Below, in pieces: positions 1 to 64,000 of a DNA stretch of 64,000 nt. Positions within the stretch are counted from its first letter, which is position 1. Each line of letters opens with the position of its first letter. The notes beneath the pieces were generated by a model. It made no database searches. It worked only from the letters and a program-made list of their open reading frames with translations, and had not been told where the DNA came from. The translations under genes were made by a program, and so were the position numbers. This stretch comes from Candidatus Omnitrophota bacterium (GTDB lineage: Bacteria; Omnitrophota; Gorgyraeia; Tantalellales; Tantalellaceae): assembly GCA_014728075.1 (NCBI GenBank), contig WJMG01000075.1, positions 4,262 through 68,261 on the forward strand, written 5' to 3'.

Positions 1-37
1 TTTTCCAACACACTGCCACATAAGGCTTTACACAGAA

Positions 38-448
38 TTATCCCGGCTCGTGCATACCGATAAGAGAGTCCAGGGTTATGCTCTTTAACTCCCCGGCTAC
101 CCCCTTCTCAATTTTGTCCAGTTTTTTCTTCAGCTTACATACCTTTAAATAGGGGCATCGCTCCCCTTTAAAGACATGTTCGTTCATCTCAAAAGGCCCC
201 TGGAATATCTCCATTAGCCTGAAAAGGGAGATCTCCCCGGGGGGTACAGCCAGTTTGAAACCTCCCCCTTTCCCTTTTATGGAGACCAATATGCCTTTCT
301 TGTTCAGTATCTGGAGTATCTTCCTGGTAAAAGGCCGCGGGACATCAAGCTTTTCCGTCAGGCTGGTTACAGACACGACGCCTTTCTCCCCGGCTATGCA
401 GCTCAGAGCCCTGATCGCGTAATCCGTATCTCTGGTAAGTAACTTCAT
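38..448 (-). CDS. Rrf2 family transcriptional regulator
   Basis: 136 aa; N-terminal winged HTH (TDYAIRAL...) and GGGF motif typical of Rrf2/IscR-like regulators; distal gene of ndh-doxX operon. Confidence 0.8.
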   Translation of the reverse strand: MKLLTRDTDYAIRALSCIAGEKGVVSVTSLTEKLDVPRPFTRKILQILNKKGILVSIKGKGGGFKLAVPPGEISLFRLMEIFQGPFEMNEHVFKGERCPYLKVCKLKKKLDKIEKGVAGELKSITLDSLIGMHEPG

Positions 449-462
449 GTGAACGGCCCGTG

Positions 463-891
463 TTAAAGTTTATCAAAAAGTGAGATCTTCCCCGCCCCGG
501 TAAATATAACGGCAACACAGCAGGCCAGGATCAAAAGCGGGTACTCAAAACCATTATTCGCCATAAAAAGACCGTTCCAGTGCACTTTGAATATCGCTAC
601 GGCCATAACGGAACCTATGAAAAAAGCGCTCAGCCTGGGAAGCACGCCCAGGACCAGCAAAGCTCCTCCGACGGTTTCGGATAAGCCCACTATCCACGCC
701 CAGACCACCGGGGGTTGGAACCCCAGGCTCTTTACAAAGCCCGAAAACCCTTCTATACCGGGACCTCCCCATAATCCCAGGACCTTCTGCAGCCCGTGAG
801 CGGCAATTATGATCCCCAGCGTGAGCCTTAAAATAAAAATACCGGCGTCAACAGGTTTAATGTCAGACATTGTCCCCTCCTTGTTCGGCAT
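463..891 (-). CDS. DoxX family membrane protein
   Basis: 142 aa, 4 predicted TM helices, DoxX-like hydrophobic pattern (GLQKVLG...GGALLVLG). Confidence 0.7.
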   Translation of the reverse strand: MPNKEGTMSDIKPVDAGIFILRLTLGIIIAAHGLQKVLGLWGGPGIEGFSGFVKSLGFQPPVVWAWIVGLSETVGGALLVLGVLPRLSAFFIGSVMAVAIFKVHWNGLFMANNGFEYPLLILACCVAVIFTGAGKISLFDKL

Positions 892-2074
892 GTTTTTTCT
901 TAAAGAGATAACCGCACCAGTCTCTTATTATATCTATTTTACAGGTAAAAGGCGCTCTGTAAATACTTACCGCGTAATGAAGAGCGTATCCCGCGGGCCC
1001 GGCTACGGGTACCCCCATCACCAGGCCGGGCGCTTTACCCGTGGCGAACGGCACCAGATATCCAAGATCGGCCGCTTTATAAGGCCTCATACGCTTTGCC
1101 TTTAAGGAATTTACAAGGTTGGCGGCGGCGGTCCTTCCCTGACCCATGGCGAACATAACGGCCAGACGCAAAGGTTTGGACCTTCCCTGAGAGAAGAACG
1201 CCGCGCTGTCCCCGGCAATGAATATATTGCCGGATTCCTCTCCCGCGGAATAAGGCCTCAAAAAGGAGTTTACCTTTATCCTGGACTTTTCCTGGTCAAG
1301 GCCAAAATTATCCACGGCTTCAGAGGAGCGTACACCGGCGGACCACACACACATGCAGTTCTCTATGCGGCTCCCGTCCTCCAATACTGCCGCGCCTTCA
1401 TCCACATCCGAAAGCCCGGAATCCGTCATTATTTCCAGCCCGATCCTTTCAAGTTCCTTACGGGCGCTGCGCCGTATCCAGGCGGGGGTCATGGAAAGTA
1501 TTTCCGGGGCCTTTTCGAGAAGCACGATCCTGAAAGGCTTCCCGGCGCGAACGAGCAAATGATATATATTGGTAGCGGCTTCGATCCCCGTATAACCGCC
1601 TCCCGCTACCGCTACATTGACTTTCGGAAAAGCCCGGCACCTTCGAAGAACTTCGCCCTTTATACGCTCGGCATCGGCACAACTGTAAAGTTTAAAGCAT
1701 TTATCCCTGATCTTCCGCTGCCCGAAAAAGTTCGTCTCCGCCCCGGTACAAACGGCAAGCTTTTCATATCCGAAGTCTCCTTCGGATGTCACGATCTTCC
1801 GGGACCGGACATCAGACGCTTTTACTTCCGCGCGCAAAAAATCCGCGCCTGTATTTCTGCACAGCCCTCTCAGTGAATAGCTAAGGCCGGAGGCGGAAAC
1901 CCTTCCGCTTATGATGTCGGGGAGCAGGGGAAGAAACTCGAAATTTTCCTTTCGGTCCACGAGAAGGACATCTCCTTCGGAAAGTACTCCTTTCCCGAAG
2001 CGGGAAAGATGCCTTAAAACGCTCACGCCCGCGAACCCTCCTCCCAGAACTATTATTTTATAATTTCGCCTCAT
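863..2074 (-). CDS. ndh: type II NADH:quinone oxidoreductase / FAD-dependent pyridine nucleotide-disulfide oxidoreductase
   Basis: N-terminal Rossmann motif KIIVLGGGFAG and second GG motif VAVAGGGYTGIE. Start set at MRRNYK (ATG 2074) rather than the track start 2107. Confidence 0.75.
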   Translation of the reverse strand: MRRNYKIIVLGGGFAGVSVLRHLSRFGKGVLSEGDVLLVDRKENFEFLPLLPDIISGRVSASGLSYSLRGLCRNTGADFLRAEVKASDVRSRKIVTSEGDFGYEKLAVCTGAETNFFGQRKIRDKCFKLYSCADAERIKGEVLRRCRAFPKVNVAVAGGGYTGIEAATNIYHLLVRAGKPFRIVLLEKAPEILSMTPAWIRRSARKELERIGLEIMTDSGLSDVDEGAAVLEDGSRIENCMCVWSAGVRSSEAVDNFGLDQEKSRIKVNSFLRPYSAGEESGNIFIAGDSAAFFSQGRSKPLRLAVMFAMGQGRTAAANLVNSLKAKRMRPYKAADLGYLVPFATGKAPGLVMGVPVAGPAGYALHYAVSIYRAPFTCKIDIIRDWCGYLFKKKHAEQGGDNV

Positions 2075-2996
2075 GTATTTTCCCCCGCATATATTCCAGA
2101 ACTTCAACCGCCGCGACGGGCAATTTCCCGGTCACGAGCGCCGCCTCGTCCAGAAGCCGTTCGGCACGGTCCAGACATTTAGTCAAAAAACCGTCAGAGA
2201 CCAAAAGCGAAGAAAGCTCTTCCGTTCTTTCTTTTCTAAACGCCGGGTCCCCGGCGTATACGGCGTCAACCATCTCCCTGCTTCCCGCTCCGCCTTCTCT
2301 GGCGAACGCGATGACAGGAAGCGTAACTATCCCGTTCGCCGCGTCCTTGAACGCTTCTTTATCGGTATAGCTGCCCGCCATATCGAGACAGTCATCAAGG
2401 ATCTGATAAGAAGTTCCAAGCAATATCCCGAACTTCTCCGATTCAAGCGCATCCGGCCCGTGCCCGCTTCGCATTATCGAAGCCACCTTGCACGCTCCGC
2501 CGAAAAGCGAACCCGTCTTCAGGCGGATCATTCCCATGTATTCCTCCTCGGTAAGCCCCAGGTCCCATTTCCGTTCCTGCTGGAGGAGTTCGCCCTTTAT
2601 CACTCCGGAAAGGGCCGCGTTGACCTCTTTCCATATCCTTTCGTCCTCGAGGCCGGCCAGCACCGAAAAACCTGTCGAAAAAAGAAGGTCCCCCAGAAGA
2701 ACCCTGGATACCGTATCCGCGCCGTCCGGGCCTGGACGACCTCGTCTTCTCATTGAGGCGTTGTCAATTATGTCATCGTGGACCAGTGTGGCGTAATGGA
2801 ACAGCTCAATTGAAGCCGCCGCCATCATCTCCTGTTCCCCCGCGCCCCCCGCAAACCCGAGAAAAAGACGCGCCCTCAGTTTCTTGCCGTTTCTGATCGC
2901 TTTCAGGAGAAAAGCGGCATCTCTGTCCGTGAGACCTTCCGCGCGCAGGACATCTTCCAGATAAAGATCCAGCCTGTTCAGGAAATTTTCGGACAT
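2058..2996 (-). CDS. polyprenyl diphosphate synthase (trans-isoprenyl diphosphate synthase)
   Basis: First aspartate-rich motif LVHDDIIDNASMRRGRP and second DD motif (ILDDCLD); 312 aa. Confidence 0.85.
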   Translation of the reverse strand: MSENFLNRLDLYLEDVLRAEGLTDRDAAFLLKAIRNGKKLRARLFLGFAGGAGEQEMMAAASIELFHYATLVHDDIIDNASMRRRGRPGPDGADTVSRVLLGDLLFSTGFSVLAGLEDERIWKEVNAALSGVIKGELLQQERKWDLGLTEEEYMGMIRLKTGSLFGGACKVASIMRSGHGPDALESEKFGILLGTSYQILDDCLDMAGSYTDKEAFKDAANGIVTLPVIAFAREGGAGSREMVDAVYAGDPAFRKERTEELSSLLVSDGFLTKCLDRAERLLDEAALVTGKLPVAAVEVLEYMRGKIHEAKL

Positions 2997-3895
2997 GATC
3001 CTCCGAAGAAAAAAGATAAGACTATAACTATACCGGCCGCGGTGTGAAGCCCCACCGTCAATTTACTGGCCTTATTGTATTCCGCGAACCCGCCGGAGAG
3101 ATCCCTTAAAAGAGATGCCGCCCTGTACCCGAGGATAAAAAAAGGCAGACAGACCAGAGCGGACACCGGAAAGAGGCCGTATAATACATTCAGGACGGTA
3201 AAACACGCCGCCATGCCTACAGGAACAATATAAAGGATCCAGGCTTTTCGCCTGCCCGCGGCGGTCATCAGGTTCTTTTTACCGGCCTCCGTGTCGGTCT
3301 TTATGTCCGGCACTTCGTTGCATAATATTACGGCAAGCACCAGAAAACCTATGGGCAATGACACCAGAAACGGCTCCGGCCCCAGCATGCCGGTGAATAT
3401 CAAAAAACTTCCTGCCGAAAGCAGGGGACCGAACAGAAGGAAAATAACGGCTTCCCCTCCCCTTCTGTAAGCCAGTTTTAACGGAGGCGCCGTATATCCG
3501 ACAGCAAGGACGCCTCCCGCGAGCATAAATAAAAGGATCCTGTAATCGAAGACTACAAGGAAAAGAGCCAGTCCTGAGGCAAAAGAGAGCGCCATGAGGA
3601 GCTTCCCCCAGAAAAGCACCCGGCGCGGGCTTGCCTGGCCCCGGGCTATGAGGCCGGACCCGCCGAAAAAGGCGCTTCTTCCCGATCCGATGCCGTCGGC
3701 GCCGCTTTTATGGTCCCAGTAATTATTGATCGCGTTCGCCCCGAGATGAGCGAAAGCCGTGCCCGCCAACCCCAGAAAAAGGACCAGCGGGTAAAGGGCA
3801 TAACCCCTGTAATGAGCGAAACCGGCGCCCGCCAAAAACGGGATAAGGCTGGCCGGCAGGAAATTCGCCCTTGTTATCTTTGGGAATAAAAACAT
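2978..3895 (-). CDS. UbiA family prenyltransferase (MenA-like 1,4-dihydroxy-2-naphthoate polyprenyltransferase)
   Basis: Multi-TM protein with NAINNYWDHKSGAD motif (NxxxDxxxD) of UbiA/MenA. Adjacent to the polyprenyl synthase and ndh, giving a menaquinone context. Confidence 0.7.
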   Translation of the reverse strand: MFLFPKITRANFLPASLIPFLAGAGFAHYRGYALYPLVLFLGLAGTAFAHLGANAINNYWDHKSGADGIGSGRSAFFGGSGLIARGQASPRRVLFWGKLLMALSFASGLALFLVVFDYRILLFMLAGGVLAVGYTAPPLKLAYRRGGEAVIFLLFGPLLSAGSFLIFTGMLGPEPFLVSLPIGFLVLAVILCNEVPDIKTDTEAGKKNLMTAAGRRKAWILYIVPVGMAACFTVLNVLYGLFPVSALVCLPFFILGYRAASLLRDLSGGFAEYNKASKLTVGLHTAAGIVIVLSFFFGGSCPKIS

Positions 3896-3914
3896 ATTTC
3901 GGGGTATTGCCTGC

Positions 3915-4397
3915 TCACAACCCTGTTTCTCTCTGCATATCCACTATATTGTGGCCCCGGTAAACGATCTCCCCCTCGCTGTTAACCGCTATTACCGCGG
4001 GGATACCCCTCACGCGGTAAGCGGAAGCGACCCTGCCGTCGAGATCAAGCGCCATCGGATACTTTATCCCCGTCCTCTCCACGAACGAAGCCACTTTAGC
4101 GGGGCTTTCCTGTATATTCACACCGATGATCCCGACGCTGTCGCCTTTATCGGTGTAATAATCGTTTACTTCCGGGATCTCCCTCACGCAGTAAGGGCAC
4201 CAGCTGGCTCCGAAGACCAGTACCGCGGCTTCTTTTGTCTTCAGGACTTCCGAAAGGGATATTTCGTTCCCGGCGAGGTCCTTAAGAGTGAAGTCAGGCG
4301 CTTTTCCGGCTCCACCCAGCCCCTGTGTATCCGCGGGAGTGCACGCGCTTAGAACGCAGACCGATAATACGGCTATGGTAAAAAGTTTAAGTTTCAT
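3915..4397 (-). CDS. TlpA/ResA-like thiol-disulfide oxidoreductase lipoprotein
   Basis: Lipoprotein signal peptide (LSVCVLSAC) and WCPYC thioredoxin active site. Confidence 0.8.
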   Translation of the reverse strand: MKLKLFTIAVLSVCVLSACTPADTQGLGGAGKAPDFTLKDLAGNEISLSEVLKTKEAAVLVFGASWCPYCVREIPEVNDYYTDKGDSVGIIGVNIQESPAKVASFVERTGIKYPMALDLDGRVASAYRVRGIPAVIAVNSEGEIVYRGHNIVDMQRETGL

Positions 4398-4476
4398 ATA
4401 TCTCCTCCTTTAGGATAAATAAGCCCGTTCCCGGCACTCAAACCCGGACCGGGCCTTAACCCGCCTTGATATCTCA

Positions 4477-5175
4477 TCATAAACTCAGCATTCCGGCTTT
4501 GTAAATATAATATTCCCCGAGTAAAATCAATAACAGGGCGAAAATTTTCTGTACCGCTTTCATCGCTTTCTCCGACCTGGGAAGGGAAGAAACTATCCCC
4601 GCGAAAGTTCCGATAACTATCAGAACAACGCCGAACCCGAGAGCGAAAGTAAAAAGCAGCGAGACCCCCAGAACCGGATTCTGGGTGGTTGCCACAAAAG
4701 CGAGCAAAGCCCCCAGCACCGCCGCGGCGCAGGGAGAGGCCACGAACCCGGAGGCGACACCCATAAAGAACACCGAAAGAGGGTGCCCGCTCTTTCCGGG
4801 CTTTCCGGCCCCCGCTCTTGCCAGCAGCAAAGTGGGAAGCGGGATCACATCAACAAGCGCCAGCGCAAAAAATATCATCACATTACCGACGACCAAATAT
4901 ACCAGGGGGTTGGTCTGGAACTGACCGAAAAGCTTTCCGGTCAAGGCCGCGGCGGCGCCCAGCGCGGAAAATGTGACCGCCATGCCCATGACATAGCTTA
5001 CCGAAAGGATAAAGTTCCTGGCCCTTGAGGAATCCCTGCCGGTACCTATCACGCCTACTATAATGGGTATCAACGGATAGACACATGGAGTGAAAGATGT
5101 GGCGAGGCCGCCGAGAAACACGGCTATGAAAGTGACCGGAGAAGGATTGTTCAGGTAATACGAAATATCCTGCAT
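4477..5175 (-). CDS. ccdA: cytochrome c-type biogenesis protein CcdA (DsbD transmembrane domain)
   Basis: Two conserved Cys in TM helices (FTPCVYPLIP, SPCAAAVL). Start set at MQDISYY (ATG 5175) with a GGAAAGGTGA Shine-Dalgarno sequence. Confidence 0.85.
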   Translation of the reverse strand: MQDISYYLNNPSPVTFIAVFLGGLATSFTPCVYPLIPIIVGVIGTGRDSSRARNFILSVSYVMGMAVTFSALGAAAALTGKLFGQFQTNPLVYLVVGNVMIFFALALVDVIPLPTLLLARAGAGKPGKSGHPLSVFFMGVASGFVASPCAAAVLGALLAFVATTQNPVLGVSLLFTFALGFGVVLIVIGTFAGIVSSLPRSEKAMKAVQKIFALLLILLGEYYIYKAGMLSL

Positions 5176-5231
5176 AAAATCACCTTTCCAAGAAAACACT
5201 CAGGGTTCAGGTACAGGTTCGGTTCCTCATT

Positions 5232-5867
5232 TCACTTGAATATCGTTCCGGTCTGTGCCGACCAGAAAAGTATATCGAGTTCATCCATGGGGATATCTAT
5301 ACTCCTGGAAAAACCCTCCAGTTTTTTTTCCAATTCAAAATAGCATTTCCTCGATATGCATACCGGTCTTTCGTCCACCAGCCCGTAACGGAGCATGTTC
5401 TTTATTATATGGACATCGAGTATAGCCAGGTCACGGCCGAAACCGATATTCCTCAGAAAATGACTGGCTTCCTTGTATCCGATACCCTTGATGTTCCTGA
5501 CAAGCCAGTCCCTGGTAGCCTTTATGTCCTTTTCGTCTATTCTCTCCTTTATGCGTATGTTCCCTTCCCTGGTCAAGCGCTCCCGGGTCTCGAAGATATA
5601 ACCGGCCTTATTGTTGGGGAACCTTACGGCTTTAAGCCCCTCCCGTATATCTTCCCTGCTTCCGGAAAAAAGCGCCCCGCTTTCAGCGAGCCCGGAAACT
5701 GCCCGGTCGCAGTATACCGCTTTGGACTGCGGTGTGCAGATACAGAAACAAAGCTCGGCGAATATATCCCGTTCGTCACCCTGCCACACTCTTTTGAAAT
5801 CTCTGAGCCTTTCCTTTATGGCTTCTTTCTTTTGCGCGTACTGTTCAAGTAGTTCTTTCATCATCAC
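5232..5867 (-). CDS. Ogg2-type 8-oxoguanine DNA glycosylase/AP lyase (HhH-GPD)
   Basis: About 210 aa, helix-hairpin-helix with catalytic Lys (IKGIGYKEASHFLRNIG) followed by Asp. Size and pattern match archaeal/Thermotoga-type Ogg. Confidence 0.6.
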   Translation of the reverse strand: MMMKELLEQYAQKKEAIKERLRDFKRVWQGDERDIFAELCFCICTPQSKAVYCDRAVSGLAESGALFSGSREDIREGLKAVRFPNNKAGYIFETRERLTREGNIRIKERIDEKDIKATRDWLVRNIKGIGYKEASHFLRNIGFGRDLAILDVHIIKNMLRYGLVDERPVCISRKCYFELEKKLEGFSRSIDIPMDELDILFWSAQTGTIFK

Positions 5868-6048
5868 ACATCTTCATGAGCTCGCGGGCGAGCTTCATGT
5901 GACCTTTTTCCTCTTCTGCTATCGAGTAAAGGACCTTTCTTATTTCCGGGTCCTCGACCTGTTCGGCGTAATGCCCGTAGAAGGCCTTCGCCCTCTCCTC
6001 GTGAACGAATATCTCCCTGAAATCCGCGTGCAGCATGTCAATATTCAT
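5845..6048 (-). CDS. ferritin-like (rubrerythrin-family) half-domain protein, C-terminal half
   Basis: 67 aa; resembles the C-terminal two helices of the neighbouring rubrerythrin-like protein (FY...V.DP..R..L.SIAEEEKGH.KLAREL, E-x-x-H metal-ligand motif). The ATG overlaps the stop of the upstream 80-aa ORF. Confidence 0.45.
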   Translation of the reverse strand: MNIDMLHADFREIFVHEERAKAFYGHYAEQVEDPEIRKVLYSIAEEEKGHMKLARELMKMCDDERTT

Positions 6049-6280
6049 TTCTGGGGTCCTTTTCTATATTCTTAATAAGGCCTTCAACTGTCTCCTTATG
6101 CCTGGAGGAATCGTTATAGAGCCGCGTAAGGATCTTCTTCATCTTTTGAGCTTTTTCGGCGGGAACGCCTTCGGCGTGATCCAGTATCCCCTTGGAAAAA
6201 TTCGCCAGTGTCGTGACCATTCCCTCCTCCACATAAACTACCTCGTTAAGACCGGCAAGAAGCCTTTCCCTGGATATCAT
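6038..6280 (-). CDS. ferritin-like half-domain protein, N-terminal half (translationally coupled to trxB)
   Basis: 80 aa from ATG 6280, which overlaps the trxB stop (ATGA). Two predicted helices with acidic residues; together with the 67-aa ORF it is about 147 aa, the size of one ferritin-like domain. Confidence 0.4.
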   Translation of the reverse strand: MISRERLLAGLNEVVYVEEGMVTTLANFSKGILDHAEGVPAEKAQKMKKILTRLYNDSSRHKETVEGLIKNIEKDPRNEY

Positions 6281-7197
6281 GCCCACCCCCTGTTCCTCGC
6301 CAGATAGCTGAAAGCCCCTAAAGCTGCCTTGGCTCCCTCTCCGGCGGCTATTATTATCTGTTTTTCCGGAATATCCGTGACATCTCCGGCCGCGTATATG
6401 CCTTCAACGCTCGTCTCGTTCCGAAAGTTCACTTTTATCTCTCCAGAACCGTTCTTTTCAACGGCGCTTTCGAACTCCGAATTAGGGATAAGGCCTACCT
6501 CGACGAAAACACCTTCTACGGCTAAATCCCGCCTGCCCGCGGGAGTCTGGACGCTTACCCCGCCGACCAGGCCATTACCGGATATCTCCAGTATCGTGCT
6601 GGAGTTCATAACGGTCACCTTATCCGAAGACATCACCTTTTCCCTTATTACCGCGTCACCGCCCGGTTCTTCGGTGTTATTTACAAGATAGACATGGTCC
6701 GCTATCCTTATAAGCTGGAGCGCGGCTTCCAGAGCGGAATTCCCGCCTCCGGCGACAACGACCTTTTTCCCCGCGAAAAGGGGAGCGTCGCAGGTCGCGC
6801 AATAAGTCACTCCCCTGTTACGGAACTCCTTTTCCCCCGGAACGCCCATTTCCCTGGACCTCTTGCCGGAAGCGATAATGACCGTCCTTGCCGCGTAATA
6901 CGCTTCCTCCGTCCCCACCTTCACTACGCCGCCGTCCTTGAGTATGGAAACGGCCTTTTCCCCTTCTCTCATCTCCACGGCGTATTTTTTCATGTGTTCT
7001 TCGAATTTCGCCGCAAGCTCGTTGCCGGTTATGAACTGGTATCCTGCATAGTTCTCTATTTCCCCGCTCCAGGCGGCCTGTCCGCCTATATCAAGAGATA
7101 CTACCAGAAGGTCCATCTTTTTCCTGGCGGCGTATATCGCCGCCGTAATTCCCGCCGGACCGGCGCCTATTATGATAAGGTCGTAAATTTTATCCAT
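6277..7197 (-). CDS. trxB: thioredoxin-disulfide reductase
   Basis: 306 aa, FAD motif IIGAGPAG, redox-active CATCD motif, NADPH-binding GGGNSA. Confidence 0.9.
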   Translation of the reverse strand: MDKIYDLIIIGAGPAGITAAIYAARKKMDLLVVSLDIGGQAAWSGEIENYAGYQFITGNELAAKFEEHMKKYAVEMREGEKAVSILKDGGVVKVGTEEAYYAARTVIIASGKRSREMGVPGEKEFRNRGVTYCATCDAPLFAGKKVVVAGGGNSALEAALQLIRIADHVYLVNNTEEPGGDAVIREKVMSSDKVTVMNSSTILEISGNGLVGGVSVQTPAGRRDLAVEGVFVEVGLIPNSEFESAVEKNGSGEIKVNFRNETSVEGIYAAGDVTDIPEKQIIIAAGEGAKAALGAFSYLARNRGWA

Positions 7198-7430
7198 GGG
7201 ATACGGCCCCGGGCCGTCAGAGGCCCCGCGCTTTCTCTATCCTGGTTTATCGAACCCTGCGATGACCTCGCCCTCAGTGTCGATAACGGGAACTCTTATC
7301 TGCCCGATATCCTGACCACCTCCTCTACGGCGGAGGGGTCATCCCCCACATCCACGGATCCGTATTGGATATTTTTTAGTCAAAATACCTCTTGAATTTC
7401 CCGCAGGACGAACAGACAGAAGTAATGTGT

Positions 7431-7922
7431 TTAACCTTCTTCACGGTCACAACCTCCCTTAAGGGAGCAAAGCCGGCTCAAATGTTCCTTTTCTTCCGAG
7501 ATCAGCCTCTCTACAAGGCCACGGTCGCTCTCCGGGACCATATTTTTCATTTCCTGGTAAAAGAGAATTGAATCTTTCTCGAACCCTATCCCCAGGGTTA
7601 TACCTTCGGCGTAATCGGATACCGACCCCGCTACTTCCGCGCCCTTGCCTTTTCTGGTAAATACATACTGGGAAGCAAGGGCGTTCATGTACGCGAAATA
7701 CTCTTCCGGGTAGGCTTCCCGGGGTTCATAATCACAGGCCCCTTTGAATATCTTTTCAAAAACGGAAATATGCTGTTCTTCAGCTTCGGCGAGTTCCTTA
7801 AAAGCTTTTCTGGCCTCGGGTTCACCGGTCTTGCCGGCGAGGGCCATATAAAACTCCTTTCCGTTCTTCTCTATCTGTATGCCGAGTTCCACTATTTCAC
7901 ACGCGGAAAAACTGTCAGCCAT
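7431..7922 (-). CDS. rubrerythrin-family ferritin-like diiron protein (no rubredoxin domain)
   Basis: 163 aa with two E-x-x-H motifs (AEAEEQH, SEEKEH) in a four-helix-bundle pattern. Confidence 0.7.
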   Translation of the reverse strand: MADSFSACEIVELGIQIEKNGKEFYMALAGKTGEPEARKAFKELAEAEEQHISVFEKIFKGACDYEPREAYPEEYFAYMNALASQYVFTRKGKGAEVAGSVSDYAEGITLGIGFEKDSILFYQEMKNMVPESDRGLVERLISEEKEHLSRLCSLKGGCDREEG

Positions 7923-8024
7923 ATCATCCTCCGGTAATAGCGTTCAGCGGCAGGCGTTAACACGGGCAAATAAAGAAAACAGCGCGGCCTCAACCCGGCG
8001 CTTAACGCCTGACGCTTGACGCCG

Positions 8025-8600
8025 TTAATAATTCTCAGCCAGAACTTCGTAATAAGACTGCGGATGTTTACACGCGGGGCAGACTTTTGGCGCTTCCTCC
8101 GATTCATGCACGAATCCGCAATTGCGGCAATGCCATTTCACGGGCCGGTCCTTTTTGAAGACCTTCTCCTCTTTGACATTTGCCAGAAGGGCCCTGTACC
8201 GGGCTTCGTGTTCCTTCTCCACCTTGGCTATTTCCCTGTAAGTCTCGGCTATCTCGGGGAACCCCTCTTCTTCGGCGTCCTTGGCGAAATTCTGATAAAG
8301 AACGGTCCATTCCTCTTTCTCGCCGTCCGCGGCGGCTTCCAGATTAGCGGCGGTATCCCCGATCACACCTGCCGGATATCCCGCTGTTATCTCCGCCATC
8401 CCGCCTTCAAGGAATTTGAAGAACCTTTTAGCGTGTTCTTTTTCGTTCTCCGCCGTTTCCGCGAATACAGCGGCTATCTGCTCGTAACCGCCCTTTTTTG
8501 CCACGCTGGCGAAATAAGTGTACCTGTTCCTGGCCTGGGATTCCCCGGCGAAAGAAGCCAACAGGTTCTTTTCCGTTTTCGTTCCTTTTACGCTTGCCAT
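8025..8600 (-). CDS. rbr: rubrerythrin
   Basis: 191 aa; N-terminal diiron ferritin-like domain ([10 protein letters not shown]) plus C-terminal rubredoxin-like CxxC...CxxC (CRNCGF...CPACKHP). Confidence 0.95.
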
Positions 8601-8791
8601 TTTTCCTCCTTTAATGAGACCACAACTTATGAAACGATAGTGAACATAAGTTGTGCTGTCGAATTAAACCCTTCACCCTTCCCGCATGTACCCGCAGGCT
8701 TTTAAAAGGCGCGGGGCCGCTCTATAACACGGGCCTCCTTTGTTTAGGACCGGAAGCCTGTCACCCGGAACCGGATACCCGGCACCTGGCG

Positions 8792-9217
8792 CTATACGCT
8801 GTTTTTCCACAACATATGGACCGTACAGAACTCCCTTACCTCCGCGATATCGTCTTTAGAGACGCAGCAGAAATGAGCTTCGGGCTTGTCGCCGGGCTTG
8901 AGCTCTTTTCTCAGGACACTGTCCTTTGTAAGTACTTCGATACACTTGATGTAATGTTCGTCGGTCATCGGGTGTTCGGTACTTCCTACCTTGACCTTGA
9001 TACAGACATTGTCCTCCCCGCAGGAATCGCAGGTACAGGTCGCGCTGCCTTCGTCTTCGACAACGGGGACATGCTTTTCCTGACCTTCATCCTCGGTCTT
9101 TGCTTCGAGTTTTTTCATCGGCTGGTCACAGCAGACAAGCGCCGGCTGGCCCTCGTTCACTATCTCAACCACATTTCCGCATACTTCACACCTGTAAAGT
9201 TCTCTTAATTGTGTCAT
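8792..9217 (-). CDS. dfx: desulfoferrodoxin (2Fe superoxide reductase)
   Basis: N-terminal desulforedoxin CEVCGN...CC, then the KHVP neelaredoxin centre-II motif and C-terminal His/Cys ligands. Confidence 0.95.
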   Translation of the reverse strand: MTQLRELYRCEVCGNVVEIVNEGQPALVCCDQPMKKLEAKTEDEGQEKHVPVVEDEGSATCTCDSCGEDNVCIKVKVGSTEHPMTDEHYIKCIEVLTKDSVLRKELKPGDKPEAHFCCVSKDDIAEVREFCTVHMLWKNSV

Positions 9218-9289
9218 TACGCGCCTCCTTATACTCTGGCGTTCAGCGTAAAGAGTACAGAGTATAGTCTGAATACTACACGCTGCACG

Positions 9290-10465
9290 CTATACTCTTT
9301 CGGTCAATTCTCCCTTCACCTTCTCCTTTATCTCATCAAGCCGTTCCTTGCGGGGAACATACTGGACCTTTAAACTCTCCATCATTTCGAACCCGCAGGA
9401 AGAAAGCACCTCGTTTATTCCGGGTATACTCTGGCCGCCCCATCCGTATGAACCGAATGCCATGGCTTTTCTGTTCCTGGGAGAAAGGCCTTTAAGATAT
9501 GTCAAGAAAGACCCCACCGTCGGCAGCATGCCGTTATTGAGGGTGGGTGAACCCACGCATATGTACCTGGAATCAAGAACATGGGTCATTATATCCGAAA
9601 TATGGCATGTCCTGAGGTTCTCTATCCTGGATACAATGCCTTTTTCCTCAAAAGCCTCCTGGAGGGAGTAAGCTATCTTTCCGGTAGAACCCCACATCGT
9701 GTCGTAGACAATGACCGCTTTATCGACGGATTCGTTAGCGGACCACTTGCCGTAAAGCTCCAGTATCTTATCGATGTTCCTGCGCCATATGAGACCGTGG
9801 CTCGGAGCTATCATGTCCACATCCAGGCCGGCGACCGCCTCAAGGGCTCTTTGGACCTGGTTTCCGTAAGGCAGTACTATGTTCGCGTAATATTTCGCGG
9901 CCTCGGACCTCACGATATCCCATCCTATCTCGTCGTCGAACCTTTCCTCCGAAGCTATATGCTGGCCGAAAGCGTCGTTAGGTATCAGAAGCCTGTCCCG
10001 GGGAACATAAGTGGCCATTGAATCGGGCCAGTGCACCATTTGTGTCAGAACAAAACTCAGGTCCCTTTTCCCTATATTTAGAGAATCCCCCGTGTTCACG
10101 ACCTTTATATCCCATCCGGAGGTATCGTAATGGAATTTCAGGCCTTTTTCCCCGTTAGGGGATGTGACAACGGTAGCCTCCGGGCAGATTTCCATTATCC
10201 GGGGCAGGGAACCCGAATGGTCCATTTCCACATGGTTACAGACCACATAATCGATCTTCGATGGGTCCGCTATTTTTTTGATCCTCTCGAGCATTTCATC
10301 GAAAAGGTAGTACTTGACGGTGTCTACGAGGACCAGTTTCTCATCCTTTATGAGATAGGAATTATAAGTGGATCCTCTCTGGGTAAGGTAGCCGTGGAAA
10401 TTCCTGAGGTCCCAGTCGATCCCCCCTACCCAGAAAATATCCTTTTTTATTTCAAGAGCTTTCAT
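9290..10465 (-). CDS. fprA: flavodiiron protein (FprA / rubredoxin:oxygen oxidoreductase family)
   Basis: 391 aa; metallo-beta-lactamase-like diiron domain (HVEMDHSG) followed by a flavodoxin-like domain. Confidence 0.9.
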   Translation of the reverse strand: MKALEIKKDIFWVGGIDWDLRNFHGYLTQRGSTYNSYLIKDEKLVLVDTVKYYLFDEMLERIKKIADPSKIDYVVCNHVEMDHSGSLPRIMEICPEATVVTSPNGEKGLKFHYDTSGWDIKVVNTGDSLNIGKRDLSFVLTQMVHWPDSMATYVPRDRLLIPNDAFGQHIASEERFDDEIGWDIVRSEAAKYYANIVLPYGNQVQRALEAVAGLDVDMIAPSHGLIWRRNIDKILELYGKWSANESVDKAVIVYDTMWGSTGKIAYSLQEAFEEKGIVSRIENLRTCHISDIMTHVLDSRYICVGSPTLNNGMLPTVGSFLTYLKGLSPRNRKAMAFGSYGWGGQSIPGINEVLSSCGFEMMESLKVQYVPRKERLDEIKEKVKGELTERV

Positions 10466-10484
10466 GGGTCCTTCTCCCTGACGC

Positions 10485-10994
10485 TCATTCCGCAGCAGGC
10501 GGACTGTACACTCTTTGAGACAGTTCCTTATCCAGCATCAGCAGGCCGTTCCCGTCTTTCCCGACGAGCTTGAACTTCTGGATAAGTTCGGTGGCGTTGG
10601 CCTCCTCTTCTACCTGCTCGGTCACGAACCATTGCAGGAATATCTCCGTCGCCCTGTCCTTCTCTTCAACGGCCTGTGAGACAAGGTCGTTTATGAGGGA
10701 GGTTACCAGCTTTTCATGCTCAAGCGTTTTTTCGAAAAGGTCCAGTGCCGAAGAAAAATCCTGAGGAGGTTCTTCTATGGCCTCAAGCAGGACCCTCCCT
10801 CCCCGCTGGGTAACATACCCGTACATCTTCTGGGCGTGGGAAAGCTCTTCCTGCACCTGCACATTGAACCAGTTGGCCACACCGTTAAGGCCCAGTTCCG
10901 TGGCGAAAGACGACATCCCCATATATAGGTACGCCGAATAAATTTCCCTGTTTATCTGATGATTGATACTTTTGACCATTTTATCGCTTATCAT
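10485..10994 (-). CDS. ftn: non-heme ferritin
   Basis: 169 aa ferritin-like domain (NHQINREIYSAYLY...QEELSHAQK). Confidence 0.9.
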   Translation of the reverse strand: MISDKMVKSINHQINREIYSAYLYMGMSSFATELGLNGVANWFNVQVQEELSHAQKMYGYVTQRGGRVLLEAIEEPPQDFSSALDLFEKTLEHEKLVTSLINDLVSQAVEEKDRATEIFLQWFVTEQVEEEANATELIQKFKLVGKDGNGLLMLDKELSQRVYSPPAAE

Positions 10995-11017
10995 ATCGGG
11001 CTCCCTGTCTTAATTCT

Positions 11018-11155
11018 CTAAACTGCCTCGAACTGATCTTTTCCCACTCCGCATTCGGGACAAGTCCAGTCATCGGGAAGGTCCGCAAAAGCCACATTAT
11101 CGTTTTCCGCCGGATCGTACACATACCCGCAAACAAGACATTTGTACTTTTCCAT
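11018..11155 (-). CDS. rub: rubredoxin
   Basis: 45-aa ORF absent from the supplied track (under 60 aa): [45 protein letters not shown], with canonical CxxCG...CPxCG knuckles. AAGGAGG Shine-Dalgarno 7 nt upstream. Confidence 0.85.
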
Positions 11156-11337
11156 TTTTCCTCCTTGGGATCCATATAGTATGTTGATAAATATAACACC
11201 GTATTGATATCATTATCTATCCTATACCAACGGCCCCTTATTTTCCACCATAATCTGTATTAATTAGCCCCGTATCCCCTCGTATTCCGAGAGCGGTACG
11301 GGGCTAATCGATCACCGTGAGCAGTTTCGCGTCTTGC

Positions 11338-11409
11338 TCAGGACATAATACTGCAGCCTTCTTTACAGTGCGACACCGGACGCAGCATGAACTTTTTCGT
11401 GAAATTCAT
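11338..11409 (-). CDS. candidate 23-aa small ORF / leader peptide (MNFTKKFMLRPVSHCKEGCSIMS)
   Basis: AAGGAGG Shine-Dalgarno 5 nt upstream of the ATG; sits between a sigma70-like promoter and a long hairpin upstream of rubredoxin. Confidence 0.25.
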   Translation of the reverse strand: MNFTKKFMLRPVSHCKEGCSIMS

Positions 11410-11444
11410 ATTCGCCTCCTTTTGTTTTATTGTCCTTTTACTTA

Positions 11445-11471
11445 ATGATACCATATTAGTATCTTTTGTCA
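11445..11471 (-). promoter_or_regulatory. sigma70-like promoter (TTGACA - 16 nt - TATCAT) reading towards the small ORF/rubredoxin/ferritin
   Basis: Consensus -35 hexamer and near-consensus -10 on the minus strand. Confidence 0.4.
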
Positions 11472-11482
11472 AGGGGAAAATA

Positions 11483-11674
11483 TCATATTTTTGACGGATT
11501 ACACAGGTTTTCTTTCTTGTGAGCGGCCCTTCCGCAGTTCTTGCAGTAATACCTGGACTCCCTCACAAGGTCCTTTATCCTCCCCAGGTCCCTATCCAGT
11601 ATTATCTGGCATATGTGGTTCTTCTCGTGGCAGGACCGTGACGATCTGCACGCGTGGACATATTTAATGGACAC
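11483..11674 (-). CDS. small Cys-rich protein (possible zinc-ribbon), function unknown
   Basis: 63 aa with six Cys including a CKNCG knuckle. Confidence 0.4.
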   Translation of the reverse strand: MSIKYVHACRSSRSCHEKNHICQIILDRDLGRIKDLVRESRYYCKNCGRAAHKKENLCNPSKI

Positions 11675-11800
11675 GGAAGCCTCCTTTGTTCCCGTTCTTA
11701 CCCCGGTCGCGGATATTTGCTTTTATGCTTCGACGCTTAGCTAAAGCTCCGTTGAGACGGTACCGTCAAATTGCGGGGCCTCATTAAAAATCAACGCTTC

Positions 11801-12007
11801 CTATCGGCAACCACACTTATTTTCTTCCCCTGCACCCAGTTTCCTTAGTATGGCCATAGCGGGGCACCAGTTAGTAAATGCGGATTGAAAAAGATTAATA
11901 CCCACAAAGGCCGTGAACCATAACCATCTCAAGTCTACATAATGAGCCAGCAAAATGCTAATAATAATAAAAAAACCCGCCATGCCCCTTAAAATTCTTT
12001 CGATCAT
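11801..12007 (-). CDS. DUF2892 (YgaP-like) inner-membrane protein
   Basis: 68 aa, two TM helices, conserved GINLFQSAFTNWCP motif of DUF2892. Confidence 0.7.
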   Translation of the reverse strand: MIERILRGMAGFFIIISILLAHYVDLRWLWFTAFVGINLFQSAFTNWCPAMAILRKLGAGEENKCGCR

Positions 12008-12098
12008 TGTTCGCCTCCTTCAACACACAAGTTGCAAGAAAAAGTATATCCTCCGGCTGAACCAACCACCCAGAAAAATACCTATTTCTTTTTCCTTA

Positions 12099-13391
12099 TC
12101 AAAAACTATATCTCAGCCTCGCGTAGACATTCTTGTTCTTCCTTACGCTTCCGAATTCCGTCCAGGAATCCCGCCCGAAAGGCAGGTTCGCGCCTACCGT
12201 CAGGTTCCAGGAATCCGTGGCGTCCCAGGAAAGCGAAGGCCTTATGTAGGCGTCCATATCGGACGGCGAGAAAAAAGCAAAGACCGTGGCTTTTACGGTC
12301 TGATTGGCGAAAAATTTTGTTATCCTGCTGGTCACTACATGCCTGAACTCGTCCCATCTGTAATCCATGGGCAGAAGAGCTTTCCTGTATTCCCCGTAGT
12401 CCAGGGTCTGTTCCAGGTAATACTGGAACCCTACCCTCAGGTCGTTCCCCAGGTCCTTTTCGTAACCAAGAAGATACTTCATCATTGAGTTCTGTATCGT
12501 CCTGATATCCCCGTCAGGGTCTTCCGGAGAATAGTAATAAGATACTTCGGCGCTACCTATCCCGCCCATTACCGGACCCCTCAAACTGCCGCCGTAAGCG
12601 TCCAGCCTCTGGTGGTATATCTGGTGACCGGCCTCGTTCTTATAACTCGAAGGGGACGGGTCGAAGCCCCTGTAATAATAAAGGGCCCACTCGTAACTTT
12701 TGATGTTCTTGTAAGCCCGGGCGGCGTACACGAAATTCTTAGGCGTTTCGGAGGGTTCTACCACATGAAGCTCCGAGCTTCTTCCGGCTATCCCTCCCTC
12801 GAAACTGTCGAAAAAACTCACCCTGTCCCCCGTAGGCACATCGTTGGGCTCAAAAAAAGGAATGAACGCGAAGTCAATATTGAACCATTCCGGGTAAACC
12901 ATGATCCGAAGCGCATCGTTAGGTTTTTTCAGGTATTCGTCATCCCGTCCGATAAAGAAAGAGACATAGTCTTTGGGGAACAGATCGTTCAGGAAAAGAT
13001 AGTCTCCCGTTCCCCAGGTAAGCACCTGCCGGCCCGCCCTGATATCCACTATATCCAGAGGAGTGAATACGGCGTTGAGCTCCCTCAGGTCCGTAAGCAC
13101 TTTTCCTCCGTAATAAAAGTCCAGCACGAAATCACATTTTGACTCAATGGCCGTCTGCCATTCCGCAAGGATATTATCACCCGAAAAGTAATAGTCGGCT
13201 CTGAGCTGAAGCCTGGCCTCGGCCATATTGTATTGACGGTGCTTAACATCGTCCGAACCGAACCCGGGCGCGAACGCCTCTTCCAGGAAACCGTGTATTT
13301 CCGGGAACTCAAACTCCTCCGCTTCCGCGTTGACCGTCAAAAAAACACAGACGATCATCAGAAATGCCATGGTAAAACCCGATCTTTTCAT
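12099..13391 (-). CDS. outer-membrane beta-barrel protein (signal peptide, C-terminal aromatic residue)
   Basis: 430 aa, cleavable signal peptide, alternating amphipathic strands, terminal ...RLRYSF. Clustered with LolA-like and MMPL genes. Confidence 0.55.
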   Translation of the reverse strand: MKRSGFTMAFLMIVCVFLTVNAEAEEFEFPEIHGFLEEAFAPGFGSDDVKHRQYNMAEARLQLRADYYFSGDNILAEWQTAIESKCDFVLDFYYGGKVLTDLRELNAVFTPLDIVDIRAGRQVLTWGTGDYLFLNDLFPKDYVSFFIGRDDEYLKKPNDALRIMVYPEWFNIDFAFIPFFEPNDVPTGDRVSFFDSFEGGIAGRSSELHVVEPSETPKNFVYAARAYKNIKSYEWALYYYRGFDPSPSSYKNEAGHQIYHQRLDAYGGSLRGPVMGGIGSAEVSYYYSPEDPDGDIRTIQNSMMKYLLGYEKDLGNDLRVGFQYYLEQTLDYGEYRKALLPMDYRWDEFRHVVTSRITKFFANQTVKATVFAFFSPSDMDAYIRPSLSWDATDSWNLTVGANLPFGRDSWTEFGSVRKNKNVYARLRYSF

Positions 13392-13485
13392 ATTTTCCCT
13401 CGTAAAAGCAGCGATTGTGAATTCATCAACGGTCTTGAGCCGGGATCCAAAAGCGTGAACCCCTGCACCCCTCCCGGCCCGTACT

Positions 13486-14268
13486 CTACCTGATATACCT
13501 CCTCGGAGGCCTTCTAAGATACCTTTCGGTAAAAATGTCCTCTTCCAGGCCTATATCGTAATCTATATCAGAGAACTCCGAAACTGTATTTCCTCCGGTA
13601 TTCAGGTCACTGGCCTTCATCTTGACCACCGTCGGATATCCTTCAATATCCTTTATTTCCAGCGCTTCTATCGTCTTGTAAAGTTTTCCCCTTTTATCAT
13701 ACAGCTCGGCCCTGACGGGTACGAAATTATCCTTATTTACCCATGTAACGAAATAAGAGAATTCTACCTCTCCCGGCTCCCTGGGGGTACTTCTTATCTT
13801 ATATTTTCCGTCTTCTTCTCCTTCCAGTTCGTGTGTATCCTCTTCCGGTCCTCTTCCGGATATCTCCTCGTACGCGAAATGAGACCCTACGAAACTCGAT
13901 CTTTTATCGCTCGCGGCCACACGCCTGACCAGGTCCAGCGCCGGCAGGTAAAGCCATCTGTCGTCATCCTCGCCGGGCTTCTTCCATACAAGATACGACA
14001 TCCCCTCGACATCGCTTGGACGGTGAAAATACACATAGAACCTCTGGGGACCGTTATCCTCGTGGTCATACCTCAATATGGTCATATACCTTTCCCTCGT
14101 CCTTCCCAGGGAATCTGTTATGACCATATTGACATCCGCCCTTCCGTCCTTGCCCTGATAGTACGAAGCTGCGCTGGCTTTCCGCACTATCTCATCCGCC
14201 GTGAGCGCGTACGCCGCTCCCGAAACAAAGAGCGCTAAAGTTATTGTTATCGCCGTTATTTTCCTCAT
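13486..14268 (-). CDS. LolA-like outer-membrane lipoprotein-sorting/carrier family protein
   Basis: 260 aa, signal peptide, sequence pattern of LolA_like proteins that accompany MMPL/RND exporters. Confidence 0.6.
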   Translation of the reverse strand: MRKITAITITLALFVSGAAYALTADEIVRKASAASYYQGKDGRADVNMVITDSLGRTRERYMTILRYDHEDNGPQRFYVYFHRPSDVEGMSYLVWKKPGEDDDRWLYLPALDLVRRVAASDKRSSFVGSHFAYEEISGRGPEEDTHELEGEEDGKYKIRSTPREPGEVEFSYFVTWVNKDNFVPVRAELYDKRGKLYKTIEALEIKDIEGYPTVVKMKASDLNTGGNTVSEFSDIDYDIGLEEDIFTERYLRRPPRRYIR

Positions 14269-14361
14269 CTCTCCTCCTTAGCATTATAGTTGCTCATAGC
14301 GCGCCGGGGACCGAGGGGCTTTCTGCCTCTTCACCCCGCGCCCCTGTACCCTGTACGCTGT

Positions 14362-16869
14362 TCACTCGCCGCTGACACATATCTTACGCTTTGAAACAAT
14401 ATTACACATTCCCGCCATAGCCCCTATTACCCCTATACTTATGACCGTGGTCGTCTTCCAGGAGGCAATGGAATATCCTCCAAGCACATAAGCTACACCC
14501 GAAGCCACTATTATACCGAAAATCACACAATAAGAACATCTGCAGGAAGGGTTTTTTCTCTCGTCGAATATCACCCCGGGCATAGCGGAGATCAAAGCGG
14601 GAAGGATGAACAAGGTTCCGATACTGGAAGCCACCATTATAAGGAACATGAAAACACCCACCGTTTTATACGGGACCAGGGGCGCCGCCAGAAGCGGAAG
14701 GAAACCTATCGATATTATAAGCGCGTTCCTCAGTATGGCGCGCGAAGGTTCCCGGAACATCTCCTTGGCCGTGCTTTCCCAGGAAGCCTTGCCGGCGTCT
14801 ATCTCGCGGGCTCTTTGCAGAAAATGTATCGCGAAATCTATCGACAACCCGAGAGTAAGGGCCGAAAGGACGGCTACGGGCATATCGTAGTTCTTTCCGG
14901 AATATCCCAGGAGACTGTAGATAAAGACTATGGTAACGGTAAGCGGTATCATGGAAACCAGGCCTCTTACCGGAGACCTGAAAAGAAAGACCATCATAAA
15001 AAGAACGATCAGGAAACTGCCCATGAAATTCCTCAGCATACCCACGACCATTCTGTCCTGCCAAACCACATTTATGTAAGTAAGTCCCGCCCATCCTTTT
15101 TTGATATCGAACGGCGGAGGATCATCCGAAATGTAGTCGGACACCTGGCGCTCCACCCTGCTCATGTCCACATTATCCCCTGAAGTAAGCTGGATCCAGA
15201 TATTGACCTTGGAATAATCGGGAGTAACAAAATGCCAGAGATCATCGGGCTTGTGAGAGTTCTGGAAAGAGATCAGGCTCTGGGCCACGGCCGGCTTTGT
15301 CGGAGGCACCACACTGTTCTTCCTGTCACCGCCCAGCAGCTCGTAATATATCTTTTTAGCGACATCCGCCAGAGAGGTGGATTTCCCCACGGCGCCTTCC
15401 TCGCCGAGGTATTCCTGCAGATCTTCGATGTATCTCAGCATGTCCGGTTCTTTAAAGACCTCCCCGTCACCGTCCGCGGCTTCCAGGACGAGATAAGCCA
15501 TATATGTCCCCCCGAAATGCTCGTTAAGGACTTCGTCGGCAACCCTTATTTCGTGGCCGGGGGTAAACCACTTGACCGGATTATCGTTTATGACTATTTT
15601 GGAGATCCCAAAGGCGGAAAAGCCCACAAGGAAGACGGTAACGGCAAGCACCACTTTCCATCTCCTAAGGGCCGTCCTTTCGGTGAATTTCAGAAAAGCG
15701 TTCATGGCCCCTTCTTCGTGGTGCTCCTCACGGGCGCCGAAACCTTTCAGGGACGAGGCTTTCGTTAAAGATACGGCAGCGGGTATAAAAGTCATCGTAA
15801 GAAGCCAGGCCAGCATCACACCGAAAGCGACAAAAACACCGAAGACCTGCACAGGGGGTATTTCGGCAAAGGCCAGCGAAAAGAACCCGGCGGTAGTGGT
15901 AAGCGAAGTGAAAAGCATGGGCATAAAAAGATCGTCTATGGTGTCCAGCACCGCCTTTTTCCTGTCCCCGGCCTGCCTGTATTTCTCATAGAACTCACTC
16001 AGGATATGGACAGAATCCAGAACGGCGATCGGCATGAGAAAAATAGGTATCATTGAACTCATTATGTGTACGGTAAAACCCAGGCCTATGAGCGTTCCCA
16101 TGGTCACGATAACGGTGATACCGGCAAGGAAAAGCGGCGACATCACCAGCCTGGGATTCTTAAAGAAAGCCAGCATCAGCAGGAATATTATCAGCATTGC
16201 CAGCGGCGCGGATATCGCCATCTGTTTGAACATCTCGAAACCGAAGGTATCTTCGGCTACCGGCAGTCCGGTTATATAATAATCCTCGCTCCCCGGATAT
16301 TCGGAAATGATCTGTTTTATCTCACCGGAAATGCGGTAACTCATGTCTTTTTTCTCTATCGGCACATACACGCTGAGCGCTTTGCCGTTCTCGGAAACCA
16401 GGGTCCCGTAAAAGAGCGGGTTCTCCATAGCTCTTTTTCTTATCTTGAGAGCCTCTTCCTTATCGTAAGGAGGCTGCCCCATAAGCCATTTGAACCTTAC
16501 AGCTCCCGGGCCGGCCTGCTCGATATCGTCTTTAGTGGAAAGGCTTATCAATTCGTGGGAGATAACCCCCTCTACGCCTTTTATCCTTTCCGTGATCTTA
16601 TATACTTTTTCGAGGGTCGATGGGTTGAATACGCCTTCCGGATGGTCCTCGTTGACCACCCCCAGCACTATGAGGTCATACAGGCCGAATTCCTCCTTAA
16701 CGCGGTGATGGAAAACCCTTGCCTCTTCGTTCCCGGGGAGCATGTTCTCGGGGTCAGTGTCCACTTTCATCTTAGGGAACTGGATAAGACTGACGAAGAC
16801 CAGGACCGCTATGATACCCATAACGACCTTAGGCCTGTCCACGGAGAATTTTATGATACGCCTGAACAT
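14362..16869 (-). CDS. RND-superfamily exporter, MMPL family (HpnN-like)
   Basis: 835 aa, 12 TM helices in two 6-TM bundles with two large periplasmic loops. Confidence 0.85.
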   Translation of the reverse strand: MFRRIIKFSVDRPKVVMGIIAVLVFVSLIQFPKMKVDTDPENMLPGNEEARVFHHRVKEEFGLYDLIVLGVVNEDHPEGVFNPSTLEKVYKITERIKGVEGVISHELISLSTKDDIEQAGPGAVRFKWLMGQPPYDKEEALKIRKRAMENPLFYGTLVSENGKALSVYVPIEKKDMSYRISGEIKQIISEYPGSEDYYITGLPVAEDTFGFEMFKQMAISAPLAMLIIFLLMLAFFKNPRLVMSPLFLAGITVIVTMGTLIGLGFTVHIMSSMIPIFLMPIAVLDSVHILSEFYEKYRQAGDRKKAVLDTIDDLFMPMLFTSLTTTAGFFSLAFAEIPPVQVFGVFVAFGVMLAWLLTMTFIPAAVSLTKASSLKGFGAREEHHEEGAMNAFLKFTERTALRRWKVVLAVTVFLVGFSAFGISKIVINDNPVKWFTPGHEIRVADEVLNEHFGGTYMAYLVLEAADGDGEVFKEPDMLRYIEDLQEYLGEEGAVGKSTSLADVAKKIYYELLGGDRKNSVVPPTKPAVAQSLISFQNSHKPDDLWHFVTPDYSKVNIWIQLTSGDNVDMSRVERQVSDYISDDPPPFDIKKGWAGLTYINVVWQDRMVVGMLRNFMGSFLIVLFMMVFLFRSPVRGLVSMIPLTVTIVFIYSLLGYSGKNYDMPVAVLSALTLGLSIDFAIHFLQRAREIDAGKASWESTAKEMFREPSRAILRNALIISIGFLPLLAAPLVPYKTVGVFMFLIMVASSIGTLFILPALISAMPGVIFDERKNPSCRCSYCVIFGIIVASGVAYVLGGYSIASWKTTTVISIGVIGAMAGMCNIVSKRKICVSGE

Positions 16870-16879
16870 ATGGTCTCCT

Positions 16880-17179
16880 TTACCCGTTACAGCACTTCCT
16901 TATACAGGTCATTAATTTTAATATCTCTTTTTTCTTTATGAAATAATACACCTCATTGGAGATCTTGTCCTTGCCGAGAACGCCTTTCCCGAACATCCTT
17001 GACAGATGCTGTGAGGTGATCGACTGCTTCAGGCCGAGCTCGTCCTGTATCTGACGGACATTCATGCTGCCTTTATTCTCAAGAAGCGATATTATCGCCA
17101 GCCTTACCGGATGCGCCACGGAACGCATGACCTCGGCGGCTTCCTCGAAAGGATATGCATTTTTATTGTTCTTCGCCAT
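16880..17179 (-). CDS. ArsR/SmtB family transcriptional regulator
   Basis: 99 aa; HTH (VAHPVRLAIISLLENKGSMNVRQIQDELGLKQSITSQHLSRM) and C-terminal Cys cluster. Confidence 0.85.
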   Translation of the reverse strand: MAKNNKNAYPFEEAAEVMRSVAHPVRLAIISLLENKGSMNVRQIQDELGLKQSITSQHLSRMFGKGVLGKDKISNEVYYFIKKKEILKLMTCIRKCCNG

Positions 17180-17473
17180 TGCCGCGCCCTCCCTTGAATT
17201 ACAATATTAGTGTATTCTAATTTTCTGTTTTTGTCAAGAGGTATTCCGTTCTCCGCGCCGTATCCGGCTGAGGCGCCTTCCTTCCTCCGCGCCGTATTTT
17301 TCCGGCCCGGGGACAAGCACACTGTTTACGGGCGCCCCAAAGCCCTCTTCCTGCGAAACCTTCTGAAAAAGGGCCTTTCAGACTGCGTCACTCTGATACT
17401 CCTTTCACACAGAGTTTACGGGAAGGCCTGCCTCTGCTCCGGCCTTCAGGCCCTGAAAAAAAACACATTGTTG

Positions 17474-17502
17474 TTGACAAGTATTTTTACTTGTTTTATA
17501 CT
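17474..17502 (+). promoter_or_regulatory. consensus sigma70 promoter TTGACA - 17 nt - TATACT
   Basis: Perfect -35 hexamer, 17-nt spacer and 5/6 -10 hexamer, upstream of two small plus-strand ORFs. Confidence 0.55.
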
Positions 17503-17546
17503 TGGTACATAAGGCACTAAAAACCGCTTTTTTTCAGAAAGGATGA

Positions 17547-17693
17547 CATGAAATACCTTACTGTTATCGAGGTTATCTGTGACGCCGCCGACGAAGAAGA
17601 AGCGTATCACACGGCGGGCGAGTTCCTTAAAGGGAGCGAGGATCTTGTTGTTTCTATGACCTGCAGGACGGCGCCTCTGCAGGTCAAATAAGC
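17547..17693 (+). CDS. hypothetical small acidic protein (48 aa)
   Basis: MKYLTVIEVICDAADEEEAYHTAGEFLKGSEDLVVSMTCRTAPLQVK; AAAGGA Shine-Dalgarno, not in the track (under 60 aa), downstream of a strong promoter. Confidence 0.3.
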
Positions 17694-17727
17694 CTATCGG
17701 TTGGTTTTAAAAATGAGGGGGCATCCG

Positions 17728-17919
17728 ATGATCAAGAAAAGATACATTCAGGCGTGTGAACTCGGGGGTTCGATCTACGGCAAAAGGTCAGCAGGGAAAA
17801 AGGTCAGCCCGCTTCACAACGAAAAGGTCAACAAGAAAGATGTAGCGGATATCTACAATAAATTCTACAAGAACCAGGTCACTGCCCTGTACAAAGCCAT
17901 TCACGGCAGGAATATATAG
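17728..17919 (+). CDS. hypothetical small basic protein (63 aa)
   Basis: GAGGGGG Shine-Dalgarno 7 nt upstream of ATG 17728; MIKKRYIQACELGGSIYGKRSAGKK...; ends just before a bidirectional terminator. Confidence 0.4.
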   Translation: MIKKRYIQACELGGSIYGKRSAGKKVSPLHNEKVNKKDVADIYNKFYKNQVTALYKAIHGRNI

Positions 17920-17925
17920 ACCCAA

Positions 17926-17965
17926 AAAAGGGCCCGGTAACGATAGTTCCCGGGCCCTTTTTTAC
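17926..17965. terminator. bidirectional rho-independent terminator (AAAAAAGGGCCCGG...CCGGGCCCTTTTTT)
   Basis: GC-rich 8-bp stem flanked by an A-run and a T-run; serves the small-ORF pair (+) and the convergent LTXXQ gene (-). Confidence 0.8.
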
Positions 17966-18006
17966 AGCTCAAACGCAATATAGAAACCTTTCCGGTTTTT
18001 ATATTT

Positions 18007-18471
18007 TTATCTTTTGCATTTTTTGCCTTTCTTCTCTTCCCTGCAAAGGTCTTTCATCTCCTCGTATTGTTCTTTGCTGAGTATCTGCTTTAATTCCGCG
18101 CATGCAGCCGCTACTTTTTTAGCCTTTGCTTTCTTTATGTCGTACTTCTTATCTATCAGACCGTCTACTTTATCCAGGTCGATCTTGTCTTTCCACATCT
18201 CTTTCTTTATGTCAAGATAGACCAGGTCCTTTTCCGCGTCCCTGGTTATGACCTCTTTTTTCAGATCGTACTTCATTTTCTTGAGCTTTTCGTACTGGTC
18301 AGCGGAAAGGTCCAGTTCCTTTTTGTTCATTAGAGCTACCTTTATCTTTTTAAGGACCTTGTCCTCCCATCCCATTTTCGAGCAATGGCCGCCGGCGTAC
18401 GAAACGCCGCCGAAAACGAAAGATAAGACCAAAACGGTTACCGCGGCGCACTTGATTATCTTTCCAGACAT
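18007..18471 (-). CDS. periplasmic LTXXQ-motif protein (CpxP/Spy/ZraP family)
   Basis: Signal peptide from MSGKII; repeated LSADQYEKLKKM / LSKEQYEEMKDL motifs, lysine-rich helical protein. Confidence 0.65.
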   Translation of the reverse strand: MSGKIIKCAAVTVLVLSFVFGGVSYAGGHCSKMGWEDKVLKKIKVALMNKKELDLSADQYEKLKKMKYDLKKEVITRDAEKDLVYLDIKKEMWKDKIDLDKVDGLIDKKYDIKKAKAKKVAAACAELKQILSKEQYEEMKDLCREEKKGKKCKR

Positions 18472-18525
18472 TTTCTCCTCCTTTACCGGTTTGTGTTCAA
18501 GATACCCTTTAGCCAATATCAAAGT

Positions 18526-19134
18526 TTACCCTGTACCCAGCACATAGGCAAGTACGGCATCCGCCTGCTTGGCCGCCGCGACGCTGACCCCGGGAGATAA
18601 AGGGGGCTTCTGCGCTGTATCCGAAGAAAGATCTCCCACCAGGACCAGACCTTTTTTCAGGTTTCTCACCCTTATCCCGTCAGTATCACCGTATCCGGAT
18701 ATGCCCGAGGCAGAGACCACGAACTTACCTGTATTCATCAGAGCGGCTATCAGTTTTGATTTATATTCGGCCGCGTCGAACGCTTCCACCACAATATCAC
18801 ATTCCCCGAAAACCGCCATAATGTCGGGAGATTCCAGCTTTCGGCAGACCGCCTCTATCTCTACATCACGGTTGATCCTCAAAAGATTGGCCTTAAGGGC
18901 TTCCACTTTACTATCACCAACCTGGTCCTCAAAATAGAACTGCCGGTTGAGATTCGATAACTCGACCCGGTCGAAATCAACTATGAGAAATCTCCTGAAA
19001 CCCGACCTTACGAGACAGGCGGCGCAATTCGACCCCAAACCCCCTGCCCCGGCTATGCCCACCCTCACGGCCTGTATCTTTTTCAGGTTCTCTTCACCTA
19101 TATATCCGGCTATGGCTTTTTCGAAATTGTTCAT
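18526..19134 (-). CDS. thiF: ThiF/MoeB-family E1-like adenylyltransferase (sulfur carrier ThiS adenylyltransferase)
   Basis: Rossmann motif VGIAGAGGLGS; start set at MNNFEK with a GAGGT Shine-Dalgarno sequence; last gene of the thi operon. Confidence 0.8.
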   Translation of the reverse strand: MNNFEKAIAGYIGEENLKKIQAVRVGIAGAGGLGSNCAACLVRSGFRRFLIVDFDRVELSNLNRQFYFEDQVGDSKVEALKANLLRINRDVEIEAVCRKLESPDIMAVFGECDIVVEAFDAAEYKSKLIAALMNTGKFVVSASGISGYGDTDGIRVRNLKKGLVLVGDLSSDTAQKPPLSPGVSVAAAKQADAVLAYVLGTG

Positions 19135-19216
19135 GATATTACTGACCTCTGACCACAGACCACGGACCACTTGCTATTATATTAAAATATGCGGTCTGTC
19201 GGCCGATGTCTGTCAT

Positions 19217-20329
19217 CTAAATATCCATCCAGTCCTTTAATACGGGCTGATACCCTTTTTCCTTAAGCATCGCGCGTATCTCAGCCACATCCCTTCTGTC
19301 CGCTATGTCGAACTGCGTGATGTACGGCCCGTCCGGGGCCTTGAGGGTGTGACCACCCACGGCGGTAGTAGACCCCGCGGACATACGCGTAACCCCGAGA
19401 GGTATGAGGTTCTCACGGAACCGGGCGCCTTCTCTTGTTGAAAGCGTTATTCCAACCCTGGGAAGGAATATCCTGAAAGCGGTTAAGATCTGCGCGACTT
19501 CCACCTCCGATACGGTACACGCCGGCAGGAAATCTCCGGAACAGGGCCTGAGGCGCGGCACGGATACGCTTATCTCGGCCGCGGGGAACTCTTTCTGCAG
19601 ATAAGCGGCATGCAGTCCGGTAAAGAATACCTCTTTTCTCCAGTCGTTCAGACCCAGCAAAGCGCCTATATTAATGGTCCTCATTCCCGCTCTGCCCGCC
19701 CTTTCGGGGGCTTCCAGACGGAATTCATAATTCTTTTTAACTCCCGACACATGCACTTTGTCGTATACGCCACGGTCATAGACTTCCTGATATATGGTAA
19801 GACCGTCAACACCCGCGCTTATGAGCTCCCTGTATTCTTCTCCGGAGAGCGCGTATACTTCTATCGATATGGAACTGAAATATGCCTTAAGGACCCCGAC
19901 ACATTCCTTTATATAAGATACGGGACTTGCTTTTCTGGACCCGCCCGTAAGGATAAGCAGGTGTTTCAGGCCCGTGGAAGAAATGAACTCCGCCTCTTTT
20001 TCAACTTCCTCAAGGGTAAGCTTTCTGCCGGCCCTTACGCCGCGCGAACTGAATCCGCAATAGGCGCAATCGTTCTCGCAATGATCGGCAAGGTACATGG
20101 GAGTATAAAGCTGTATCACCCTTCCGAAATTCTTCAAGGTCAAACGGTGAGCCCTCTGAGCCATCTCTTCAATAAGACCTTCCGCGGCCGGGGAAAGCAT
20201 CGCCAGAAAGTCCTTCTCTCCCGGCCTGCCTGAACGGACGGCCCGTTCAACATGCTTTACGGACACTGAATCCAGAAACGCTTCCAGATCCGTATTGTCA
20301 TATTTATCATATATGGGAATAAAGCTCAT
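19217..20329 (-). CDS. thiH: 2-iminoacetate synthase ThiH (radical SAM)
   Basis: CENDCAYCGF radical-SAM motif, about 370 aa, thi operon context. Confidence 0.85.
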   Translation of the reverse strand: MSFIPIYDKYDNTDLEAFLDSVSVKHVERAVRSGRPGEKDFLAMLSPAAEGLIEEMAQRAHRLTLKNFGRVIQLYTPMYLADHCENDCAYCGFSSRGVRAGRKLTLEEVEKEAEFISSTGLKHLLILTGGSRKASPVSYIKECVGVLKAYFSSISIEVYALSGEEYRELISAGVDGLTIYQEVYDRGVYDKVHVSGVKKNYEFRLEAPERAGRAGMRTINIGALLGLNDWRKEVFFTGLHAAYLQKEFPAAEISVSVPRLRPCSGDFLPACTVSEVEVAQILTAFRIFLPRVGITLSTREGARFRENLIPLGVTRMSAGSTTAVGGHTLKAPDGPYITQFDIADRRDVAEIRAMLKEKGYQPVLKDWMDI

Positions 20330-20427
20330 GATCTTTGATCTCCGAAGCACTGACGACGGGCCAAATACTTATACTGCAAAAACATGTGGCAGGTAGCCCG
20401 TGGTCTGCCGGTATTTCTTCTTCGCAA

Positions 20428-21198
20428 TTAGCCTCTCAAAAAACCCGTAAGAGGGGAAGAGGCTTCCGCTTCCTTTGTCTTCGGGCCCTTTCCCGCAAGA
20501 TAAGCGAGCCTCCCCGCTTTCACCGCGAGAGAAAAAGCTTCCGCCATGGAAACGGGATCTTCCGAAGCGGCGAGCGCCGTATTGACGAGCACGGCGGCAC
20601 AACCCAGTTCCATACATTCCGCGGCTTCCGACGGGCTTCCTATTCCGGCGTCCACTATGACCGGAAGCGCTATCTCCTCTACCAGTATCTCCACGAGCTC
20701 CCGGGTCCTTAAGCCCCGGTTGGTACCTATAGGGGCTCCCAGAGGCATTATCGCCGCGGCGCCGGCATCCTGCATTCTCCTGGCTGCCGTAAGGTCCGGG
20801 TTCATGTAAGGAAGCACCGTAAACCCTTCACCCGCCAGGATCTCCACGGTTTTCAGGGTTTCGGTATTATCGGGCAGAAGGTACTTGTTATCGGCTATCA
20901 CTTCCACCTTTATCCAGCTGCCGCATCCCGCCGCCCGGGCCAGCCTGGCTATCCTCACCGCTTCTTCGGCATTACGGGCTCCCGATGTATTGGGCATAAG
21001 TATACATCTTTCGGGTATATGGTCCAGGATGTTCTCGTCTTCGGAGTCCGCGTCAACGCGCCTCAAGGCGACGGTAACGACCTCCGCGCCGGACCTTTCG
21101 AGAACTTCCCTGACAAGTGATTTCCTCGCGAATTTGCCCGTCCCCACGAACAACCTGCTGGCAAGTTCCTTTCCGCCTATATTAAGAAGATCTGACAT
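20428..21198 (-). CDS. thiG: thiazole synthase ThiG
   Basis: [24 protein letters not shown]-terminus characteristic of ThiG; AAGGAG Shine-Dalgarno sequence. Confidence 0.9.
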
Positions 21199-21259
21199 GG
21201 TAACTCCTTTTTCAGGTTTAGGTTTAGGAGGCATTCGGCCTGTATTTTCTGGACCTGCC

Positions 21260-21886
21260 CTAAAGACTTATTCTCTCTTTAAATTCTCTTACCTTTCCCC
21301 CGATATCCCCGGCCTGCGTTATGGCTCTTATGACCGCGATATTGCGCACTCCCTTATTTATCAAAATATCAATATTTTTCATATCGATCCCGCCGATGAA
21401 AATAACCGGCTTTTCGGCTGTCCCAAGGACCTCTTCAACATTATCGGCACCTATATGATAATCCTTGGTCCTCGTTTCGAATATCGGCCCGAACGCTATA
21501 TAGTCAATGTCCTTTTTATTCGCGTCGCCGAACTGTTCGACCGAATGCGTAGACAGCCCGATCATCTTTTCCCCGCCGAGGATCTCCCGGGTCTTCTCAA
21601 TCGTATATTTCTCCGCGTCTTCCTGACCCAGATGAACACCGTCGGCGTCAAGTTCAGCGGCTAAAAAGGGATCGTCGTTCACTATGAACTTAACGCCCTT
21701 TTCCCTGCAGACTCTCAAAAGTTGGGACCCCAGAGCCTTAAGCTCATCACGGGTCTTGCCCTTCTCCCGCATCTGCAGTATATCTATACCGGCTTCTATC
21801 GCCTCCAGCGCGACTTCAAGGGTGCTTCTACCGTTAGAGTGTTCTTCAGATGTAACGAAGTACAGATTCGAGTTATCAGGGTTCAT
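21260..21886 (-). CDS. thiE: thiamine-phosphate synthase ThiE
   Basis: TIM-barrel ThiE motifs ([22 protein letters not shown]). Confidence 0.85.
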
Positions 21887-21955
21887 GGTATTATGTTTAG
21901 GTCCAGAAGGCATTCGGCCTGTATTTTCTGGAGAGGGGGGATCTGCCCAAAGGGC

Positions 21956-22153
21956 TTATCCCCCTCCAACGAAGCTGATTATTTCTATATTATCGCTCTC
22001 GTTAATTATCACCTCTGCCCATTTATCCTTCTCAACGACCGAAAGGTTATATTCAATAACTATATTATCAGGGATGAGTTCTTTGCTCTCGACAAGAGAC
22101 AACAAAGTACCCCCTTCGAATTCCTGTTCTTTTCCGTTTATGCGTATCTTCAT
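21956..22153 (-). CDS. thiS: sulfur carrier protein ThiS
   Basis: 65 aa from MKIRINGK to the C-terminal GG. Confidence 0.8.
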   Translation of the reverse strand: MKIRINGKEQEFEGGTLLSLVESKELIPDNIVIEYNLSVVEKDKWAEVIINESDNIEIISFVGGG

Positions 22154-22231
22154 AGTTTCACTTCTAAAACAATATGTTAGGTTTAGGAAGAGCCTGCAGA
22201 CCAAAGGTCTGATGAGTCTCAAACTGGACCC

Positions 22232-22370
22232 ACAACAAAAGAACTCCCTGCTTTTTCCGCGCAGGGAGTTCTTTTGTTTTCTCCTCCCTACGCCGGCATT
22301 AACCGGATCAGGTCAACGGGTAATCCGACTTCATCGGAACTCTCAGAAGGACCAGCCTCCTCCCCGGGAT
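22232..22370 (-). ncRNA. TPP (thiamine pyrophosphate) riboswitch with terminator expression platform
   Basis: Minus-sense sequence carries the conserved GGGGAG...CUGAGA...ACCC...UGACCUGAUCCGGUUAAUGCCGGCGUAGGGA core. It is followed by hairpin AAAAGAACUCCCUGC/GCAGGGAGUUCUUUU plus a U-rich tail, about 80 nt upstream of thiS. Confidence 0.85.
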
Positions 22371-22505
22371 ATCTTTTTTTTCACATATTATAAAGGACCT
22401 CCCGGTCATATCCTGTCGAGCGGCCTTTATCCAAGACCTCAAAAAAACCGAAGATCCTCAAATGAAATTAGACCATAATACTACAGTAAAGTCAATATAT
22501 TGATA

Positions 22506-23855
22506 TCACTCTTTCTCTTTCAAGTAGCTGTCCATGGCCCTGGCGGCGCGTTTCCCGGCGCCCATCGCCAATATAACTGTCGCGGATCCCGTGACTATAT
22601 CACCGCCGGCAAAAATATCCCCGACGCTCGTCCTTCCTTCAGGATCAGCCTCAATATAGCCTTTCCCGTTAAGCTTTAATCCTTTTATAGTACTTAAGAG
22701 AAGTGGATTGGGTCCGCTTCCTATAGCCACGATGACCGTATCGGCGGGGATTTCGAACTCCGAATTCTCCAAAGGCACGGGCCGCCTCCTTCCGCTTTCG
22801 TCGGGAGGGCCGAGCTCGTTCCTCGTACAGACCAGGGTTTTTGCCGCGCCTTGAGGACCCGCGAGTATTTTCGCGGGAGAAGAGAGAAAAAGGAATTTTA
22901 CGCCTTCCTCACGGGCGTGGGTTATTTCATCCCTGCGCGCGGGCATCTCTTTTTCGGTGCGCCTGTAAACTACGGTAACTTCGCCTGCTCCGCACCTCAA
23001 AGCGCTGCGTGCGGAATCCATGGCCACATTCCCCCCCCCTACGACCACGGCCTTACGCCCGACATTAACGGGGGTATCGTATTCGGGGAATTTGTATGCT
23101 TTCATGAGGTTTATCCTGGTCAGGAATTCGTTCGCCGAATAGACGCCTTTCAGGTTCTCTCCTTCTATCCCCAGAAAATAAGGAAGCCCGGCGCCGGAAC
23201 TTATGTAAAAGGCCTTGAACCCTTCTCTCCTGAGGTCCTCTATGGTCTTTATCTTCCCTATTACATAATTAAGTTTTATCTCTACTCCTTTGCCCCGGAT
23301 ATTATCCACTTCCCCCGCGACTATCCCGTTGGGCAGCCTGAATTCCGGTATACCGTAAGCCAAGACGCCTCCGGCCTTATGCAGGGCCTCAAAAACCGTG
23401 ACCCTGTAGCCTTTTTCCGCCAGATCGGCCGCGCAGGTAAGCCCTCCCGGGCCGGATCCTATTACCGCGACGGCGGGGCCCTCCGGCTTCTTTTCGCTCG
23501 CTCTCTTAACGGAAAATTCAGAGGCAAATCTTTCCAGGGCCCCGATATTGATAGGCTTTCCCGTCTTGTTCAGCACACAACGGACTTCACACTGATCCTC
23601 CTGGGGGCAGACCCTCCCGCAGACGGCCGGCAGGTTGCTGGTCTCGCCGATAACGGAGACGGCTTTTTCGAATTTTTTTTCTTTTATCGCCCTGATAAAA
23701 CCGGGTATGTTTATCTCCGCGGGACATCCTTTCACACAGGGAGGATCAGGGCACTGAAGACATCGGGACGCTTCCCTTACGGCTTCTTCTTCGGTGTAAC
23801 CATAAGGAACCTCATTGAAGTTCTTTACCCTGTCTTTCGGACATTGTTCTCTCAT
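22506..23855 (-). CDS. nfnB: NfnB / sulfide-dehydrogenase-alpha-like subunit (glutamate-synthase-small-subunit family, FAD/NADPH, 2x[4Fe-4S])
   Basis: 449 aa; N-terminal Cys clusters (CLQCPDPPCVKGCP, CGRVCP), two dinucleotide-binding motifs (VIGSGPGG, VVGGGNVAMD). Confidence 0.8.
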   Translation of the reverse strand: MREQCPKDRVKNFNEVPYGYTEEEAVREASRCLQCPDPPCVKGCPAEINIPGFIRAIKEKKFEKAVSVIGETSNLPAVCGRVCPQEDQCEVRCVLNKTGKPINIGALERFASEFSVKRASEKKPEGPAVAVIGSGPGGLTCAADLAEKGYRVTVFEALHKAGGVLAYGIPEFRLPNGIVAGEVDNIRGKGVEIKLNYVIGKIKTIEDLRREGFKAFYISSGAGLPYFLGIEGENLKGVYSANEFLTRINLMKAYKFPEYDTPVNVGRKAVVVGGGNVAMDSARSALRCGAGEVTVVYRRTEKEMPARRDEITHAREEGVKFLFLSSPAKILAGPQGAAKTLVCTRNELGPPDESGRRRPVPLENSEFEIPADTVIVAIGSGPNPLLLSTIKGLKLNGKGYIEADPEGRTSVGDIFAGGDIVTGSATVILAMGAGKRAARAMDSYLKEKE

Positions 23856-23926
23856 GACTTGAACACCAGAACACGAAGTCTCAAGGATGACCTATAATGT
23901 ATTCCCTGATCTGTTGTTTTTCCTTT

Positions 23927-24781
23927 TTACTTTCCCCTTCCCGCCGAAGGCGGGACAAGGCCTATCCTGCATTTATGCTCGAGAGCTTGCCGCTCTTTTT
24001 CCACATAACTGCTCACCCTTCTGCCGAGATCCTCAAAATCGACTTTGCTGGCGTCGAAATCAGGCCCGTCGTAACAGGCGAATCTCTTTTCGCCGCCGTA
24101 CAATATCCTGCAGCATCCGCACATGCCGGTGCCGTCGACCATGAGAGCATTAAGCGATACTCTTGTTTCCAGGTTCTCCGACAGGGTCATTCCGCTTACG
24201 GCTTTCATCATGGCCACCGGGCCTACCACAAAAGCCAGATCGTACTTTTTCTTTGTGAGGAGGCCTCCGAGAACATCGGTCACGAAGCCTTTCCGGCCGT
24301 ACGACCCGTCATCGGTGGTGACATGAACTTCACGGCAGAATTCTTTGAGCTCTTTTTCGCAAAGAACGAGTTCTTTCGTTCGAAAACCGGCAATAACCTC
24401 GACTTCCGAACCGTTACCGGCGAAAAGCCTGGCAACGGGATATGCTTCCGCGACCCCTACCCCTCCGCCTACCACTATAACTTTTCCGTACCCCGCCCCG
24501 GAAACCCTGTGGCCCAGAGGCCCGGCGATATCCGCCACATGACCGCCCTCCCCCAGAGAGCAAAGTTTACGGGTGCTTACGCCCACCGCCTGGCAAACGA
24601 CCGAAACCGTACCTCTTTCCGGATCCATGTCGTGTATAGTCAGGGGAAACCGCTCGCCTTTTTCATCCACTCGAAGGACGAGGAACTGTCCCGGCCCCGC
24701 GGCGGCGGCAATGTCCGGAGCATGGAACTCCACAAGGCAGGTTTCAGAGTTAAGCTGTTCTTTTGAGAGTATTTTGAACAT
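23927..24781 (-). CDS. nfnA: NfnA / sulfide-dehydrogenase-beta-like ferredoxin-NADP reductase subunit (FAD, 2Fe-2S)
   Basis: 284 aa PyrK-like; C-terminal CGCC...C cluster motif (TGMCGCCRILYGGEKRFAC). Confidence 0.8.
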   Translation of the reverse strand: MFKILSKEQLNSETCLVEFHAPDIAAAAGPGQFLVLRVDEKGERFPLTIHDMDPERGTVSVVCQAVGVSTRKLCSLGEGGHVADIAGPLGHRVSGAGYGKVIVVGGGVGVAEAYPVARLFAGNGSEVEVIAGFRTKELVLCEKELKEFCREVHVTTDDGSYGRKGFVTDVLGGLLTKKKYDLAFVVGPVAMMKAVSGMTLSENLETRVSLNALMVDGTGMCGCCRILYGGEKRFACYDGPDFDASKVDFEDLGRRVSSYVEKERQALEHKCRIGLVPPSAGRGK

Positions 24782-25776
24782 CAGAGCCTCTCTAAAACGG
24801 CATCGGTAAAGCCGCCGGTGGTACCCTTTCCCCCGAGATCAGGAGTGAGGCGGTCTTTTGTAGACAGAACATCCTCCAGGGCGGATCGTATGTTCCCCGC
24901 TCTCTCTCCCATGCCTATATGATCGAGCATAAGGGCGGAGGCAAGTATCAGCGAGGAAGGGTTCGCTATGTTCTTTCCGGCTATATCCGGGGCCGATCCG
25001 TGTACCGCTTCGAAGATAGCCGCGTCGTTCCCGATATTGGCCCCCGGGGTCAACCCCAGCCCTCCCACCAGACCGGCGCAAAGATCGGAAATAATATCAC
25101 CGAAAAGATTGGTGGTCACGATCACATCGAACTGTCCCGGATCCATTACCAGCTGCATGCAGCAATTATCGACAAGCATCTCCGCCGTCTCAATATCGGG
25201 ATATTCGGGCGCGATCTCACGGGAAGTCTTAAGGAACAGGCCCGAAGTGGACTTTAGTATATTGGCCTTGTTGACCACGGTCACTTTCTTTCTTCCCTTT
25301 TTTCTGGCGGTTTCGTAAGCGAATTTGAGAACACGGCGGCATCCTTCCCTGGTTACTACGCTTACGGCGGTGGCTTCCCCTTCCTCGGAAACATGCTGCC
25401 CCACGCCCGAATACATACCCTGGGTATTTTCCCTTATGGTGATTATATCGACCCCTTCGTATCTGGACAATGTCCCGGGGAAAGACCTGGCCGGCCTGAG
25501 GTTCGCGTAAAGGTCGAACATTTTGCGCAGCGTAACATTTACGGAAGTAAAGCCTTCACCTATGGGCGTTGTCAAAGGCCCCTTGAGAACTATCCTGTTC
25601 CGCTCGATGGATTCTATGGTCTCCCGCGGTATAAGGTCTTTGCCCTCATCCAGCGCGCTCCGGCCCGCGACAGCCGTTTCGTATTCCAGTCCCGCACCCG
25701 CCTTTTCAAGGACCTTCAGGGCCGCGTCGACTATCGAAGGACCTATACCGTCGCCCGGTATCACGGTTATCTTCAT
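24781..25776 (-). CDS. isocitrate/homoisocitrate dehydrogenase family (NAD-dependent IDH-like)
   Basis: 331 aa, IRENTQGMYSG and NLFGDIISDLCAGLVGGLGL motifs of beta-decarboxylating dehydrogenases. Confidence 0.75.
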   Translation of the reverse strand: MKITVIPGDGIGPSIVDAALKVLEKAGAGLEYETAVAGRSALDEGKDLIPRETIESIERNRIVLKGPLTTPIGEGFTSVNVTLRKMFDLYANLRPARSFPGTLSRYEGVDIITIRENTQGMYSGVGQHVSEEGEATAVSVVTREGCRRVLKFAYETARKKGRKKVTVVNKANILKSTSGLFLKTSREIAPEYPDIETAEMLVDNCCMQLVMDPGQFDVIVTTNLFGDIISDLCAGLVGGLGLTPGANIGNDAAIFEAVHGSAPDIAGKNIANPSSLILASALMLDHIGMGERAGNIRSALEDVLSTKDRLTPDLGGKGTTGGFTDAVLERL

Positions 25777-26047
25777 CTCATCCCTTTCGGTTCGGGAACT
25801 TTTAAATTTACGCCTTGGTTTCCCTGGAAATGCCGGCGCTCAAAAGATCCCTAACAAAAACGCCCAGGCGGTGCTTTTCCGTAACGCCGCACGCATGAGC
25901 GTTTATCTTAATGCTTATGCCGGAAAAGGAGAAATCCTTCACCGTATATTTCCCGGCGGGTCACCTGCGTCACAATAATGTCTCGAACGGGCAATTCTGG
26001 CAAGCAAATACGCAACCCCCTGTAAGGCATACGGCATCCGCCTTGCT

Positions 26048-27217
26048 CTAGAGGACATCTTCGAGCAGGCGCTTTATCTCGGTCTCGGAGAACTGATCCA
26101 AACCCTCGAGCGAGGCCCTTACTTTAACGGTGTTCTGCGCCATTGCGTCCGTATCGGGGTTATCTATTCCTATCCCGCCCAGAGACGAGGGCAGGCCGAT
26201 AGAGATCAGAAAGGCCCGCGTAAGCTCTATCGCTTCCTTCGCCGCCTCTTCCGGCGGGTCTTCGGGTGATATCCCCCAGACATTTCTGCCGTAACGGGCG
26301 ATCTTTTCGGGGCCGTATTTTTCCGCCATCCTGGACATAAAGGCCGGCAAAAGTATAGCGAGCCCCGCGCCGTGGCTTATATCGTAGACGGCGCTTATTT
26401 CATGCTCTATCATGTGGAGCGTCCAGTCGGCGATCTTGCCTTTACCCAGAAGGCCGTTCAACGCGAGGGTGGATGTCCACATTATATTGGCCCTGGCCCC
26501 GTAATCACGGGGAGATTCCACGCATACCGGCCCGTATTCTATACACACCCGGAGGAGGCCCTCGGCGATGGCGTCCTGTGCGGCCGCGTCCATCTCGAAA
26601 GGCGTCAGATAGGACTCAAATATATGGGCCATTATATCGGCTATACCGGCAGCGGTATGGTACCTGTTGACCGAAAAGGTATAAACGGGGTCCAAAATGG
26701 AAAAGACCGGCTGCAAACAGGGAGAGATCAGGGGCACCTTTCTCTTCGAGCCTTCCCTGGAGATCACGGTGTTAGGGTTCATCTCCGTGCCTGTCGCGGC
26801 AAGAGTAAGCACCGTTCCCAGGGGCAAAGCCTCTGCGGGGCATTCCCCTCCTTCAAAAAAATCCCAGACATCACCTTCGTATGGGACGCCGGCAGCGATC
26901 GCCTTTGCCGCGTCTATTACGCTTCCTCCGCCCACCGGCAAAAGAAAATCTATTTTCTCGCTCCTGCATATATCAATACCTTCGTAAACGCTTTCCAGCC
27001 GGGGGTTAGGCTTTATCCCGGAAAGGTCCGTATATTCGACTCCCGCCTTATCCACCTGCTCAAGGACCTCGTCGAGTATACCGTTCTTTTTCACGCTCCC
27101 GCCGCCTGTGACCACAAGGACCCTTTTAGCCCTTTTCTTGAGCTCTCCGGAAAGGTTGCAGACCTGCCCTTTGCCGAAATAGACGCAGGTCGGATTGAAA
27201 AAGATGAAATTCTGCAT
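26048..27217 (-). CDS. iron-containing (group III) alcohol dehydrogenase
   Basis: 389 aa, GGGS NAD-binding motif, His-rich iron site (HMIEH...H), similarity to BdhA/YqhD family. Confidence 0.85.
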   Translation of the reverse strand: MQNFIFFNPTCVYFGKGQVCNLSGELKKRAKRVLVVTGGGSVKKNGILDEVLEQVDKAGVEYTDLSGIKPNPRLESVYEGIDICRSEKIDFLLPVGGGSVIDAAKAIAAGVPYEGDVWDFFEGGECPAEALPLGTVLTLAATGTEMNPNTVISREGSKRKVPLISPCLQPVFSILDPVYTFSVNRYHTAAGIADIMAHIFESYLTPFEMDAAAQDAIAEGLLRVCIEYGPVCVESPRDYGARANIMWTSTLALNGLLGKGKIADWTLHMIEHEISAVYDISHGAGLAILLPAFMSRMAEKYGPEKIARYGRNVWGISPEDPPEEAAKEAIELTRAFLISIGLPSSLGGIGIDNPDTDAMAQNTVKVRASLEGLDQFSETEIKRLLEDVL

Positions 27218-27234
27218 ATCGGTTCTCCGGGGGG

Positions 27235-27618
27235 CTAAAGCTCTTTCTCTTCCTCCTCCTGGGGAGGTCCGGTCTTGGAAAGGAAAAAATCAATAAGGTA
27301 GTCCAGGCCCATGGTCTTGGGGATGAATCCGTCCGCGCCCAGCCTCTCGGCCTCGTCCATAAAATCCTGATCGTCGTATCCGCTGAACATGTATACGGGC
27401 ATGGAAGGATGTTCTCTTTTTATCTTTTCAAGCAAAGGAAAGCTTGTGCCCTTTTCGAGCATTATGTCCAGCAGGACAAATTCATATTCCGGTCCGAAGG
27501 CCTTTTCTGCCTCTTCCAGGGTGGAAGTCACATCCACTTTATAGCCTCTGCGCCCCATAAAATCGGATATCAATTCCCCCATACCGGCCTGGTCTTCCAG
27601 TAAAAGGATCTTCTTCAT
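27235..27618 (-). CDS. single-domain response regulator (CheY-like receiver)
   Basis: 127 aa; ILLLEDQ...LLDIMLE with phospho-acceptor Asp, downstream S/T and K. Confidence 0.75.
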   Translation of the reverse strand: MKKILLLEDQAGMGELISDFMGRRGYKVDVTSTLEEAEKAFGPEYEFVLLDIMLEKGTSFPLLEKIKREHPSMPVYMFSGYDDQDFMDEAERLGADGFIPKTMGLDYLIDFFLSKTGPPQEEEEKEL

Positions 27619-27654
27619 ATAAAACCCGGCTTGTCCGTGCGGACGATATGTTCT

Positions 27655-28062
27655 TTATTTTATCGACAGGTACTTGAGAAGAGCCTGCTTTGTCTGCGAC
27701 CCGACTATACCGTCAACTTTTAGACCGTGGTCCGCCTGGAACTCCCTGATCGCCCTTTTTGATTTGTTCCCGATCTTGCCGTCTATAGGCCCGTAATAAT
27801 AACCCGCGTTCTTTAACGCTTTCTGGATCTCTCTCTTCGACATGCTTATATCACGCGTAGAGGAAGGATCGGTCGCTGCCGGGGCCACAAAGGTCACGCT
27901 TTCGGAAGTTTCGGAAACCTGGTTCTCGAGCGATTGCTGCTCTCTTTCCATGCTGTTGACGCGGCTTTCCAGGGAATCCACTCTTTCTTCTAGGCCTGAC
28001 TGGAAGATAGCACATCCCGAAACAAGGGGCAGAACCGTAAGAATAGCCAATAACCTTTTCAT
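27655..28062 (-). CDS. lipoprotein with coiled-coil and C-terminal peptidoglycan-binding domain
   Basis: Lipobox LVSGC; C-terminal PG_binding_1-like YYYGPIDGKIGNKSKRAIREFQADHGLKVDGIVGSQT. Confidence 0.6.
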   Translation of the reverse strand: MKRLLAILTVLPLVSGCAIFQSGLEERVDSLESRVNSMEREQQSLENQVSETSESVTFVAPAATDPSSTRDISMSKREIQKALKNAGYYYGPIDGKIGNKSKRAIREFQADHGLKVDGIVGSQTKQALLKYLSIK

Positions 28063-28157
28063 GCTTCCTCCTTATATTGTTTTTCCGGTAACAAGTTGCC
28101 GTTACATACAATATTATATTATACAGGATGAGTTTGCAACAGAAATCTGGGAAAGTG

Positions 28158-29600
28158 TCACATGGAAGGAAGAGCGCTTTCGCCCATAAGGAACCTGTCG
28201 ATATTATAAGCCGCTTTCCGCCCTTCGGATATCGCCCAGACTACAAGCGACTGACCTCTGCGCATATCGCCGGCGGAAAAGACCTTGTCCCTGGATGTCC
28301 TGAAAGAGTCGTCGGTCTTAACATTACCTCTCTCGTCAAGTTCAAGCCCGAGATCGGAAACAAGGCCTCCGTGCTCGGGGTGTACGAAACCTATGGCCAG
28401 GAGGGCCATATCGGCTTCCAGGCGGAATCCGCTTCCCGGAACCTCTTTCATCACCGGGCAGGCCCCTTCTGTTTTTTCGAACTCGACACGAACGCATTCA
28501 AGGGCCGTGAGCTTCCCCCCGGAACCGATAAACTTTTTCGTGAGGACCGACCACTCTCTTTCACTGCCTTCCTCGTGGCTCGAGGATGTCTTAAGGATAA
28601 GGGGGTAAGAAGGCCAGGGGTAGGCGTCCGTCCGGCATTCCTCCGGCCTGGGCATCACCTCTATCTGGACCACACAGGAAGCTCCCTGCCTGTTGGCCGT
28701 CCCGACACAATCGCTGCCCGTGTCCCCGCCGCCTATAACTACAACTTTTTTCCCGGCGGCATCTATGGATTCTTTTTCATCCGGGCCTTCCCCGGAAACA
28801 CGCTTGTTTGACTGGGTGAGGTAATCCATCGCGAAATGAATACCCTCCAGGGCCCTTCCCTCGATATCAAGGTCACGCGGGGTCCTGGACCCTATGGCCA
28901 GACAGACGGCGTCAAAATCATCCAGCAAATCACCGGACCGGTAATCCCTGCCGACCTTAACCGAAGTCCTGAAATCTATCCCTTCCTGCCTGAGAAGATC
29001 AAGCCTTCTTTCAACTATCCGTTTTTCAAGCTTGAAATCGGGTATACCGTATCTCAAAAGCCCGCCCGGCTTATCGTCCTTTTCGAAGACGGTGACGCTG
29101 TGCCCGGCCCTGTTAAGCTGCTGCGCGCACGAAAGGCCGGCGGGCCCCGAACCTACAACGGCGACTTTTTTCCCGGTCCGCTGTCCGGGAGGCTTTGGTT
29201 TGATAATACCTTTCTCGAAAGCGTATTCTATCGCGTCAAGCTCGTTCTCGCGTATAGTTACGGGGTCATCGTTTATCCCCAGGACACAGGAATACTCGCA
29301 CGGGGCGGGGCATATCCTGCCCGTCATCTCAGGAAGGTTGTTGGTAGCGTCCAGGAGCTCGAAAGCCTTATCCCGGCAACCCTCGAAAATAAGGTCGTTC
29401 CATTCCGGTATATAGTTTCCCACCGGGCACGCCCAATGGCAGAAAGGCGTGCCGCAATCCATGCACCTTGCCGCCTGTTCACCGGACTCCTCTCCGCTGC
29501 GCATAATATTGACATACTTGTAATCTTTGACCCTTTCGCACACGGGCCTGTACCCTGCCGTTTTTCTTCCTATTTTCATGAACCCTTTAGGGTCTCCCAT
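28158..29600 (-). CDS. gltD: glutamate synthase (NADPH) small subunit
   Basis: Start set at MGDPKGFMKIGRK (ATG 29600); Cys clusters CMDCGTPFC, CPAPCE; FAD/NADPH motifs VVGSGPAGLS and VIGGGDTGSD. Confidence 0.85.
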   Translation of the reverse strand: MGDPKGFMKIGRKTAGYRPVCERVKDYKYVNIMRSGEESGEQAARCMDCGTPFCHWACPVGNYIPEWNDLIFEGCRDKAFELLDATNNLPEMTGRICPAPCEYSCVLGINDDPVTIRENELDAIEYAFEKGIIKPKPPGQRTGKKVAVVGSGPAGLSCAQQLNRAGHSVTVFEKDDKPGGLLRYGIPDFKLEKRIVERRLDLLRQEGIDFRTSVKVGRDYRSGDLLDDFDAVCLAIGSRTPRDLDIEGRALEGIHFAMDYLTQSNKRVSGEGPDEKESIDAAGKKVVVIGGGDTGSDCVGTANRQGASCVVQIEVMPRPEECRTDAYPWPSYPLILKTSSSHEEGSEREWSVLTKKFIGSGGKLTALECVRVEFEKTEGACPVMKEVPGSGFRLEADMALLAIGFVHPEHGGLVSDLGLELDERGNVKTDDSFRTSRDKVFSAGDMRRGQSLVVWAISEGRKAAYNIDRFLMGESALPSM

Positions 29601-29778
29601 AACTGCTGCTCCTTCTTGCGTGTCATTCCCGCATGCTCTAAGCGGAGGCCGGACAAAAGTATTATTTTGATGGGATCCCCGCTCGACCCCGCTGGCCGAT
29701 TCCCCTCTGGCCGCGGCACTTTCCCGGCAACCTATACCCCCGGTCGCGGGAATGGTAATTTCTGTTCCTTCTTTTCCA

Positions 29779-32700
29779 TTATCCGTCAAATGTTTCCGCC
29801 AGGCCCAGTTTTTCCTCCATCTTCCTGGCTTCGAGTACCCGCTTATACTCTATGGGCATTACCTTAACAAAACGCCCGATAGCCTCGTGCATGTTATCCA
29901 GTATTTTTTTCGCTTTCTCGCTTCCCGTGTAATTCAGATGGTTATGCAGAAGATTATGTATGGTCTCCCTGTCCCCTTCTTCAGGTTCCTCCAGATCCAC
30001 CATGTCCATATTGCATTTCGCCGGGAAAGAACCGTCTTCGTCGTAAATGTAGGCTATGCCTCCCGACATCCCGGCACCGAAATTCCTGCCGGTCGGACCT
30101 ATTATGACCGCCCTCCCGCCTGTCATGTATTCGCATCCGTGGTCCCCGACCCCCTCTGCCACGGCGTAAACACCCGAATTCCTGATACAGAACCTTTCTC
30201 CCGCGACGCCTTTTATGTAAGCTTCACCGGAGATAGCCCCGTAAAAGGTCGTGTTCCCTATTATTATGTTCTGTCCGGGATCGTAATCCGATCTTTTCCC
30301 GGGGTAAATTACGATCTTTCCCCCGGACATGCCTTTGCCTACATAATCGTTAGCCAGGCCCTCAAGCTCGAAAGTTATACCTTTAGCCAGCCACGCGCCA
30401 AAACTCTGTCCCGCTTCTCCCCGGAACCTGCAGTGGATAGTACCTTCCGGAAGACCCCGTTCGCCGTGTTCCATACATACGGCACCGGAAAGCATGGCGC
30501 CGGTAGTCCTGTTCACATTCCTTATAGGAAGTTCTATTTCGACCTTCTCCTCGTTCTTCACGGCCTTTTCCGCAAGCGATATAAGCTCCCTGTCGAGCAC
30601 CGAATCGATACAGTGGTCCTGGGCCCTCTCGCACCTGGTCCCCACCTCCGGGGCGACCTGCGGTTTATAAAGTATCCTCGAAAGGTCCAGGCCCCTCGCT
30701 TTTTCGGGGATGATGTCCCTGTTCACTTCAAGAAGGTCGGTTCTTCCTATCAGCTCGTCAAGCTTTCTTATTCCCAGTTCGGCCATTATCTCCCTGAGTT
30801 CCCGTATAACGAAACGCATATAGGTCTCCACATATTCCGGACGGCCCCTGAACCTTTTCTGGAGCAGGTCGTCCTGAGTAGCAACACCCACGGAACAGTT
30901 ATTGAGATTGCAATGCCTCAGCATAACACACCCGACCGTTATAAGCGCGGCGGTACAGAAACCGTACTCTTCGGCGCCGAGCATAGCCGCCACGGCGACA
31001 TCCCTTCCCGTCCTCATCTGGCCATCGGTCTGGAGCCGCACCCGGCTCCTGAGATCGTTCAGGACGAGCGTCTGGTGTGTCTCGGAAAGCCCTAATTCCC
31101 AGGGGAGTCCGGCATGCCGTATGGAGCTCTTGGGCGAGGCGCCGGTTCCGCCGTCCGCGCCGGAAATAAGTATCATGTCGGCGTGTCCTTTGGCCACGCC
31201 CGCGGCGATGGTACCTACGCCCACTTCCGATACGAGCTTAACGCTTATACGCGCGCCCGGATTGGTGTTCTTCAGGTCAAATATCAGCTGGGCCAGGTCT
31301 TCTATGGAATAGATATCGTGATGCGGCGGAGGGGATATGAGAGTAACCCCGGGAGTAGTATACCTGGTCCTGGCTATGACCGCGCTTACTTTATGACCGG
31401 GGAGCTGGCCGCCCTCGCCCGGCTTGGCTCCCTGAGCTATTTTTATCTGCAGTTCGTCCGAATTGACCATATAATTGGTGGTAACACCGAATCTGCCTGA
31501 AGCCACCTGTTTTATCGCGCTTCTGGCCGAATCCCCGTTAGGCATGGGAACGAACCTCGCGGGATCCTCCCCGCCTTCTCCCGTATTGGATCTGCCTCCG
31601 AGGCGGTTCATCGCTATTGCCAGCGATTCGTGAGCTCCCCTGGATATGGACCCGAAGCTCATCGCGCCCGTGGCGAACCTCTTCACTATTTCTCCCTCGG
31701 GCTCGACCTCTTCCAGGGGCACCGGCGTGTTCTTTCTGAACTTCAGCAAGCTTCTCAGCGTAACGGGCGTATCGGACTGGTCGTTTATCATTTCGGAGAA
31801 AGACCTGTATTTCCGATAATCGGAGTTCCAGACCGCGTCCTGCAGTGCCGCTATCGACTCAGGGTTCCATAGATGTTTTTCCCCGTCCTTTTTCCACTGA
31901 TATATGCCTCCCGTGACAAGATTGTCCGTTTTGAGCGTTTCCACTTCAGGAAAAGCTTCCTTGTGCCTGCTCAGCGTTTCCCGCGCTATCGTGTCGATAT
32001 CCGCTCCGCCTATCCTCGAAGGGGTTCCCGTAAAACATCTGTCGACAACCTCCTCCCCAAGGCCAATAGCCTCGAATATCTGCGCCCCCCTGTAGCTTTT
32101 AAGCGTAGATATGCCCATCTTGGAAAGTATTTTCATTATACCCTTGTTGACCGCCTTACGGTAATTCAAGTGCGCGGTCCCTGCATCGGAACGCAGCCTC
32201 TTTTCCCCGACAAGTTCCGAAACGGCCTTTAGCGCGAGATAAGGGTTCACGCAATCCGCCCCGTAACCGAAAAGAAGGGCGAAATGATGCACTTCCCTGG
32301 GTTCTCCGCTTTCTACGATAAGACCAATCCTGGAGCGAAGGGCCTTTTTAACGAGGAACTGGTGAACGGCCCCGGCGGCCAGAAGCGCGGGAAGGGCGGC
32401 ATGCTCCCTGTCGACGCCCCTGTCGCTTAAAATGACGAAACTATAGCCGTCCTCGATGGCTTTTTCCGCGTCAAGGCATACCCTGTCGAGAGCCTGTTTG
32501 AAAGCTTTTTTATCAGAGGCGTTGAACAGGGTGGATATTGTGGCTGTTCTGAACCCTTTTTCGTCTATCCCCCTGATCTTTTCAAGCTCGTGGTCCATAA
32601 GCACAGGCTCTTTTATCCTGAGTTTATGGGCGTGTTCCGGCGTTTCCCCCAGTATGTTCTTCTGTGACCCCACATAACTTTCCAGGCTCATCACGACCTC

Positions 32701-34311
32701 TTCCCTTATGGGATCTATGGCGGGATTGGTAACCTGGGCGAAAAGCTGCTTGAAATAATTATAGAGGACCTGCGAATGTTTCGAAAGTATCGCGTGAGGC
32801 GTATCGTTCCCCATCGCGCCGATAGGCTCTTTACCTTCCCTGGCCATAGGGACTATTATCTCTTTAAGGTCTTCCCGGGAATACCCGAACGACTTGAGCA
32901 GTGAAGTCACCTCCTCTTTCTCTTCTTTGGCCGGCCCACCGGAGGACAGGTCATCCATTTCAACAAGATTGTCCCTGACCCACCTGCCGTAATCCTGCCG
33001 CCCGCAGACATCTTTCTTTACATCTTTGTCCTCTATTATCTTTCCGGCTTCGGTATCGATAAAAAATATCTTTCCGGGTTCGAGCCTGCCCGACTTGAGT
33101 ATGTCGGCGGGATCGATATCCAGCACTCCCACCTCGGAAGCCATTACGACGGTATCGTCCTTGGTAACTATGTACCGGGCGGGTCTAAGACCGTTACGGT
33201 CGAGCACGGCGCCTATCCTGGTGCCGTCCGTAGCGGCGATGGCCGCCGGTCCGTCCCATGGTTCCATGAAACAGGAATGGAATTTATAAAAATCCCTTAG
33301 CTCCTTATCCATGAGATCATTATGCTCCCAGGCGCCGGGAACGAGCATCAGCATGACATGGGGCAGGGACCTTCCTGAAAGCTCCAGGAGCTCGAAAACA
33401 TTATCTATCGTGGCGGAATCACTGCCGCCTTCGACTATAACGGGTTTTATCTTCTCCAGGTCCCGTCCGAAATCGCCGCTTTCGAGAAGCCCTTCGCGGG
33501 CGCGCATCCAGTTTATGTTGCCCCTTAAAGTGTTTATCTCTCCGTTATGGGCAAGAAAGCGGAAAGGCTGGGCGAGGTCCCATGTAGGGAAAGTGTTCGT
33601 ACTGTACCGGGAGTGCACAAGAGCCAGGGACGAAACGACATCTTTCTCCCTGAGGTCGACAAAGTAATCTTTTACCTGATGCGGCATCAGCAGACCCTTG
33701 TAGCTCAATGTCCTGGAAGAAAGATTGGTTATGTAGAAAAAGGACTTCTGTTCAATAGTCGAAGCCTTAACCTGTTTTTCAGCTATCCTCCTGATAACAT
33801 AAAGCTTCCGTTCGAAGTCCATTATCGCGTTTACCGACCCGCCCGCTTTTATGATAGGCTGTTTGATGACCGGCTGGGTCTCGAGGGCGCCTTTGCCTAT
33901 GATCGAATCGTCCACGGGAACTTCTCTCCAGCCCAGAAATTCCTGTCCTTCTTCCTTTACGGCCTTTTCCAGGGTTTTCTCGCAAAAATCCCTGTCTTCC
34001 GGCTCTTCCGGAAGGAAAACAAGCCCGGTCCCGTATTCCCCCGCCGCAGGAAGCTCTATTCCCAGCGTTTTGACGGACCTTCGAAGAAAAGCGTCCGGCA
34101 TCTGTATAAGTATCCCCGCGCCGTCACCGGTCTCGGGATCAGCGCCTACCGCCCCTCTGTGGCTCATGTGCTCAAGGACATTTATGGCTTTGCTGATTAT
34201 GTCGTAAGACCTCTCTCCTTTTACATTGCAGACAAACCCTACACCGCAGCTGTCGTGCTCGAAAAAAGGGTCGTAAAGGCCCTGTTTCGGAGGTAAATGC
34301 TTAAATCCCAT
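29779..34311 (-). CDS. gltB: glutamate synthase large subunit
   Basis: 1510 aa; N-terminal Ntn amidotransferase (FEHDSCGVGF), FMN and 3Fe-4S domains, C-terminal GXGXG beta-helix. Confidence 0.95.
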   Translation of the reverse strand: MGFKHLPPKQGLYDPFFEHDSCGVGFVCNVKGERSYDIISKAINVLEHMSHRGAVGADPETGDGAGILIQMPDAFLRRSVKTLGIELPAAGEYGTGLVFLPEEPEDRDFCEKTLEKAVKEEGQEFLGWREVPVDDSIIGKGALETQPVIKQPIIKAGGSVNAIMDFERKLYVIRRIAEKQVKASTIEQKSFFYITNLSSRTLSYKGLLMPHQVKDYFVDLREKDVVSSLALVHSRYSTNTFPTWDLAQPFRFLAHNGEINTLRGNINWMRAREGLLESGDFGRDLEKIKPVIVEGGSDSATIDNVFELLELSGRSLPHVMLMLVPGAWEHNDLMDKELRDFYKFHSCFMEPWDGPAAIAATDGTRIGAVLDRNGLRPARYIVTKDDTVVMASEVGVLDIDPADILKSGRLEPGKIFFIDTEAGKIIEDKDVKKDVCGRQDYGRWVRDNLVEMDDLSSGGPAKEEKEEVTSLLKSFGYSREDLKEIIVPMAREGKEPIGAMGNDTPHAILSKHSQVLYNYFKQLFAQVTNPAIDPIREEVVMSLESYVGSQKNILGETPEHAHKLRIKEPVLMDHELEKIRGIDEKGFRTATISTLFNASDKKAFKQALDRVCLDAEKAIEDGYSFVILSDRGVDREHAALPALLAAGAVHQFLVKKALRSRIGLIVESGEPREVHHFALLFGYGADCVNPYLALKAVSELVGEKRLRSDAGTAHLNYRKAVNKGIMKILSKMGISTLKSYRGAQIFEAIGLGEEVVDRCFTGTPSRIGGADIDTIARETLSRHKEAFPEVETLKTDNLVTGGIYQWKKDGEKHLWNPESIAALQDAVWNSDYRKYRSFSEMINDQSDTPVTLRSLLKFRKNTPVPLEEVEPEGEIVKRFATGAMSFGSISRGAHESLAIAMNRLGGRSNTGEGGEDPARFVPMPNGDSARSAIKQVASGRFGVTTNYMVNSDELQIKIAQGAKPGEGGQLPGHKVSAVIARTRYTTPGVTLISPPPHHDIYSIEDLAQLIFDLKNTNPGARISVKLVSEVGVGTIAAGVAKGHADMILISGADGGTGASPKSSIRHAGLPWELGLSETHQTLVLNDLRSRVRLQTDGQMRTGRDVAVAAMLGAEEYGFCTAALITVGCVMLRHCNLNNCSVGVATQDDLLQKRFRGRPEYVETYMRFVIRELREIMAELGIRKLDELIGRTDLLEVNRDIIPEKARGLDLSRILYKPQVAPEVGTRCERAQDHCIDSVLDRELISLAEKAVKNEEKVEIELPIRNVNRTTGAMLSGAVCMEHGERGLPEGTIHCRFRGEAGQSFGAWLAKGITFELEGLANDYVGKGMSGGKIVIYPGKRSDYDPGQNIIIGNTTFYGAISGEAYIKGVAGERFCIRNSGVYAVAEGVGDHGCEYMTGGRAVIIGPTGRNFGAGMSGGIAYIYDEDGSFPAKCNMDMVDLEEPEEGDRETIHNLLHNHLNYTGSEKAKKILDNMHEAIGRFVKVMPIEYKRVLEARKMEEKLGLAETFDG

Positions 34312-34328
34312 CGGTCACCTTTTCCGGT

Positions 34329-34550
34329 TCAAATTCTGTACTTTTTGACATCTATCCCGAGCTTCCGTATCTTCAGCCTGAGAGTATTCCTGTTTATTCC
34401 CAGAAGCTTCGCGGCGATCGACTGGTTGCCGAAAGCCCTTTTCAGGGCTTTTTCAATAAGCAGTTTTTCAGTACCGCTGATCACCCTGTCGTAAACGCAT
34501 CCCGTATCCGCCGCCGAAAAAACCTCATCGATATTAATATCTTCCCTCAT
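34329..34550 (-). CDS. Fis-family helix-turn-helix DNA-binding protein
   Basis: 73 aa; C-terminal HTH_8 (EKALKRAFGNQSIAAKLLGINRNTLRLKIRKLGI); first gene of the unit containing gltB. Confidence 0.6.
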   Translation of the reverse strand: MREDINIDEVFSAADTGCVYDRVISGTEKLLIEKALKRAFGNQSIAAKLLGINRNTLRLKIRKLGIDVKKYRI

Positions 34551-34628
34551 AACGCTCTCCTGGAATTAGGTTAGTGTTGAACGGTATTTCCAGGACTCCG
34601 CGAACAGGTCTTTTGTATTTCGCCCTTG

Positions 34629-34669
34629 AAATAAAAAAAGCCTTACCAAGCGTCGGAGCTTGATAAGGC
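34629..34669 (-). terminator. rho-independent terminator inside the leader of the fis-like/gltB unit
   Basis: Minus-sense GCCUUAUCAAGC-uccgac-GCUUGGUAAGGC (12-bp stem) followed by UUUUUUUAUUU. Confidence 0.6.
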
Positions 34670-34787
34670 GTCTTTGCCTTAAAGCGAAGTCTTACAGACC
34701 TTTATGAAGCCTAAAAACTCATCGATGAGCATCGGAACTCCCGGGACCGCCCGGTCCCCGGTTCGGTACAGCTTCACTCAGGTGCCC

Positions 34788-34816
34788 ATTCTACCATTCA
34801 TAAATACATATGTCAA
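34788..34816 (-). promoter_or_regulatory. sigma70-like promoter TTGACA - 17 nt - TAGAAT
   Basis: Consensus -35, 17-nt spacer, 5/6 -10; fires towards the terminator and the fis-like gene. Confidence 0.5.
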
Positions 34817-34851
34817 TATGTAAATCCGGCGGTTTTTGAGCCTTTTTAGGC

Positions 34852-35571
34852 TTATAATCGCTCATTTTCCGACCGGTATCGCATTATGTTCTCGAAGTTA
34901 CGGCATATCCTATAGGCCTCATTTTCAAGAGTTTTTCTGAAGTTTTTCTCATCTTCAAGTAATTTTCCGGCCTTTTCAGAGTATTCCTTTCCCTCTTCGG
35001 AATATTCCTTTATCCACCTTTTCACCATCTCCGAAGTAACCTCGAAATGAAATTGAAGCCCGTAGGCATGATCTCCGATCCGGAAGGCCTGGTTGGGACA
35101 GAGCTCTCCGGCAGCGAGGGCCTCCCCATCAGGCGGAATATCGAAAGTATCCTCGTGCCACTGAAAGACCCTCATCACCTCTCCCATTCCGCTGAAAAGA
35201 GGGTCTTCTCTGCCCTTTTCGGTCAATTCCGCGGTATAATAGCCTATCTCGGGTACAGGAGACCTTTTTACGGCCGCGCCGAAAGTTTTTGCCAGCAGCT
35301 GTGCCCCGAGACAGATGCCCATAAACGGTATTCCGCGGTCCGCGGCTTTTCGGATGAACTTACACTCTTCGGACAGGTAAGGGTATTTTCCCTCTTCGTA
35401 AACATTCATGGGCCCTCCGAGGACGATAATACCGTCAGTGCCTTCGGGACTTTGCGGCAGCCTGTCTCCCTGATAAAGGTCTATTGTCACGGAGGGATGA
35501 TCCGCGTTATCGAAAAAGTCCCCTATAAGCCCCGGGCCCTCAATGGAAATGTTCTTTATGTAAATTATCAT
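34852..35571 (-). CDS. class I glutamine amidotransferase-like protein
   Basis: 239 aa; catalytic-triad context GICLGAQLL and HED. Confidence 0.8.
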   Translation of the reverse strand: MIIYIKNISIEGPGLIGDFFDNADHPSVTIDLYQGDRLPQSPEGTDGIIVLGGPMNVYEEGKYPYLSEECKFIRKAADRGIPFMGICLGAQLLAKTFGAAVKRSPVPEIGYYTAELTEKGREDPLFSGMGEVMRVFQWHEDTFDIPPDGEALAAGELCPNQAFRIGDHAYGLQFHFEVTSEMVKRWIKEYSEEGKEYSEKAGKLLEDEKNFRKTLENEAYRICRNFENIMRYRSENERL

Positions 35572-35672
35572 ATGGCCCTTCTAACGGCCGCAGGCCACTG
35601 ACAGCAGACAACATATTTTCATACGCGGTCCTTTGTCGGTGGCCCGTTGCCGGCGGATCTTCTTCTATATTA

Positions 35673-36014
35673 CTACCCTATCGCCTCGTGCCCGGTCTCT
35701 CCGGTCCGTATGCGGATGCAATCGGCGAGATCCAGGACGAGTATCTTCCCGTCCCCTATATTTCCGGTCCTCGCTCCTTTTACGATAGCGTCTATAGTAG
35801 GCTGGACGAACTCCTTGTTCACCGCTATCTCAAGCCTTATCTTCTTGAGAAGGTTCACTTCGTGGACCACGCCCCTGTATGTCTCGGTAAAACCTTTCTG
35901 CTGGCCGCAACCGAGCGCGTTAGTAACTGTCATCTTATGTATGTCCGCCTCAAAAAGCGCTTTTTTGACATCGGGCAGCTTGTGAGGCTGTATCATCGCT
36001 ACTATCAACTTCAT
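35673..36014 (-). CDS. glnK: nitrogen regulatory protein P-II
   Basis: 113 aa from [10 protein letters not shown]; T-loop (GFTETYRG) and B-loop (TGNIGDGKI); AAGGAG Shine-Dalgarno sequence. Confidence 0.9.
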
Positions 36015-36091
36015 GGCGATCACTCCTTGTTCAGTTATTAGTTAAGAGCCTCCGGACCGGACCGGTTCTTTCTCCGGACCCGTACTCTGAA

Positions 36092-37438
36092 CTACTGCGT
36101 TGTAAAGATCTGGAAACCCGAATACGCCTCCATGCCGTGTTCGGTTATGTCCAGGCCTTTGAGTTCTTCTTCCCTCGAGACCCTGAGCCCGATAACCGCG
36201 TTGATGGTCTTGAAAACAACTGTCATGGCTACCAGGACGAACGCTACTACGGCAAAAGCGCCGAGCGCCTGTATGCCGAGCTGTTCAAATCCCCCTCCGT
36301 GCAATAGGCCGTCACGGGCAAGCCCCAGAGCTTTACGCCCGAATATACCTACGGCGAGGGTCCCCCAGATACCGTTGACCATATGCACGGGGACAGCGCC
36401 TACCGGATCGTCTATCTGGACCCTGTCAAGGAACAAGGTCGCGGCTACTACCAGTATACCCCCGATGGCCCCTATCAGAAGAGCTTCGGCAGGTATGACA
36501 TACGCGCATGGCGCCGTTATGGCCACAAGGCCGGCCAGAGCGCCGTTCATGGTCATGGTCAGATCGGGCTTTCCGCACTTTTTCCAGGCGTAGAACATTG
36601 CCACGAGAGCTCCGCTGACGGCCGAAAGGTTCGTGTTAACGGCAACCTTGGCTATAAGGCTTCCGTCACCGACAGCAAGCGTGGATCCCGGGTTGAACCC
36701 GAACCAGGCAAACCACAGTATAAGGGCTCCCAGCGAGGCCAGGGCCATGGAATGCCCTTCTATGGCATTGGCCGAACCGTCCTTATTGTATTTACCTATT
36801 CTCGGGCCCAGCACCATGGTCCCTACCAGCGCGGCCGTGCCGCCGACGGCGTGTACCACCGCGGATCCCGCGAAATCGCCGAAACCCAGCCCGGCGAGCC
36901 AGCCGCCGCCCCAGACCCAGTGGCCTACGAAGGGGTACACGGCAGCCGATATAATGAAAGAATACATGAGATACGCTTTGAACTTCATCCTTCCCGCGAT
37001 GCCTCCCGCGACTATGGTCGCGGCCGCTCCGCAAAATACGGCGTGGAAGAACCAGGTAGCCTCAAGCGGAAGCGCGCCTTCGTGTGCGGCGTTTATGAGC
37101 ATCCATCCTTCCCAGCCCATGAAACCGTTTCCCTTGCCGAACATTATGGCGTACCCGAACATGAAAAATCCCATTGAAGCCATGCAGAAGTCCAGAAAGT
37201 TGTTCATCAGGACATTACATACATTCTTCGTCCTCAACAGACCCGCTTCAAGCATACCGAAACCGGCCTGCATGATAAAGACCATAAAGGCCGCTATCAT
37301 CACCCAAAGGGTATCGATACCGGTAGTAGTGGCATACTTTTCCGTTCCCTCGGCCAGGGCGGGCCCGGCGAGAAAGCCGAACGCGAAAGCGGCAGAGGCG
37401 GCAGCGAATACCGTTCTTCTTAACCATCCCCTCTTCAT
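36092..37438 (-). CDS. amtB: ammonium transporter Amt
   Basis: 448 aa, signal peptide plus 11 TM helices, Amt signature. Confidence 0.95.
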   Translation of the reverse strand: MKRGWLRRTVFAAASAAFAFGFLAGPALAEGTEKYATTTGIDTLWVMIAAFMVFIMQAGFGMLEAGLLRTKNVCNVLMNNFLDFCMASMGFFMFGYAIMFGKGNGFMGWEGWMLINAAHEGALPLEATWFFHAVFCGAAATIVAGGIAGRMKFKAYLMYSFIISAAVYPFVGHWVWGGGWLAGLGFGDFAGSAVVHAVGGTAALVGTMVLGPRIGKYNKDGSANAIEGHSMALASLGALILWFAWFGFNPGSTLAVGDGSLIAKVAVNTNLSAVSGALVAMFYAWKKCGKPDLTMTMNGALAGLVAITAPCAYVIPAEALLIGAIGGILVVAATLFLDRVQIDDPVGAVPVHMVNGIWGTLAVGIFGRKALGLARDGLLHGGGFEQLGIQALGAFAVVAFVLVAMTVVFKTINAVIGLRVSREEELKGLDITEHGMEAYSGFQIFTTQ

Positions 37439-37459
37439 CTCTCTCCTCCTTTTCGGTTA

Positions 37460-37503
37460 AAAAAGATAAGGCGCCTTCCGGCCTACACGGCCAAAAGACG
37501 CCT
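37460..37503 (-). terminator. terminator-like hairpin with U-tract in the amtB(1) leader
   Basis: Minus-sense GGCG..GGCCGUGUAGGCC..CGCC followed by UUAUCUUUUUU, about 40 nt upstream of the amtB ATG. Confidence 0.4.
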
Positions 37504-37531
37504 TCGTCGTTACCATTACCCGTAATATCGC

Positions 37532-37582
37532 GCACATCACTGTGCTTGATAATACAAGTAAACCGGGGATGGTTATGGTAAC
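37532..37582 (-). promoter_or_regulatory. conserved nitrogen-operon upstream element, copy 1
   Basis: About 50 nt shared with copy 2 at 40648..40702: GTTACC-N9-CCGGNTTTACTTGTATTATC(A/G)AGCAC-N6-GTGC. Confidence 0.5.
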
Positions 37583-37659
37583 TTTTATTTAAGGTTTGTT
37601 CGTAAAGGAGACCGGAACAGCCCGGAACTATACCCCGTTCTCTTTATCCGATACTCTTT

Positions 37660-38001
37660 TTAACCTATCGCCTCACTTCCCGTCTCCCCTGTCCTTATCC
37701 TTACACATTCCGCGAGATCCATAACAAAGATCTTCCCGTCTCCTATATTGCCCGTCCTCGCCCCTTTTACGATAGCGTCTATAGTGGGCTGGACGAAGTC
37801 CTTGTTAACCGCTATCTCCAGCCTTATCTTCTTGAGAAGGTTCACTTCGTGGACCACGCCCCTGTATGTCTCGGTAAAACCCTTCTGCTGGCCGCAGCCG
37901 AGGGCGTTGGTGACCGTCATCTTGAAGACCTCGGCCTCGTACAAAGCCTTCTTAACATCGGGCAGTTTGTGCGGCTGTATCATCGCTACTATAAGTTTCA
38001 T
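37660..38001 (-). CDS. glnK: nitrogen regulatory protein P-II (second copy)
   Basis: 113 aa from MKLIVAMIQ; AAGGAGGG Shine-Dalgarno sequence. Confidence 0.9.
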
Positions 38002-38013
38002 GACCACCCTCCT

Positions 38014-39360
38014 TTATTTGGATTCTGTCGCGAATATCTGGAACCCGGCATAGGACTCCATACCGTGTTCGCCTATATCCAGCCCTTTAAGCTGTTCCTC
38101 ATCGGAAGCCCTCAGGCCCATGGTCAGCTTAATAATACCGAAAAGCGCGAAGGCGGCCCCGAAAGTCCACAGAAAAACCGAACCCACACCTACGGCCTGC
38201 GTTATTAACTGGGACAGACCTCCACCGAAGAAAAGGCCGTTGGCTCCCCCGTAGGCCTCCTGGGCGAACAGCCCGACGGCAAGGGTGCCCCAGGCTCCGC
38301 ATACGCCGTGTACGGAGACCGCGCCGACGGGATCGTCGATCCTGAGGACCTTGTCGATGAACTCGACGCTGAAAACTACCAGTATCCCGGCTACCGCACC
38401 TATGATGATCGCGCTGGAGGGAGATACATTGGCGCAACCCGCGGTTATTCCGACAAGCCCGGCCAGCGCGCCGTTAAGCGACATACTGACATCCGGCTTA
38501 CCGAACTGCAGCCAGACCGTTATCATGGCCGCCACCGCGCCCGCGGCCGCCGCAAGATTGGTAGTAACCGCTATTACCGCTATGCTCAGGTCGGTACCGG
38601 CCGTCGTACTGCCGGCGTTGAAACCGAACCATCCGAACCACAATATGAACACACCGAGCGCGGCAAGAGGTATGTTATGGCCCTGTATGGCGTTGGATGA
38701 CCCGTCACTGTTATACTTACCGAGTCTTGGCCCCAGAAGCAGGGCTCCGGCGAGAGCCGCCCATCCGCCTACCGAATGCACTACGGTGGACCCGGCAAAA
38801 TCGATCATTCCTTTCGCCGAAAGCCATCCGCCTCCCCATATCCAGTGCCCCACTACCGGATATATAACAGCGGTAAGAAAAGCGCTGTAGGCCAGATAGG
38901 AAGAGAACTTGGTCCTTTCCGCCATCGCTCCCGAAACGATAGTGGCCGCGGTCGCCGCGAACACCGCCTGGAAGATCCAGAAAGTGAACTGCCAGAGACC
39001 GTCGGCGGTCGACGGGTCGGCACTGCTTAAAAAGAAACCGCTCTTTCCGAAAAGCCCGAAAGCGCTCGCCCCGAACATTATCGCGAAACCCACGGCCCAG
39101 TAAGCCAGTGAACCTACGGCGAAATCCATAAGGTTCTTCATCATTATGTTACACGCGTTCTTGGCCCTGGTAAACCCGGTTTCCACCATCGCGAAACCGG
39201 CCTGCATGAAAAACACCAGTATCGCGGCGAGAAGGGTCCACACGGTGTCGATAGCCACCGCGTTGGAAGCCGCTGTGGCCCCGTCATCCCCCCACGCCCG
39301 CGGCACCAGACCAAGGACCAGAGCCGGCATTATCCTGAGTATTTTACTTAACATCTTCAT
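38014..39360 (-). CDS. amtB: ammonium transporter Amt (second copy)
   Basis: 448 aa; paralogue of 36092..37438. Confidence 0.95.
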   Translation of the reverse strand: MKMLSKILRIMPALVLGLVPRAWGDDGATAASNAVAIDTVWTLLAAILVFFMQAGFAMVETGFTRAKNACNIMMKNLMDFAVGSLAYWAVGFAIMFGASAFGLFGKSGFFLSSADPSTADGLWQFTFWIFQAVFAATAATIVSGAMAERTKFSSYLAYSAFLTAVIYPVVGHWIWGGGWLSAKGMIDFAGSTVVHSVGGWAALAGALLLGPRLGKYNSDGSSNAIQGHNIPLAALGVFILWFGWFGFNAGSTTAGTDLSIAVIAVTTNLAAAAGAVAAMITVWLQFGKPDVSMSLNGALAGLVGITAGCANVSPSSAIIIGAVAGILVVFSVEFIDKVLRIDDPVGAVSVHGVCGAWGTLAVGLFAQEAYGGANGLFFGGGLSQLITQAVGVGSVFLWTFGAAFALFGIIKLTMGLRASDEEQLKGLDIGEHGMESYAGFQIFATESK

Positions 39361-39394
39361 GATATCCTCCTTCCCGTATCCTAATGGTACAGGA

Positions 39395-40222
39395 TCAATA
39401 AGAGAATCCTAATGTCACCCCGCCGAAGAACTCGTTCTCCTGCGCGTCGTTATAGGTATCCCTGTCCAGTATTACCGAATAGGAAACATTGGGCACCAGA
39501 TAAAAATGGTTGAAGAACGGTATTGTAACATCAAGCGACAAAAGCATATCGCTCCATCCGTGTTTATCCGTCCACTGTTCGTAATTGTAGCCGAAGGCAG
39601 CGCCTATATCGGCCGTGATATCGTTCCCCAGGTCAAAAGTATGTCCGCCGCCGAACTGGAGATATGAACCGTGGCCGGCTTCGACATCCCAGTACCAGGT
39701 AAAGAAAGGCTGGAGGAGAATGTCGTAAGAAGTTCCCACAAAGACCTCATGGGAAGTGGCTCCCTTCTCATCCAGGTCCATGTTGGGAAAAGTGTAAAAG
39801 GTATATCCCATCGAAATGCTCCACGGGTCCAGCGCCTCCGCGTCTTCAACGCCCATGTAACCCATCATCTCTCCGACGGAAAACTCGTAACTGGCTGTAT
39901 AATCAAGTTCAGTAAGCTCCTGGTACGACCCGTTCGCCTTGTCGCGGCTCATGCTGTAGTTCCCCCAGAGATCCAGAGTGAACCCGTATTTTGACAGGTT
40001 GACATCGAACTGCATTACCGGGGCGTCGACCAGGTTCTGCCCTCTCCAGATGTACTTGCTCATGAAAGCGGTGCTTGCGTCAAGATCGGGCATGCCCTCC
40101 GGCTTCGCGGGCAGATAATCCTCCTCCATGTCAAGTACGGCATGAGCGCTCGCGCACATTAAGGTAATCCCCGCAAAAAGCGTGAACGCCCTCAAAAAGA
40201 TCTTTTTCCTGAAACTGCACAT
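39395..40222 (-). CDS. putative outer-membrane porin (beta-barrel)
   Basis: Start at MCSFRKK with AAGGAGGG Shine-Dalgarno; signal peptide; alternating aromatic/hydrophilic strands; ends GFSY. Confidence 0.5.
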   Translation of the reverse strand: MCSFRKKIFLRAFTLFAGITLMCASAHAVLDMEEDYLPAKPEGMPDLDASTAFMSKYIWRGQNLVDAPVMQFDVNLSKYGFTLDLWGNYSMSRDKANGSYQELTELDYTASYEFSVGEMMGYMGVEDAEALDPWSISMGYTFYTFPNMDLDEKGATSHEVFVGTSYDILLQPFFTWYWDVEAGHGSYLQFGGGHTFDLGNDITADIGAAFGYNYEQWTDKHGWSDMLLSLDVTIPFFNHFYLVPNVSYSVILDRDTYNDAQENEFFGGVTLGFSY

Positions 40223-40518
40223 GATACCCTCCTTCTTTTCGTTTTCGAGAGACTTTCTCCCCCTGATATGTAACATTCTTCCACCGACATGACCTCCAGG
40301 TCAAGCATTTTGATCCCTTTTCCGAACATGCGCTCGAAGTCAGATGTGATCCTCGGCAACTCCTCTCCCGTAACATATGCTTCTATTCTGACATCGAACC
40401 ATATTTCGGGGATTTCACCGAAGTCGAGGACCAGCATCCTTTTCACTCCGGCCCCGGAAAGTCTTGAAAGGACCGGGTCCAGCTCGGAGCGTTCGCACCT
40501 TAACTCGATCTTCTTCAT
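40192..40518 (-). CDS. small PII-like (GlnB-fold-like) protein, function unknown
   Basis: 108 aa from MKKIELRCERSELDPVLSRLSGAGVKRMLVLDFGE (AGGAGGGGAAGG Shine-Dalgarno sequence); the N-terminal pattern mirrors GlnB. The 3' end overlaps the porin start by 31 nt. Confidence 0.4.
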   Translation of the reverse strand: MKKIELRCERSELDPVLSRLSGAGVKRMLVLDFGEIPEIWFDVRIEAYVTGEELPRITSDFERMFGKGIKMLDLEVMSVEECYISGGESLSKTKRRRVSCAVSGKRSF

Positions 40519-40532
40519 CCTTCCCCTCCTTT

Positions 40533-40580
40533 CTTTAAAAAAAAGCGCCCTGCCCCTTCCCGAATCTCCGGAAAGAGAGG
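40533..40580 (-). terminator. hairpin plus U8 tract in the leader of the PII-like/porin/amtB operon
   Basis: Minus-sense CUCUUUCC-ggagauucg-GGAAGGGG ... GGGCGCUUUUUUUU, about 20 nt upstream of the Shine-Dalgarno sequence. Confidence 0.35.
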
Positions 40581-40647
40581 ACGCCCTTGTCAAAAAAGAC
40601 ATTCCTCCCGGAACGCCTTTGTCTGATAACATCTTTGTGTTCTTTTA

Positions 40648-40702
40648 CCGTGCACTGCTACGTGCTCGATAATACAAGTAAATCCGGATACTTTCCGGTA
40701 AC
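40648..40702 (-). promoter_or_regulatory. conserved nitrogen-operon upstream element, copy 2
   Basis: See copy 1; contains CCGGATTTACTTGTATTATCGAGCACGTAGCAGTGCACGG. Confidence 0.5.
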
Positions 40703-41223
40703 TACATAAGCTCTTCCTTGAGCGCCGAGCATTTTTCCCTTATGTTCTTAGTTATCTTCCCCACCATTACATGCGAAACCCCTATTTTATCGCCTATCTC
40801 CCTGGTGGTGTAACCTTCCAACCTGTAGAAAAACACATTCTTTTCCCTTTCCGTGAACATTGACTCCGTTTCGTCCAGAAGAAGGTATATCTCCAGGGTC
40901 CCCGTATCCTTTGTATAACTATCGGAGACCAGGGTATCCTCGATGGTGATATCCTCCTCGATAGGGGTATACATGCTGATGGAATTCCTGTCCACGCTCT
41001 TGCATATTTTCCTTATATAGTTCTTCAGGAAGAAATATGACCCCTGAAGTATATAGCTGTCGGTCTTTCCTTCCAGCTCGCCGTTCTCGAACCTTAGCCA
41101 GAGGTCAAGAAGGGCTTCCTGAAAGAAATCGTCCTCGTCGCAGTAAGAATATCTGTTCCTTACCTTGTACGAAATAGCTCTTATCCTGGGCGAATATTTT
41201 GCGAGAACATCTTCGTAGCTCAT
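40702..41223 (-). CDS. RNA polymerase sigma factor, sigma-70 family (ECF-sized)
   Basis: 173 aa from MSYEDVL; region 2 (FFQEALLDLWLRF) and region 4 HTH (REKNVFFYRLEGYTTREIGDKIGVSHVMV). Confidence 0.7.
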   Translation of the reverse strand: MSYEDVLAKYSPRIRAISYKVRNRYSYCDEDDFFQEALLDLWLRFENGELEGKTDSYILQGSYFFLKNYIRKICKSVDRNSISMYTPIEEDITIEDTLVSDSYTKDTGTLEIYLLLDETESMFTEREKNVFFYRLEGYTTREIGDKIGVSHVMVGKITKNIREKCSALKEELM

Positions 41224-41254
41224 CCTGACCACCTCCTTTTTTGGCTTTATAAAG

Positions 41255-41300
41255 AAAAAGCCCTTTCGGGTCCTTTTCAGGACCCGAAAGGGCTTCGATG
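41255..41300 (-). terminator. rho-independent terminator after the GAF-ANTAR gene
   Basis: Minus-sense GAAGCCCUUUCGGGUCC-ugaaaa-GGACCCGAAAGGGCUU followed by UUUUCUUUAU. Confidence 0.75.
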
Positions 41301-41440
41301 CCTTAACCCGGCCGCGGGCTTTATGAACTAAAAAAGAGGCTTCCATTCCGGTAAGCCTCTTCGCGTTTTGTACATCCGTGTACGACTTTTATTATACTAC
41401 TTTCCCGGATCAAAGTCAACAACTATCGTCTTTCACAAGG

Positions 41441-42148
41441 TCACTTTTTACCGCCCGATATCTCGAAGGACAGTATAACGGCCTCTGCCACTTCCTTCAT
41501 GGAAATACGCTTGTTCATGCTGGACTTCCTCAAGAGCTTGTATGCCTCGTCCTCGGAAAGGTCCTGCTGCCTCATCAGAATACCCTTTGCTTTCTCGACC
41601 TTTTTCCTGGTCTCGAGCTCTTCCTGGATCACTTTGGTCTTTACCATCAGTTCTGTATTCTCTATCGCTACAGCCGCCTGGTTGGCGACGGCGCTCAGAA
41701 GTTCAATATCACTTTTGGTAAAATCGTGTTTCTCGACCGTGTAAACATTTATAACGCCTATGACCTTTTCCTTGACCATCATAGGCACGCTTAACATCGA
41801 AATAAGGCCTTCTTTCTTCGCGAGCTGCTTTTCCTTATACCTGTCGTCCTGGGAAACATCCTTTATAACAAGCGGCTCGGCTTCTTCGGCTACCAGGCCC
41901 ACTATACCCTCCCCCACCTTTATGGCCCTTTCTTTCAGATATTCCTGGCTCATTGCCTGCGTTGCCCTTATCCTGAGTTCCCCGGCTTCTTCGTCGAGAA
42001 GCCAGAGAGCGCATATTTCGGCCCCCATGACACCCGCGGTGAGATTAACGATCAGCTTAAGTATATCCTCGAGGTAAAGGTCGCTGGTTATAGCGTGGCT
42101 TATCCTGGTCAAGGTCGAAAGATATTCTTTTTCAGAAGATTTCGGCAT
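41441..42148 (-). CDS. GAF-ANTAR RNA-binding antitermination regulator
   Basis: 235 aa; N-terminal GAF domain, C-terminal ANTAR motif (AKGILMRQQDLSEDEAYKLLRKSSMNKRISMKEVAEAVI). Confidence 0.8.
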   Translation of the reverse strand: MPKSSEKEYLSTLTRISHAITSDLYLEDILKLIVNLTAGVMGAEICALWLLDEEAGELRIRATQAMSQEYLKERAIKVGEGIVGLVAEEAEPLVIKDVSQDDRYKEKQLAKKEGLISMLSVPMMVKEKVIGVINVYTVEKHDFTKSDIELLSAVANQAAVAIENTELMVKTKVIQEELETRKKVEKAKGILMRQQDLSEDEAYKLLRKSSMNKRISMKEVAEAVILSFEISGGKK

Positions 42149-42264
42149 GATTTTTCCCCGGTTTAAATATTTATCGCTGCCCTGTCCTCGGGCATTCTCG
42201 AAACATATCCCCCGCTTTCACCCGGGCTTCTTCGCCGCGGAAGTTCCCGGGACATTCCGAGTTT

Positions 42265-42297
42265 ATGAGTTACGGGCGCAAAGCGCCCGTAACTCAT
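42265..42297. repeat. 33-nt perfect palindrome ATGAGTTACGGGCGC-AAA-GCGCCCGTAACTCAT
   Basis: 15-bp perfect inverted repeat with a 3-nt centre, 9 nt past the glnN stop codon and upstream of the GAF-ANTAR gene. Confidence 0.8.
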
Positions 42298-42306
42298 GTG
42301 CTCATT

Positions 42307-44400
42307 TTACATCATGAAGAGCATTTCCGCGTAAGACGGGAGCGGCCAGATCTCGTCCGGAAGAAGTTCTTCCAGACGGTCGACGGCTACTCTGAGCTCG
42401 TTCATAGCGTCTATCTTTTCGGAAGCCTTGCCTCCAAGAGCGGCTTCGAGTTCCTTTATACCCTTGAGCATCTTCTCGGTCTCGCCGCCTACTTCCTTGA
42501 GAAGGTCCATAGTACCGTCCGACTTGCACCCGCATGTTTTCATGTCATCTATGGTCCCCGCGAGCGAAGACTGGTACTCCAGGGCTATGGGAACTATCAT
42601 TGTCCTGGCCATTTTGAGCGCGACACTGGCTTCGATAGTAATGGTCTCTTCATACTGCTCCTCGTAGATATCGTGCCTTGAAGCCAGCTCCTCGGGTGTG
42701 AGGACTTTATGTTTCTTGAACATCTCGATCACTTTAGGATCTTTTGTAGCTTCGAGAGCCGCTTCGGTGTTCCTCAGGTTCGGAAGCCCTCTCTTTTCGG
42801 CTTCCTTGTGCCAGTCTTCGGTATAATTATCACCGTTGAAGAGTATTCTTTTATGTTTTTTGACTATACCCTGAAGCACGACCTGTAGAGCTTCGTTAAA
42901 ATCCTTACCGGATTTCACATCAGACTCGAGTTCCGTGCATATCTCATCGAGAGCATCCGCGACTATAGTGTTAAGCACGATGTTAGGCCCGGCGCAGCTC
43001 TGGTTGGATCCCGGCGCCCGGAACTCGAACTTATTCCCCGTAAAGGCGAAGGGGCTCGTCCTGTTCCTGTCAGTCACATCTTTGGGAAGCTGCGGCAGGG
43101 AATCCACCCCGAGTTCAAGGAGATCCGCCTGCTTTGAGCTTTTTGCGCCACCCTTTTCTATCTGGTCGATTATATCCGTAAGCTGGTCTCCCAGAAATAT
43201 GGACAGTATCGCCGGCGGAGCCTCGTTAGCGCCCAGCCTGTGGTCGTTACCGGCGGTAGCTACCGAAGCTCTAAGCATCGGCGCGTTAGTATCGATCGCC
43301 TTCATGAGCGCGCATATCATGGTAAGGAACTTGGCGTTCTCGTGCGGATTATCCCCCGGGGAAAGCCAGTTCTTGCCGTCCGGACCGACCACCGACCAGT
43401 TGTTATGCTTACCCGATCCATTGACCCCGGCGTATGGTTTTTCGTGAAGAAGGCATACAAAACCGTGCTTTTCCGCCACCTTTTTCAGCGTCTCCATACA
43501 TATCATGTTGTGATCTATCGAAAGGTTCTGCTCCTCAAAAACCGGAGCTATCTCGAACTGCGCCGGACAGACCTCGTTGTGACGGGTCTTTGCCGGTATA
43601 CCCAGCCTCCAGAGCTCCCTGTCCAGATCGTCCATAAAGGACATGACCCTTGTCCTGATAGCTCCGAAGTAATGATCGTCCATCTGCTGGTGTTTAGCCG
43701 GGGCGCTGCCGAAAAGGGTCCTTCCCGTCTGTATCAGGTCAAGCCTGGCTTCGTAAAACGACCTGTCGACAAGAAAATATTCCTGTTCGGGGCCGAGGGT
43801 GGCGTAAGCTCTCTTGTCTTTAGTGTCTATACCGAAAAGCCCAGCCAGGCGGCATACCTGTTTTGAGAGAGCCGCGACCGACCTTAAAAGAGGTGTCTTC
43901 TTGTCAAGCGCTACCCCTGTATAGGAATAGAAAGCCGTCGGGATGCACAGGGTCGCCCCTATTTCCCCTTTCTTTATGAAAGCGGGCGAAGTCGGGTCCC
44001 ATGCGGTATACCCTCTGGCTTCGAAGGTAGCCCTGAGCCCTCCGGACGGAAAACTTGAAGCGTCCGGCTCGCCTTTAATAAGCTCATTGCCGGAAAATTT
44101 CATAATAACGCCGCCTTCCTGGTCCGGCTCTATGAAAGAATCGTGTTTTTCGGCCGTCGCCCCCGTGAGCGGCTGGAACCAGTGGGTAAAATGGGTCGCG
44201 CCCTTAGCGACCGCCCAGGTCTTCATGGCGTCGGCGACCTCGTCGGCTATGGAAGGGTCTATCGTCTTGCCTTCCTTTATTGTCGCGATAAGCGAACCAT
44301 ACGCTTTTTCCGAAAGGTAATTGCGCATGTTCTTGATGCTGAAAACATTCTCGCCGTAAATATCCGCTACCGACCTTACTCCCATTTCTTCCTTACACAT
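42307..44400 (-). CDS. glnN: glutamine synthetase type III
   Basis: About 697 aa from MCKEEMGV (AAGGAGG Shine-Dalgarno sequence); length and conserved segments typical of GSIII (GlnN). Confidence 0.9.
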   Translation of the reverse strand: MCKEEMGVRSVADIYGENVFSIKNMRNYLSEKAYGSLIATIKEGKTIDPSIADEVADAMKTWAVAKGATHFTHWFQPLTGATAEKHDSFIEPDQEGGVIMKFSGNELIKGEPDASSFPSGGLRATFEARGYTAWDPTSPAFIKKGEIGATLCIPTAFYSYTGVALDKKTPLLRSVAALSKQVCRLAGLFGIDTKDKRAYATLGPEQEYFLVDRSFYEARLDLIQTGRTLFGSAPAKHQQMDDHYFGAIRTRVMSFMDDLDRELWRLGIPAKTRHNEVCPAQFEIAPVFEEQNLSIDHNMICMETLKKVAEKHGFVCLLHEKPYAGVNGSGKHNNWSVVGPDGKNWLSPGDNPHENAKFLTMICALMKAIDTNAPMLRASVATAGNDHRLGANEAPPAILSIFLGDQLTDIIDQIEKGGAKSSKQADLLELGVDSLPQLPKDVTDRNRTSPFAFTGNKFEFRAPGSNQSCAGPNIVLNTIVADALDEICTELESDVKSGKDFNEALQVVLQGIVKKHKRILFNGDNYTEDWHKEAEKRGLPNLRNTEAALEATKDPKVIEMFKKHKVLTPEELASRHDIYEEQYEETITIEASVALKMARTMIVPIALEYQSSLAGTIDDMKTCGCKSDGTMDLLKEVGGETEKMLKGIKELEAALGGKASEKIDAMNELRVAVDRLEELLPDEIWPLPSYAEMLFMM

Positions 44401-44448
44401 GACTACCTCCTTGGATTGTATGACACACACTAAATTTTACTCTTTTTC

Positions 44449-44584
44449 GCCTGAAAAAGAAAGAACATCCTTTCCGGGCCGCTATAAAAGAAGCCTTAAA
44501 AGGATGTTCTTCCCTGAACTTCCCGTTTATCCCTCACAACAAAGTGGGGGTAAAAAGAAAAGGCACTCCCGTAAAAGGAATGCC
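44449..44584 (-). promoter_or_regulatory. glnN leader with two terminator-like hairpins (candidate attenuator)
   Basis: Hairpin 1 GGCAUUCC-uuuuac-GGGAGUGCC plus UUUUCUUUUU (44551..44584). Hairpin 2 AGAACAUCCUUUU...AAAGGAUGUUCUU plus UCUUUUUC (44449..44510). Confidence 0.5.
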
Positions 44585-44690
44585 TCTTTGCTTTCAAATC
44601 CGCACTGCTTCGTGCAGTTTTTATTTTACCCTATTCCTGAATTTTGTCAACATCTTTTTTTGCCCGCTTTTCCCGCTTCTTCTGCCTGCC

Positions 44691-45392
44691 TTTTGTACCG
44701 GGTTCCGACCCCACTTTGTACCGGGTACGAACATAAAGCTGTAGCTGTCCCCTCAGTTTTTTGAAAGAATTACATCAAAAAAGTTGTATCTAATAGTGAG
44801 GGGGGATATTTATACGATCGTGTAAAAATCAACACAACCAACAGGAGGTGCTCAAAATGTCCAGAACGAAAAGAATACTTATCGACAACAGTTATTACCA
44901 CATAATAAACAGGGGAAATCGAAAAAAAGAGATCTTCAAACATGGATCAGATTACAGGCATTTTCTCTCTCTACTTAAAAAGGCGAAGAAAAAACATAAA
45001 GTAAAGATAAACGCTTACTGCTTAATGCCGAACCATATACATATCATCGCTTATATCCGGGAAGCAAAGACCATCTCCAGCTTAATGCACTATGTTTCCC
45101 GAAATTACGCCTCGTATTTTAATTCCAGATATGAAAAAGTAGGCCATCTTTGGCAAAGCAGGTTCAAGAGTTATCCTCTTCTCACGGAAGAATATTTGAT
45201 ACATGTGGCCAATTATATTGAAATAAACCCGGTAAAAGCAAAGATAGTGGATGACCCATCAAAATACACCTGGAGCAGTTACAATGAAAGATGCCTTATG
45301 CAAAAACAGTATCTTCTGGATCCTATTACGGTATAGGGACAGGTACAAGTTCAGATCGGTACCCGGTACAAAGCTGACACGGTACCCGGTAC
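44691..45392 (+). mobile_element. REP-RAYT-REP unit (REP-associated tyrosine transposase flanked by inverted REP sequences)
   Basis: IS200-like Y1 transposase ORF bracketed by inverted copies of a ~45-bp element GGGGACAG(G/C)TAC..-N8-GTACCCGGTACAAAG. Confidence 0.7.
44857..45336 (+). CDS. REP-associated tyrosine transposase (IS200/IS605 TnpA-like, Y1 HUH)
   Basis: 159 aa from ATG 44857 (AGGAGG Shine-Dalgarno sequence); HUH motif NHIHII and a downstream Tyr-containing helix (YVSRNYASYFN). Confidence 0.8.
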   Translation: MSRTKRILIDNSYYHIINRGNRKKEIFKHGSDYRHFLSLLKKAKKKHKVKINAYCLMPNHIHIIAYIREAKTISSLMHYVSRNYASYFNSRYEKVGHLWQSRFKSYPLLTEEYLIHVANYIEINPVKAKIVDDPSKYTWSSYNERCLMQKQYLLDPITV

Positions 45393-45399
45393 TGTTTTG

Positions 45400-45714
45400 T
45401 TACTTCCGTATCATCACCAGCACCATCTTAACCCTTTCCGGCGCACTCACGGAATGAGGGACATCCGCCGGCATTATTATGGACTCGCCCGCCGATAGCC
45501 CGTGCTTCTCACCGGCTATGGTGACTTCCGCGCGGCCGTCCACCACATTGACAAGAGCATCGAAAGGCGCGGTGTGCTCACTGAGCCCCTGATCCTTGTC
45601 AAAAGCGAAAACCGTAACGGTACTTTCCTTGTCTATTATCGCCCTGCTGACCACGGACCCTTCCTGGTAATCTATAAGGTCGCCGTATTTGAACACTTTA
45701 GCTTTTATATCCAT
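45400..45714 (-). CDS. cupin domain protein
   Basis: 104 aa from MDIKAKV (AAGGAG Shine-Dalgarno sequence); conserved-barrel cupin pattern (G...H..P.D). Confidence 0.65.
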   Translation of the reverse strand: MDIKAKVFKYGDLIDYQEGSVVSRAIIDKESTVTVFAFDKDQGLSEHTAPFDALVNVVDGRAEVTIAGEKHGLSAGESIIMPADVPHSVSAPERVKMVLVMIRK

Positions 45715-45805
45715 TTCAACTCCTTTCCACAGCGTCGAGCGTAAAGAAAACCCCGCCGGTCCGATACGGCGATACATCTCACCTCTTCAAGCTGAACGCT
45801 AAGGG

Positions 45806-46660
45806 TTAGATCCATTTCTCCTCTTTTACATCACCGTTTATGCCAACCACTATCTTCTTTACGGGAACTTTCCGCTGCGCTCTCCCAACAGCTTCCTCAG
45901 CTAATGCTAAAAGGCCTCCACAGCAGGGAACTTCCATTATCATAACCGTAAGCGTATTTATAAGCGCCCCATCTATCATTGAAACGAGCTTCTCGAGATA
46001 CACCTCCCGGCCCGTATCGAGCTTGGGACAAGCTATTGCAAGGGCTTTCCCCTTCAGGTAGTTTCCGTGAAAATCACCCAGGGAATAAGCGACACAGTCG
46101 GCCGACAGCACAAGGTCTTTTTTCTTAAGAAAAGGCGCGGCCGCGGGGATAAGGTGCAGCTGGACCGGCCACTGGCCCAGTTCTGAACTTCCGTCCCCTC
46201 TTTTTCCGGATATCGCCGGGGATTTTTTTGAAAGCCGCATTGTCCGGGATCCGGGACACCCCGAAAACTTCTCTTCCGGCCTCTCATTTTTCTGTTCACC
46301 CGTTCCGTCCTCCGGGATCCCGATGCCCTCGCGCCTCAAAAACTCAACAGCCGTCTTCAGGTATCCTTCTTCCCCGTGGGCTCTCAGATGGTCAAGATGC
46401 GCTTTTATGACATTGGCCCCCTGCTTTACGATATTCCGCATCACCTTTTCCTCGTCGTAGGCTTCGGCTTCCCTTTCCTCTACGGTTATAGCGCCCACCG
46501 GACATTTCCCGATACAGGCACCCAGCCCGTCGCAGAAAAGATCGCTTATCAGCCTGGCCTTGCCGTCGATCATCTGTATAGCGCCTTCCGGGCAGTTCGG
46601 TATACATTCGCCGCAGCCGTTACACTTTTTCTCGTTTATTTGTATTATCTTTCTTTTCAT
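45806..46660 (-). CDS. 4Fe-4S dicluster domain iron-sulfur protein with uncharacterised C-terminal domain
   Basis: Two CxxCxxC...CP ferredoxin motifs at the N-terminus (CNGCGECIPNCP, CDGLGACIGKCP) and a Cys-containing C-terminal domain (PCCGG). Confidence 0.55.
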   Translation of the reverse strand: MKRKIIQINEKKCNGCGECIPNCPEGAIQMIDGKARLISDLFCDGLGACIGKCPVGAITVEEREAEAYDEEKVMRNIVKQGANVIKAHLDHLRAHGEEGYLKTAVEFLRREGIGIPEDGTGEQKNERPEEKFSGCPGSRTMRLSKKSPAISGKRGDGSSELGQWPVQLHLIPAAAPFLKKKDLVLSADCVAYSLGDFHGNYLKGKALAIACPKLDTGREVYLEKLVSMIDGALINTLTVMIMEVPCCGGLLALAEEAVGRAQRKVPVKKIVVGINGDVKEEKWI

Positions 46661-47072
46661 GGGTATTCTCCGTGTCTTCCAGAAGATCTCTGACCGTTAT
46701 ATTCCTGAATTCATCTGCCAGTTTCTTTTCTATCTTCTTCAACCTTTTTCTCAGAGGGCAGGTCGAGCGATTCGGACATACTCTCTTCCGGAACATGCAC
46801 TCTGATATCTGTATGTCGCCCTGGTAAAGTTCGATCAGTTCGCTTACTGAAATATCACCGGGCTTCTTTACCAGCCTGACCCCTCCTCCGGCGCCCTCCC
46901 TGGAAACCAGATATCCCTCCCGCACCAGGTCCTGGAGTATCCGCCTGACAAAATGCAAAGGGATATCCTGTCTTTCGGATATTTCTCTTGATGAGACCAC
47001 CGATTCTTTCCGGCCCGCGAGGTATACGATCGCCCTGACGGCGTAATCTGTATTTTTATTCAACAGGTTCAT
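46620..47072 (-). CDS. Rrf2 family transcriptional regulator (three-Cys, likely Fe-S binding)
   Basis: 150 aa; wHTH N-terminus (TDYAVRAIVYLA) and C-x5-C-x5-C cluster (ECMFRKRVCPNRSTCP) like IscR/NsrR. Confidence 0.85.
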   Translation of the reverse strand: MNLLNKNTDYAVRAIVYLAGRKESVVSSREISERQDIPLHFVRRILQDLVREGYLVSREGAGGGVRLVKKPGDISVSELIELYQGDIQISECMFRKRVCPNRSTCPLRKRLKKIEKKLADEFRNITVRDLLEDTENTHEKKDNTNKREKV

Positions 47073-47086
47073 GCGTCCTCCGACGC

Positions 47087-47115
47087 TTAACTAACACTAG
47101 TTTACTCCTAGTTAA
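47087..47115. promoter_or_regulatory. candidate Rrf2 operator (TTAACTAACACTAGTTTACTCCTAGTTAA)
   Basis: Inverted repeat AACTA-N4-TAGTT and outer TTAACTA...TAGTTAA, 15-45 nt upstream of the Rrf2 start. Confidence 0.35.
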
Positions 47116-47177
47116 AGGCAAAGTCAAGTCTTTTTTTGATGATTATCCGGTCAAAAAACAGGTATCAGCAGGAAGGC

Positions 47178-47636
47178 CTAAAAGGCGGAGAATAATTGTT
47201 CTTTAACGATGTCCAGAATATCTGATATTCTGGATTTTACTGTTTCGGAGAGATCAAGGTCATATCCCGTGTTCTCGGGCTGTACACCGATCACGGTTAT
47301 CCCGCAGTCGATCCCGAGCTTTTCGGCCAGCGTGAGGGTCTCGAGAAGCGCCATGCCGTGGGTCGAAACACTGTCGGAAAGATCGGCCTTTTTGATATCG
47401 CCCGGGCCGAACACCCGGATATCGCCCGGTTCAAGGTTCATGTCCGCGGCATCGATTATAATGGCCCGGCCTCCCTCGGGAAGGTATTTCAAAAGGTCCA
47501 TACCCGATATATCGGCTCCGTGCAGCTCGACATCGGGAGGGAATTTTTCCTTCTTGAGCTCGTCTATGACGCGCATTCCTATTCCGTCATCGCCCCGCAA
47601 TATGGAACCGACACCGATTATGAGGGTTTTTTTCAT
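47178..47636 (-). CDS. hydrogenase maturation protease
   Basis: 152 aa HyaD/HybD/FrhD family (IIGVGSILRGDDGIG...). Confidence 0.85.
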   Translation of the reverse strand: MKKTLIIGVGSILRGDDGIGMRVIDELKKEKFPPDVELHGADISGMDLLKYLPEGGRAIIIDAADMNLEPGDIRVFGPGDIKKADLSDSVSTHGMALLETLTLAEKLGIDCGITVIGVQPENTGYDLDLSETVKSRISDILDIVKEQLFSAF

Positions 47637-47721
47637 AACAACTAAAAGGCACAGGTAAAGGCAGAGGCATAGAAAAAGGTATTATTTCTTTACCTTTACC
47701 TATGCCTCTATCCGAGCTCTC

Positions 47722-49062
47722 TTATACGAACTTTACATCCAGAAGATGGCAGGAGCAGGAAATGCAGGGATCGTAAGCCCTTACCAGCATTTCCGAGAGA
47801 AGCGTTATCTCCTCTTCCGACTTGCCGATGATCTCCGGTATCAGCTTCTTCATATCAAGGTCCACATTGGCAAGGTTCTGGTTCGTTGGTATACAGCAGT
47901 TCGCTTCGGTAACCACGGCTTTTTCGTCGGCCGTGTAGTCGTGGATAAGAAGGCCCCTCGGCACTTCCACGGCGCCTACTCCCCTTCCCTTCTTCACTTT
48001 GAAAGAAGGCCATTCGTCCCTGGTGGGCCAGGATGTCACAACATCATCGTAATCCACCCCGTTCTCCAGGAAATGGTCTATTATCCTTATCGCGTCGTAA
48101 GTACAATGCGCTATCTCGACCACCTGGGCTACGGTGTTCATGAACGGGTTGTAACAGGGAGCCTTCAAGCCCAGCTCTTCCGCGACGGCCTTGGCCTCGT
48201 CGTTAAGCTGTCCGCTGTTTATATTGAACCTCGCGAGGGCACCCACCATGTAGGAGTCCCGCTTGTTACGCGAATGCTTGGCCGTTGAATGGGCGGCATG
48301 GTACTCGTGGACTATTTCCATATAGTCCCCGGGCTTTACCGTGCCCGAAATATCGCTCGTCGTAAGTTCCCCTTCGTAGAACGCGTATTCGTCGGGATGC
48401 GTTAACGCCACATATTCCGTCTCCCTTTCGAAGTCGGGAAGCTTCACGGATTTGAATATCTCGACTGTCTCTTTCAGGTCGTCAAGCTGCCCGGTGAAGA
48501 TCTCCTTCATCTTTTCCAGTTCTTTTTTCGAAGGCAGCTTGGTCCACCCCCTCGGGCATACGCTGATAGGATGGGTATGCCTTCCGGCCATTATATCGCA
48601 CATGTCACTGTACTGGCGTTTCATACGAAGAGCCCTAAGCACCACATCTTTATGGGTCTTTATGAGAGGGACCACGCTCGGAGCCCCGAGCGCGTCCGGA
48701 GCCACCAGAAAATACGCGTGAAGAAGATGGCTGTCAAGGGTCTCGAGGTGAAGTATCAGCTTCCTGAAAAGTTTGGTCTGCTCGCTCACCTCGTAGCCCA
48801 TGGCCCCTTCCGCGGCCTGCACCGAGGCCATGCAATGGCCCGTCGAACAGATACCGCATATCCTGGAAGTTATATGCTGGACCTCAAAAAGGGACCTTCC
48901 TCTTACCATGGCCTCGAAAAAGCGGGGCGCCTCGACTATTTCCAACTGGCACTTTTCCAGCTTCCCCTCTTTCACATTGACCACGATGTTCCCGTGGCCC
49001 TCCACCCTGGTTATATACTCGACATTTATGTTCAGGTCTTTTTTGGCAAGTTCTCCGCTCAT
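47722..49062 (-). CDS. hydA: [NiFe]-hydrogenase large subunit, group 3 (sulfhydrogenase alpha-like)
   Basis: N-terminal RICGICSTGH and C-terminal DPCISCSCH Ni-binding motifs (Cys, not Sec) followed by a short cleavable extension. Confidence 0.9.
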   Translation of the reverse strand: MSGELAKKDLNINVEYITRVEGHGNIVVNVKEGKLEKCQLEIVEAPRFFEAMVRGRSLFEVQHITSRICGICSTGHCMASVQAAEGAMGYEVSEQTKLFRKLILHLETLDSHLLHAYFLVAPDALGAPSVVPLIKTHKDVVLRALRMKRQYSDMCDIMAGRHTHPISVCPRGWTKLPSKKELEKMKEIFTGQLDDLKETVEIFKSVKLPDFERETEYVALTHPDEYAFYEGELTTSDISGTVKPGDYMEIVHEYHAAHSTAKHSRNKRDSYMVGALARFNINSGQLNDEAKAVAEELGLKAPCYNPFMNTVAQVVEIAHCTYDAIRIIDHFLENGVDYDDVVTSWPTRDEWPSFKVKKGRGVGAVEVPRGLLIHDYTADEKAVVTEANCCIPTNQNLANVDLDMKKLIPEIIGKSEEEITLLSEMLVRAYDPCISCSCHLLDVKFV

Positions 49063-49829
49063 TTCTTCTCAGCCTCCTTTTCGGCGTCCATCCTGCACCT
49101 GTTGTAGAGATCGAACTTTTCGGTGATATCGTCTATAGTGTACCCGTACTTCTCGAGAAGCTCGGTCTGTCCCTGCTCGGCGGGATCATCGAGCAATCCC
49201 CGGCAGGAATAACAGGTATTCCCCCAGCTCGGGCACCAAGCGCCGCATCCGGCCCGGGTCACCGGCCCCATGCATACCTGCCCTTTCTCGAAAAGACAGA
49301 CATTCTCCTTGAGCTTACACTCGACGCATACCGGATAATCCGGCGGGGTATATCCCTTGCCGAGAAGGATGCTCTTGACGGCCTTAATGGTCTCGTCGTT
49401 ATTGCTGGGGCAACCGTGTATGAAATGATCCACCTTCACCACTTCGTGGACAGGCCTCGGCCAGCCCGCCTCCAGATGGGAATCTCTTCCCTTGTAAACG
49501 ATCTCTTTAGCTTCTTCGTCGGAAAAACGCCTCCTCAGGCCGTTAACTCCCCCGAGCGAGGCGCACGATCCGTAGGCAATTACTATCTTGGCGTTCTCCC
49601 GTATCTTCCTGACCCTTTCCTCGTCGTGTTTCCGCGTGATCGAGCCTTCCACAAAAGCTATATCGTATTCGTCGCTGCGCTCTGACATCGCTTCCCGGAA
49701 ACTCACTATTTCGCAGTGCTCGAGGAGGCCCAGAAAATTCTCGTTAAGATATGTCAGCTGCAGCTGACATCCTTCGCAGTCCGCGAAATCAAAAAACGCT
49801 ATGCGCACTTTCTTTTTATCTTCGCTCAT
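49059..49829 (-). CDS. hydD: [NiFe]-hydrogenase small subunit, group 3 (delta)
   Basis: 256 aa; N-terminal proximal-cluster motif (FADCEGCQ), no Tat signal, so a cytoplasmic enzyme. Confidence 0.85.
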   Translation of the reverse strand: MSEDKKKVRIAFFDFADCEGCQLQLTYLNENFLGLLEHCEIVSFREAMSERSDEYDIAFVEGSITRKHDEERVRKIRENAKIVIAYGSCASLGGVNGLRRRFSDEEAKEIVYKGRDSHLEAGWPRPVHEVVKVDHFIHGCPSNNDETIKAVKSILLGKGYTPPDYPVCVECKLKENVCLFEKGQVCMGPVTRAGCGAWCPSWGNTCYSCRGLLDDPAEQGQTELLEKYGYTIDDITEKFDLYNRCRMDAEKEAEKK

Positions 49830-50686
49830 AATGCCTCCTCCAATCCTTTTATCTCGTCATAAGTAAATGTAGGCCCGTCCTGGCAGACATAATTGTCGTT
49901 TATCTGGCAGTGCCCGCATTTCCCGAGTCCGCACTTCATCCTTCTCTCCAGCGAAAGTACTATGTGCTTCTCGGCGAGGTCCTTTTTAAGAAGCTCCGCC
50001 ACGACGAATTTGTACATGATCGGAGGCCCTACCACTACCGCGTAGGTCCTGTTGACATCAAGGTCCACGCCCGGTATGAGGGTGGTAATTACCCCTACAT
50101 TGCCCTTCCAGTCGGGAGCGGCCTTGTCCACCGTACACGCGTAATTTATATCGGCCATCTTCTCCCATTCGGCTATCTCGTCCGTAAAAAGCCGGTCTTT
50201 GGGCTCTTTACAGCCCAGGAGTATATTGACATCTCCGAAATCCCTTCTGCGGTCTATGACGAAGTTTATCAAACTCCTCAAAGGTACCAGGCCTATGCCC
50301 CCGGCCACGAAAAGAAGGTCGTTACCTTTAAGGTCATCCACCGGAAAAGGCCTTCCGAAGGGACCTCTTACTCCTATCTTGTCGCCTTCCCCTAGTTTAT
50401 GCATCTGCTCGGTAAAAGTGCCTACCTTTCTCACCACCACCTCGAAAGTGCTTTTGTCCTCTTTCGTGGGAGAGGAGGACACCGATATGGGCGCCTCTCC
50501 GATACCGAACAGGGAGAACTGCACGAACTGGCCCGGCATGTGGCCCAGCTCCTTCCCGCCTTCCAGCCTGATCTCGAAGAACTTCTCGTTCTCGGTCATC
50601 TGACACGCCTTCACTATAGTCCCCTCAACGGGAGAATACAGCGGGTCTATTGTAATGACTTTTTTATTTTCGCTGCAATTACACAT
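49826..50686 (-). CDS. hydG: sulfhydrogenase gamma-like subunit (FAD/NAD(P)-binding, 2Fe-2S)
   Basis: 286 aa PyrK/SudB-like with C-terminal CGLGKCGHC cluster. Confidence 0.8.
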   Translation of the reverse strand: MCNCSENKKVITIDPLYSPVEGTIVKACQMTENEKFFEIRLEGGKELGHMPGQFVQFSLFGIGEAPISVSSSPTKEDKSTFEVVVRKVGTFTEQMHKLGEGDKIGVRGPFGRPFPVDDLKGNDLLFVAGGIGLVPLRSLINFVIDRRRDFGDVNILLGCKEPKDRLFTDEIAEWEKMADINYACTVDKAAPDWKGNVGVITTLIPGVDLDVNRTYAVVVGPPIMYKFVVAELLKKDLAEKHIVLSLERRMKCGLGKCGHCQINDNYVCQDGPTFTYDEIKGLEEAL

Positions 50687-51722
50687 CCTGTTCTCCTTTT
50701 GCTAGGTCGTTAACGGTTTCTATCAGACTTATTTTGGCCATACAGGTCCTGGTGCACCGGCCGCATCCCGTGCAGAAGAACTTATCGTGTTTTCTTACGG
50801 GGTAATCGAATTTCCTGTAGTAACGATGTCTCTGACGGGAGGATCTTTCTTCGCGGAAGTTCTCGCCGCCGGCGACCTCCGCGAACTCGTTAAGCTGACA
50901 GGAATCCCATACACGGCCCCTCTCTCCGCCGGACATGTCGAGTTTGACATCGTCGTAGACATCGAAACAGTAACAGGTAGGGCAAACGGCCGTACAGTTG
51001 CCGCAGGACACGCAGCGCCTGCCCACATCGTCCCATACACCGGTATTGTTGTAGGACTTCTCGAAAAGCGGCTGAAGCTCCTTATACCCGGGATTGAGGG
51101 CCCTTTTGAACTTAGGCAGTTTCTTCTCCCGAAGGTCTTTGAGCTCTTTTTTTATCGCGTCCTGGTCAGCTTCTTTAAATATATTCCCGGAACCGATTAT
51201 CGCGTCGCCTTGTTTTGAATTTACATGAAGTATGTATTTATCCCCGGCATCCGTCATCATTATATCGTAGCCCGCCTTAGGAACATGGGTGTCCATGGTC
51301 ACGCAGGTGGCGTACTCGTCGCACGGGAACATGCATTCGTAGCCTATTATCGTTACATTCTTTCTTCTCTTCTTGTAATAGGGGTCGGCCGGATCTTTAT
51401 GGAAGACCACATCCAGGCACTCCAGTCCGTCTATGTCGCAGGTATGCATACCGAAGATCACCGTGGGTTCCATCTCTATGGAAGTGTCCTTCATCGATAC
51501 TTCTCCCATGTCGAATTTTCCCAGGGACTCTTTTTGAGGCATGATATATTTTTTCGGGGGAATGATCGTGGGTATGTACTCAAGGGACATATCTTCGCCC
51601 CCGGAAATATCGGCGAAAACAAAAAGGTTCTCTTTTTTCACCGGGGCGACGACCCTGTGCTTCTCCTTGAGGAGGTCTATGAATTTGCCCAGGTCGTCCT
51701 TTGCCAGGTAAACATATCTCAT
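50679..51722 (-). CDS. hydB: sulfhydrogenase beta-like subunit (4Fe-4S)
   Basis: 347 aa with C-terminal CxxCxxC..CP ferredoxin motifs. Confidence 0.8.
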   Translation of the reverse strand: MRYVYLAKDDLGKFIDLLKEKHRVVAPVKKENLFVFADISGGEDMSLEYIPTIIPPKKYIMPQKESLGKFDMGEVSMKDTSIEMEPTVIFGMHTCDIDGLECLDVVFHKDPADPYYKKRRKNVTIIGYECMFPCDEYATCVTMDTHVPKAGYDIMMTDAGDKYILHVNSKQGDAIIGSGNIFKEADQDAIKKELKDLREKKLPKFKRALNPGYKELQPLFEKSYNNTGVWDDVGRRCVSCGNCTAVCPTCYCFDVYDDVKLDMSGGERGRVWDSCQLNEFAEVAGGENFREERSSRQRHRYYRKFDYPVRKHDKFFCTGCGRCTRTCMAKISLIETVNDLAKGEQDV

Positions 51723-52390
51723 GCGTTTTTCTCCTTTTTGATTTTTATCTCATCCTTGATCCAGTCAATAAAACCGTCTATGCCATCTCCTGTCCTGCAG
51801 GATATCTCGAGTATTTTTATCCCGGGATTGACCTTTTTTATACTTTCCCTGCAGTATTGCGCGTCAAAATCCAGATAAGGCAGCAGGTCCGTCTTGTTTA
51901 TTATGGCCAACTTTCCCTCTTCTATGAGAAGAGGATATTTGGAAGGCTTGTCGTGACCTTCCGCGGTACTTAGAAACGCTATCTTCATATCCTCCCCGAG
52001 ATCGAACTCGGCCGGACATACGAGGTTACCGACATTCTCCACTACGATAAGGTCGGTGCCTGCAAGGTCGATCCCCTTCATCGCGCTGTCTATGAGCTGG
52101 GCATCGATGTGGCACGCGTTACCGGTGTTTATCTGAACTACCGGAAGCCCCAGGGCATCCATTCTTTCGGCGTCCCTGGAAGTAAAACAATCCCCTGTAA
52201 GAACGACGAAGGCTATCCCCTCTTCCCGAAGAAGAGGCCCTGTTCTCTCCAGAAACGCGGTCTTACCCGCGCCGGGGGAAGATATTATATTTATCATAAG
52301 GGTGCCTTGCGCGTCAAGGCGTTTCCTTATGCTTTGCGCTACATCGTCGTTCGCTCTCAGGATATTCTCTTTTATCACCTTAAACGCCAT
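51719..52390 (-). CDS. hypB: hydrogenase nickel incorporation GTPase HypB
   Basis: P-loop SPGAGKT and G-domain motifs. Confidence 0.9.
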   Translation of the reverse strand: MAFKVIKENILRANDDVAQSIRKRLDAQGTLMINIISSPGAGKTAFLERTGPLLREEGIAFVVLTGDCFTSRDAERMDALGLPVVQINTGNACHIDAQLIDSAMKGIDLAGTDLIVVENVGNLVCPAEFDLGEDMKIAFLSTAEGHDKPSKYPLLIEEGKLAIINKTDLLPYLDFDAQYCRESIKKVNPGIKILEISCRTGDGIDGFIDWIKDEIKIKKEKNA

Positions 52391-52411
52391 CTTTTTCCCT
52401 CTCCCGACCGT

Positions 52412-52759
52412 TCACCGATCACTGTACTCTATTTTCGATATCGTGAACTCCTTGCCGGATGTTATTTCTGTATCACTTTTCCCGCAACTCCCGCAGGTGA
52501 AGTCCATCTCTTCAACTTCCCTCTCGGTCGAACAGTTGCGGCATCTGACCTTTAGCGGAAGGACCTTTATCTCAAGTTCGGCCCTTCGGAGCTTCCGGCT
52601 TCTGGGAGTCCCTTTAAAGCCCGTTTCAAGTATCTCCGGCACTATATAATGCATTTTGCCGACCTCGAGGCATATCTTTTTCACATTTCCTATCCCGGGG
52701 TCCTTTACGACCGGCTCCAGCGTTTTCACTATATTTTCTGCAAATTTGATCTCATGCAT
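52412..52759 (-). CDS. hypA: hydrogenase nickel insertion protein HypA
   Basis: MHEIKF N-terminus and C-terminal CxxC...CxxC zinc site. Confidence 0.85.
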   Translation of the reverse strand: MHEIKFAENIVKTLEPVVKDPGIGNVKKICLEVGKMHYIVPEILETGFKGTPRSRKLRRAELEIKVLPLKVRCRNCSTEREVEEMDFTCGSCGKSDTEITSGKEFTISKIEYSDR

Positions 52760-52840
52760 TATCCTGCTTCCCCCGGCCGAAGAATAGTACAAAGCGTAAA
52801 ATCCTCAGCTCTTTACACTACGCGCCATTTTCTTGCTTTA

Positions 52841-53845
52841 CTAACAGATCCTCGGCAGCTGTTCGCCCGTTAACATATCGATTATCCTGGCGACCCCGTA
52901 TTTTGTCCTGACACAGACCTTTCCCGGGTTTTCGCCGGTAACTTCGCCGATCACGGCCGCCTCGCGCCCGTATTCGCAGGATCTAAGGGCCGCCAGGACT
53001 TCCTTCCCGGCCGCCGGGTCTACCATCATCACCGCTTTTCCTTCGTTGGCCATATAAAGCGGATCAAGCCCCAGAAGTTCGCACCCCCCTCTTACCGCGT
53101 CCGATACAGGTATACTCGCCTCTTCCAGCGTTATCCCCAGCGCGGTCCCCCGGACAGCTTCGTTAAGTGTCGTGGCCAGGCCGCCTCGCGTAGGATCACG
53201 CATAAAATCCACACCGGGAACATCACGAACAAGGGCTCCCAGCATTCCGTTAAGCGGAGCGCAATCGCTCTCGAGAGGGGTATCGAATTCCAGCCCTTTG
53301 CGTTTACTGAGAACGGCAAGCCCGTGATCCCCGAGAGTTCCCGTGACGATCACCTTATGGCCGGCCCTGATCTTCCCGGCCGAAGGCCTGGACTCCGAGG
53401 TAAAGACCCCTATACCCGAAGTATTTATGAACAAGCCGTCAGCTTCTCCCCTCCCCACGACTTTAGTATCCCCGGCTACTATTTTAACCCCGGCCTCGTT
53501 CGCGGCGGAGGCCATTGAAACAACTATTCTCTCAAGCTCTTCAAGTGAAAAACCTTCCTCAATTATGAACCCGCAGCTTATGTACCTGGCTTCCGCTCCC
53601 TGAACGGCGAGATCGTTCACCGTACCGCATATCGCGAGCTTGCCTATATCTCCTCCCGGAAAGAACACCGGCTTTATGACGAACGAATCTGTCGTAAAAG
53701 CTATTTCCCCGCTTTCGACAGCTACAACGGCCGAATCCTCCGTCCTCTCCAGGACCTCGTTGCCCAGTTCCCTGAAGAAAAGGCCCTTTATAAGCTCGTA
53801 TGTCTTTTTCCCGCCCGATCCGTGGGCAAGCGTTATTCGTTCCAT
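52841..53845 (-). CDS. hypE: hydrogenase maturation protein HypE
   Basis: 334 aa PurM-like; C-terminal ...PRIC. Confidence 0.9.
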   Translation of the reverse strand: MERITLAHGSGGKKTYELIKGLFFRELGNEVLERTEDSAVVAVESGEIAFTTDSFVIKPVFFPGGDIGKLAICGTVNDLAVQGAEARYISCGFIIEEGFSLEELERIVVSMASAANEAGVKIVAGDTKVVGRGEADGLFINTSGIGVFTSESRPSAGKIRAGHKVIVTGTLGDHGLAVLSKRKGLEFDTPLESDCAPLNGMLGALVRDVPGVDFMRDPTRGGLATTLNEAVRGTALGITLEEASIPVSDAVRGGCELLGLDPLYMANEGKAVMMVDPAAGKEVLAALRSCEYGREAAVIGEVTGENPGKVCVRTKYGVARIIDMLTGEQLPRIC

Positions 53846-53974
53846 CGTATTCCTTCGGAATAAAGTTACAATTTACAGACTACAAGGAAAAAGCAGACCA
53901 TCAAATTAAAATAACTATCCCGAAAAAAGCATCTATTTCTTTTTCCTTTTTCCTTGTAACTTTTTCCTTTTAGT

Positions 53975-55060
53975 CTAATTTCCGTATTTATACCATGCGG
54001 CGCAGGCGCCTTCGCTTGAGACCATGCAGGCGCCTTTTGGACCTTCCGGAATACAGGCCTTCCCGAAAAGAGGACAATCCGACGGGTCCTTAGCTCCTCT
54101 TAATATGTCCCCGCAAATACATCCGGGGAATTCCGCCGACGGCGGAACATCCACCTTGAACCTTACCCCGGCGTCAAGACCGGAATATTCTTTTCTGAGC
54201 TTCAGCCCGCTGTCAGGGATCATTCCCAGCCCTCTCCACTCAGCGTCACAGGGCTCAAAAACCCGGTCTATTATCGCGCAGGCCTTTCTGTTCCCTTCTT
54301 CCCTGACGGCGCGCCGGTAAGCATTTACCAGGCGCGGCCGGCCTTCTTCATGGGACTCTACCAGAAAATATATCGCGGAAAGCACATCGGCCGGCTCGAA
54401 CCCGGACACACAGCAAGAAACGCCGAGATCGTTCACTATCGGCCTGTATATCCCGGTGCCCGTTATCGTACTTACATGCCCCGGACAGATAAGGGCGTCT
54501 ATCCTGGAATCCTCGCCGGAAAGAACGGCCTTAAGCGCGGCGGGCATTGTCTTGTTCAACGAAAGAACGAAAAAATTATCGATATTCTCCTTTTTCGCCT
54601 GCAATACCGCGGCGGCGGCGGTAGGAGCTGTCGTCTCGAACCCTATACTCAGGAAAATAAAATCCTTATCCTTCTCTTCGGCCGCAAAAGACAGGGCGTC
54701 GTGCACCGAGTAGACCGTTCTTACATCCGCTCCCCCGGCCCGCGCCTTTTCCAGGCTGCTCCGGGAACCGGGCACACTGAACATATCCCCGAAAGTGCAG
54801 AGAACGGTGTTCCCGCATTCTGAAAGAGCTATGGCTCTGTCCATGTCCGAAATGGAAGTAACGCAAACGGGGCATCCCGGCCCGGATATCAGATTGATAT
54901 TATCACCGACAAGTTCATGAATACCATGCTTCCTTATGGACATGGTATGCCCTCCGCAGACTTCCATTATGTTCAGCTGTTTCGAGGAGAGTCCCTTTAT
55001 CCTGGAGGAAATTTCCCCGACGAGCCCGGCGTCCCTGTACTCATCAAGATATTTAAGCAT
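53975..55060 (-). CDS. hypD: hydrogenase maturation protein HypD
   Basis: CGGHT, GPGCPVC and CPVC Fe-S motifs; start set at MLKYLDEY. Confidence 0.9.
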   Translation of the reverse strand: MLKYLDEYRDAGLVGEISSRIKGLSSKQLNIMEVCGGHTMSIRKHGIHELVGDNINLISGPGCPVCVTSISDMDRAIALSECGNTVLCTFGDMFSVPGSRSSLEKARAGGADVRTVYSVHDALSFAAEEKDKDFIFLSIGFETTAPTAAAAVLQAKKENIDNFFVLSLNKTMPAALKAVLSGEDSRIDALICPGHVSTITGTGIYRPIVNDLGVSCCVSGFEPADVLSAIYFLVESHEEGRPRLVNAYRRAVREEGNRKACAIIDRVFEPCDAEWRGLGMIPDSGLKLRKEYSGLDAGVRFKVDVPPSAEFPGCICGDILRGAKDPSDCPLFGKACIPEGPKGACMVSSEGACAAWYKYGN

Positions 55061-55274
55061 CCCGACCGCCCTTTTTGAAAAAATCCAGGGTGAACTTCGC
55101 TCTTTCCTCGTCGACTTTCTGTATGGCGTATCCGGCATGGACCAGAACATACTCTCCCGGGGCCGGGTCATCTATAAGGTCCGTTGAAACGGGCCTTTTT
55201 ATCCCCGACAGTTCAATAACCGCGGTATTATCGTTCCTGACCTCAAGAATTTTACCGGGGACGCTCCAACACAT
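55053..55274 (-). CDS. hypC: hydrogenase maturation protein HypC
   Basis: 73 aa starting MCWSVPGKI (the MC(L/W)(A/S)VP signature); overlaps hypD start by 8 nt. Confidence 0.85.
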   Translation of the reverse strand: MCWSVPGKILEVRNDNTAVIELSGIKRPVSTDLIDDPAPGEYVLVHAGYAIQKVDEERAKFTLDFFKKGGRDA

Positions 55275-55340
55275 ATATCGATCTCCTGTCACCTTATTTT
55301 ATTTCGCGTACCGCTGCACGAGGCTCCCGTCACGCATCAG

Positions 55341-56423
55341 TTACATACTCGCGGCTATCACTGCCTGGCCTACGGATATCCCGAGATCGGTCGGAGAGTA
55401 TCTTTTATGAGTAAAAAGCTCCAGGCCCGATCCTTCAAATCTTTTTTTTACATATTCCAGCAGGTATTTGTTCTGGAAACATCCTCCGGAAACAACTACT
55501 TTCCGGACCCCTGTCCTTCGCGATATCCCTTCAGAAACCCGGTAAACGATCTCTCCCATCGTATTGTGAAAACGGGCGCTCACCTCTCCCGGAGACAGGC
55601 CCCTTTCCAGGTCGCGGGAGATCTCCCGGACCATGGGAAAAACATCGATCTCGTTACCGGACAGATCATAGTTATATGATCCTTCGATGCCCGGAAAGGC
55701 CGCTTTTTCAAGTTCAATGGCGGCTTCCGCCTCATAGGAGGAAGAATCGCGTATACCCGCTATGGATGACACCGCGTCAAAAAGGCGCCCGGCACTGGAA
55801 GTAAGGGGACAATTAATATCTTTATCTATCATTTCCCTTATAAAGGAAACCTTTTCCGGGCCTATCCTGTCAAAAAGAGGCGTCCTGATCCGGGCCATAT
55901 CACTGCCATATGCTTTAACGAGATAGGAGACCGCCATCCTCCATCCTTGCCGGGCGGCTATATCCCCTCCCGGCTGGGGCACATATTTAAAATGATATTC
56001 CCTGCTGAAATCTTTTCTGTCGCAAACGAGAAATTCCCCGCCCCATGCCCTTTCGTCCGTCCCGTAACCTGTACCGTCGAAAGAGACCCCTACTACTTTT
56101 TCCTCAAGACCGTTATCTTCCATGCAGGAAACCACATGAGCGAAATGATGCTGCACCTTAACGAGCCTTGCTCCTTCGATCTCGCCCCGGAAAGATTCCG
56201 CCAGGCGGGTTGAACCGTAATCCGGATGCAGATCACAGACCAGGCATAAAGGTCCTTTCCGGTCAGCGGGAAGGTGTTCTCTTATACCGGCCTCATAATC
56301 CTTAAGGACCCTTATGTCAGCAAGGTCTTCCAAAGGGGCGCTGACATAAAACTTTTTACCGTCCCTGACCGCGAAAGATGTTTTGTTCTGTGCTCCCAAA
56401 GCTATTATCTTCTTCATCTCCAT
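55341..56423 (-). CDS. hypF: HypF-like carbamoyltransferase, Kae1-like domain only
   Basis: 360 aa; HypF C-terminal signature VQHHFAHVVSCMEDNG and LGAQNKTSF Kae1 start. No room upstream for the acylphosphatase, Zn-finger or YrdC domains, because rex overlaps. Confidence 0.7.
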   Translation of the reverse strand: MEMKKIIALGAQNKTSFAVRDGKKFYVSAPLEDLADIRVLKDYEAGIREHLPADRKGPLCLVCDLHPDYGSTRLAESFRGEIEGARLVKVQHHFAHVVSCMEDNGLEEKVVGVSFDGTGYGTDERAWGGEFLVCDRKDFSREYHFKYVPQPGGDIAARQGWRMAVSYLVKAYGSDMARIRTPLFDRIGPEKVSFIREMIDKDINCPLTSSAGRLFDAVSSIAGIRDSSSYEAEAAIELEKAAFPGIEGSYNYDLSGNEIDVFPMVREISRDLERGLSPGEVSARFHNTMGEIVYRVSEGISRRTGVRKVVVSGGCFQNKYLLEYVKKRFEGSGLELFTHKRYSPTDLGISVGQAVIAASM

Positions 56424-57055
56424 CCGCCGTTCCCGCTTGCAAGAAAATAAGCGAGTATTTCCAGTTCCCTGGAAAGATCAACATTATTAACCTTGATCTT
56501 CCCGGGCACATCAAGATTGACAGGCGCAAAGTTCAATATGCATTTTATACCGGAATCCACGAGCACATCAGCCGCTTTCTGGGCTTCTCCGGCGGGAACG
56601 GCGATTATGGCCATGGGTATACCGTTCTCCTTGACGGCTTCACGCAGTTTTGCGAAACTTTCAACTTTAACGCCTTTTACGGAAGCACCTACAAGATCTT
56701 CAGAAACATCAAAAGCGGAGACTATGTCTAGGCCCTGTTCAGTGAACCCTGAGTAGGAAAGAAGCGCTTCCCCCAGATGCCCGACCCCTACCAGAGCGAC
56801 CTTCCACCGCTTATCTTTTCCCACGATCCTCTCGAGGGCCTTCTTCAACTCCAGGACATTATATCCCGAACCGCTCACGCCGAACTGGCCGAAATATCCG
56901 AGGTCTTTCCTTACCTGAGCGTCGCTCAGGTTCGTTCTCTCACCAAGTTCCGAAGAAGAAACCGTTCTTATGTTGAATTCGGAAAGTTCGGTCACTTCCC
57001 TCAGGTATATGAAAAGACGCTTTACGGTCGTCTCGGGTATACGCTTGGTGGCCAT
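56414..57055 (-). CDS. rex: redox-sensing transcriptional repressor Rex
   Basis: 213 aa; wHTH N-terminus and NAD(H)-binding Rossmann (VALVGVGHLGEALL). Confidence 0.85.
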   Translation of the reverse strand: MATKRIPETTVKRLFIYLREVTELSEFNIRTVSSSELGERTNLSDAQVRKDLGYFGQFGVSGSGYNVLELKKALERIVGKDKRWKVALVGVGHLGEALLSYSGFTEQGLDIVSAFDVSEDLVGASVKGVKVESFAKLREAVKENGIPMAIIAVPAGEAQKAADVLVDSGIKCILNFAPVNLDVPGKIKVNNVDLSRELEILAYFLASGNGGWR

Positions 57056-57228
57056 CGATGCCTTCAGTTCGTTACTTTTTTCACAAAGTTCGTTCTTAAT
57101 TTCACAAAGATGAATATATACCTTTTAATATAAAAAGTCAAGTATATCGCAGCGGGCGCGAGGAATGGGGCTAATCAGCTTTCAGACATCAGACATAAGC
57201 TGTCAGTCTCCGGCAGGCTGTGATGGGT

Positions 57229-57267
57229 GGGGACAGGTACCGCCTTGGCTGCGTACCCGGTACAAAG
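57229..57267 (+). repeat. REP-like element copy c
   Basis: GGGGACAGGTACCGCC-N8-GTACCCGGTACAAAG; same family as the RAYT-flanking REPs. Confidence 0.7.
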
Positions 57268-57268
57268 A

Positions 57269-59101
57269 TCAAGTCCTTTTCCTTTTTCCCAGGAGTATAA
57301 TGTCCCTCAGGCCGGCCTCGTCCTCCGCATCCATCCATTTTTTCTCAAACGCGGGATCTTCCACTATCTGGGCAATGGCGGAGAGCGCCCTCAAATGAAA
57401 AGGCCTTTCGTCCCTGGACCCTGCGATAACGAAAACCGCGTTCACACCGCTGTGGGCTCCGGGAAAGAAAATACCCTGCCGGCACCTGGCGATAAAAAGC
57501 AGGAACTGGTGCTCGCCGTTAACTATTATATGCGGAATGGCCAGTCCGGGCTTGAGCACGGTACTTGCCTGCTCCTCCCTGTCAAGAAGAAGCCTGAAAA
57601 CCTCCGAGGGAGAACAGTCCAGGCGACTGGCTATCTCGACGGCTATATCCCGAAAAAAATCCTCGGCGGTCATTTTGTTCGGTATATCGACCACGACACA
57701 TTCCTCGACTATCCTGTCAAAACGGTCTTTTTCTATATTATCCCTCTCCCTTATAATATCCCTCAGTTCCGTTTCAAGCGAGATATCCATGAACTCCTTG
57801 GCCGCGACCCTTTCGATAAGGTGCAGAAAAGCGAAATCTTTTTTTCCTCTCTGTCTTCCGTAGAACCAGTAAACGCTTAGGCCCGCCGCGAAAAGAAAAG
57901 ACCCCAGTATGAGCGCCGCTTTGCCTATATTAACTACCAGAAGCCAGCAGCCGAAAACACCGGCTATCTGCAGCCAGGGATAAAAAGGCGCCCTGAATTT
58001 GGGCTGGTAATTACGCACACCGCTTTCCCTCATAACTATTACGCACAGGCAGGAAAATATAAAGGTGAAGATCAGGACCGTAGAGGCTACTTTCACCAGG
58101 AGATCGAGTTTAAGGAAAAGCGCGCTTGCCATAAGTATTCCGGTAAGAAGAATAGCCGCGAAAGGTGTGCTTGTCTTCCTGTTTATCTTACCGAAGGCTG
58201 GAGGAAGCAGCCTGTCCCGGCTTAAAGCCAGCGGATAGCGTGAAGCAGACATTATCCCGGCGTTGGCCGTTGATATAAAAGCCAGTATGGCGGCAAAACC
58301 CAGAGCGATCCTTCCCGGGTGGTTTAAAAAGGCTTCCGCGCCGTCGGAAATAGGCGTCAGCGACTTGTCAAGTTCCCCGGAATCCAGAACCCCGCTTGTA
58401 ACATAGACCACAAGAGCGTAAACCACCGTTATCAAAACAAGAGAAAGTATCATGCCTCTGGGCACCGTCTTTCCGGGATCCTGCACCTCTTCAGCTATGC
58501 TGGCTATCTTCAAAAGGCCTCCGTAGGATACGAACACGAAACCGGCCGCGGAAAAAACGGGCACCATGCCGTACGGCGCGAAGGGTCGCAGGTTCGCGTG
58601 ATCTACCGCGGGAAACCCTTTCACTACATAAAAGGACAGTATACCGAGAAGAAGCACCACTATCGCTACCTGCACGCGGCTGGCTTCTTTTACTCCTACA
58701 AGGTTCAACGCGACAAAAAGCACACAAAGGCCAAGAGCGATGTATTTGATATCCCAGGGAACCACGGCGGAGGTAAAGGCCGCCATCCCTATAAGGGCGA
58801 AAGAGCTTTTGAGAGTTATGGACATCCATGTCAAAAGACCGTTTATGGTGCCGAGGGCGGGGCCCATGCTCCGTGTAACATAAAAATAGGTCCCTCCCGC
58901 CCTGGGCATAGCGGAAGCCAGTTCAGCCTGGCTGAGCATACCTGTCATAGCCAGAAGTCCCGCGAGCAGATAAGACACTATAACGGCCGGTCCCGCCATC
59001 GCGTGCGCAAGACCGGGAAGTATGAAAAGGCCCGAGCTTATCATCGCGCCGGAAGCGATACAGAAAACATCCAGCAATTTCAGTTCTCTTTTGAGTTCCA
59101 T
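57269..59101 (-). CDS. APC-family amino acid permease fused to a C-terminal PTS EIIA(Ntr/Fru type-2)-like domain
   Basis: 12 TM helices from MELKRELKLLDVF; C-terminal soluble domain with the LAIPH active-site-His context of PTS_EIIA_2. Confidence 0.7.
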   Translation of the reverse strand: MELKRELKLLDVFCIASGAMISSGLFILPGLAHAMAGPAVIVSYLLAGLLAMTGMLSQAELASAMPRAGGTYFYVTRSMGPALGTINGLLTWMSITLKSSFALIGMAAFTSAVVPWDIKYIALGLCVLFVALNLVGVKEASRVQVAIVVLLLGILSFYVVKGFPAVDHANLRPFAPYGMVPVFSAAGFVFVSYGGLLKIASIAEEVQDPGKTVPRGMILSLVLITVVYALVVYVTSGVLDSGELDKSLTPISDGAEAFLNHPGRIALGFAAILAFISTANAGIMSASRYPLALSRDRLLPPAFGKINRKTSTPFAAILLTGILMASALFLKLDLLVKVASTVLIFTFIFSCLCVIVMRESGVRNYQPKFRAPFYPWLQIAGVFGCWLLVVNIGKAALILGSFLFAAGLSVYWFYGRQRGKKDFAFLHLIERVAAKEFMDISLETELRDIIRERDNIEKDRFDRIVEECVVVDIPNKMTAEDFFRDIAVEIASRLDCSPSEVFRLLLDREEQASTVLKPGLAIPHIIVNGEHQFLLFIARCRQGIFFPGAHSGVNAVFVIAGSRDERPFHLRALSAIAQIVEDPAFEKKWMDAEDEAGLRDIILLGKRKRT

Positions 59102-59267
59102 GTCTTGAATCCTTCCGAATATTTTTAACGGCAAACATTAAGAAGATCTTAGCTGGAGGTCATAGCCGTTTGGAAAGCGTCAAAGTGTCATCCCTCGGCC
59201 TAACCTCGCTTGTGTCAAAGTGTCAAAGTAAAACCAGACGATAGAATCACATATTCAAGGCACAGTA

Positions 59268-59323
59268 GGCCTTTCGCCCTTCGCCTTTTGCCTTTCGCCC
59301 TTCGCCTCTCGCCTCGTCCCCCC
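59268..59323. repeat. 21-bp tandem repeat (CCTTTCGCCCTTCGCC...), about 2.5 units
   Basis: Direct tandem copies in the divergent permease/GT2 promoter region. Confidence 0.7.
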
Positions 59324-59445
59324 GATCCTTACTGAATGTACTAAAATTATACCTTATTACTCCCAAATAACAAGCAAAGCTTCCGGAACGATAATCCTTT
59401 GCCAAAACCGGAATGTACTATATAATATTGCGAAAGGTATTTCCC

Positions 59446-60180
59446 ATGAATAAGCTAAAAGAACTTTCGGTATTTTTTCCCGCGTACAACGAGGAAGGCA
59501 ACATAAAGGATACGGTTTCAAAAGCCCTTTCCTTTCTGCCCGATATCTCGGAAACCTTCGAGGTCATTATTGTCAATGACGGCTCCATCGACGGTACGCC
59601 ACGCGTAGCCGGGGAGCTCGCGGCGGAATTCCCTCAGGTCAGACTGGTAAACCATGACCATAACAGGGGCTACGGAGCAGCTGTGCGAACGGGTTTTTCC
59701 GAATCCAGATACGGCTATATCTTTTTCACCGACGGGGACGGCCAGTTCGATATCCGTGAACTGCGGGATTTTCTCCCCCTTATATCCGAATGCGACATCG
59801 TAGCCGGATACAGGATCAGACGGAACGACCCTTTCTACCGCCTGATAAACGCGAAAGCGTACAACCTTCTGGTCCGCCTGCTCTTCGGGTTAAAAGTCCG
59901 TGATATAGACTGCGCCTTCAAGATAATAAGGAAAAAAGTAGTTGATTCCCTTGAACTCAAGAGCGAAAGCCAGTTCGTAAGCGCCGAGTTCCTGGTCAAA
60001 GCCCGAAAAAAAGGCTTCACCATAAAACAGAAAGGCGCTCACCACTTTCCCCGCAAGGAAGGGGCTCCCACGGGTAACAGCATATCTGCGATAGTGAATT
60101 CCTTCCGTGAACTTTTCGCTCTGCGGGGAGAGTTGTCGCGAAAGGAAAACAATGAAAATTCTCAGGGCTTACGAAAATAA
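59446..60180 (+). CDS. family 2 glycosyltransferase (polyprenyl-phosphate sugar transferase, DPM1/ArnC-like)
   Basis: FFPAYNEEGNI ... VIIVNDGSIDGT ... DGDGQ motifs. Confidence 0.85.
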   Translation: MNKLKELSVFFPAYNEEGNIKDTVSKALSFLPDISETFEVIIVNDGSIDGTPRVAGELAAEFPQVRLVNHDHNRGYGAAVRTGFSESRYGYIFFTDGDGQFDIRELRDFLPLISECDIVAGYRIRRNDPFYRLINAKAYNLLVRLLFGLKVRDIDCAFKIIRKKVVDSLELKSESQFVSAEFLVKARKKGFTIKQKGAHHFPRKEGAPTGNSISAIVNSFRELFALRGELSRKENNENSQGLRK

Positions 60181-61531
60181 GATCTCGCCGGACATTCTGA
60201 TCATCCTCACGGTCTCTTCGATCGTTCTCTTATGGAACCTCGGAACCGGCAGCCTGTGCTCATGGGACGAAGGATTATACGGCGGGGTTACCCGTGAAAT
60301 AATACATACGGGTAACTGGATAGACCTTAGGTGGGCCGGGCAGCCCTGGAGCGATAAACCCCCTCTTTACATGTGGGTAACGGCTCTTTTCTCGAGGGTC
60401 CTAGGATTAAATGAGTTGTCCGTAAGGTTGTTTTCGGCGCTTGCCGGCGTAGGGACGGTTCTGCTCACTTACCTTACGGCTCTTAAGCTTTACTCCAGGA
60501 AAGAAGCCTTTTCCTCAGCCCTGGTCCTTCTTTCAACCTGGGCTTTCCTATGGTCCTCTAAAATGGGCATGCTTGACATTCCCATGACCTTTTTTATCGC
60601 GCTCGCGATATGCCTTTTCGAATACGGAAAAGACAACAGGCTATGCCTTTTCCTCTCCCCTCTGGCTTTTACGGGAGCCTTCCTGACCAAAGGTATGGGC
60701 GCCATGCTCATACCGCTGATACTGGGGCTTTATATCCTTATATCAGGCAGGATAAAAATCCTCAAAGACCCGGCTCTGATCTGCGGTACTATTACCGCTC
60801 TGGCGCTTTCGGCGATATGGCCTCTCGCGGCCGCGGGAGCTTACGGCAAAGAGTTTATCGATGACTATTTCCTAAAACATCTGGTCACCAGGACAACAAA
60901 AGCCGTTGAAGGCCACACGGGAGGGCTCTTCACCTATTTCGGCGTTCTGCCTAATAAGGGGCGGCCATGGGCAGGTATAGGCCTCGCCCTCTCTCCTCTG
61001 CTCATCTGGAGGACCATACGCTTCCGCGAAAAAGAGCACCTGCTTCCGCTCGTGTGGACCTTTACAGTGCTTCTTCTCTTCAGCGCGGTCCGCACCAAAC
61101 TGCACTGGTATGTGATGCCCGTCTACCCGGCGCTGGCGATCATCACCGGATGGGGCGCCGCAAAGCTCTTGAAAAGCCGCGTTTTCATAATGATGCCTCT
61201 TCTCTGCGCCCTTTCTCTTTTTTATCTTGCGACGGAAAAAAACATCTTTGATCTCGACTATTCCCCGGAGACAAAAATGTTCGCCGAAAGCGCTTTGAAC
61301 CTCGGGGAATGCGGCAAACCTCTCTATGCCTACAAGGTCAGCGATCCGGGGCTTCAGTTCTACCTGACCGGAAAAACGCTTCGCGTATACGATACCGAAA
61401 AGATAAAATTAACGATGAGATCCGGCAAGAATTATGTGGTCACGAACAGAAGAGAACTTAAACACCTGAAAGGCGAGCCTTACAGCATTGTACTCGAAGA
61501 GGATAACTTCGTGCTGATACGGAGTGAGTAG
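60152..61531 (+). CDS. GT-C family glycosyltransferase (family 39 / ArnT-PMT-like)
   Basis: About 460 aa, multi-TM; first periplasmic-loop motif SWDEGLYG and downstream KPPLYMW. Confidence 0.8.
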   Translation: MKILRAYENKISPDILIILTVSSIVLLWNLGTGSLCSWDEGLYGGVTREIIHTGNWIDLRWAGQPWSDKPPLYMWVTALFSRVLGLNELSVRLFSALAGVGTVLLTYLTALKLYSRKEAFSSALVLLSTWAFLWSSKMGMLDIPMTFFIALAICLFEYGKDNRLCLFLSPLAFTGAFLTKGMGAMLIPLILGLYILISGRIKILKDPALICGTITALALSAIWPLAAAGAYGKEFIDDYFLKHLVTRTTKAVEGHTGGLFTYFGVLPNKGRPWAGIGLALSPLLIWRTIRFREKEHLLPLVWTFTVLLLFSAVRTKLHWYVMPVYPALAIITGWGAAKLLKSRVFIMMPLLCALSLFYLATEKNIFDLDYSPETKMFAESALNLGECGKPLYAYKVSDPGLQFYLTGKTLRVYDTEKIKLTMRSGKNYVVTNRRELKHLKGEPYSIVLEEDNFVLIRSE

Positions 61532-61551
61532 CCGGTTTACCGCCGCAACCG

Positions 61552-61588
61552 TTGTACCGGGTACGAAGGCAAGGCGGTACCTGTCCCC
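61552..61588 (-). repeat. REP-like element copy d (inverted relative to copy c)
   Basis: Reverse complement reads GGGGACAGGTACCGCCTTGCCTTCGTACCCGGTACAA. Confidence 0.7.
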
Positions 61589-61606
61589 GCCCCTTCATCG
61601 TGATAT

Positions 61607-62593
61607 TCACATGAACCTGATCTTCTTTCCGGCACCCCGCTTGAGCGCCTTTCTGTAGATAAGGTCAGCTACAACTATATCCTGCACAGCCAGCCCGGTG
61701 GAATCAAATACGGTTATTTCTGTTTCTTTAAGCCTTCCTTTCTTTTTTCCTGATACTATCTCCCCTATATCAGCATATACATTTCTCCTTGTAATGCTCT
61801 TTCTCCGCAGCGGAACATTGATCTCCCCGCTATGGGAAGCCTGCTCCCATGAGTCCACCACAAGCCTCGAATGCTTAAGGATAGACGGCTCCAGCTCCTG
61901 TTTCCCCGGGGCGTCGGCGCCTATGGCGTTTATGTGAGCGCCTTCTTTAAGCCAGGAAAGCTTCACGATGGGCTTTCTGGCGGGTGTCGTCGTCACTATT
62001 ATATCGGCCCCTTTTACACATTCCCGAGGGGTCCCCGCAGGCAAAAGATCAACACCTCTTACCTTTACGCTGCTGCAGAAGTTTTCGGCCTCTTTGCCGG
62101 TTTTTCCCCAGACCCTCGCCTCCTTAATGACGCGAACCGCCGCAAGCGCTTCCAGCTGTGAACAAGCCTGTCTGCCGCATCCAACGAGAGCGACCGTCTC
62201 CGAGGCCTTTGCCGACATATATTCGGCAGCGACCCCGCCCGCGGCTCCCGTCCTCAGCGCGGTCGCGAGAGTAGCGTCCATAACCGCCAGGGGGAAACCA
62301 CTACGGGGGTCGCTCAATATCATGAGCCCCATGACCGTGGGGAGCCCCTTTCTCCTGTTCCCGGGATGCACATTGACCCACTTTATTCCGGCCCTATCCA
62401 CCGCTTCGTCATATACGGGCATGGCCCTCAGGTCTCCGTTGTGTTTTTTGAAGTACAGATAAACTTTAGGCGGCATCTGGACCTTTCCTCTTCCGTAATC
62501 CTTAAAACCCTTTTCCACTGCCTTTACGGCATCTTTTATAGAGACCAGTTTTTTTATCGTTTTCTGATCGATGATAAGAGTGTGTTTGTTCAT
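61607..62593 (-). CDS. ornithine cyclodeaminase / mu-crystallin family protein
   Basis: 328 aa, NAD-binding VGCGRQA motif, OCD/mu-crystallin sequence pattern. Confidence 0.75.
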   Translation of the reverse strand: MNKHTLIIDQKTIKKLVSIKDAVKAVEKGFKDYGRGKVQMPPKVYLYFKKHNGDLRAMPVYDEAVDRAGIKWVNVHPGNRRKGLPTVMGLMILSDPRSGFPLAVMDATLATALRTGAAGGVAAEYMSAKASETVALVGCGRQACSQLEALAAVRVIKEARVWGKTGKEAENFCSSVKVRGVDLLPAGTPRECVKGADIIVTTTPARKPIVKLSWLKEGAHINAIGADAPGKQELEPSILKHSRLVVDSWEQASHSGEINVPLRRKSITRRNVYADIGEIVSGKKKGRLKETEITVFDSTGLAVQDIVVADLIYRKALKRGAGKKIRFM

Positions 62594-62695
62594 AAGTGTC
62601 CCCGTTGCACAGATAAAGGCACAGGCAGAGATATAGATATTGGTTGCTCCAGGATACTGTTTCTTTACCTTTACCTATACCCGCACCTTAAATAA

Positions 62696-64000
62696 TTACT
62701 TCCCATGGATCTTCCGCGCTATCCTTAATCGCCTGTCGTAGTCCCTGACCATTTTTATCACCACCCCGCTCAGCCCCAGAAGCGCTACGAGGTTCGGAAA
62801 AGCCATAAAGGCATTGGCTATATCGGCCAGGTTCCAGATAAATTCCAGTTTAACTACAGCCCCCACCGGTATCAAAACACAATAAATCCATTTATAAGCT
62901 CTTACTGCTTTTTCCCCTAAGAGGTAATACACACACCTGTCCCCGTAATAAGACCAGGCGATGGTAGTGGAAAGCGCGAAAAAGACAAGTCCGAAACCTA
63001 CGACGATATCTCCTCCCACTCCTCCCATTGAATGATTGAAAGCGGACGCGGTAAGAGTGGCGCCGTTGAGGCCGGTCGACCATTTTCCTGATACGATTAT
63101 TACAAGAGCCGTAAGAGTACATATGACCAGCGTATCCACGAACGGTCCCAGCATGGCGACAAGGCCTTCGCGCACGGGTTCGTTCTCCCTGGCGGCCGCG
63201 TGAGCGATCGGCGCCGACCCCAGGCCCGCCTCGTTGGAAAAAAGACCGCGGGCTATGCCCATCCTCATCGTGTAAAGTACAGCCGACCCGGCAAATCCTC
63301 CGGCAGCGGCGGTAGGCGTGACGGCGTGACGGCATATCAGACAGAATGCCGGCGCTATCTTTTCGGCGTTGGCGATAAGGATATATAACGCACTTAAAAA
63401 ATACACACCGCACATCAACGGCACTATTACCTGTGTTACACCGGCTATTCTCCTTATACCGCCCACTATCACAAGCCACACGAGCACTGCCAGAACGACG
63501 CCAGTTATCGCGGGCGCAACGCCGGCGGAACTTTCCAGAACATCCGCGACCGAATTCGACTGTACCATATTGCCTATGAAAAGCGCCGTTACCATCCCGC
63601 AAAACGCGAATATAACGGCAAGCCACCTGGCGTTCATACCCTTTTCAAGATAATACATGGGACCCCCGGCTACTTTCCCGCGGGCGTCGAACTGCCTGTA
63701 TTTCAAGGAAAGAGCGCACGAAGCGAATTTGAGCCCCATACCGAAAAAGCCGGTTATCCACATCCAGAAGACGGCCCCGGGTCCTCCCAGGGCTACGGCA
63801 GTAGCTACTCCCGCTATGTTCCCGGTCCCTATGGTAGCTGATAAGGCTGTGCTGAGAGCCTGAAAATGCCTGATCTCTCCCTTGTGCCTGGGGTCTTCAA
63901 AGTGCCCCAGGGTAACCCTGACGGCGTGGAAGAATTCCCGGACCTGGATGAACCGGGAACGAAAAGAATAATATATTCCCGTACCGAGAAGCAGCGCCAT
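62696..64000 (-). CDS. sodium:alanine (AGCS family) symporter, N-terminus probably beyond the window
   Basis: Multi-TM; GTGNIAGVATAVALGGPGAVFWMW signature of alanine/glycine:cation symporters; ORF runs to the window edge. Confidence 0.85.
   Translation of the reverse strand: MALLLGTGIYYSFRSRFIQVREFFHAVRVTLGHFEDPRHKGEIRHFQALSTALSATIGTGNIAGVATAVALGGPGAVFWMWITGFFGMGLKFASCALSLKYRQFDARGKVAGGPMYYLEKGMNARWLAVIFAFCGMVTALFIGNMVQSNSVADVLESSAGVAPAITGVVLAVLVWLVIVGGIRRIAGVTQVIVPLMCGVYFLSALYILIANAEKIAPAFCLICRHAVTPTAAAGGFAGSAVLYTMRMGIARGLFSNEAGLGSAPIAHAAARENEPVREGLVAMLGPFVDTLVICTLTALVIIVSGKWSTGLNGATLTASAFNHSMGGVGGDIVVGFGLVFFALSTTIAWSYYGDRCVYYLLGEKAVRAYKWIYCVLIPVGAVVKLEFIWNLADIANAFMAFPNLVALLGLSGVVIKMVRDYDRRLRIARKIHGK

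Follow-up and report, generated by a model that had tools for sequence, protein, structure and literature searches.

The target RNA of ANTAR proteins is defined by two hairpins of at least 3 bp with hexaloops that carry A1 and G4, a variable linker between the hairpins and a terminator that overlaps the second hairpin, P2 (Ramesh et al. 2012, PMC3369931). The eutP, eutG, eutS and eutA leaders of Enterococcus faecalis, targets of EutV/EutW, have two such hexaloops with P2 overlapping the terminator, conserved loop-closing pairs and several attenuators in one locus (PMC3369931); for EutV, linkers of 5-12 nt are functional and linkers of 3 or 14 nt are impaired (Ramesh et al. 2012, PMC3369931). 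EutV is an ethanolamine-responsive REC-ANTAR protein and controls ethanolamine catabolism genes. In NasR/nasF of Klebsiella and AmiR/amiE of Pseudomonas, the ANTAR protein stabilises a hexaloop hairpin 5' of a terminator: the sensor of NasR is NIT, AmiR has a pseudo-receiver and the partner AmiC, and each acts at one locus, with nitrate or amide as the signal.

In Geobacter sulfurreducens, GnfR binds the conserved CAGGCAANGGCGCC, a GGC-hexaloop-GCC hairpin (Ueki & Lovley 2010, PMC2995071), and in the nifH, glnK and amtB leaders it overlaps with premature terminators (PMC2995071). GnfR, a phosphorylated REC-ANTAR protein with the partner kinase GnfK, targets nif. Predicted ANTAR regulons of Firmicutes (Desulfotomaculum reducens, D. 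acetoxidans, Carboxydothermus and Alkaliphilus) include glutamate synthase, glutamine synthetase, amt and P-II genes, with up to 13 attenuators in six transcription units (Ramesh et al. 2012, Fig. 9, Table S2, PMC3369931); those regulators whose domain type is named belong to the ANTAR response regulators. In 2012, proteins with the GAF-ANTAR architecture had yet to be characterised (Ramesh et al. 2012, PMC3369931); our literature search turned up neither a later characterisation nor any account of an ANTAR system in Omnitrophota.

Here we describe a leader from a Candidatus Omnitrophota MAG that is likely an ANTAR-type transcription attenuator of a fis-like-gltB-gltD operon. The window, meaning the whole stretch of DNA that was analysed, comprises 64 kb. 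Its fis-like protein matches GF408_06375 with 100% identity, and the best relatives of the neighbouring proteins of the cluster are from Omnitrophota MAGs.

The fis/gltB leader and its hairpins

Genes for nitrogen assimilation form a co-oriented cluster of about 19 kb on the minus strand, and the leader lies at its downstream end (the features of leader and cluster described below are on this strand). In the direction of transcription, the cluster encodes a type III glutamine synthetase (GSIII, 42307-44430), a GAF-ANTAR protein of 235 aa (41441-42148), a sigma-like/GerE-like protein (40702-41223), a 108-aa ORF (40192-40518), a 293-aa protein (39395-40276), amt (38014-39360), P-II (37660-38007), a second amt (36092-37438), another P-II (35673-36023) and a class-I glutamine amidotransferase (GATase) ORF (34852-35571). 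Past the leader, the order is fis-like, gltB and gltD: the first gene encodes a fis-like HTH_8 protein of 73 aa (34329-34550), the second the large subunit of glutamate synthase (1510 aa, 29779-34311) and the third its small subunit (28158-29789).

The signals named in the original prediction are all found at this site. It had placed a near-consensus promoter 35 nt after the GATase stop, and the sequence at 34816-34788 is TTGACA-17-TGgTAGAAT, a sigma-70 type promoter with 11/12 matches plus a TG motif, consisting of the -35 hexamer TTGACA (34811-34816) and the extended -10 TGgTAGAAT (34788-34796); the -35 starts 35 nt after the end of the GATase ORF at 34852. The TSS is predicted, from promoter spacing only, at about 34783-34778. 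A strong terminator with a 12-bp stem and U7 had been placed about 120 nt further on: the stem GCCUUAUCAAGC-UCCGAC-GCUUGGUAAGGC (34640-34669; -18.4 kcal/mol) begins 118 nt past the -10, has 12 bp, six of them G-C, and is followed by the U-tract U7AUUU (34629-34639). The fis-like ATG, expected about 90 nt beyond, begins at 34550, at a distance of 82-89 nt from the U-tract. Termination would yield a transcript of about 143-149 nt, which folds with an MFE of -58.2 kcal/mol (z = -3.4 relative to dinucleotide shuffles). There is no enrichment of promoter-like sites as a class (3 sites versus 2.1 expected); the 19-kb cluster has three 11/12 matches and no more (44650, 41419 and 34816), each of them directly 5' of a terminator-containing leader.

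Between promoter and terminator there are two hairpins with A1/G4 hexaloops: P1, GCUC-AUCGAU-GAGU (34717-34730), has a stem of 4 bp and P2, UAAGGC-AAAGAC-GCCUUA (34664-34681; -6.6 kcal/mol), a stem of 6 bp. Positions 34669-34664 belong both to the 3' arm of P2 and to the 5' arm of the terminator, of which they are the first 6 nt, and P2 and terminator are therefore mutually exclusive. The difference in predicted stability, -6.6 versus -18.4 kcal/mol, makes termination the likely default state. P2 of the window (AAGGCAAAGACGCC) matches the GnfR-bound CAGGCAANGGCGCC at 11 of 13 specified positions, and P2 of the closest orthologous leader, L161, (CAGGCAAGGACGCC) at 12 of 13.

The linker between P1 and P2 is long, 35 nt as compared to 5-12 nt in the eut leaders, contains the mini-hairpin GGUCU-GUA-AGACU (34688-34700), and a covariance model built from other genomes (R1, see below) aligned no canonical P1. 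Longer linkers are found elsewhere too: 23 nt in an element upstream of the second amt (M4, see below) and about 20-25 nt in matches from L001, L047 and L026 that were not among the seeds of the model. The mini-hairpin sits where relatives have a canonical P1 with a hexaloop (GGUCCC-GCGGAA-GGGACC in L008); it was itself rejected as a canonical P1, as its loop has only 3-5 nt. Another candidate, as what is left of a first attenuator, was the P2-like fold CCGG-GCGGUC-CCGG further upstream (34754-34741). It was also rejected: no terminator follows it and it has no R1 match.

Part of this region is also covered by an ORF of 17 codons (34732-34682; MLIDEFLGFIKVCKTSL), which raises the question of leader-peptide attenuation mediated by the ribosome. 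A GGGAG motif 5 nt upstream of the ORF and a stop at the base of P2 would suit such a mechanism, but neither the frame nor the start of this ORF is shared by an ORF of L161, whose own short ORF encodes an unrelated peptide, and the 17 codons include no run of nitrogen-related codons; we give this explanation next to no credence.

Two further structures lie 3' of the terminator stem. The first is a hairpin with an A1/G4 hexaloop, AUUUC-AAGGGC-GAAAU (34617-34632), which is kept in L161 and has a weak R1 match (10.7 bits). The second is a helix of an anti-Shine-Dalgarno strand, UCCUGGAA (34588-34595), with 34565-34558 in the MFE structure; the latter is part of UUCCAGGAGAG (34555-34565), which contains the Shine-Dalgarno sequence (AGGAG) of the fis-like gene and is thus predicted to be sequestered. 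L161 has the same helix with AA/UU exchanged for UU/AA, and this conserved helix may add a layer of translational control.

Elements of the same design in the cluster and in other genomes

Besides the fis/gltB leader, the cluster has six elements of the same design, giving a total of seven elements in five leaders. M1 (44558-44650), 5' of the GSIII gene, has a promoter TTGACA-16-TAAAAT (44623-44650) and an element (44616-44558) composed of CUGCAC-GAAGCA-GUGCGG, GAAAGC-AAAGAG-GCAUUC and a terminator (18.4 bits in R1). Two elements are arranged in tandem 5' of the sigma-like gene: M2a (41337-41419), with the promoter TTGACT-17-TATAAT (41391-41419) and an element at 41384-41337 (GUAC-ACGGAU-GUAC, CGC-GAAGAG-GC and terminator; 17.8 bits), and M2b (41257-41320; GCCC-GCGGCC-GGGU, GGC-AUCGAA-GCC and an 18-bp terminator; 16.7 bits). 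M5 (40544-40682), 5' of the 108-aa ORF, also consists of two elements: the first (40641-40597; 20.0 bits) has GCAC-GUAGCA-GUGC and GAC-AAAGGC-GUU followed by a terminator, the second (M5b, 40604-40544; 9.8 bits) has GAC-AAGGGC-GUC followed by a second terminator. The leader M4 (37466-37562) separates P-II from the second amt and has its element at 37546-37466, with GCAC-AGUGAU-GUGC, the 23-nt linker, GAC-GAAGGC-GUC and a 16-bp terminator (20.0 bits).

A scripted scan for dual hexaloops gave 6 matches versus 1.1 ± 1.5 in Markov simulations (maximum 6) and was too crude, with false positives inside gltB (33139) and thiG (20519); it was superseded by the covariance model. R1 was built on 43 dual-hexaloop instances, all from other genomes and with zero sequence from the window, and was searched against both strands of the window (128 kb) with filters off; terminators are outside the model. 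The top six matches are five of the sibling elements and the fis/gltB leader, which ranks sixth (34693-34665, 16.5 bits) with an E-value of 0.15 that is marginal when taken alone; the sixth sibling, M5b (40604-40578), has rank ten. The R1 matches of all seven elements terminate within the 5' arm of a terminator. For six of the top seven matches to abut a terminator, we calculate a P of ~1e-11 at a chance of ~1% per match; the lenient terminator caller behind this comparison, with 82 sites in 128 kb, over-calls and serves as a conservative denominator only. The match with rank seven (33908-33884) is inside gltB, has no terminator and is probably due to chance.

In other genomes, R1 matches are concentrated around the GAF-ANTAR gene: loci anchored on GAF-ANTAR genes (1.08 Mb) have 69 matches with E up to 1, of which 68 are on the strand of the ANTAR gene, as compared to 4 in control loci (0.30 Mb) anchored on distant fis-like proteins (the controls came from a metagenome scan with the fis-like protein and are mostly distant HTH_8 proteins of at most 52% identity). 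Of the matches that were not seeds, 19/25 have an overlapping terminator by a strict script, and several more do by eye; where a gene further along could be recognised, it was sigL, amt, P-II, GSIII, that of the 293-aa protein or gltB. Dozens of genomes have a near-invariant AAC-AAAGAA-GUU ... GGC-AAAGAA-GCC with a terminator directly 3' of the ANTAR gene. Covariation at the level of the family is partly circular, because the R1 seeds were picked by a scan based on pairing.

Conservation of the leader in relatives

In 17/17 orthologous fis/gltB leaders from other genomes, a hexaloop hairpin is fused to the terminator, and together with the leader of the window the overlap of P2 and terminator is present in 18/18; seven of the orthologous leaders have tandem attenuators (two or three). 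The gene upstream of these leaders varies and is a GATase, P-II, NAD synthase or dCMP deaminase gene or a divergent gene, and the module therefore belongs to fis/gltB rather than to the 3' end of the GATase gene. This bears on the simplest explanation of the locus, which the original prediction had named as its own refutation: a terminator that just ends the amt-P-II-GATase transcript, next to an unrelated or inactive promoter. The terminator is indeed 183 nt past the GATase stop with no other terminator between, but promoter and attenuator precede fis/gltB after each of these different upstream genes, the promoter is conserved in L161 and the fusion to a conserved hexaloop hairpin is found in every one of the 18 leaders. 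We consider an end of the GATase mRNA highly unlikely to be the function of this terminator.

The closest orthologue, L161, retains the promoter (TTGACA is identical, and the -10 region is ATGGTAGAATG), P1, the mini-hairpin, P2, both arms of the terminator, the U-tract and the Shine-Dalgarno region, and differs in the terminator loop and in the 5' 50 nt of the leader. Its P1 is UUUUGCUC-AUCGGA-GAGUAAAA, with A1, G4 and the stem retained; the hexaloop of its P2 is AAGGAC, again on an intact stem. Of the proposed pairs, 32/32 hold in both L161 and the window leader, as compared to 32-56% in slid controls. The changes at paired positions are one double change from C-G to U-A and four single changes that preserve pairing, among them U-A to U-G in the mini-hairpin. 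The terminator keeps 12/12 pairs; its compensating changes are one double change and two single ones. Conservation and covariation in relatives had been proposed as a check: P1, P2 and terminator are kept, and the covariation between these two sequences is statistically weak, with 257/500 shuffles attaining the observed score. P1 has the support of a single close orthologue, L161.

The 5' domain of the leader (34781-34735) has no conservation in L161. It includes the GGGACCG/GGUCCC hairpin that had been emphasised at first: the structure is present (GGGACC-GGGC-GGUCCC, 34743-34758, -10.4 kcal/mol) but is not conserved in L161, and it was rejected as a functional core. Its position corresponds in L161 to the first terminator of a tandem pair, and the 5' domain of the window looks like a decayed first attenuator.

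The original prediction had offered a riboswitch or an attenuator of the fis-like/gltB unit, of which we retain the attenuator. A riboswitch, in which a metabolite such as glutamine or another nitrogen metabolite acts on the terminator without a protein, would fit the layout of promoter, structured leader and terminator as well as the setting in nitrogen metabolism. However, the original prediction had recognised no riboswitch class in the leader, and no Rfam family was found at 34500-34900, either at gathering thresholds or with E up to 10, while the same scan easily found a TPP riboswitch elsewhere, its sole match in the window. Moreover, the leaders share no conserved structure of the size of an aptamer, the 5' domain diverges in L161, and the conserved parts are two hairpins of 14 to 18 nt that match a protein-binding motif. 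The probability of a riboswitch is, in our judgement, slight indeed.

It had also been suggested that an sRNA of about 140 nt is made here. A free-standing gene for a trans-acting sRNA of about 145 nt would explain why a strong promoter and a strong terminator are present, and the transcript does fold better than its shuffles. Conservation, in contrast, is restricted to P1, P2, the terminator and the leader beyond it and does not extend to the 5' 50 nt; the module is always directly 5' of fis/gltB irrespective of the preceding gene, six sibling elements precede other nitrogen genes, and Rfam gives no match. In any case, the OFF state is expected to release a terminated leader RNA, which we regard as a by-product of that state; an independent sRNA gene appears quite improbable.

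The GAF-ANTAR protein and the proposed switch

An ANTAR protein is encoded in the same cluster, 7 kb upstream of the leader: the product of 41441-42148 has a GAF domain (3e-25) and an ANTAR domain (PF03861, 2e-21), and has relatives with 60-83% identity in 80 genomes. The ANTAR domain aligns with those of EutV (6wsh), Rv1626 (1s8n) and NasR (4akk). The GAF domain most resembles those of EI-Ntr/PtsP (3ci6, 3trc) and NifA-like Nlh1 (4g3k), and GAF domains of these types sense glutamine and 2-oxoglutarate. This suggests that the GAF domain senses 2-oxoglutarate or glutamine directly. The ligands of these GAF relatives, together with the make-up of the regulon, also suggest activation under nitrogen limitation.

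The reading of the leader as an ANTAR-type attenuator follows from several observations taken together: the strand shared between P2 and terminator, the A1/G4 loops, the match to the GnfR site and the presence of a GAF-ANTAR gene in the cluster, and further the rank of the leader among the R1 matches, the abutment of terminators, the enrichment at GAF-ANTAR loci, the fusion of hairpin and terminator in the orthologues and the pairs retained in L161. The attenuator could also respond to another RNA-binding factor from outside the window, which covers 64 kb of the genome; this could be an unrelated protein or a further ANTAR paralogue, and several relatives (L013, L014, L016, L019, L068, L070 and L076-L078) have a second ANTAR paralogue nearby. 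Yet this GAF-ANTAR gene has a canonical dual-hexaloop element directly at its 3' side in dozens of genomes and is located within the regulated cluster, and a different factor is quite unlikely.

We infer the following switch, in which the GAF-ANTAR protein would be the regulator. The leader transcript would start from the strong sigma-70 promoter, and P1 (34730-34717) and P2 (34681-34664) would fold. By default, the terminator would capture the GCCUUA strand from P2, RNA polymerase would halt at U7 and an RNA of about 145 nt would be released (OFF state). An activated GAF-ANTAR dimer would bind the A1/G4 hexaloops and lock P2, block the terminator in this way and allow read-through into fis-like-gltB-gltD. 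The activating signal would be nitrogen limitation, perceived via 2-oxoglutarate or glutamine at the GAF domain. The same switch is predicted before GSIII/ANTAR, the sigma-like gene, the small ORF and amt, and the GS-GOGAT/ammonium-uptake cluster would then form one regulon.

Like GnfK/GnfR, this proposed system has nitrogen metabolism as its theme, and P2 is nearly identical to the GnfR site; it differs in having a GAF sensor, with no kinase in the cluster, in targeting GS-GOGAT/amt rather than nif and in phylum (Omnitrophota). With the eut leaders it shares the two A1/G4 hexaloops, the overlap of P2 and terminator, the conserved loop-closing pairs and the presence of several attenuators in one locus, but not the length of the linker, the REC domain or the ethanolamine signal. 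The regulons predicted in Firmicutes have the same classes of target genes, the pairing of GS and ANTAR genes and many attenuators per genome; their regulators are response regulators where named and ours is a GAF-ANTAR one-component protein of Omnitrophota, and both sets are predicted. The principle is that of NasR/nasF and AmiR/amiE, with GAF in place of NIT or pseudo-receiver and AmiC, and with more than one locus.

Beyond simple attenuation, the leader might have one of two further roles, both of which we consider speculative and on balance unlikely. It could (a) provide a decoy RNA that acts in trans: the ~145-nt RNA with both hexaloops would titrate GAF-ANTAR and add a threshold or feedback to the seven-element regulon. 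The sRNAs EutX and Rli55 reportedly carry an ANTAR site and sequester EutV; they too are short terminated RNAs with a dual hairpin, like the predicted OFF product of the leader, but are sRNAs in their own right, joined to a B12 riboswitch, whereas here it is a leader RNA whose action in trans is hypothetical. Or it could (b) include a translational ANTAR checkpoint, if the hairpin at 34632-34617 and the covarying anti-Shine-Dalgarno helix let one protein gate both transcription and translation.

The known paradigm is unchanged by this locus, as work of 2010-2012 had already established that ANTAR proteins control nitrogen genes; the locus is of minor interest for its phylum, its GAF sensor, the number of elements packed into it and the long structured linker. 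ANTAR sites with long structured linkers may have been overlooked by existing models. For Omnitrophota, the locus offers a testable model in which GS-GOGAT and ammonium uptake would be switched by a single GAF-ANTAR protein.

Variation of the attenuator among relatives

Seven of the 17 orthologous fis/gltB leaders (L163, L164, L166, L168, L169, L170 and L021, all loci from other genomes) have two complete attenuators in series downstream of a single promoter, with three in one of these leaders; the leaders of the window and of L171 have one attenuator only. Turnover of the tandem copies appears to be rapid, with both gains and losses. Downstream of the GAF-ANTAR homologues of Thermodesulfobacteriota/Syntrophaceae (L068-L080, 60-63% identity), the motif takes a form specific to that lineage, CAAUAC-hexaloop-GUAUUG ... 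GAC-AARGGC-GUC followed by a terminator, and a second ANTAR paralogue often lies within a few kb.

Further RNA structures in the window

The fis-like leader continues beyond its terminator with a further hexaloop hairpin (AUUUC-AAGGGC-GAAAU with A1/G4 loop, 34617-34632, minus strand), whose 5' end lies within the terminator U-tract and which is retained in the closest orthologue, L161, with the loop AAGGCU; it folds too late for any effect on termination. Downstream, an 8-bp helix (UCCUGGAA/UUCCAGGA, 34588-34595 and 34558-34565, minus strand) sequesters the Shine-Dalgarno sequence of the fis-like gene and may add an extra layer of translational control. Its counterpart in L161 (UCCUGGUU/AACCGGGA) has two compensatory swaps when aligned by eye, in columns that are gapped by MAFFT.

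R1, the covariance model of the dual-hexaloop motif, also matches within the gltB coding region (33884-33908, minus strand, 16.2 bits, AUAGGC-AAAGGC-GCCCU), where there is no terminator; this match is probably due to chance and shows that E-values of single hits are marginal for so small a motif. The spacer between the GSIII and ANTAR genes (42149-42306, minus strand) contains a 15-bp palindromic hairpin (42298-42264) that lacks a U-tract and, 3' of it, a GGC-GAAGAA-GCC hexaloop hairpin with a weak R1 match (9.7 bits) and no terminator. This arrangement may serve RNA processing or stability, or act as an autoregulatory ANTAR site. Elsewhere, a TPP riboswitch (RF00059, 22268-22376, minus strand, 73.3 bits) is found upstream of a thiamine operon with a thiE-like gene (21260-21913), thiG (20428-21234) and a thiH-like radical-SAM/BATS gene (19217-20350).

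Further proteins of the cluster and a repeated 15-mer

Two cluster proteins, of 293 aa (39395-40276, minus strand) and 108 aa (40192-40518, minus strand), have no match in Pfam. The former is conserved beside amt across numerous related loci, at 22-52% identity. Given this conservation and an N-terminus that resembles a signal peptide, it may be an ammonium channel in the outer membrane.

The 15-mer TTTACTTGTATTATC has two exact copies in the window (37548-37562 and 40668-40682, minus strand), both directly abutting the 5' side of a leader's first hairpin, P1 (GCAC-hexaloop-GUGC); variants are found in L030, L048 and L057, just 3' of the gene for the sigma-like protein. The 15-mer is thus far a possible promoter, perhaps one read by the cluster's own sigma-like factor. 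For this 173-aa protein (40702-41223, minus strand), the only matches are weak ones to GerE/Sigma70_r4 (E 1e-3 to 1e-2). Its position directly 3' of the GAF-ANTAR gene is conserved in many Omnitrophota loci, and its gene is preceded by a tandem attenuator; it may serve as a second-tier regulator for the cluster.

Follow-up and report, generated by a model that had tools for sequence, protein, structure and literature searches.

A small, degenerate PII-like gene heading a predicted porin-amt-glnK operon in a Candidatus Omnitrophica genome

The window analysed here, a 64-kb stretch of DNA from a MAG of an uncultured Candidatus Omnitrophica bacterium, encodes two ammonium transporter modules preceded by a porin-like gene and a small open reading frame (ORF). 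All elements described in an earlier note on this DNA were found where it had placed them, every one on the minus strand. Read along that strand, the region comprises:

41441-42148, minus strand: candidate GAF-ANTAR RNA-binding antiterminator (Pfam GAF 3e-25, ANTAR 2e-21)
40702-41223, minus strand: ECF-type sigma factor, 173 aa, starting MSYEDV (TIGR02937)
40673-40702, minus strand: promoter-like motif GTTACC-N15-TTACTTGTA of operon 1
40519-40672, minus strand: leader of operon 1 (fold z = -4.35; aligned with the leader of operon 2)
40192-40518, minus strand: small ORF, 108 aa, starting MKKIELR, first cistron of operon 1 (NCBI GF408_06410, identical protein)
39395-40222, minus strand: porin-like gene (ORF), 275 aa, starting MCSFRKK, with AGGAGG 7 nt upstream
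38014-39360, minus strand: Amt1 ammonium transporter, 448 aa (Pfam PF00909)
37660-38001, minus strand: GlnK1, canonical PII, 113 aa (PF00543)
37553-37582, minus strand: second copy of the promoter-like motif GTTACC-N15-TTACTTGTA, before amt2
37439-37552, minus strand: leader of operon 2 (fold z = -6.41)
36092-37438, minus strand: Amt2 ammonium transporter, 448 aa (Pfam PF00909)
35673-36014, minus strand: GlnK2, canonical PII, 113 aa (PF00543)

Amt1 matched PF00909 with an E-value of 4e-135 (451 bits) and TIGR00836 with 469 bits, Amt2 the same models with 6e-123 (411 bits) and 429 bits (TIGR00836 cut-off 343), and GlnK1 and GlnK2 each matched the Pfam P-II family (E 2e-27, 96 bits). GlnK1 carries H51 in place of Y51, and GlnK2 is 91% identical to it in amino acids and 84% in nucleotides. 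The description of the modules as tandem duplicated amtB-glnK holds in so far as there are two pairs, of 448, 113, 448 and 113 aa, but not as a recent duplication, since the two Amt proteins are only 54% identical. Amt1 orthologues elsewhere share 76-88% identity, and values are about 80% for each of Amt1 and Amt2 against other genomes. Judged by these comparisons, the modules are an old, conserved and ordinary paralogue pair, each module having a promoter and a leader of its own.

The porin-like product has a signal-peptide-like N-terminus ending AHA|V, a C-terminal GFSY and 79 homologues, mostly from Omnitrophota. The family, taken as 31 aligned members, showed no Pfam and no PDB match, and PF09694 was found in just two distant homologues. 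We regard the 275-aa product as a candidate outer-membrane beta-barrel protein of porin-like type. An amt gene follows the porin gene in 49 of 74 loci, and the gene order porin-amt-glnK is widespread.

The operon 1 promoter motif begins on the final base of the sigma gene's stop codon. Of 87 sigma genes, 53 have GTTACC-N15-T[TA]ACTTGTA downstream, and 48 of these 53 show a spacing of exactly 15. The sigma factor scored 56 bits against TIGR02937 (cut-off 42.9), and, since motif and sigma gene co-occur, this ECF-type factor is the likely reader of GTTACC-N15-TTACTTGTA promoters. In related lineages this sigma gene is often followed immediately by a PII gene.

The leader of operon 1 contains a hexaloop hairpin (P1, 40652-40665), then two intrinsic terminators (about 40590-40626 and 40541-40588) and finally the ribosome binding site (RBS); in both terminators the 5′ arm has an alternative fold, a small GAC-AnnGGC-GTY hexaloop hairpin. 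In the operon 2 leader, P1 is GCAC-AGUGAU-GUGC (37532-37545), and a GAC-GAAGGC-GUC hairpin overlaps the 5′ arm of the terminator (37468-37504). Hexaloop hairpins of the A1/G4 type occurred 118 times in 68 leaders, versus 25.5 +/- 4.9 in shuffled sequences. The ANTAR RNA motif was reportedly described by Ramesh et al. in 2012 as two hexaloop hairpins (A1/G4), the second overlapping the 5′ arm of a terminator. The components of an ANTAR system, an ANTAR-domain protein and two-hairpin leaders, are both present here at the sequence level, and most Omnitrophota loci keep the GAF-ANTAR gene upstream of their porin/amt operon. We infer that both operons are under ECF-sigma-type promoters and ANTAR-type antiterminator leaders. 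ANTAR control of amtB/glnK has a precedent in Geobacter (PMC2995071). As the operon 1 genes share one upstream promoter/leader and either overlap or lie 12-34 nt apart, co-transcription of the small ORF with porin and amt1, which the earlier note had claimed, and with glnK1 is very probable.

The small ORF has an AGGAGG RBS upstream of its MKK start, and it ends, as had been described, 31 nt into the porin ORF (stop codon at 40192-40194). A longer reading of 146 aa from an ATG at 40632 was rejected; it crosses the leader terminators and finds no support from RBS or orthologues. Codon usage over the 83 codons outside the overlap gave a log-likelihood of +0.33 per codon, where true-gene windows reach 0.41 +/- 0.08 and off-frame windows -0.55 +/- 0.16. 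Two syntenic orthologues (P0081 and P0082, in loci L002 and L006) are intact ORFs; the window protein is 27% identical to that of L002 (pairwise E 2e-5). By these sequence criteria the 108-aa ORF is a real protein-coding gene.

Conventional searches did not place its product in any family. It matched no Pfam family at E <= 1, PF00543 included, and no NCBIfam model; P0081 and P0082 matched no Pfam family even at E <= 10, and a single-sequence search with the window protein retrieved only itself. Profile methods, in turn, pointed to PII. A profile of the three sequences gave three matches among 177,635 PDB sequences, all of them PII, full-length and in register, at E-values (0.018-0.058) that are marginal on their own. 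Aligned by hhalign with a GlnK profile of 58 sequences (57 from the loci plus the GlnK1 of the window), the small-ORF profile reached a probability of 94%, P 1.4e-7 and a score of 44.9, whereas the best score and P in 150 column shuffles were 18.9 and 0.013. When the family HMM was run against all ORFs of 163 loci and the window, the matches at E below about 1.5 were PII genes, every one. The AlphaFold2 (AF2) model, for which the three-sequence alignment was the only input, is beta-alpha-beta-beta-alpha-beta (E2-8, H10-21, E25-32, E43-49, H51-66, E72-78), with residues 1-80 as a folded core (pLDDT about 66-82; mean for the model 63), and residues 81-108 as a basic, disordered tail encoded across the RBS and start of the porin gene. 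From the single sequence AF2 gave a poor model (pLDDT 43). The top 50 Foldseek matches were PII or PII-like throughout. Profile and structure prediction against PII folds, which the earlier note had proposed, thus recovered a PII-type fold and support its PII-like assignment; on sequence profiles and model together, the small-ORF product belongs at the fold level to the PII superfamily, of which it is a strongly degenerate representative.

The predicted core resembles canonical PII proteins (GlnB/GlnK, PF00543) in its order of secondary structure, and the alignment keeps its register between the MKKIE N-terminus and the 'LEE' turn of beta4; both belong to a length class of about 110 aa and are encoded in an amt operon. 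Unlike them, the family finds no PF00543 match even at E 10, and its gene precedes the porin gene instead of trailing amt. Furthermore, the window protein is without T-loop, Y51/S49, Q39, K58, R101/R103 and B-loop. The absence of a canonical T-loop, noted earlier, is borne out by a 14-residue gap in both hhalign and MAFFT alignments with GlnK, with no Y51/S49 site and no Q39; in L002 and L006 the region is of unrelated sequence and 7 residues shorter. Neither the B-loop GDGKIF nor the C-terminal RxR was found in the alignment. At the position of TGxxGDGKIF the window protein reads FGKGIKMLDLEV, the aligned segments of the family being FGKGIKMLDLEV, AKKTKDTFNLEI and SQEQEENCIVEI, and the B-loop glycines are entirely missing from the L002 and L006 orthologues. 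Across the family alignment the K58 position is not conserved and R101/R103 are absent. Since T-loop, B-loop, Q39/K58 and RxR are lost, the small-ORF product would no longer be able to sense ATP, ADP or 2-oxoglutarate, nor to plug a transporter as GlnK does.

Other small PII-fold proteins offer partial parallels. The genes of SbtB and CPII occur, like the small ORF, together with a transporter gene, in their case that of the transporter controlled, and both proteins act through a long T-loop and adenine-nucleotide sites that they have kept (10.1101/2023.08.10.552651). Their identity to the small-ORF product is just 14-21%, with no sequence-level match. DUF3240 (PII-NG, PDB 3ce8) and CutA are PII-fold families that likewise lack a T-loop, and differ in showing 5-10% identity, which amounts to no sequence similarity, and no Pfam match. 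The genomic context of PII-NG is metal efflux, unlike the porin-amt operon. For CdAMP_rec/PstA, DUF3240, CutA and SbtB alike, no Pfam match to the small-ORF family was obtained, and the likeness is structural only.

A closer relative was found among PII proteins with a short T-loop that are encoded in Omnitrophota-like metagenomes (L123 2434-2757, L139 4844-5164 and L009 4889-5209). They provided the top non-self match and three of the best four matches of the family HMM (E 7e-6 to 4e-4), and their loop is equal in length to that of the L002 and L006 orthologues. Like the small ORF, their genes come first after a sigma-type promoter and leader, and the proteins share the N-terminus MKKIEC and, in strand beta3, the pattern K(I/V)E(I/F)Y; the L139 layout is identical, namely sigma-promoter-PII′-outer-membrane protein-amt-glnK, where PII′ denotes the small PII-like form. 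They differ in retaining GDGKI and RVRTGER and so have probably remained able to bind nucleotides; both elements are lost from the window protein, which carries an additional loop deletion. In 8 of 63 classified cases the promoter motif is followed first by a PII or a small PII′ gene (five free-standing PII and three small PII′, a permease-PII fusion being left out). HMM ranking and loop length, rather than a resolved phylogeny, suggest that the small ORF most likely descended from the 'leading PII' of sigma-dependent amt operons in related lineages, and the short-T-loop subfamily looks like an intermediate form toward it. A third PII in such a position had been called unusual; a PII heading these operons recurs in related metagenomic lineages, and what is unusual is the degeneracy of this copy alone.

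The small ORF has an evolutionary rate about six times that of its neighbours (dN 0.53 versus 0.09 for porin, amt1 and glnN). Between L002 and L006, pN (0.38) is lower than pS (0.67). A dN/dS of roughly 0.3 and the survival of an uninterrupted ORF behind a strong RBS in three lineages mean that its product is under some selection. The ORF is absent from L001, whose porin is 73% identical, and from L009, L015, L026 and L164-L168. Searches of 5.8e9 clusters and 1.84e9 representatives left a family of three members only, with no further homologue among the representatives.

Our preferred reading, to which we assign a probability of roughly 0.6, is that the small ORF is a genuine but degenerate descendant of a leading PII, placed first in its operon and acting as a ligand-blind accessory or remnant, the function being a guess. 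Operon 1 would then be PII′-porin-amt1-glnK1, with translation of the small ORF coupled to the porin gene through the 31-nt overlap. The operon would probably be transcribed from the promoter read by the adjoining ECF-type sigma factor, and read-through of the two leader terminators would probably depend on the GAF-ANTAR protein encoded upstream. With such a promoter and such read-through, the small-ORF product would be expected only once the cell turns on ammonium uptake. It would be a weakly constrained and dispensable protein, not a new sensor, although it may have kept the ability to bind a PII partner such as Amt1 or GlnK, possibly in mixed trimers. As such it would add no more than a minor variant to the known PII family. 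The label 'remnant' may undersell a real function, and it is conceivable, if quite improbable, that a ligand-blind PII derivative was recruited to a new job in the nitrogen regulon. It could then serve as a decoy subunit, entering mixed trimers with GlnK or blocking the GlnK docking site and so keeping Amt1 open during early derepression, or as a protein partner feeding back on the ECF-type sigma factor or the GAF-ANTAR antiterminator.

The earlier note had considered a new PII-family signal transducer or a porin regulator, which would sense a metabolite and control porin or Amt activity. Membership in the PII superfamily, a leading place in a transporter operon, reminiscent of SbtB, CPII and GlnK with their targets, retention of ORF and RBS in three genomes and some purifying selection are in line with this idea. 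We nevertheless consider it unlikely, because the known ligand-binding and output elements (T-loop, GDGKIF, Q39/K58/R101/R103) are all missing, in L002 and L006 down to the last B-loop glycine, and because the gene evolves very fast, is lost from the closest relatives and has only three members among the clusters and representatives searched. As for the porin, the small-ORF product has no signal peptide, which makes it unlikely to act directly on an outer-membrane protein.

It is also rather unlikely, in our view, that only the act of translation matters, with a former PII cistron opening the porin start or feeding ribosomes to it while its product drifts. The very high dN, a C-terminal tail dictated by the porin RBS, the conserved stop/start overlap (31 nt in the window, 10 nt in L002 and L006) and the dispensability of the ORF in relatives, where the porin gene directly follows the leader, would all suit this explanation. 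However, the porin gene has its own strong AGGAGG RBS, pN is clearly below pS, and a fold-determining hydrophobic pattern still recognisable as PII by profile and structure methods would have been erased by pure drift at saturated dS. A chance resemblance in a spurious ORF, the region being merely 5′ leader or non-coding spacer, could account for the empty Pfam and NCBIfam searches, the single-sequence search that returned only the query and the poor single-sequence model. This reading is strongly disfavoured by the RBS, the codon usage and the intact ORFs of two further genomes, by an hhalign P-value far below the best of the shuffles, and by fold matches that are specific for PII-like proteins.

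The earlier note had described tandem amtB-glnK modules together with a divergent PII-like ORF overlapping a porin gene. All of these genes were present where it had placed them on the minus strand, and Pfam and NCBIfam confirmed two Amt and two PII proteins. In order of transcription the features are:

40518->40192, minus strand: small ORF, 108 aa, transcribed first
40222->39395, minus strand: porin-like gene, 275 aa, second in transcription order
39360->38014, minus strand: Amt1, 448 aa (Pfam and NCBIfam)
38001->37660, minus strand: GlnK1, 113 aa (PII by Pfam and NCBIfam)
between GlnK1 and Amt2, minus strand: gap of 221 nt
37438->36092, minus strand: Amt2, 448 aa (Pfam and NCBIfam)
36014->35673, minus strand: GlnK2, 113 aa (PII by Pfam and NCBIfam)

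The region is a nitrogen-assimilation island, with genes for an ECF-type sigma factor, a GAF-ANTAR protein and a type III glutamine synthetase as upstream neighbours, and genes for a class-I amidotransferase and a Fis-type HTH protein as well as gltB downstream. The small ORF is the leading cistron and runs 31 nt into the porin ORF before its stop codon; an AGGAGG ribosome-binding site (RBS) stands in front of each of the two genes. NCBI lists the identical small protein as GF408_06410 (Candidatus Omnitrophica bacterium).

The small ORF is a gene, with a strong RBS in front of an MKK start. Over the 83 codons outside the porin overlap its frame scores +0.33 per codon for codon usage, compared to 0.41 +/- 0.08 for windows of true genes and -0.55 +/- 0.16 for off-frame windows; its own other frames score -0.42 and -0.45. 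Intact orthologous ORFs of 112 and 109 aa occupy the same slot between sigma gene and porin in two other genomes, L002 (ENA ERZ21831086 contig_20) and L006 (CAYMTI010000030), where they run 10 nt into the porin gene. The proteins from the window and L002 are 27% identical over their full length (pairwise E 2e-5). As saturation of synonymous sites affects all gene pairs, dN/dS can be estimated only roughly, and dN and the comparison of pN with pS alone were used. The latter gave 0.38 versus 0.67 for L002-L006 and 0.50 versus 0.78 for window-L002, and because pN is lower than pS although synonymous sites are saturated, some purifying selection on the product is indicated. Two alternative starts were rejected, namely a 146-aa reading of the small ORF (ATG 40632), which crosses both leader terminators, is without an RBS and has no counterpart in the orthologues, and a porin start at the upstream ATG 40276, which has no RBS and is not where the homologues begin, i.e. 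at the signal peptide.

The small protein has a PII fold and is a member of the PII superfamily. Searches with the single 108-aa sequence retrieved only itself (Pfam, NCBIfam, a word index of 5.8e9 clusters, and phmmer against 1.84e9 representatives), BLASTP against the window's own GlnK gave no significant match, and a single-sequence AF2 model was too poor for use (pLDDT 43). A profile of the three orthologues had exactly three matches at E <= 10 among all PDB sequences, every one of them PII, full-length and in register (E 0.018-0.058). With hhalign, residues 1-84 of the family were aligned onto residues 1-101 of a GlnK alignment of 58 sequences (57 from fetched loci and the window's GlnK1) with a probability of 94%, P 1.4e-7 and a score of 44.9; the best score among 150 column-shuffled alignments was 18.9 (P 0.013), and a reversed alignment gave nothing. 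When all ORFs of 50 aa or longer from the window and 163 loci were scanned with the family HMM, all matches with E < ~1.5 apart from its own three members were PII genes, and the first non-PII ORF followed at E 1.6. AlphaFold with the three-sequence alignment predicted a beta-alpha-beta-beta-alpha-beta core (block-mean pLDDT 66-82 across residues 1-80) with a disordered tail (residues 81-108), and the best 50 Foldseek matches in the PDB were all PII or PII-like proteins (SbtB, CPII, TTHA0516, GlnB/GlnK). Profile and structure matches are thus PII-specific, so that the protein does have the ferredoxin-like PII fold; the ORF is conserved in related loci, and its description as PII-like was borne out. 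It is new within the known PII superfamily, very small and degenerate.

The motifs for sensing and output are absent from the small protein. In PII proteins, the B-loop, Q39, K58 and R101/R103 bind ATP/ADP and Mg-2-oxoglutarate. The B-loop TGxxGDGKIF is replaced in the small proteins by FGKGIKMLDLEV, AKKTKDTFNLEI and SQEQEENCIVEI, and neither Q39 and K58 nor the C-terminal R101/R103 are conserved. The T-loop, the loop that PII proteins insert into AmtB or SbtA (10.1101/2023.08.10.552651), is missing from the window protein, as the earlier note had read it, with a 14-residue gap in the GlnK alignment; the L002 and L006 proteins carry a loop 7 residues shorter than the canonical one and unrelated in sequence. 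The positions that never vary between the three orthologues lie in the core (M1, K2, K3, E5, L20, G24, V25, E46, Y48, E75, E80 and E81), and the basic C-terminal tail is encoded by the RBS and start of the porin in a different frame.

The small ORF is also fast-evolving and patchily distributed. Only three family members are known from the 5.8e9 clusters and 1.84e9 representatives searched, all of them from uncultured Omnitrophota, and a search with the three-member profile added none. The ORF is absent in L001, the locus with the porin closest to that of the window (73% identity), where the leader runs directly into the porin, in the other sigma-carrying loci (L009, L015, L026, L165/166), in all loci without the sigma gene and in four further porin relatives inspected (L164-L168). 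Between L002 and L006 its dN is 0.53, compared to 0.09 for porin, amt1 and glnN, 0.16 for the ANTAR gene and 0.24 for the sigma gene.

The window contains exactly two copies of the 21-nt sequence TTTACTTGTATTATCRAGCAC, one ahead of the small ORF and one ahead of amt2, where chance predicts none. This sequence belongs to a bipartite motif, GTTACC-N15-T[TA]ACTTGTA (in the window GTTACC-N15-TTACTTGTA), which was found after 53 of the 87 sigma genes of the fetched loci, its two parts being exactly 15 nt apart in 48 of these 53 (loci with the motif: window, L001, L002, L006, L009, L015, L030, L084-L166), and was not found in Omnitrophota loci without the sigma gene. The motif is probably the cognate promoter of an ECF-type sigma factor dedicated to a nitrogen regulon. 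Each copy is followed by a hexaloop hairpin (e.g. GCAC-AGUGAU-GUGC), one or two strong intrinsic terminators and an RBS, and the 5' arm of the terminator can alternatively fold as a small GAC-AnnGGC-GUC hexaloop hairpin. The motif copies, leaders and associated regulatory gene are:

40673-40702, minus strand: bipartite motif just downstream of the sigma gene
37553-37582, minus strand: bipartite motif before the second amt operon
40519-40672, minus strand: leader with hexaloop-terminator design
37439-37552, minus strand: leader with hexaloop-terminator design
41236-41385, minus strand: leader of the sigma gene, hexaloop-terminator design
44431-44580, minus strand: leader of the glutamine synthetase gene, hexaloop-terminator design
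41441-42148, minus strand: GAF-ANTAR gene

Fold z-scores of the first two leaders listed were -4.35 and -6.41, and 68 leaders contained 118 A1/G4 hexaloop hairpins versus 25.5 +/- 4.9 in shuffles. An Rfam search over 34000-45500 gave no known RNA family, only chance-level matches. The ANTAR antiterminator RNA motif was reportedly defined by Ramesh et al. in 2012 as two hexaloop hairpins with A1/G4, and, judged from sequence, the leaders are of this design. The sigma gene is preceded by a near-consensus TTGACT-17-TATAAT promoter, and because its own leader has the ANTAR design, a feed-forward cascade from ANTAR to sigma to the amt operons is suggested. Most loci have a GAF-ANTAR gene upstream, and in Geobacter the amtB and glnK leaders are documented to be under ANTAR control (PMC2995071). 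Since motif and leader stand before both the small ORF and amt2, two transcription units are predicted, PII'-porin-amt1-glnK1 (PII' being the small ORF; gaps of -31, 34 and 12 nt) and amt2-glnK2.

Through the sigma homologue 80 metagenomic loci were collected, and genome loci were included when counting the first genes after the motif. Scanning metagenomes with the sigma alignment yielded paralogues at 40-48% identity alone, without further small-ORF members, but brought to light the leading-PII pattern and the promoter motif. The first gene after the motif was:

amt: 11 cases
porin of the window porin's family: 10 cases
glutamine synthetase (matching the window's glnN, mostly at 24-31% identity): 6 cases
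PII: 6 cases, one of them an amino-acid-permease-PII fusion
small PII': 3 cases
sigma gene itself: 3 cases
unclassified 'other': 24 cases, many with a signal peptide and from a second outer-membrane family

These counts show that PII at the head of sigma-linked operons is recurrent, and a third PII gene in such an operon is therefore less unusual than had been claimed. Two long ORFs (L131 1523-3400 and L148 3333-5327) carry a multi-pass amino-acid-permease-like domain fused to a C-terminal canonical PII domain, with another PII gene next and the same promoter motif above.

A distinct short-T-loop PII subfamily supplies the best non-self match of the small-ORF HMM and three of the first four (E 7e-6 to 4e-4). 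Its members are:

L123 2434-2757: short-T-loop PII
L139 4844-5164: short-T-loop PII
L009 4889-5209: short-T-loop PII

These proteins have an MKKIEC start, a beta3 strand K-I/V-E-I-Y and a T-loop without Y51 and shortened by 7 residues (GFGxQxxRxDSFLFVHKTKIEIY), they retain an intact GDGKI B-loop and RVRTGER, and their genes come first after the sigma-type promoter or are placed after glnK. Their loop length is that of the L002/L006 small proteins, and the L139 locus resembles the window in its order of sigma gene, promoter/leader, short-T-loop PII, outer-membrane protein (of another family), amt and glnK. From the HMM ranking and the indel pattern, not a resolved tree, we infer a decay series that may lead from canonical PII over the short-T-loop leading PII and the L002/L006 form to the window form.

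Our preferred reading, to which we give a probability of roughly 0.6, is that the small protein is a weakly constrained accessory or remnant, ligand-blind and perhaps still docking on a PII partner. It would be made only once the sigma/ANTAR system opens the operon, would be unable to sense adenylates or 2-oxoglutarate, and could not plug Amt via a T-loop. The overlap with the porin start would also suit a cistron that merely couples translation and whose product is irrelevant; with the purifying selection seen on the product, we regard this as rather unlikely. A functional new signal transducer or porin regulator, as put forward in the earlier note, would agree with the PII fold and the place in front of the porin; the sensing and output motifs are lost, we found no evidence for either role, and both are unlikely. 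The empty single-sequence searches might speak for a spurious ORF, which is highly improbable next to the codon usage and the two intact orthologues.

The small protein shows what extent of PII decay is compatible with retention of a gene that is predicted to be expressed, and an apparent series from canonical GlnK through short-T-loop PII and loop-changed, B-loop-less forms to a T-loop-less form becomes visible. Should binding to Amt or GlnK have been retained, the protein would serve as a naturally occurring 'ligand-blind' PII with which docking can be told apart from sensing. Its practical value is modest, with three known members in uncultured Omnitrophota only. For understanding how nitrogen is controlled in this candidate phylum, the proposed regulatory design is probably more useful: a dedicated ECF-type sigma promoter with ANTAR-gated leaders, conserved in dozens of loci.

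The amt-glnK pairs and their porin linkage are ordinary for the clade. Two pairs of 448 and 113 aa each are indeed present in tandem, whereas Amt1 and Amt2 are only 54% identical at the protein level and each have orthologues at 76-88% identity in other genomes, so the modules are an old paralogue pair. The two-module layout also occurs in L002, L015 and L031 and, minus one glnK, in L003/5, L016, L018 and L022. GlnK1 (37660-38001) and GlnK2 (35673-36014) are 91% identical in protein, 84% in DNA and 63% at third codon positions. Their DNA identity of 84% to each other compares to at most 78% to the copies in L002, L015 and L031, the three other genomes with two modules. In those three, copies within a genome are 75-77% identical, roughly the same as the best match between genomes. 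Gene conversion between the glnK paralogues is thus suggested, at least for the window. In the GlnKs of the window and these three loci, H51 replaces the Y51 uridylylation site and a Cys is found at position 36, while Q39, Y46, R47 and K58 are retained; GlnD-type modification of these GlnKs seems unlikely.

The porin-like family (39395-40222; L001-L083) had no Pfam or PDB match. An amt gene, or glnK-amt, directly follows in 49 of 74 genome loci, and porin-amt loci span Omnitrophota, Planctomycetota (including Kuenenia), Acidobacteriota and Verrucomicrobiota. The family, which has no curated model, is probably an ammonium-related outer-membrane channel. In other sigma-dependent amt operons the 'porin' slot is taken by a second, unrelated signal-peptide family with the motif AT(A/P)(S/T)THIWAPSTD and an aromatic last residue, encoded by the first ORF after the promoter motif:

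L139 5178-5933; also L104, L105, L110, L141, L144, L155 and L157: second 'porin'-slot family

Between the glutamine synthetase and GAF-ANTAR genes of the window, a perfect 16-bp palindromic hairpin (42264-42298) looks like a terminator for either strand. In the otherwise syntenic L002, GAF-ANTAR is called as two ORFs, GAF (4090-4515) and ANTAR (4538-4792), which reflects either a frameshift/pseudogene or an assembly error.

Follow-up and report, generated by a model that had tools for sequence, protein, structure and literature searches.

A putative ECF-type sigma promoter and ANTAR-type leaders at the ammonium-transporter operons of Omnitrophota

Promoters read by ECF sigma factors usually carry boxes with "AAC" and "CGT" signatures, and a co-encoded anti-sigma factor is usual for this group, though not universal. 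The sites of NtcA, TnrA and GlnR are dyad-symmetric, with the forms GTA-N8-TAC and TGTNA-N7-TNACA. The gene of an ECF factor typically lies beside its own targets, and its autoregulation is usual but not universal (PMC7826278). The RNA targets of ANTAR proteins have also been defined (PMC3369931, PMC8164766): their loops carry A1 and G4, with one point variation tolerated (PMC8164766), and the linker between the two hairpins measures 5-12 nt in eut and 2-25 nt according to PMC8164766. No GAF-ANTAR protein had been characterised as of PMC3369931. In Geobacter, GnfR acts on glnK-amtB leaders via CAGGCAANGGCGCC (PMC2995071).

Two copies of a bipartite element

The window, i.e. the whole 64-kb stretch of DNA analysed here, contains two copies (A and B) of an element of about 50 nt, both on the minus strand, as are all genes of the region. 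The target genes together span 35673..40518:

37582..37532, minus strand: copy A, read as GTTACC-ATAACCATCCCCGGT-TTACTTGTATTATCAAGCAC-AGTGAT-GTGC
37577..37582, minus strand: -35-like box GTTACC of copy A, followed by A; part of the motif that is invariant in 79 of 79 unique exact-match instances
37553..37559, minus strand: -10-like box ACTTGTA of copy A, exactly 17 nt from GTTACC, with a T-tract 5' of the box
36092-37438, minus strand: amtB1, target of copy A
35673-36023, minus strand: glnK1, target of copy A
40702..40652, minus strand: copy B, read as GTTACC-GGAAAGTATCCGGAT-TTACTTGTATTATCGAGCAC-GTAGCA-GTGC
40697..40702, minus strand: -35-like box GTTACC of copy B, immediately adjoining the TAG stop codon of the sigma gene
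40673..40679, minus strand: -10-like box ACTTGTA of copy B, 17 nt from GTTACC
40192-40518, minus strand: small ORF with no family match, target of copy B
39395-40276, minus strand: porin-like gene, target of copy B
38014-39360, minus strand: amtB2, target of copy B
37660-38007, minus strand: glnK2, target of copy B

The near-identical ordered block described in the initial annotation is real: with up to three mismatches allowed, the 64 kb contain the 21-nt block TTTACTTGTATTATCRAGCAC two times and no more, and none of 100 shuffles contains it (chance expectation 0). Its register needs a small correction, as CCGG is shifted by one base between the copies when they are compared without gaps. GGTAA is found downstream of each copy (GGGTAATGGTAAC in A, CGGTAAAAG in B), and each leads to one or more strong intrinsic terminators and then to a ribosome-binding site of the GAAAGGAGG type. 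The U-tract and ribosome-binding site placed earlier at about 70-90 nt do exist, the U-tracts belonging to attenuator terminators, but the distances from block to U-tract are about 65 nt in A and about 52 and 105 nt in B.

Comparison with a set of about 95 related Omnitrophota loci reduces the element to GTTACC(A)-N17-(T)ACTTGTA, flanked by an A-tract and a T-tract. Its sequence and spacing are constant over about 90 instances and the spacer sequence is free, with the reservation that loci were gathered via the sigma gene and instances by exact match, so that part of the constancy of the 13 core bases comes from the way of collection. The spacer measures 17 nt in nearly all instances (87) and 18 nt in a few, and few variants with one mismatch were seen. 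All close sigma-containing loci carry the exact GTTACC-N17-ACTTGTA at both positions occupied in the window, and in 80 more distant loci (420 kb, with about 0.01 occurrences expected by chance) the motif is always on the strand of the sigma gene. It lies at most 200 nt 3' of the sigma ORF in 67 of 87 sigma loci, while about 17 of the 87 have no downstream motif. The next recognised gene, on the same strand as the motif, mostly follows after 108-550 nt. Genes 3' of the motif copies encode AmtB (24), porin-like proteins (11), PII-like proteins (10), GSIII (3) and GltB (1); reading the translations added GS-I-like, glutamate-synthase-like and other outer-membrane-protein-like ORFs. The search for further copies before nitrogen genes, proposed initially as a check, thus found them before amt, glnK, GS and GOGAT genes. 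The sequence comparison establishes the constancy of the motif and its spacing, its linkage to the sigma gene and the nitrogen genes downstream of it, and bears out the earlier suggestion of a site acting at the DNA level.

The sigma factor gene and its predicted recognition of the motif

The gene that ends at copy B encodes an ECF-type sigma factor and has a leader of its own:

40702..41223, minus strand: ECF-type sigma factor gene, 173 aa, with a full-length TIGR02937 match and Foldseek matches to sigma factors
41255..41419, minus strand: leader of the sigma gene, a promoter followed by ANTAR-type attenuators
41419-41391, minus strand: sigma70-type promoter TTGACT-17-TATAAT of the sigma gene
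41383-41370, minus strand: hairpin GUAC[ACGGAU]GUAC in the sigma-gene leader
41362-41330, minus strand: terminator 1 of this leader, overlapped by GC[GAAGAG]GC
41295-41255, minus strand: terminator 2 of this leader, overlapped by GGC[AUCGAA]GCC

The true start is probably the ATG at 41223, rather than 41346, and the orthologues are 174-176 aa long. The protein possesses only the sigma-2 and sigma-4 domains, in a chain of ECF size (about 160-200 aa), and the sigma70-ECF model TIGR02937 matches it at full length (residues 5-166, 57.1 bits, cutoff 42.9). Its AF2 model (pLDDT 70) has two helical domains, and Foldseek returned only sigma factors as top matches, with many ECF factors among them; full-length matches include SigH, SigE, SigW, AlgU, CnrH and SigK, albeit at E-values of only about 1e-3 and TM about 0.35. 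Both the sigma-2 and the sigma-4 region contain residues that are invariant among orthologues, in parallel to the invariant boxes. As a compact protein of about 175 aa with a full-length sigma70-ECF match and sigma folds, it resembles the ECF factors (group 4) E. coli sigma-E and B. subtilis SigW, but its putative targets belong to nitrogen assimilation and not to envelope stress.

The motif has the layout of a promoter: its conserved boxes stand a constant 16-17 nt apart across a free spacer and point to the downstream genes. Two short boxes so spaced and a sigma gene next to the target genes are features shared with ECF systems, although the boxes GTTACC(A) and ACTTGTA themselves are unlike those of the AAC/CGT type. 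With the motif 3' of the sigma gene in most loci, the initial idea of a promoter for the adjacent sigma-70-family factor is the most likely one, and we infer that this factor recognises the motif; from ECF promoter geometry, transcription from copy A is predicted to start about 4-8 nt past ACTTGTA, at about 37549-37545. In the three loci of the set that lack the sigma gene (L001, L003 and L004, the only ones of this kind) the motif is absent and an ANTAR-type attenuator stands directly before porin-amtB. No match to the sigma-54 promoter TGGCAC-N5-TTGCW was found with up to two mismatches in leader regions A and B, and the count of this pattern over the whole window is under chance level. The sites of NtcA, TnrA and GlnR, like the motif, are found upstream of ammonium-transporter and PII genes, but the two boxes of the motif, 17 nt apart, form no such dyad and are unrelated to each other in either orientation; the loose NtcA/TnrA-like outline seen initially is not supported.

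An alternative is that the motif is the site of a conventional activator or repressor, possibly the sigma-like protein itself acting as a LuxR/GerE-type HTH regulator, with initiation left to the housekeeping sigma factor. The protein does match GerE as well as region 4, weakly, the sequence-only PDB matches of its C-terminal HTH include LuxR-type regulators, and one locus (L098) has copies with one mismatch (ACTTATA) but, up to 8 kb away, neither a sigma nor an ANTAR gene, so that here the motif occurs without an adjacent sigma gene. Yet a dimeric factor would call for repeated half-sites, and GTTACC and ACTTGTA do not repeat each other in direct or inverted orientation; no sigma70-type -35/-10 pair was found at or beside the motif on the gene strand, and a 7-mer followed by 16 nt and a -10 box is the geometry of an ECF promoter. 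Moreover, the sigma70-ECF match includes region 2, and the folds matched by the whole chain are those of sigma factors. We therefore regard this alternative as unlikely.

The sigma gene departs from ECF habits in its own control. Whereas autoregulation is usual for ECF factors, no copy of the motif was found 5' of the sigma gene in any locus compared, which argues against autoregulation; the gene instead has a housekeeping-type promoter and ANTAR-type attenuators, a design repeated in seven other loci (L008, L009, L010, L011, L013, L015 and L017). No anti-sigma gene was recognised among the conserved neighbours, which are the GAF-ANTAR gene upstream and the target operon downstream.

Leader RNAs and the GAF-ANTAR gene

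Downstream of the two copies, the predicted transcripts begin with leaders of the following composition:

37532..37545, minus strand: hairpin P1 of leader A, GCAC[AGUGAU]GUGC, a hexaloop with A1 and G4
37509..37525, minus strand: linker of leader A, UUACGGGUAAUGGUAAC, in which both promoter boxes recur in inverted form
37497..37508, minus strand: hairpin P2 of leader A, GAC[GAAGGC]GUC, overlapping the 5' strand of the terminator
37459..37504, minus strand: intrinsic terminator of leader A, with a 16-bp stem (37504..37468) and a U-run (37467..37459)
37452-37443, minus strand: ribosome-binding site of leader A, before the amtB1 ATG at 37438
40652..40665, minus strand: hairpin P1 of leader B, GCAC[GUAGCA]GUGC, with G1 and G4
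40623-40612, minus strand: hairpin P2a of leader B, GAC[AAAGGC]GUU, inside the first terminator plus U-run (40591..40624)
40624..40597, minus strand: first terminator of leader B, in tandem with the second
40591-40580, minus strand: hairpin P2b of leader B, GAC[AAGGGC]GUC, overlapping the second terminator (element with U-run 40537..40591)
40586..40544, minus strand: second terminator of leader B, followed by the ribosome-binding site (40532-40523) and the ATG at 40518
41441..42148, minus strand: GAF-ANTAR gene, predicted antiterminator (Pfam GAF 3e-25, ANTAR 2e-21)

The operator suggested initially is not supported: GCAC-N6-GTGC reads as the ANTAR-type hexaloop hairpin that opens a transcribed leader, and not as a repressor site. 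Leaders of the family start with a hairpin (G/A)CAC[RnnGnn]GUG(C/U), followed by GAC[nnnGGC]GUC overlapping an intrinsic terminator. Of 74 related leaders, 58 contain CAC[R..G..]GUG, where shuffles give 0-1, and the P1 loop has A1/G4 in 50 of these 58. Variable stem pairs covary, including the fourth pair of P1 (Fisher p = 1e-5 and 5e-4, by statistics that ignore phylogeny); this enrichment and covariation, and the terminators, are likewise established by sequence comparison.

All hairpins of leaders A and B have hexanucleotide loops and stems of at least 3 bp. All five have G4; the first loop base is A in the P1 hairpin of leader A and in P2a and P2b of leader B, and G in the remaining two, P2 of leader A and P1 of leader B, which agrees with the A1/G4 pattern and its one tolerated variation. 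Eight nucleotides of P2 of A (37508-37497) also belong to the terminator's 5' strand (37504-37497); when P2 is forced in the fold of A the terminator is lost (-26.2 vs -38.6 kcal/mol), and the two are likewise exclusive in B. A scan of the whole window for dual hexaloop hairpins with a terminator returned only leaders A and B. The linkers measure 23 nt in A, 28 nt from P1 to P2a in B, and 20 nt from P2a to P2b; in the family, linkers of 4-7 nt are the most frequent and the longest reach 45 nt, and the P1-P2 linkers of 23 and 28 nt exceed this mode.

The leaders share with the targets of ANTAR systems (EutV/eut, NasR/nasF, AmiR/amiE) two hexaloop hairpins with A or G as the first and G as the fourth loop base, a second hairpin overlapping the intrinsic terminator, and a gene for an ANTAR protein nearby. 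They differ in the length of the linkers (23-28 nt) and in one G1 loop per leader; the sensor domain is GAF, the leaders would start at a dedicated alternative-sigma promoter, and the sigma gene itself appears to be an ANTAR target. The GAF-ANTAR gene is syntenic in all related loci, and its product has a GAF domain similar to the ones in NifA and PtsP, from which 2-oxoglutarate, glutamine or PII may be guessed as the signal. Outside the two-copy element, the GSIII/GAF-ANTAR operon leader (44450..44650, minus strand) has a sigma70-type promoter and two hexaloop-hairpin/terminator attenuators, and is part of the same putative ANTAR circuit.

That the whole 50-nt block is instead a structured RNA, a riboswitch aptamer or protein-binding leader element conserved as RNA, we consider very improbable. 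Strong terminators do follow it, as in attenuation riboswitches, and in leaders of the A type GUUACCAN and UACUUGUA can pair with the downstream inverted arm, of which position 8 covaries and the window copy retains G.U pairs. But the region matched no family of Rfam 15, whether at the gathering threshold or even at E = 10, RNAalifold found no consensus structure in the motif over 79 unique instances, the folding energy (MFE) being that of shuffles, the spacer is constant in length and free in sequence, and copy B begins where the preceding gene has its stop codon. Similar inverted arms, covarying at position 8, were found in two other loci (L010 and L013), and an arm is present in just 4 of 76 leaders. 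Linker UUACGGGUAAUGGUAAC can pair with 37582-37553 in read-through transcripts only; for these, the inverted arm of leader A implies an additional role of the promoter sequence at the RNA level.

Least credible of all is a functionless relic of a local amtB-glnK duplication including its upstream DNA: paralogous amtB and glnK pairs do lie beside the copies, but the block is 20/21 identical where glnK1 and glnK2 share 83% of their DNA and the flanks are unalignable, and about 90 instances, drawn from many genomes, agree in their core boxes both at the two positions and before other nitrogen genes. Duplication, the initial annotation's rival source of the element, is contradicted for the core motif and stays likely only for the identity specific to this genome, i.e. 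11 extra bases (TTATCRAGCAC) and a CGG(G)TAA common to copies A and B and not kept in other genomes, which suggest gene conversion between the local copies as their probable source.

Proposed circuit

Our preferred reading, to which we assign a probability of about 0.75, is that each copy comprises an ECF-type sigma promoter and the 5' end of an ANTAR-controlled leader, served by the adjacent sigma and GAF-ANTAR genes. Points that count against it are the atypical boxes, the sigma gene's lack of an upstream motif and of a recognised anti-sigma neighbour, the sigma loci with no motif downstream, locus L098, the small set of three sigma-less loci, the long linkers and G1 loops, and the inverted arm of leader A. 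RNA polymerase with the sigma factor of 40702-41223 would read GTTACC(A) and (T)ACTTGTA across the free 17-nt spacer. The resulting leader RNA would open with P1, GCAC[RnnGnn]GUGC, and later form P2, GAC[nnnGGC]GUC, the 3' half of which would also supply the intrinsic terminator with its 5' strand. Two genes upstream lies the gene of the GAF-ANTAR protein, which is predicted to bind both hexaloops and keep P2 closed; this would block the terminator and permit read-through into porin-amtB2-glnK2 (B) and amtB1-glnK1 (A). The sigma gene is preceded by a housekeeping-type promoter and a pair of ANTAR-type attenuators, which suggests a coherent feed-forward AND gate, in which a single nitrogen signal would permit first the synthesis of sigma and then the elongation of sigma-dependent transcripts.

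Like the GnfL/GnfM and GnfK/GnfR systems of G. sulfurreducens (PMC2995071), this circuit would subject nitrogen genes including glnK-amtB to specialised initiation and to ANTAR antitermination, and the GnfR target CAGGCAANGGCGCC can be written as GGC[AANGGC]GCC, with a loop equal to that of P2 in the window, GAC[AAAGGC]GUY. However, initiation in Geobacter is by sigma-54 with an enhancer-binding protein, whereas here an ECF-type sigma is proposed; antitermination there is the work of a two-component response regulator and here would fall to a GAF protein; and the initiation factor is apparently below the antiterminator in the cascade, opposite to the order in Geobacter.

We found no description of such a sigma/promoter pair, and the element looks like an apparently undescribed way to turn on ammonium uptake in Omnitrophota. 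Whether it extends to a master nitrogen circuit of Omnitrophota, with an ECF-type sigma at GTTACCA-N16-ACTTGTA, a GAF-ANTAR AND gate and, in one clade, the promoter serving as RNA, is in our estimate an even wager. If so, a sigma factor would fill the role played in other phyla by sigma-54/NtrC, NtcA or TnrA/GlnR, both production of this factor and elongation of the transcripts it initiates would be gated by a single GAF-ANTAR antiterminator, and in one clade the pairing of the promoter-arm RNA would cause read-through transcripts to be handled unlike those initiated at the promoter.

The repeated block and its gene neighborhood

The two copies of a ~50-nt element reported in the initial annotation are both present in the window as described: copy A (37582..37532) lies upstream of amtB1 and copy B (40702..40652) upstream of the genes for a porin-like protein, AmtB2 and GlnK2, and downstream of each lie an intrinsic terminator of high stability and a strong ribosome-binding site. 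The genes discussed here are all encoded on the minus strand.

Features of the nitrogen locus
42307-44430, minus: GSIII, type III glutamine synthetase
41441-42148, minus: GAF-ANTAR protein (predicted antiterminator)
40702-41346, minus: small sigma-70-family protein, as open reading frame (ORF)
Order following the sigma ORF, minus: copy B, small ORF, porin-like ORF, amtB2, glnK2, copy A, amtB1, glnK1, GATase, gltB

A Candidatus Omnitrophica MAG encodes a protein 100% identical to AmtB1, whose best homologues belong to Omnitrophota.

The 21-nt block TTTACTTGTATTATCRAGCAC within the element occurs exactly twice in the 64 kb, even with 3 mismatches allowed, and 0 times in 100 shuffles. The identity of this non-coding block between the two copies (20 of 21 positions) stands out, because glnK1 and glnK2 are only 83% identical in DNA and their flanks give no alignment. 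Within glnK1 (35673-36023, minus) and glnK2 (37660-38007, minus) we also observed nearly perfect identity over ~95 nt mid-gene, which could result from gene conversion or from strong constraint on the T-loop region. A scan of the GTDB genomes (one per species) for the exact block returned only 2 chance matches, inside a Bacteroides ORF; the block itself is specific to the genome studied here. Copies A and B additionally have in common 11 identical bases and the sequence CGG(G)TAA, which are not shared by other genomes; judged from these sequences, gene conversion between the two promoters would be the simplest account of the extra identity.

Elsewhere in the window we found a TPP riboswitch (RF00059) at 22268-22376 (minus; 73.3 bits, which exceeds the gathering score) and a perfect palindrome, GTTACCCGT...ACGGGTAAC, at 60287-60316, which came up on both strands as a match with 2 mismatches and is probably an unrelated hairpin.

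A bipartite motif linked to a sigma factor gene

All close loci that contain the sigma gene possess GTTACC, a spacer of exactly 17 nt (18 nt in one copy) and ACTTGTA, with 0 mismatches, at two positions: one immediately follows the sigma gene, and the other, in loci with a second amtB, separates that amtB from glnK. The spacer sequence is free to differ between genomes. Neither the 21-nt block nor this motif is found in three relatives that lack the sigma gene (L001, L003 and L004) and possess GSIII, GAF-ANTAR, porin-like, amtB and glnK genes. Nearly all loci compared have a syntenic GAF-ANTAR gene, and the orthologues of the sigma protein lead to loci sharing the gene order of the window.

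A metagenome scan with the sigma alignment revealed at least 80 further loci, which are distant relatives (40-49% identity), with close orthologues not among the matches listed. The distant loci among these matches contain the exact motif again, always on the strand of the sigma gene, with ~85 exact matches in 420 kb vs ~0.01 expected. When the loci with enough downstream sequence are considered (the distant ones being those among the matches listed), the motif lies at most 200 nt past the end of the sigma gene in 67 of 87, at a median distance of ~17 nt. The next recognised gene after further copies in the distant loci among the matches listed is amtB (24), porin-like (11), PII-like (10), GSIII (3) or gltB (1), and according to their translations the remaining copies precede GS-I-like, glutamate-synthase-like and other outer-membrane-protein-like ORFs. 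The search for additional copies near nitrogen genes, proposed in the initial annotation, was positive in related loci, with amtB, PII-like, GSIII and gltB among the genes behind the motif.

The position matrix calculated from 79 unique sites reads gGTTACCAaaa-N7-tttttTACTTGTA-nnAnTGtAa. An ungapped RNAalifold analysis of these 79 sites gave no consensus structure, and their folding energy is that of shuffles; no promoter of the sigma70 or sigma54 type was found at the motif sites. We read the motif as a predicted promoter of an alternative sigma factor, because the fixed spacing, free spacer, asymmetric boxes, single orientation and linkage to the sigma gene are together the signature of such a promoter. 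The sigma gene probably starts at the ATG at 41223, which would give a protein of 173 aa, a length similar to that of its orthologues. The sigma70-ECF superfamily model matches the entire length of this protein, above the curated cutoff, and the PDB matches of its AlphaFold model (pLDDT 70) are all sigma factors, many of them ECF, with modest scores. In its presumed DNA-reading regions there are residues that are invariant across orthologues, as are the boxes.

Two observations agree poorly with the alternative-sigma reading. About 17 of the loci with sigma homologues (the distant ones again being those among the matches listed) have no motif downstream, which counts against it. One locus (L098) possesses a variant with one mismatch, GTTACC-N17-ACTTATA, at 4815 and 9904, before the porin-like/amtB/PII genes and before GSIII, and has neither a sigma gene nor a GAF-ANTAR gene within 8 kb; its sigma gene may be located elsewhere on the contig. 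Other interpretations of the element itself were discarded: a sigma70-type promoter (TATTAT as -10, TTTACT as -35) has no partner box at the right distance and its TATTAT is not conserved in relatives, nor is a CUUG[UAUUAU]CRAG hairpin within the block; no sigma-54 promoter was found, and Rfam gave no match in the element, either for the whole window at gathering thresholds or for the region at E <= 10.

The genes behind the motif vary. The small ORF behind copy B (40192-40518, minus) has a strong ribosome-binding site, no Pfam or NCBIfam match, and 27% identity (E = 2e-5) to its positional counterpart in a related locus (L017, 6729-7067). Its assignment as a PII protein was rejected, as its similarity to GlnK is not significant (BLASTP against GlnK2, E = 0.13); in more distant loci this slot is filled by a divergent PII-like gene. 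The porin-like ORF (39395-40276, minus) has no Pfam match and is conserved immediately upstream of amtB in Omnitrophota loci, and other loci carry different outer-membrane-protein-like genes in this slot behind the GTTACC/ACTTGTA promoter. In a locus with a moved amtB-glnK pair (L009), a partial inverted A-type promoter spacer with the -10 box (CCATCCCCGGTTTACTTGTG) is present at 3095-3130, on the opposite strand just after GSIII, and is probably a rearrangement scar.

Hexaloop hairpins in the leaders

The GCAC-N6-GTGC sequence, which the initial annotation had included in the DNA site, belongs instead to a hairpin that starts 8 nt after ACTTGTA and recurs in the leaders of relatives as CAC[R..G..]GUG (loop in brackets). 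Of 74 related leaders, 58 have this first hairpin (P1) within their first 90 nt, vs 0-1 in shuffles, and 50 of the 58 loops have A at position 1 and G at position 4. The second hairpin (P2) across relatives is RAC[nnnGGC]GUY, separated from P1 by a linker of mostly 4-7 nt and followed 15-35 nt later by a U-run. At the variable stem positions the paired bases change together, giving A-U, G-C or G.U and only a few mismatches (Fisher p = 1e-5 in P1, 5e-4 in P2, with phylogeny ignored).

In leader A, the RNA downstream of copy A, P2 (37508-37497) shares 8 nt with the 5' strand of the terminator, and forcing P2 in the predicted fold abolishes the terminator. Leader B contains two hairpin/terminator units, with P2 overlapping the terminator in the same way. 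When the entire window was searched for dual hexaloop hairpins with a terminator, only leaders A and B were found. By sequence, both would fall under the published definition of ANTAR targets (PMC3369931; PMC8164766), with long linkers in the window and G1 in one loop per leader as caveats.

The sigma gene has its own leader, as follows.

Features of the sigma-gene leader
41255-41419, minus: leader, with a housekeeping-type promoter TTGACT-17-TATAAT upstream of the sigma gene
After the promoter, minus: GUAC[ACGGAU]GUAC; GC[GAAGAG]GC with terminator 1; GGC[AUCGAA]GCC with terminator 2

This design of two tandem ANTAR-type attenuators is conserved in L008-L017. Relatives that lack the sigma gene have a GGC[AxxGAx]GCC unit like that of the sigma leader immediately before porin-amtB, and in L001, L003 and L004 a hexaloop hairpin and terminator are located directly 3' of the GAF-ANTAR gene. 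The GSIII leader (44450-44650, minus) has a sigma70-type promoter, TTGACA-16-TAAAAT, in the same layout as the sigma-gene leader, and the hexaloop hairpins GC[AAAGAG]GC and GUUC[AGGGAA]GAAC, each overlapping an intrinsic terminator, which suggests that the GSIII/GAF-ANTAR operon may itself be under ANTAR control. The gap between GSIII and GAF-ANTAR holds a strong 16-bp hairpin (42264-42298), which lies right behind the stop codon of GSIII and has no U-run on the gene strand.

One feature of leader A does not fit the sigma/ANTAR reading. Between P1 and P2 there is an inverted copy of both promoter boxes (37509-37525, minus; also L010, ~4783-4798, and L013, ~9489-9506), for which pairing with the promoter sequence is possible only when the RNA is a read-through transcript. 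One of its positions covaries, its pairing in the window includes G.U pairs, and it occurs in only 4 of 76 leaders.

The predicted circuit and its significance

The presence of ANTAR-type attenuators before the sigma gene, and likewise in the GSIII leader, points to a cascade in which GAF-ANTAR would permit synthesis of the sigma factor, the sigma factor would initiate transcription at the two GTTACC/ACTTGTA promoters, and GAF-ANTAR would be required a second time for read-through of the sigma-initiated transcripts. The start site, sigma dependence and RNA binding are predicted throughout by comparison of loci. The GAF domain of GAF-ANTAR resembles those of NifA and PtsP; as a guess, the signal may be 2-oxoglutarate, glutamine or PII. 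The ANTAR regulator GnfR of Geobacter reportedly targets glnK-amtB leaders via CAGGCAANGGCGCC (PMC2995071), a sequence with the same AAnGGC loop as P2 in the form GAC[AAAGGC]GUY.

Both building blocks are of known kinds; the apparently new elements are the box sequences, the nitrogen-assimilation regulon and the use of ANTAR attenuation to control an ECF-type sigma factor. In the literature searched, whose coverage was incomplete, neither the sigma/promoter pair nor any link of an ECF sigma factor to ANTAR or ammonium transport is described. The regulation of nitrogen metabolism is a classic example of diversity among control systems (sigma-54/NtrC, NtcA, TnrA/GlnR, GlnR/AmtR, GnfM/GnfR), and to our knowledge nothing is known of it in Omnitrophota, an uncultivated and widespread phylum. 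If true, the circuit would add a new type of nitrogen control: an ECF-type sigma factor without an anti-sigma factor would be regulated by attenuation of transcription, and this regulation would be nested with the control by ANTAR of the sigma factor's own targets. The circuit would provide the first functional context for GAF-ANTAR proteins. It would also offer a signature of 14 invariant bases by which nitrogen regulons could be located in metagenomes, and a sigma/promoter pair that is potentially orthogonal and of use in synthetic circuits, and would be directly testable in heterologous hosts, with no need to grow the organism.
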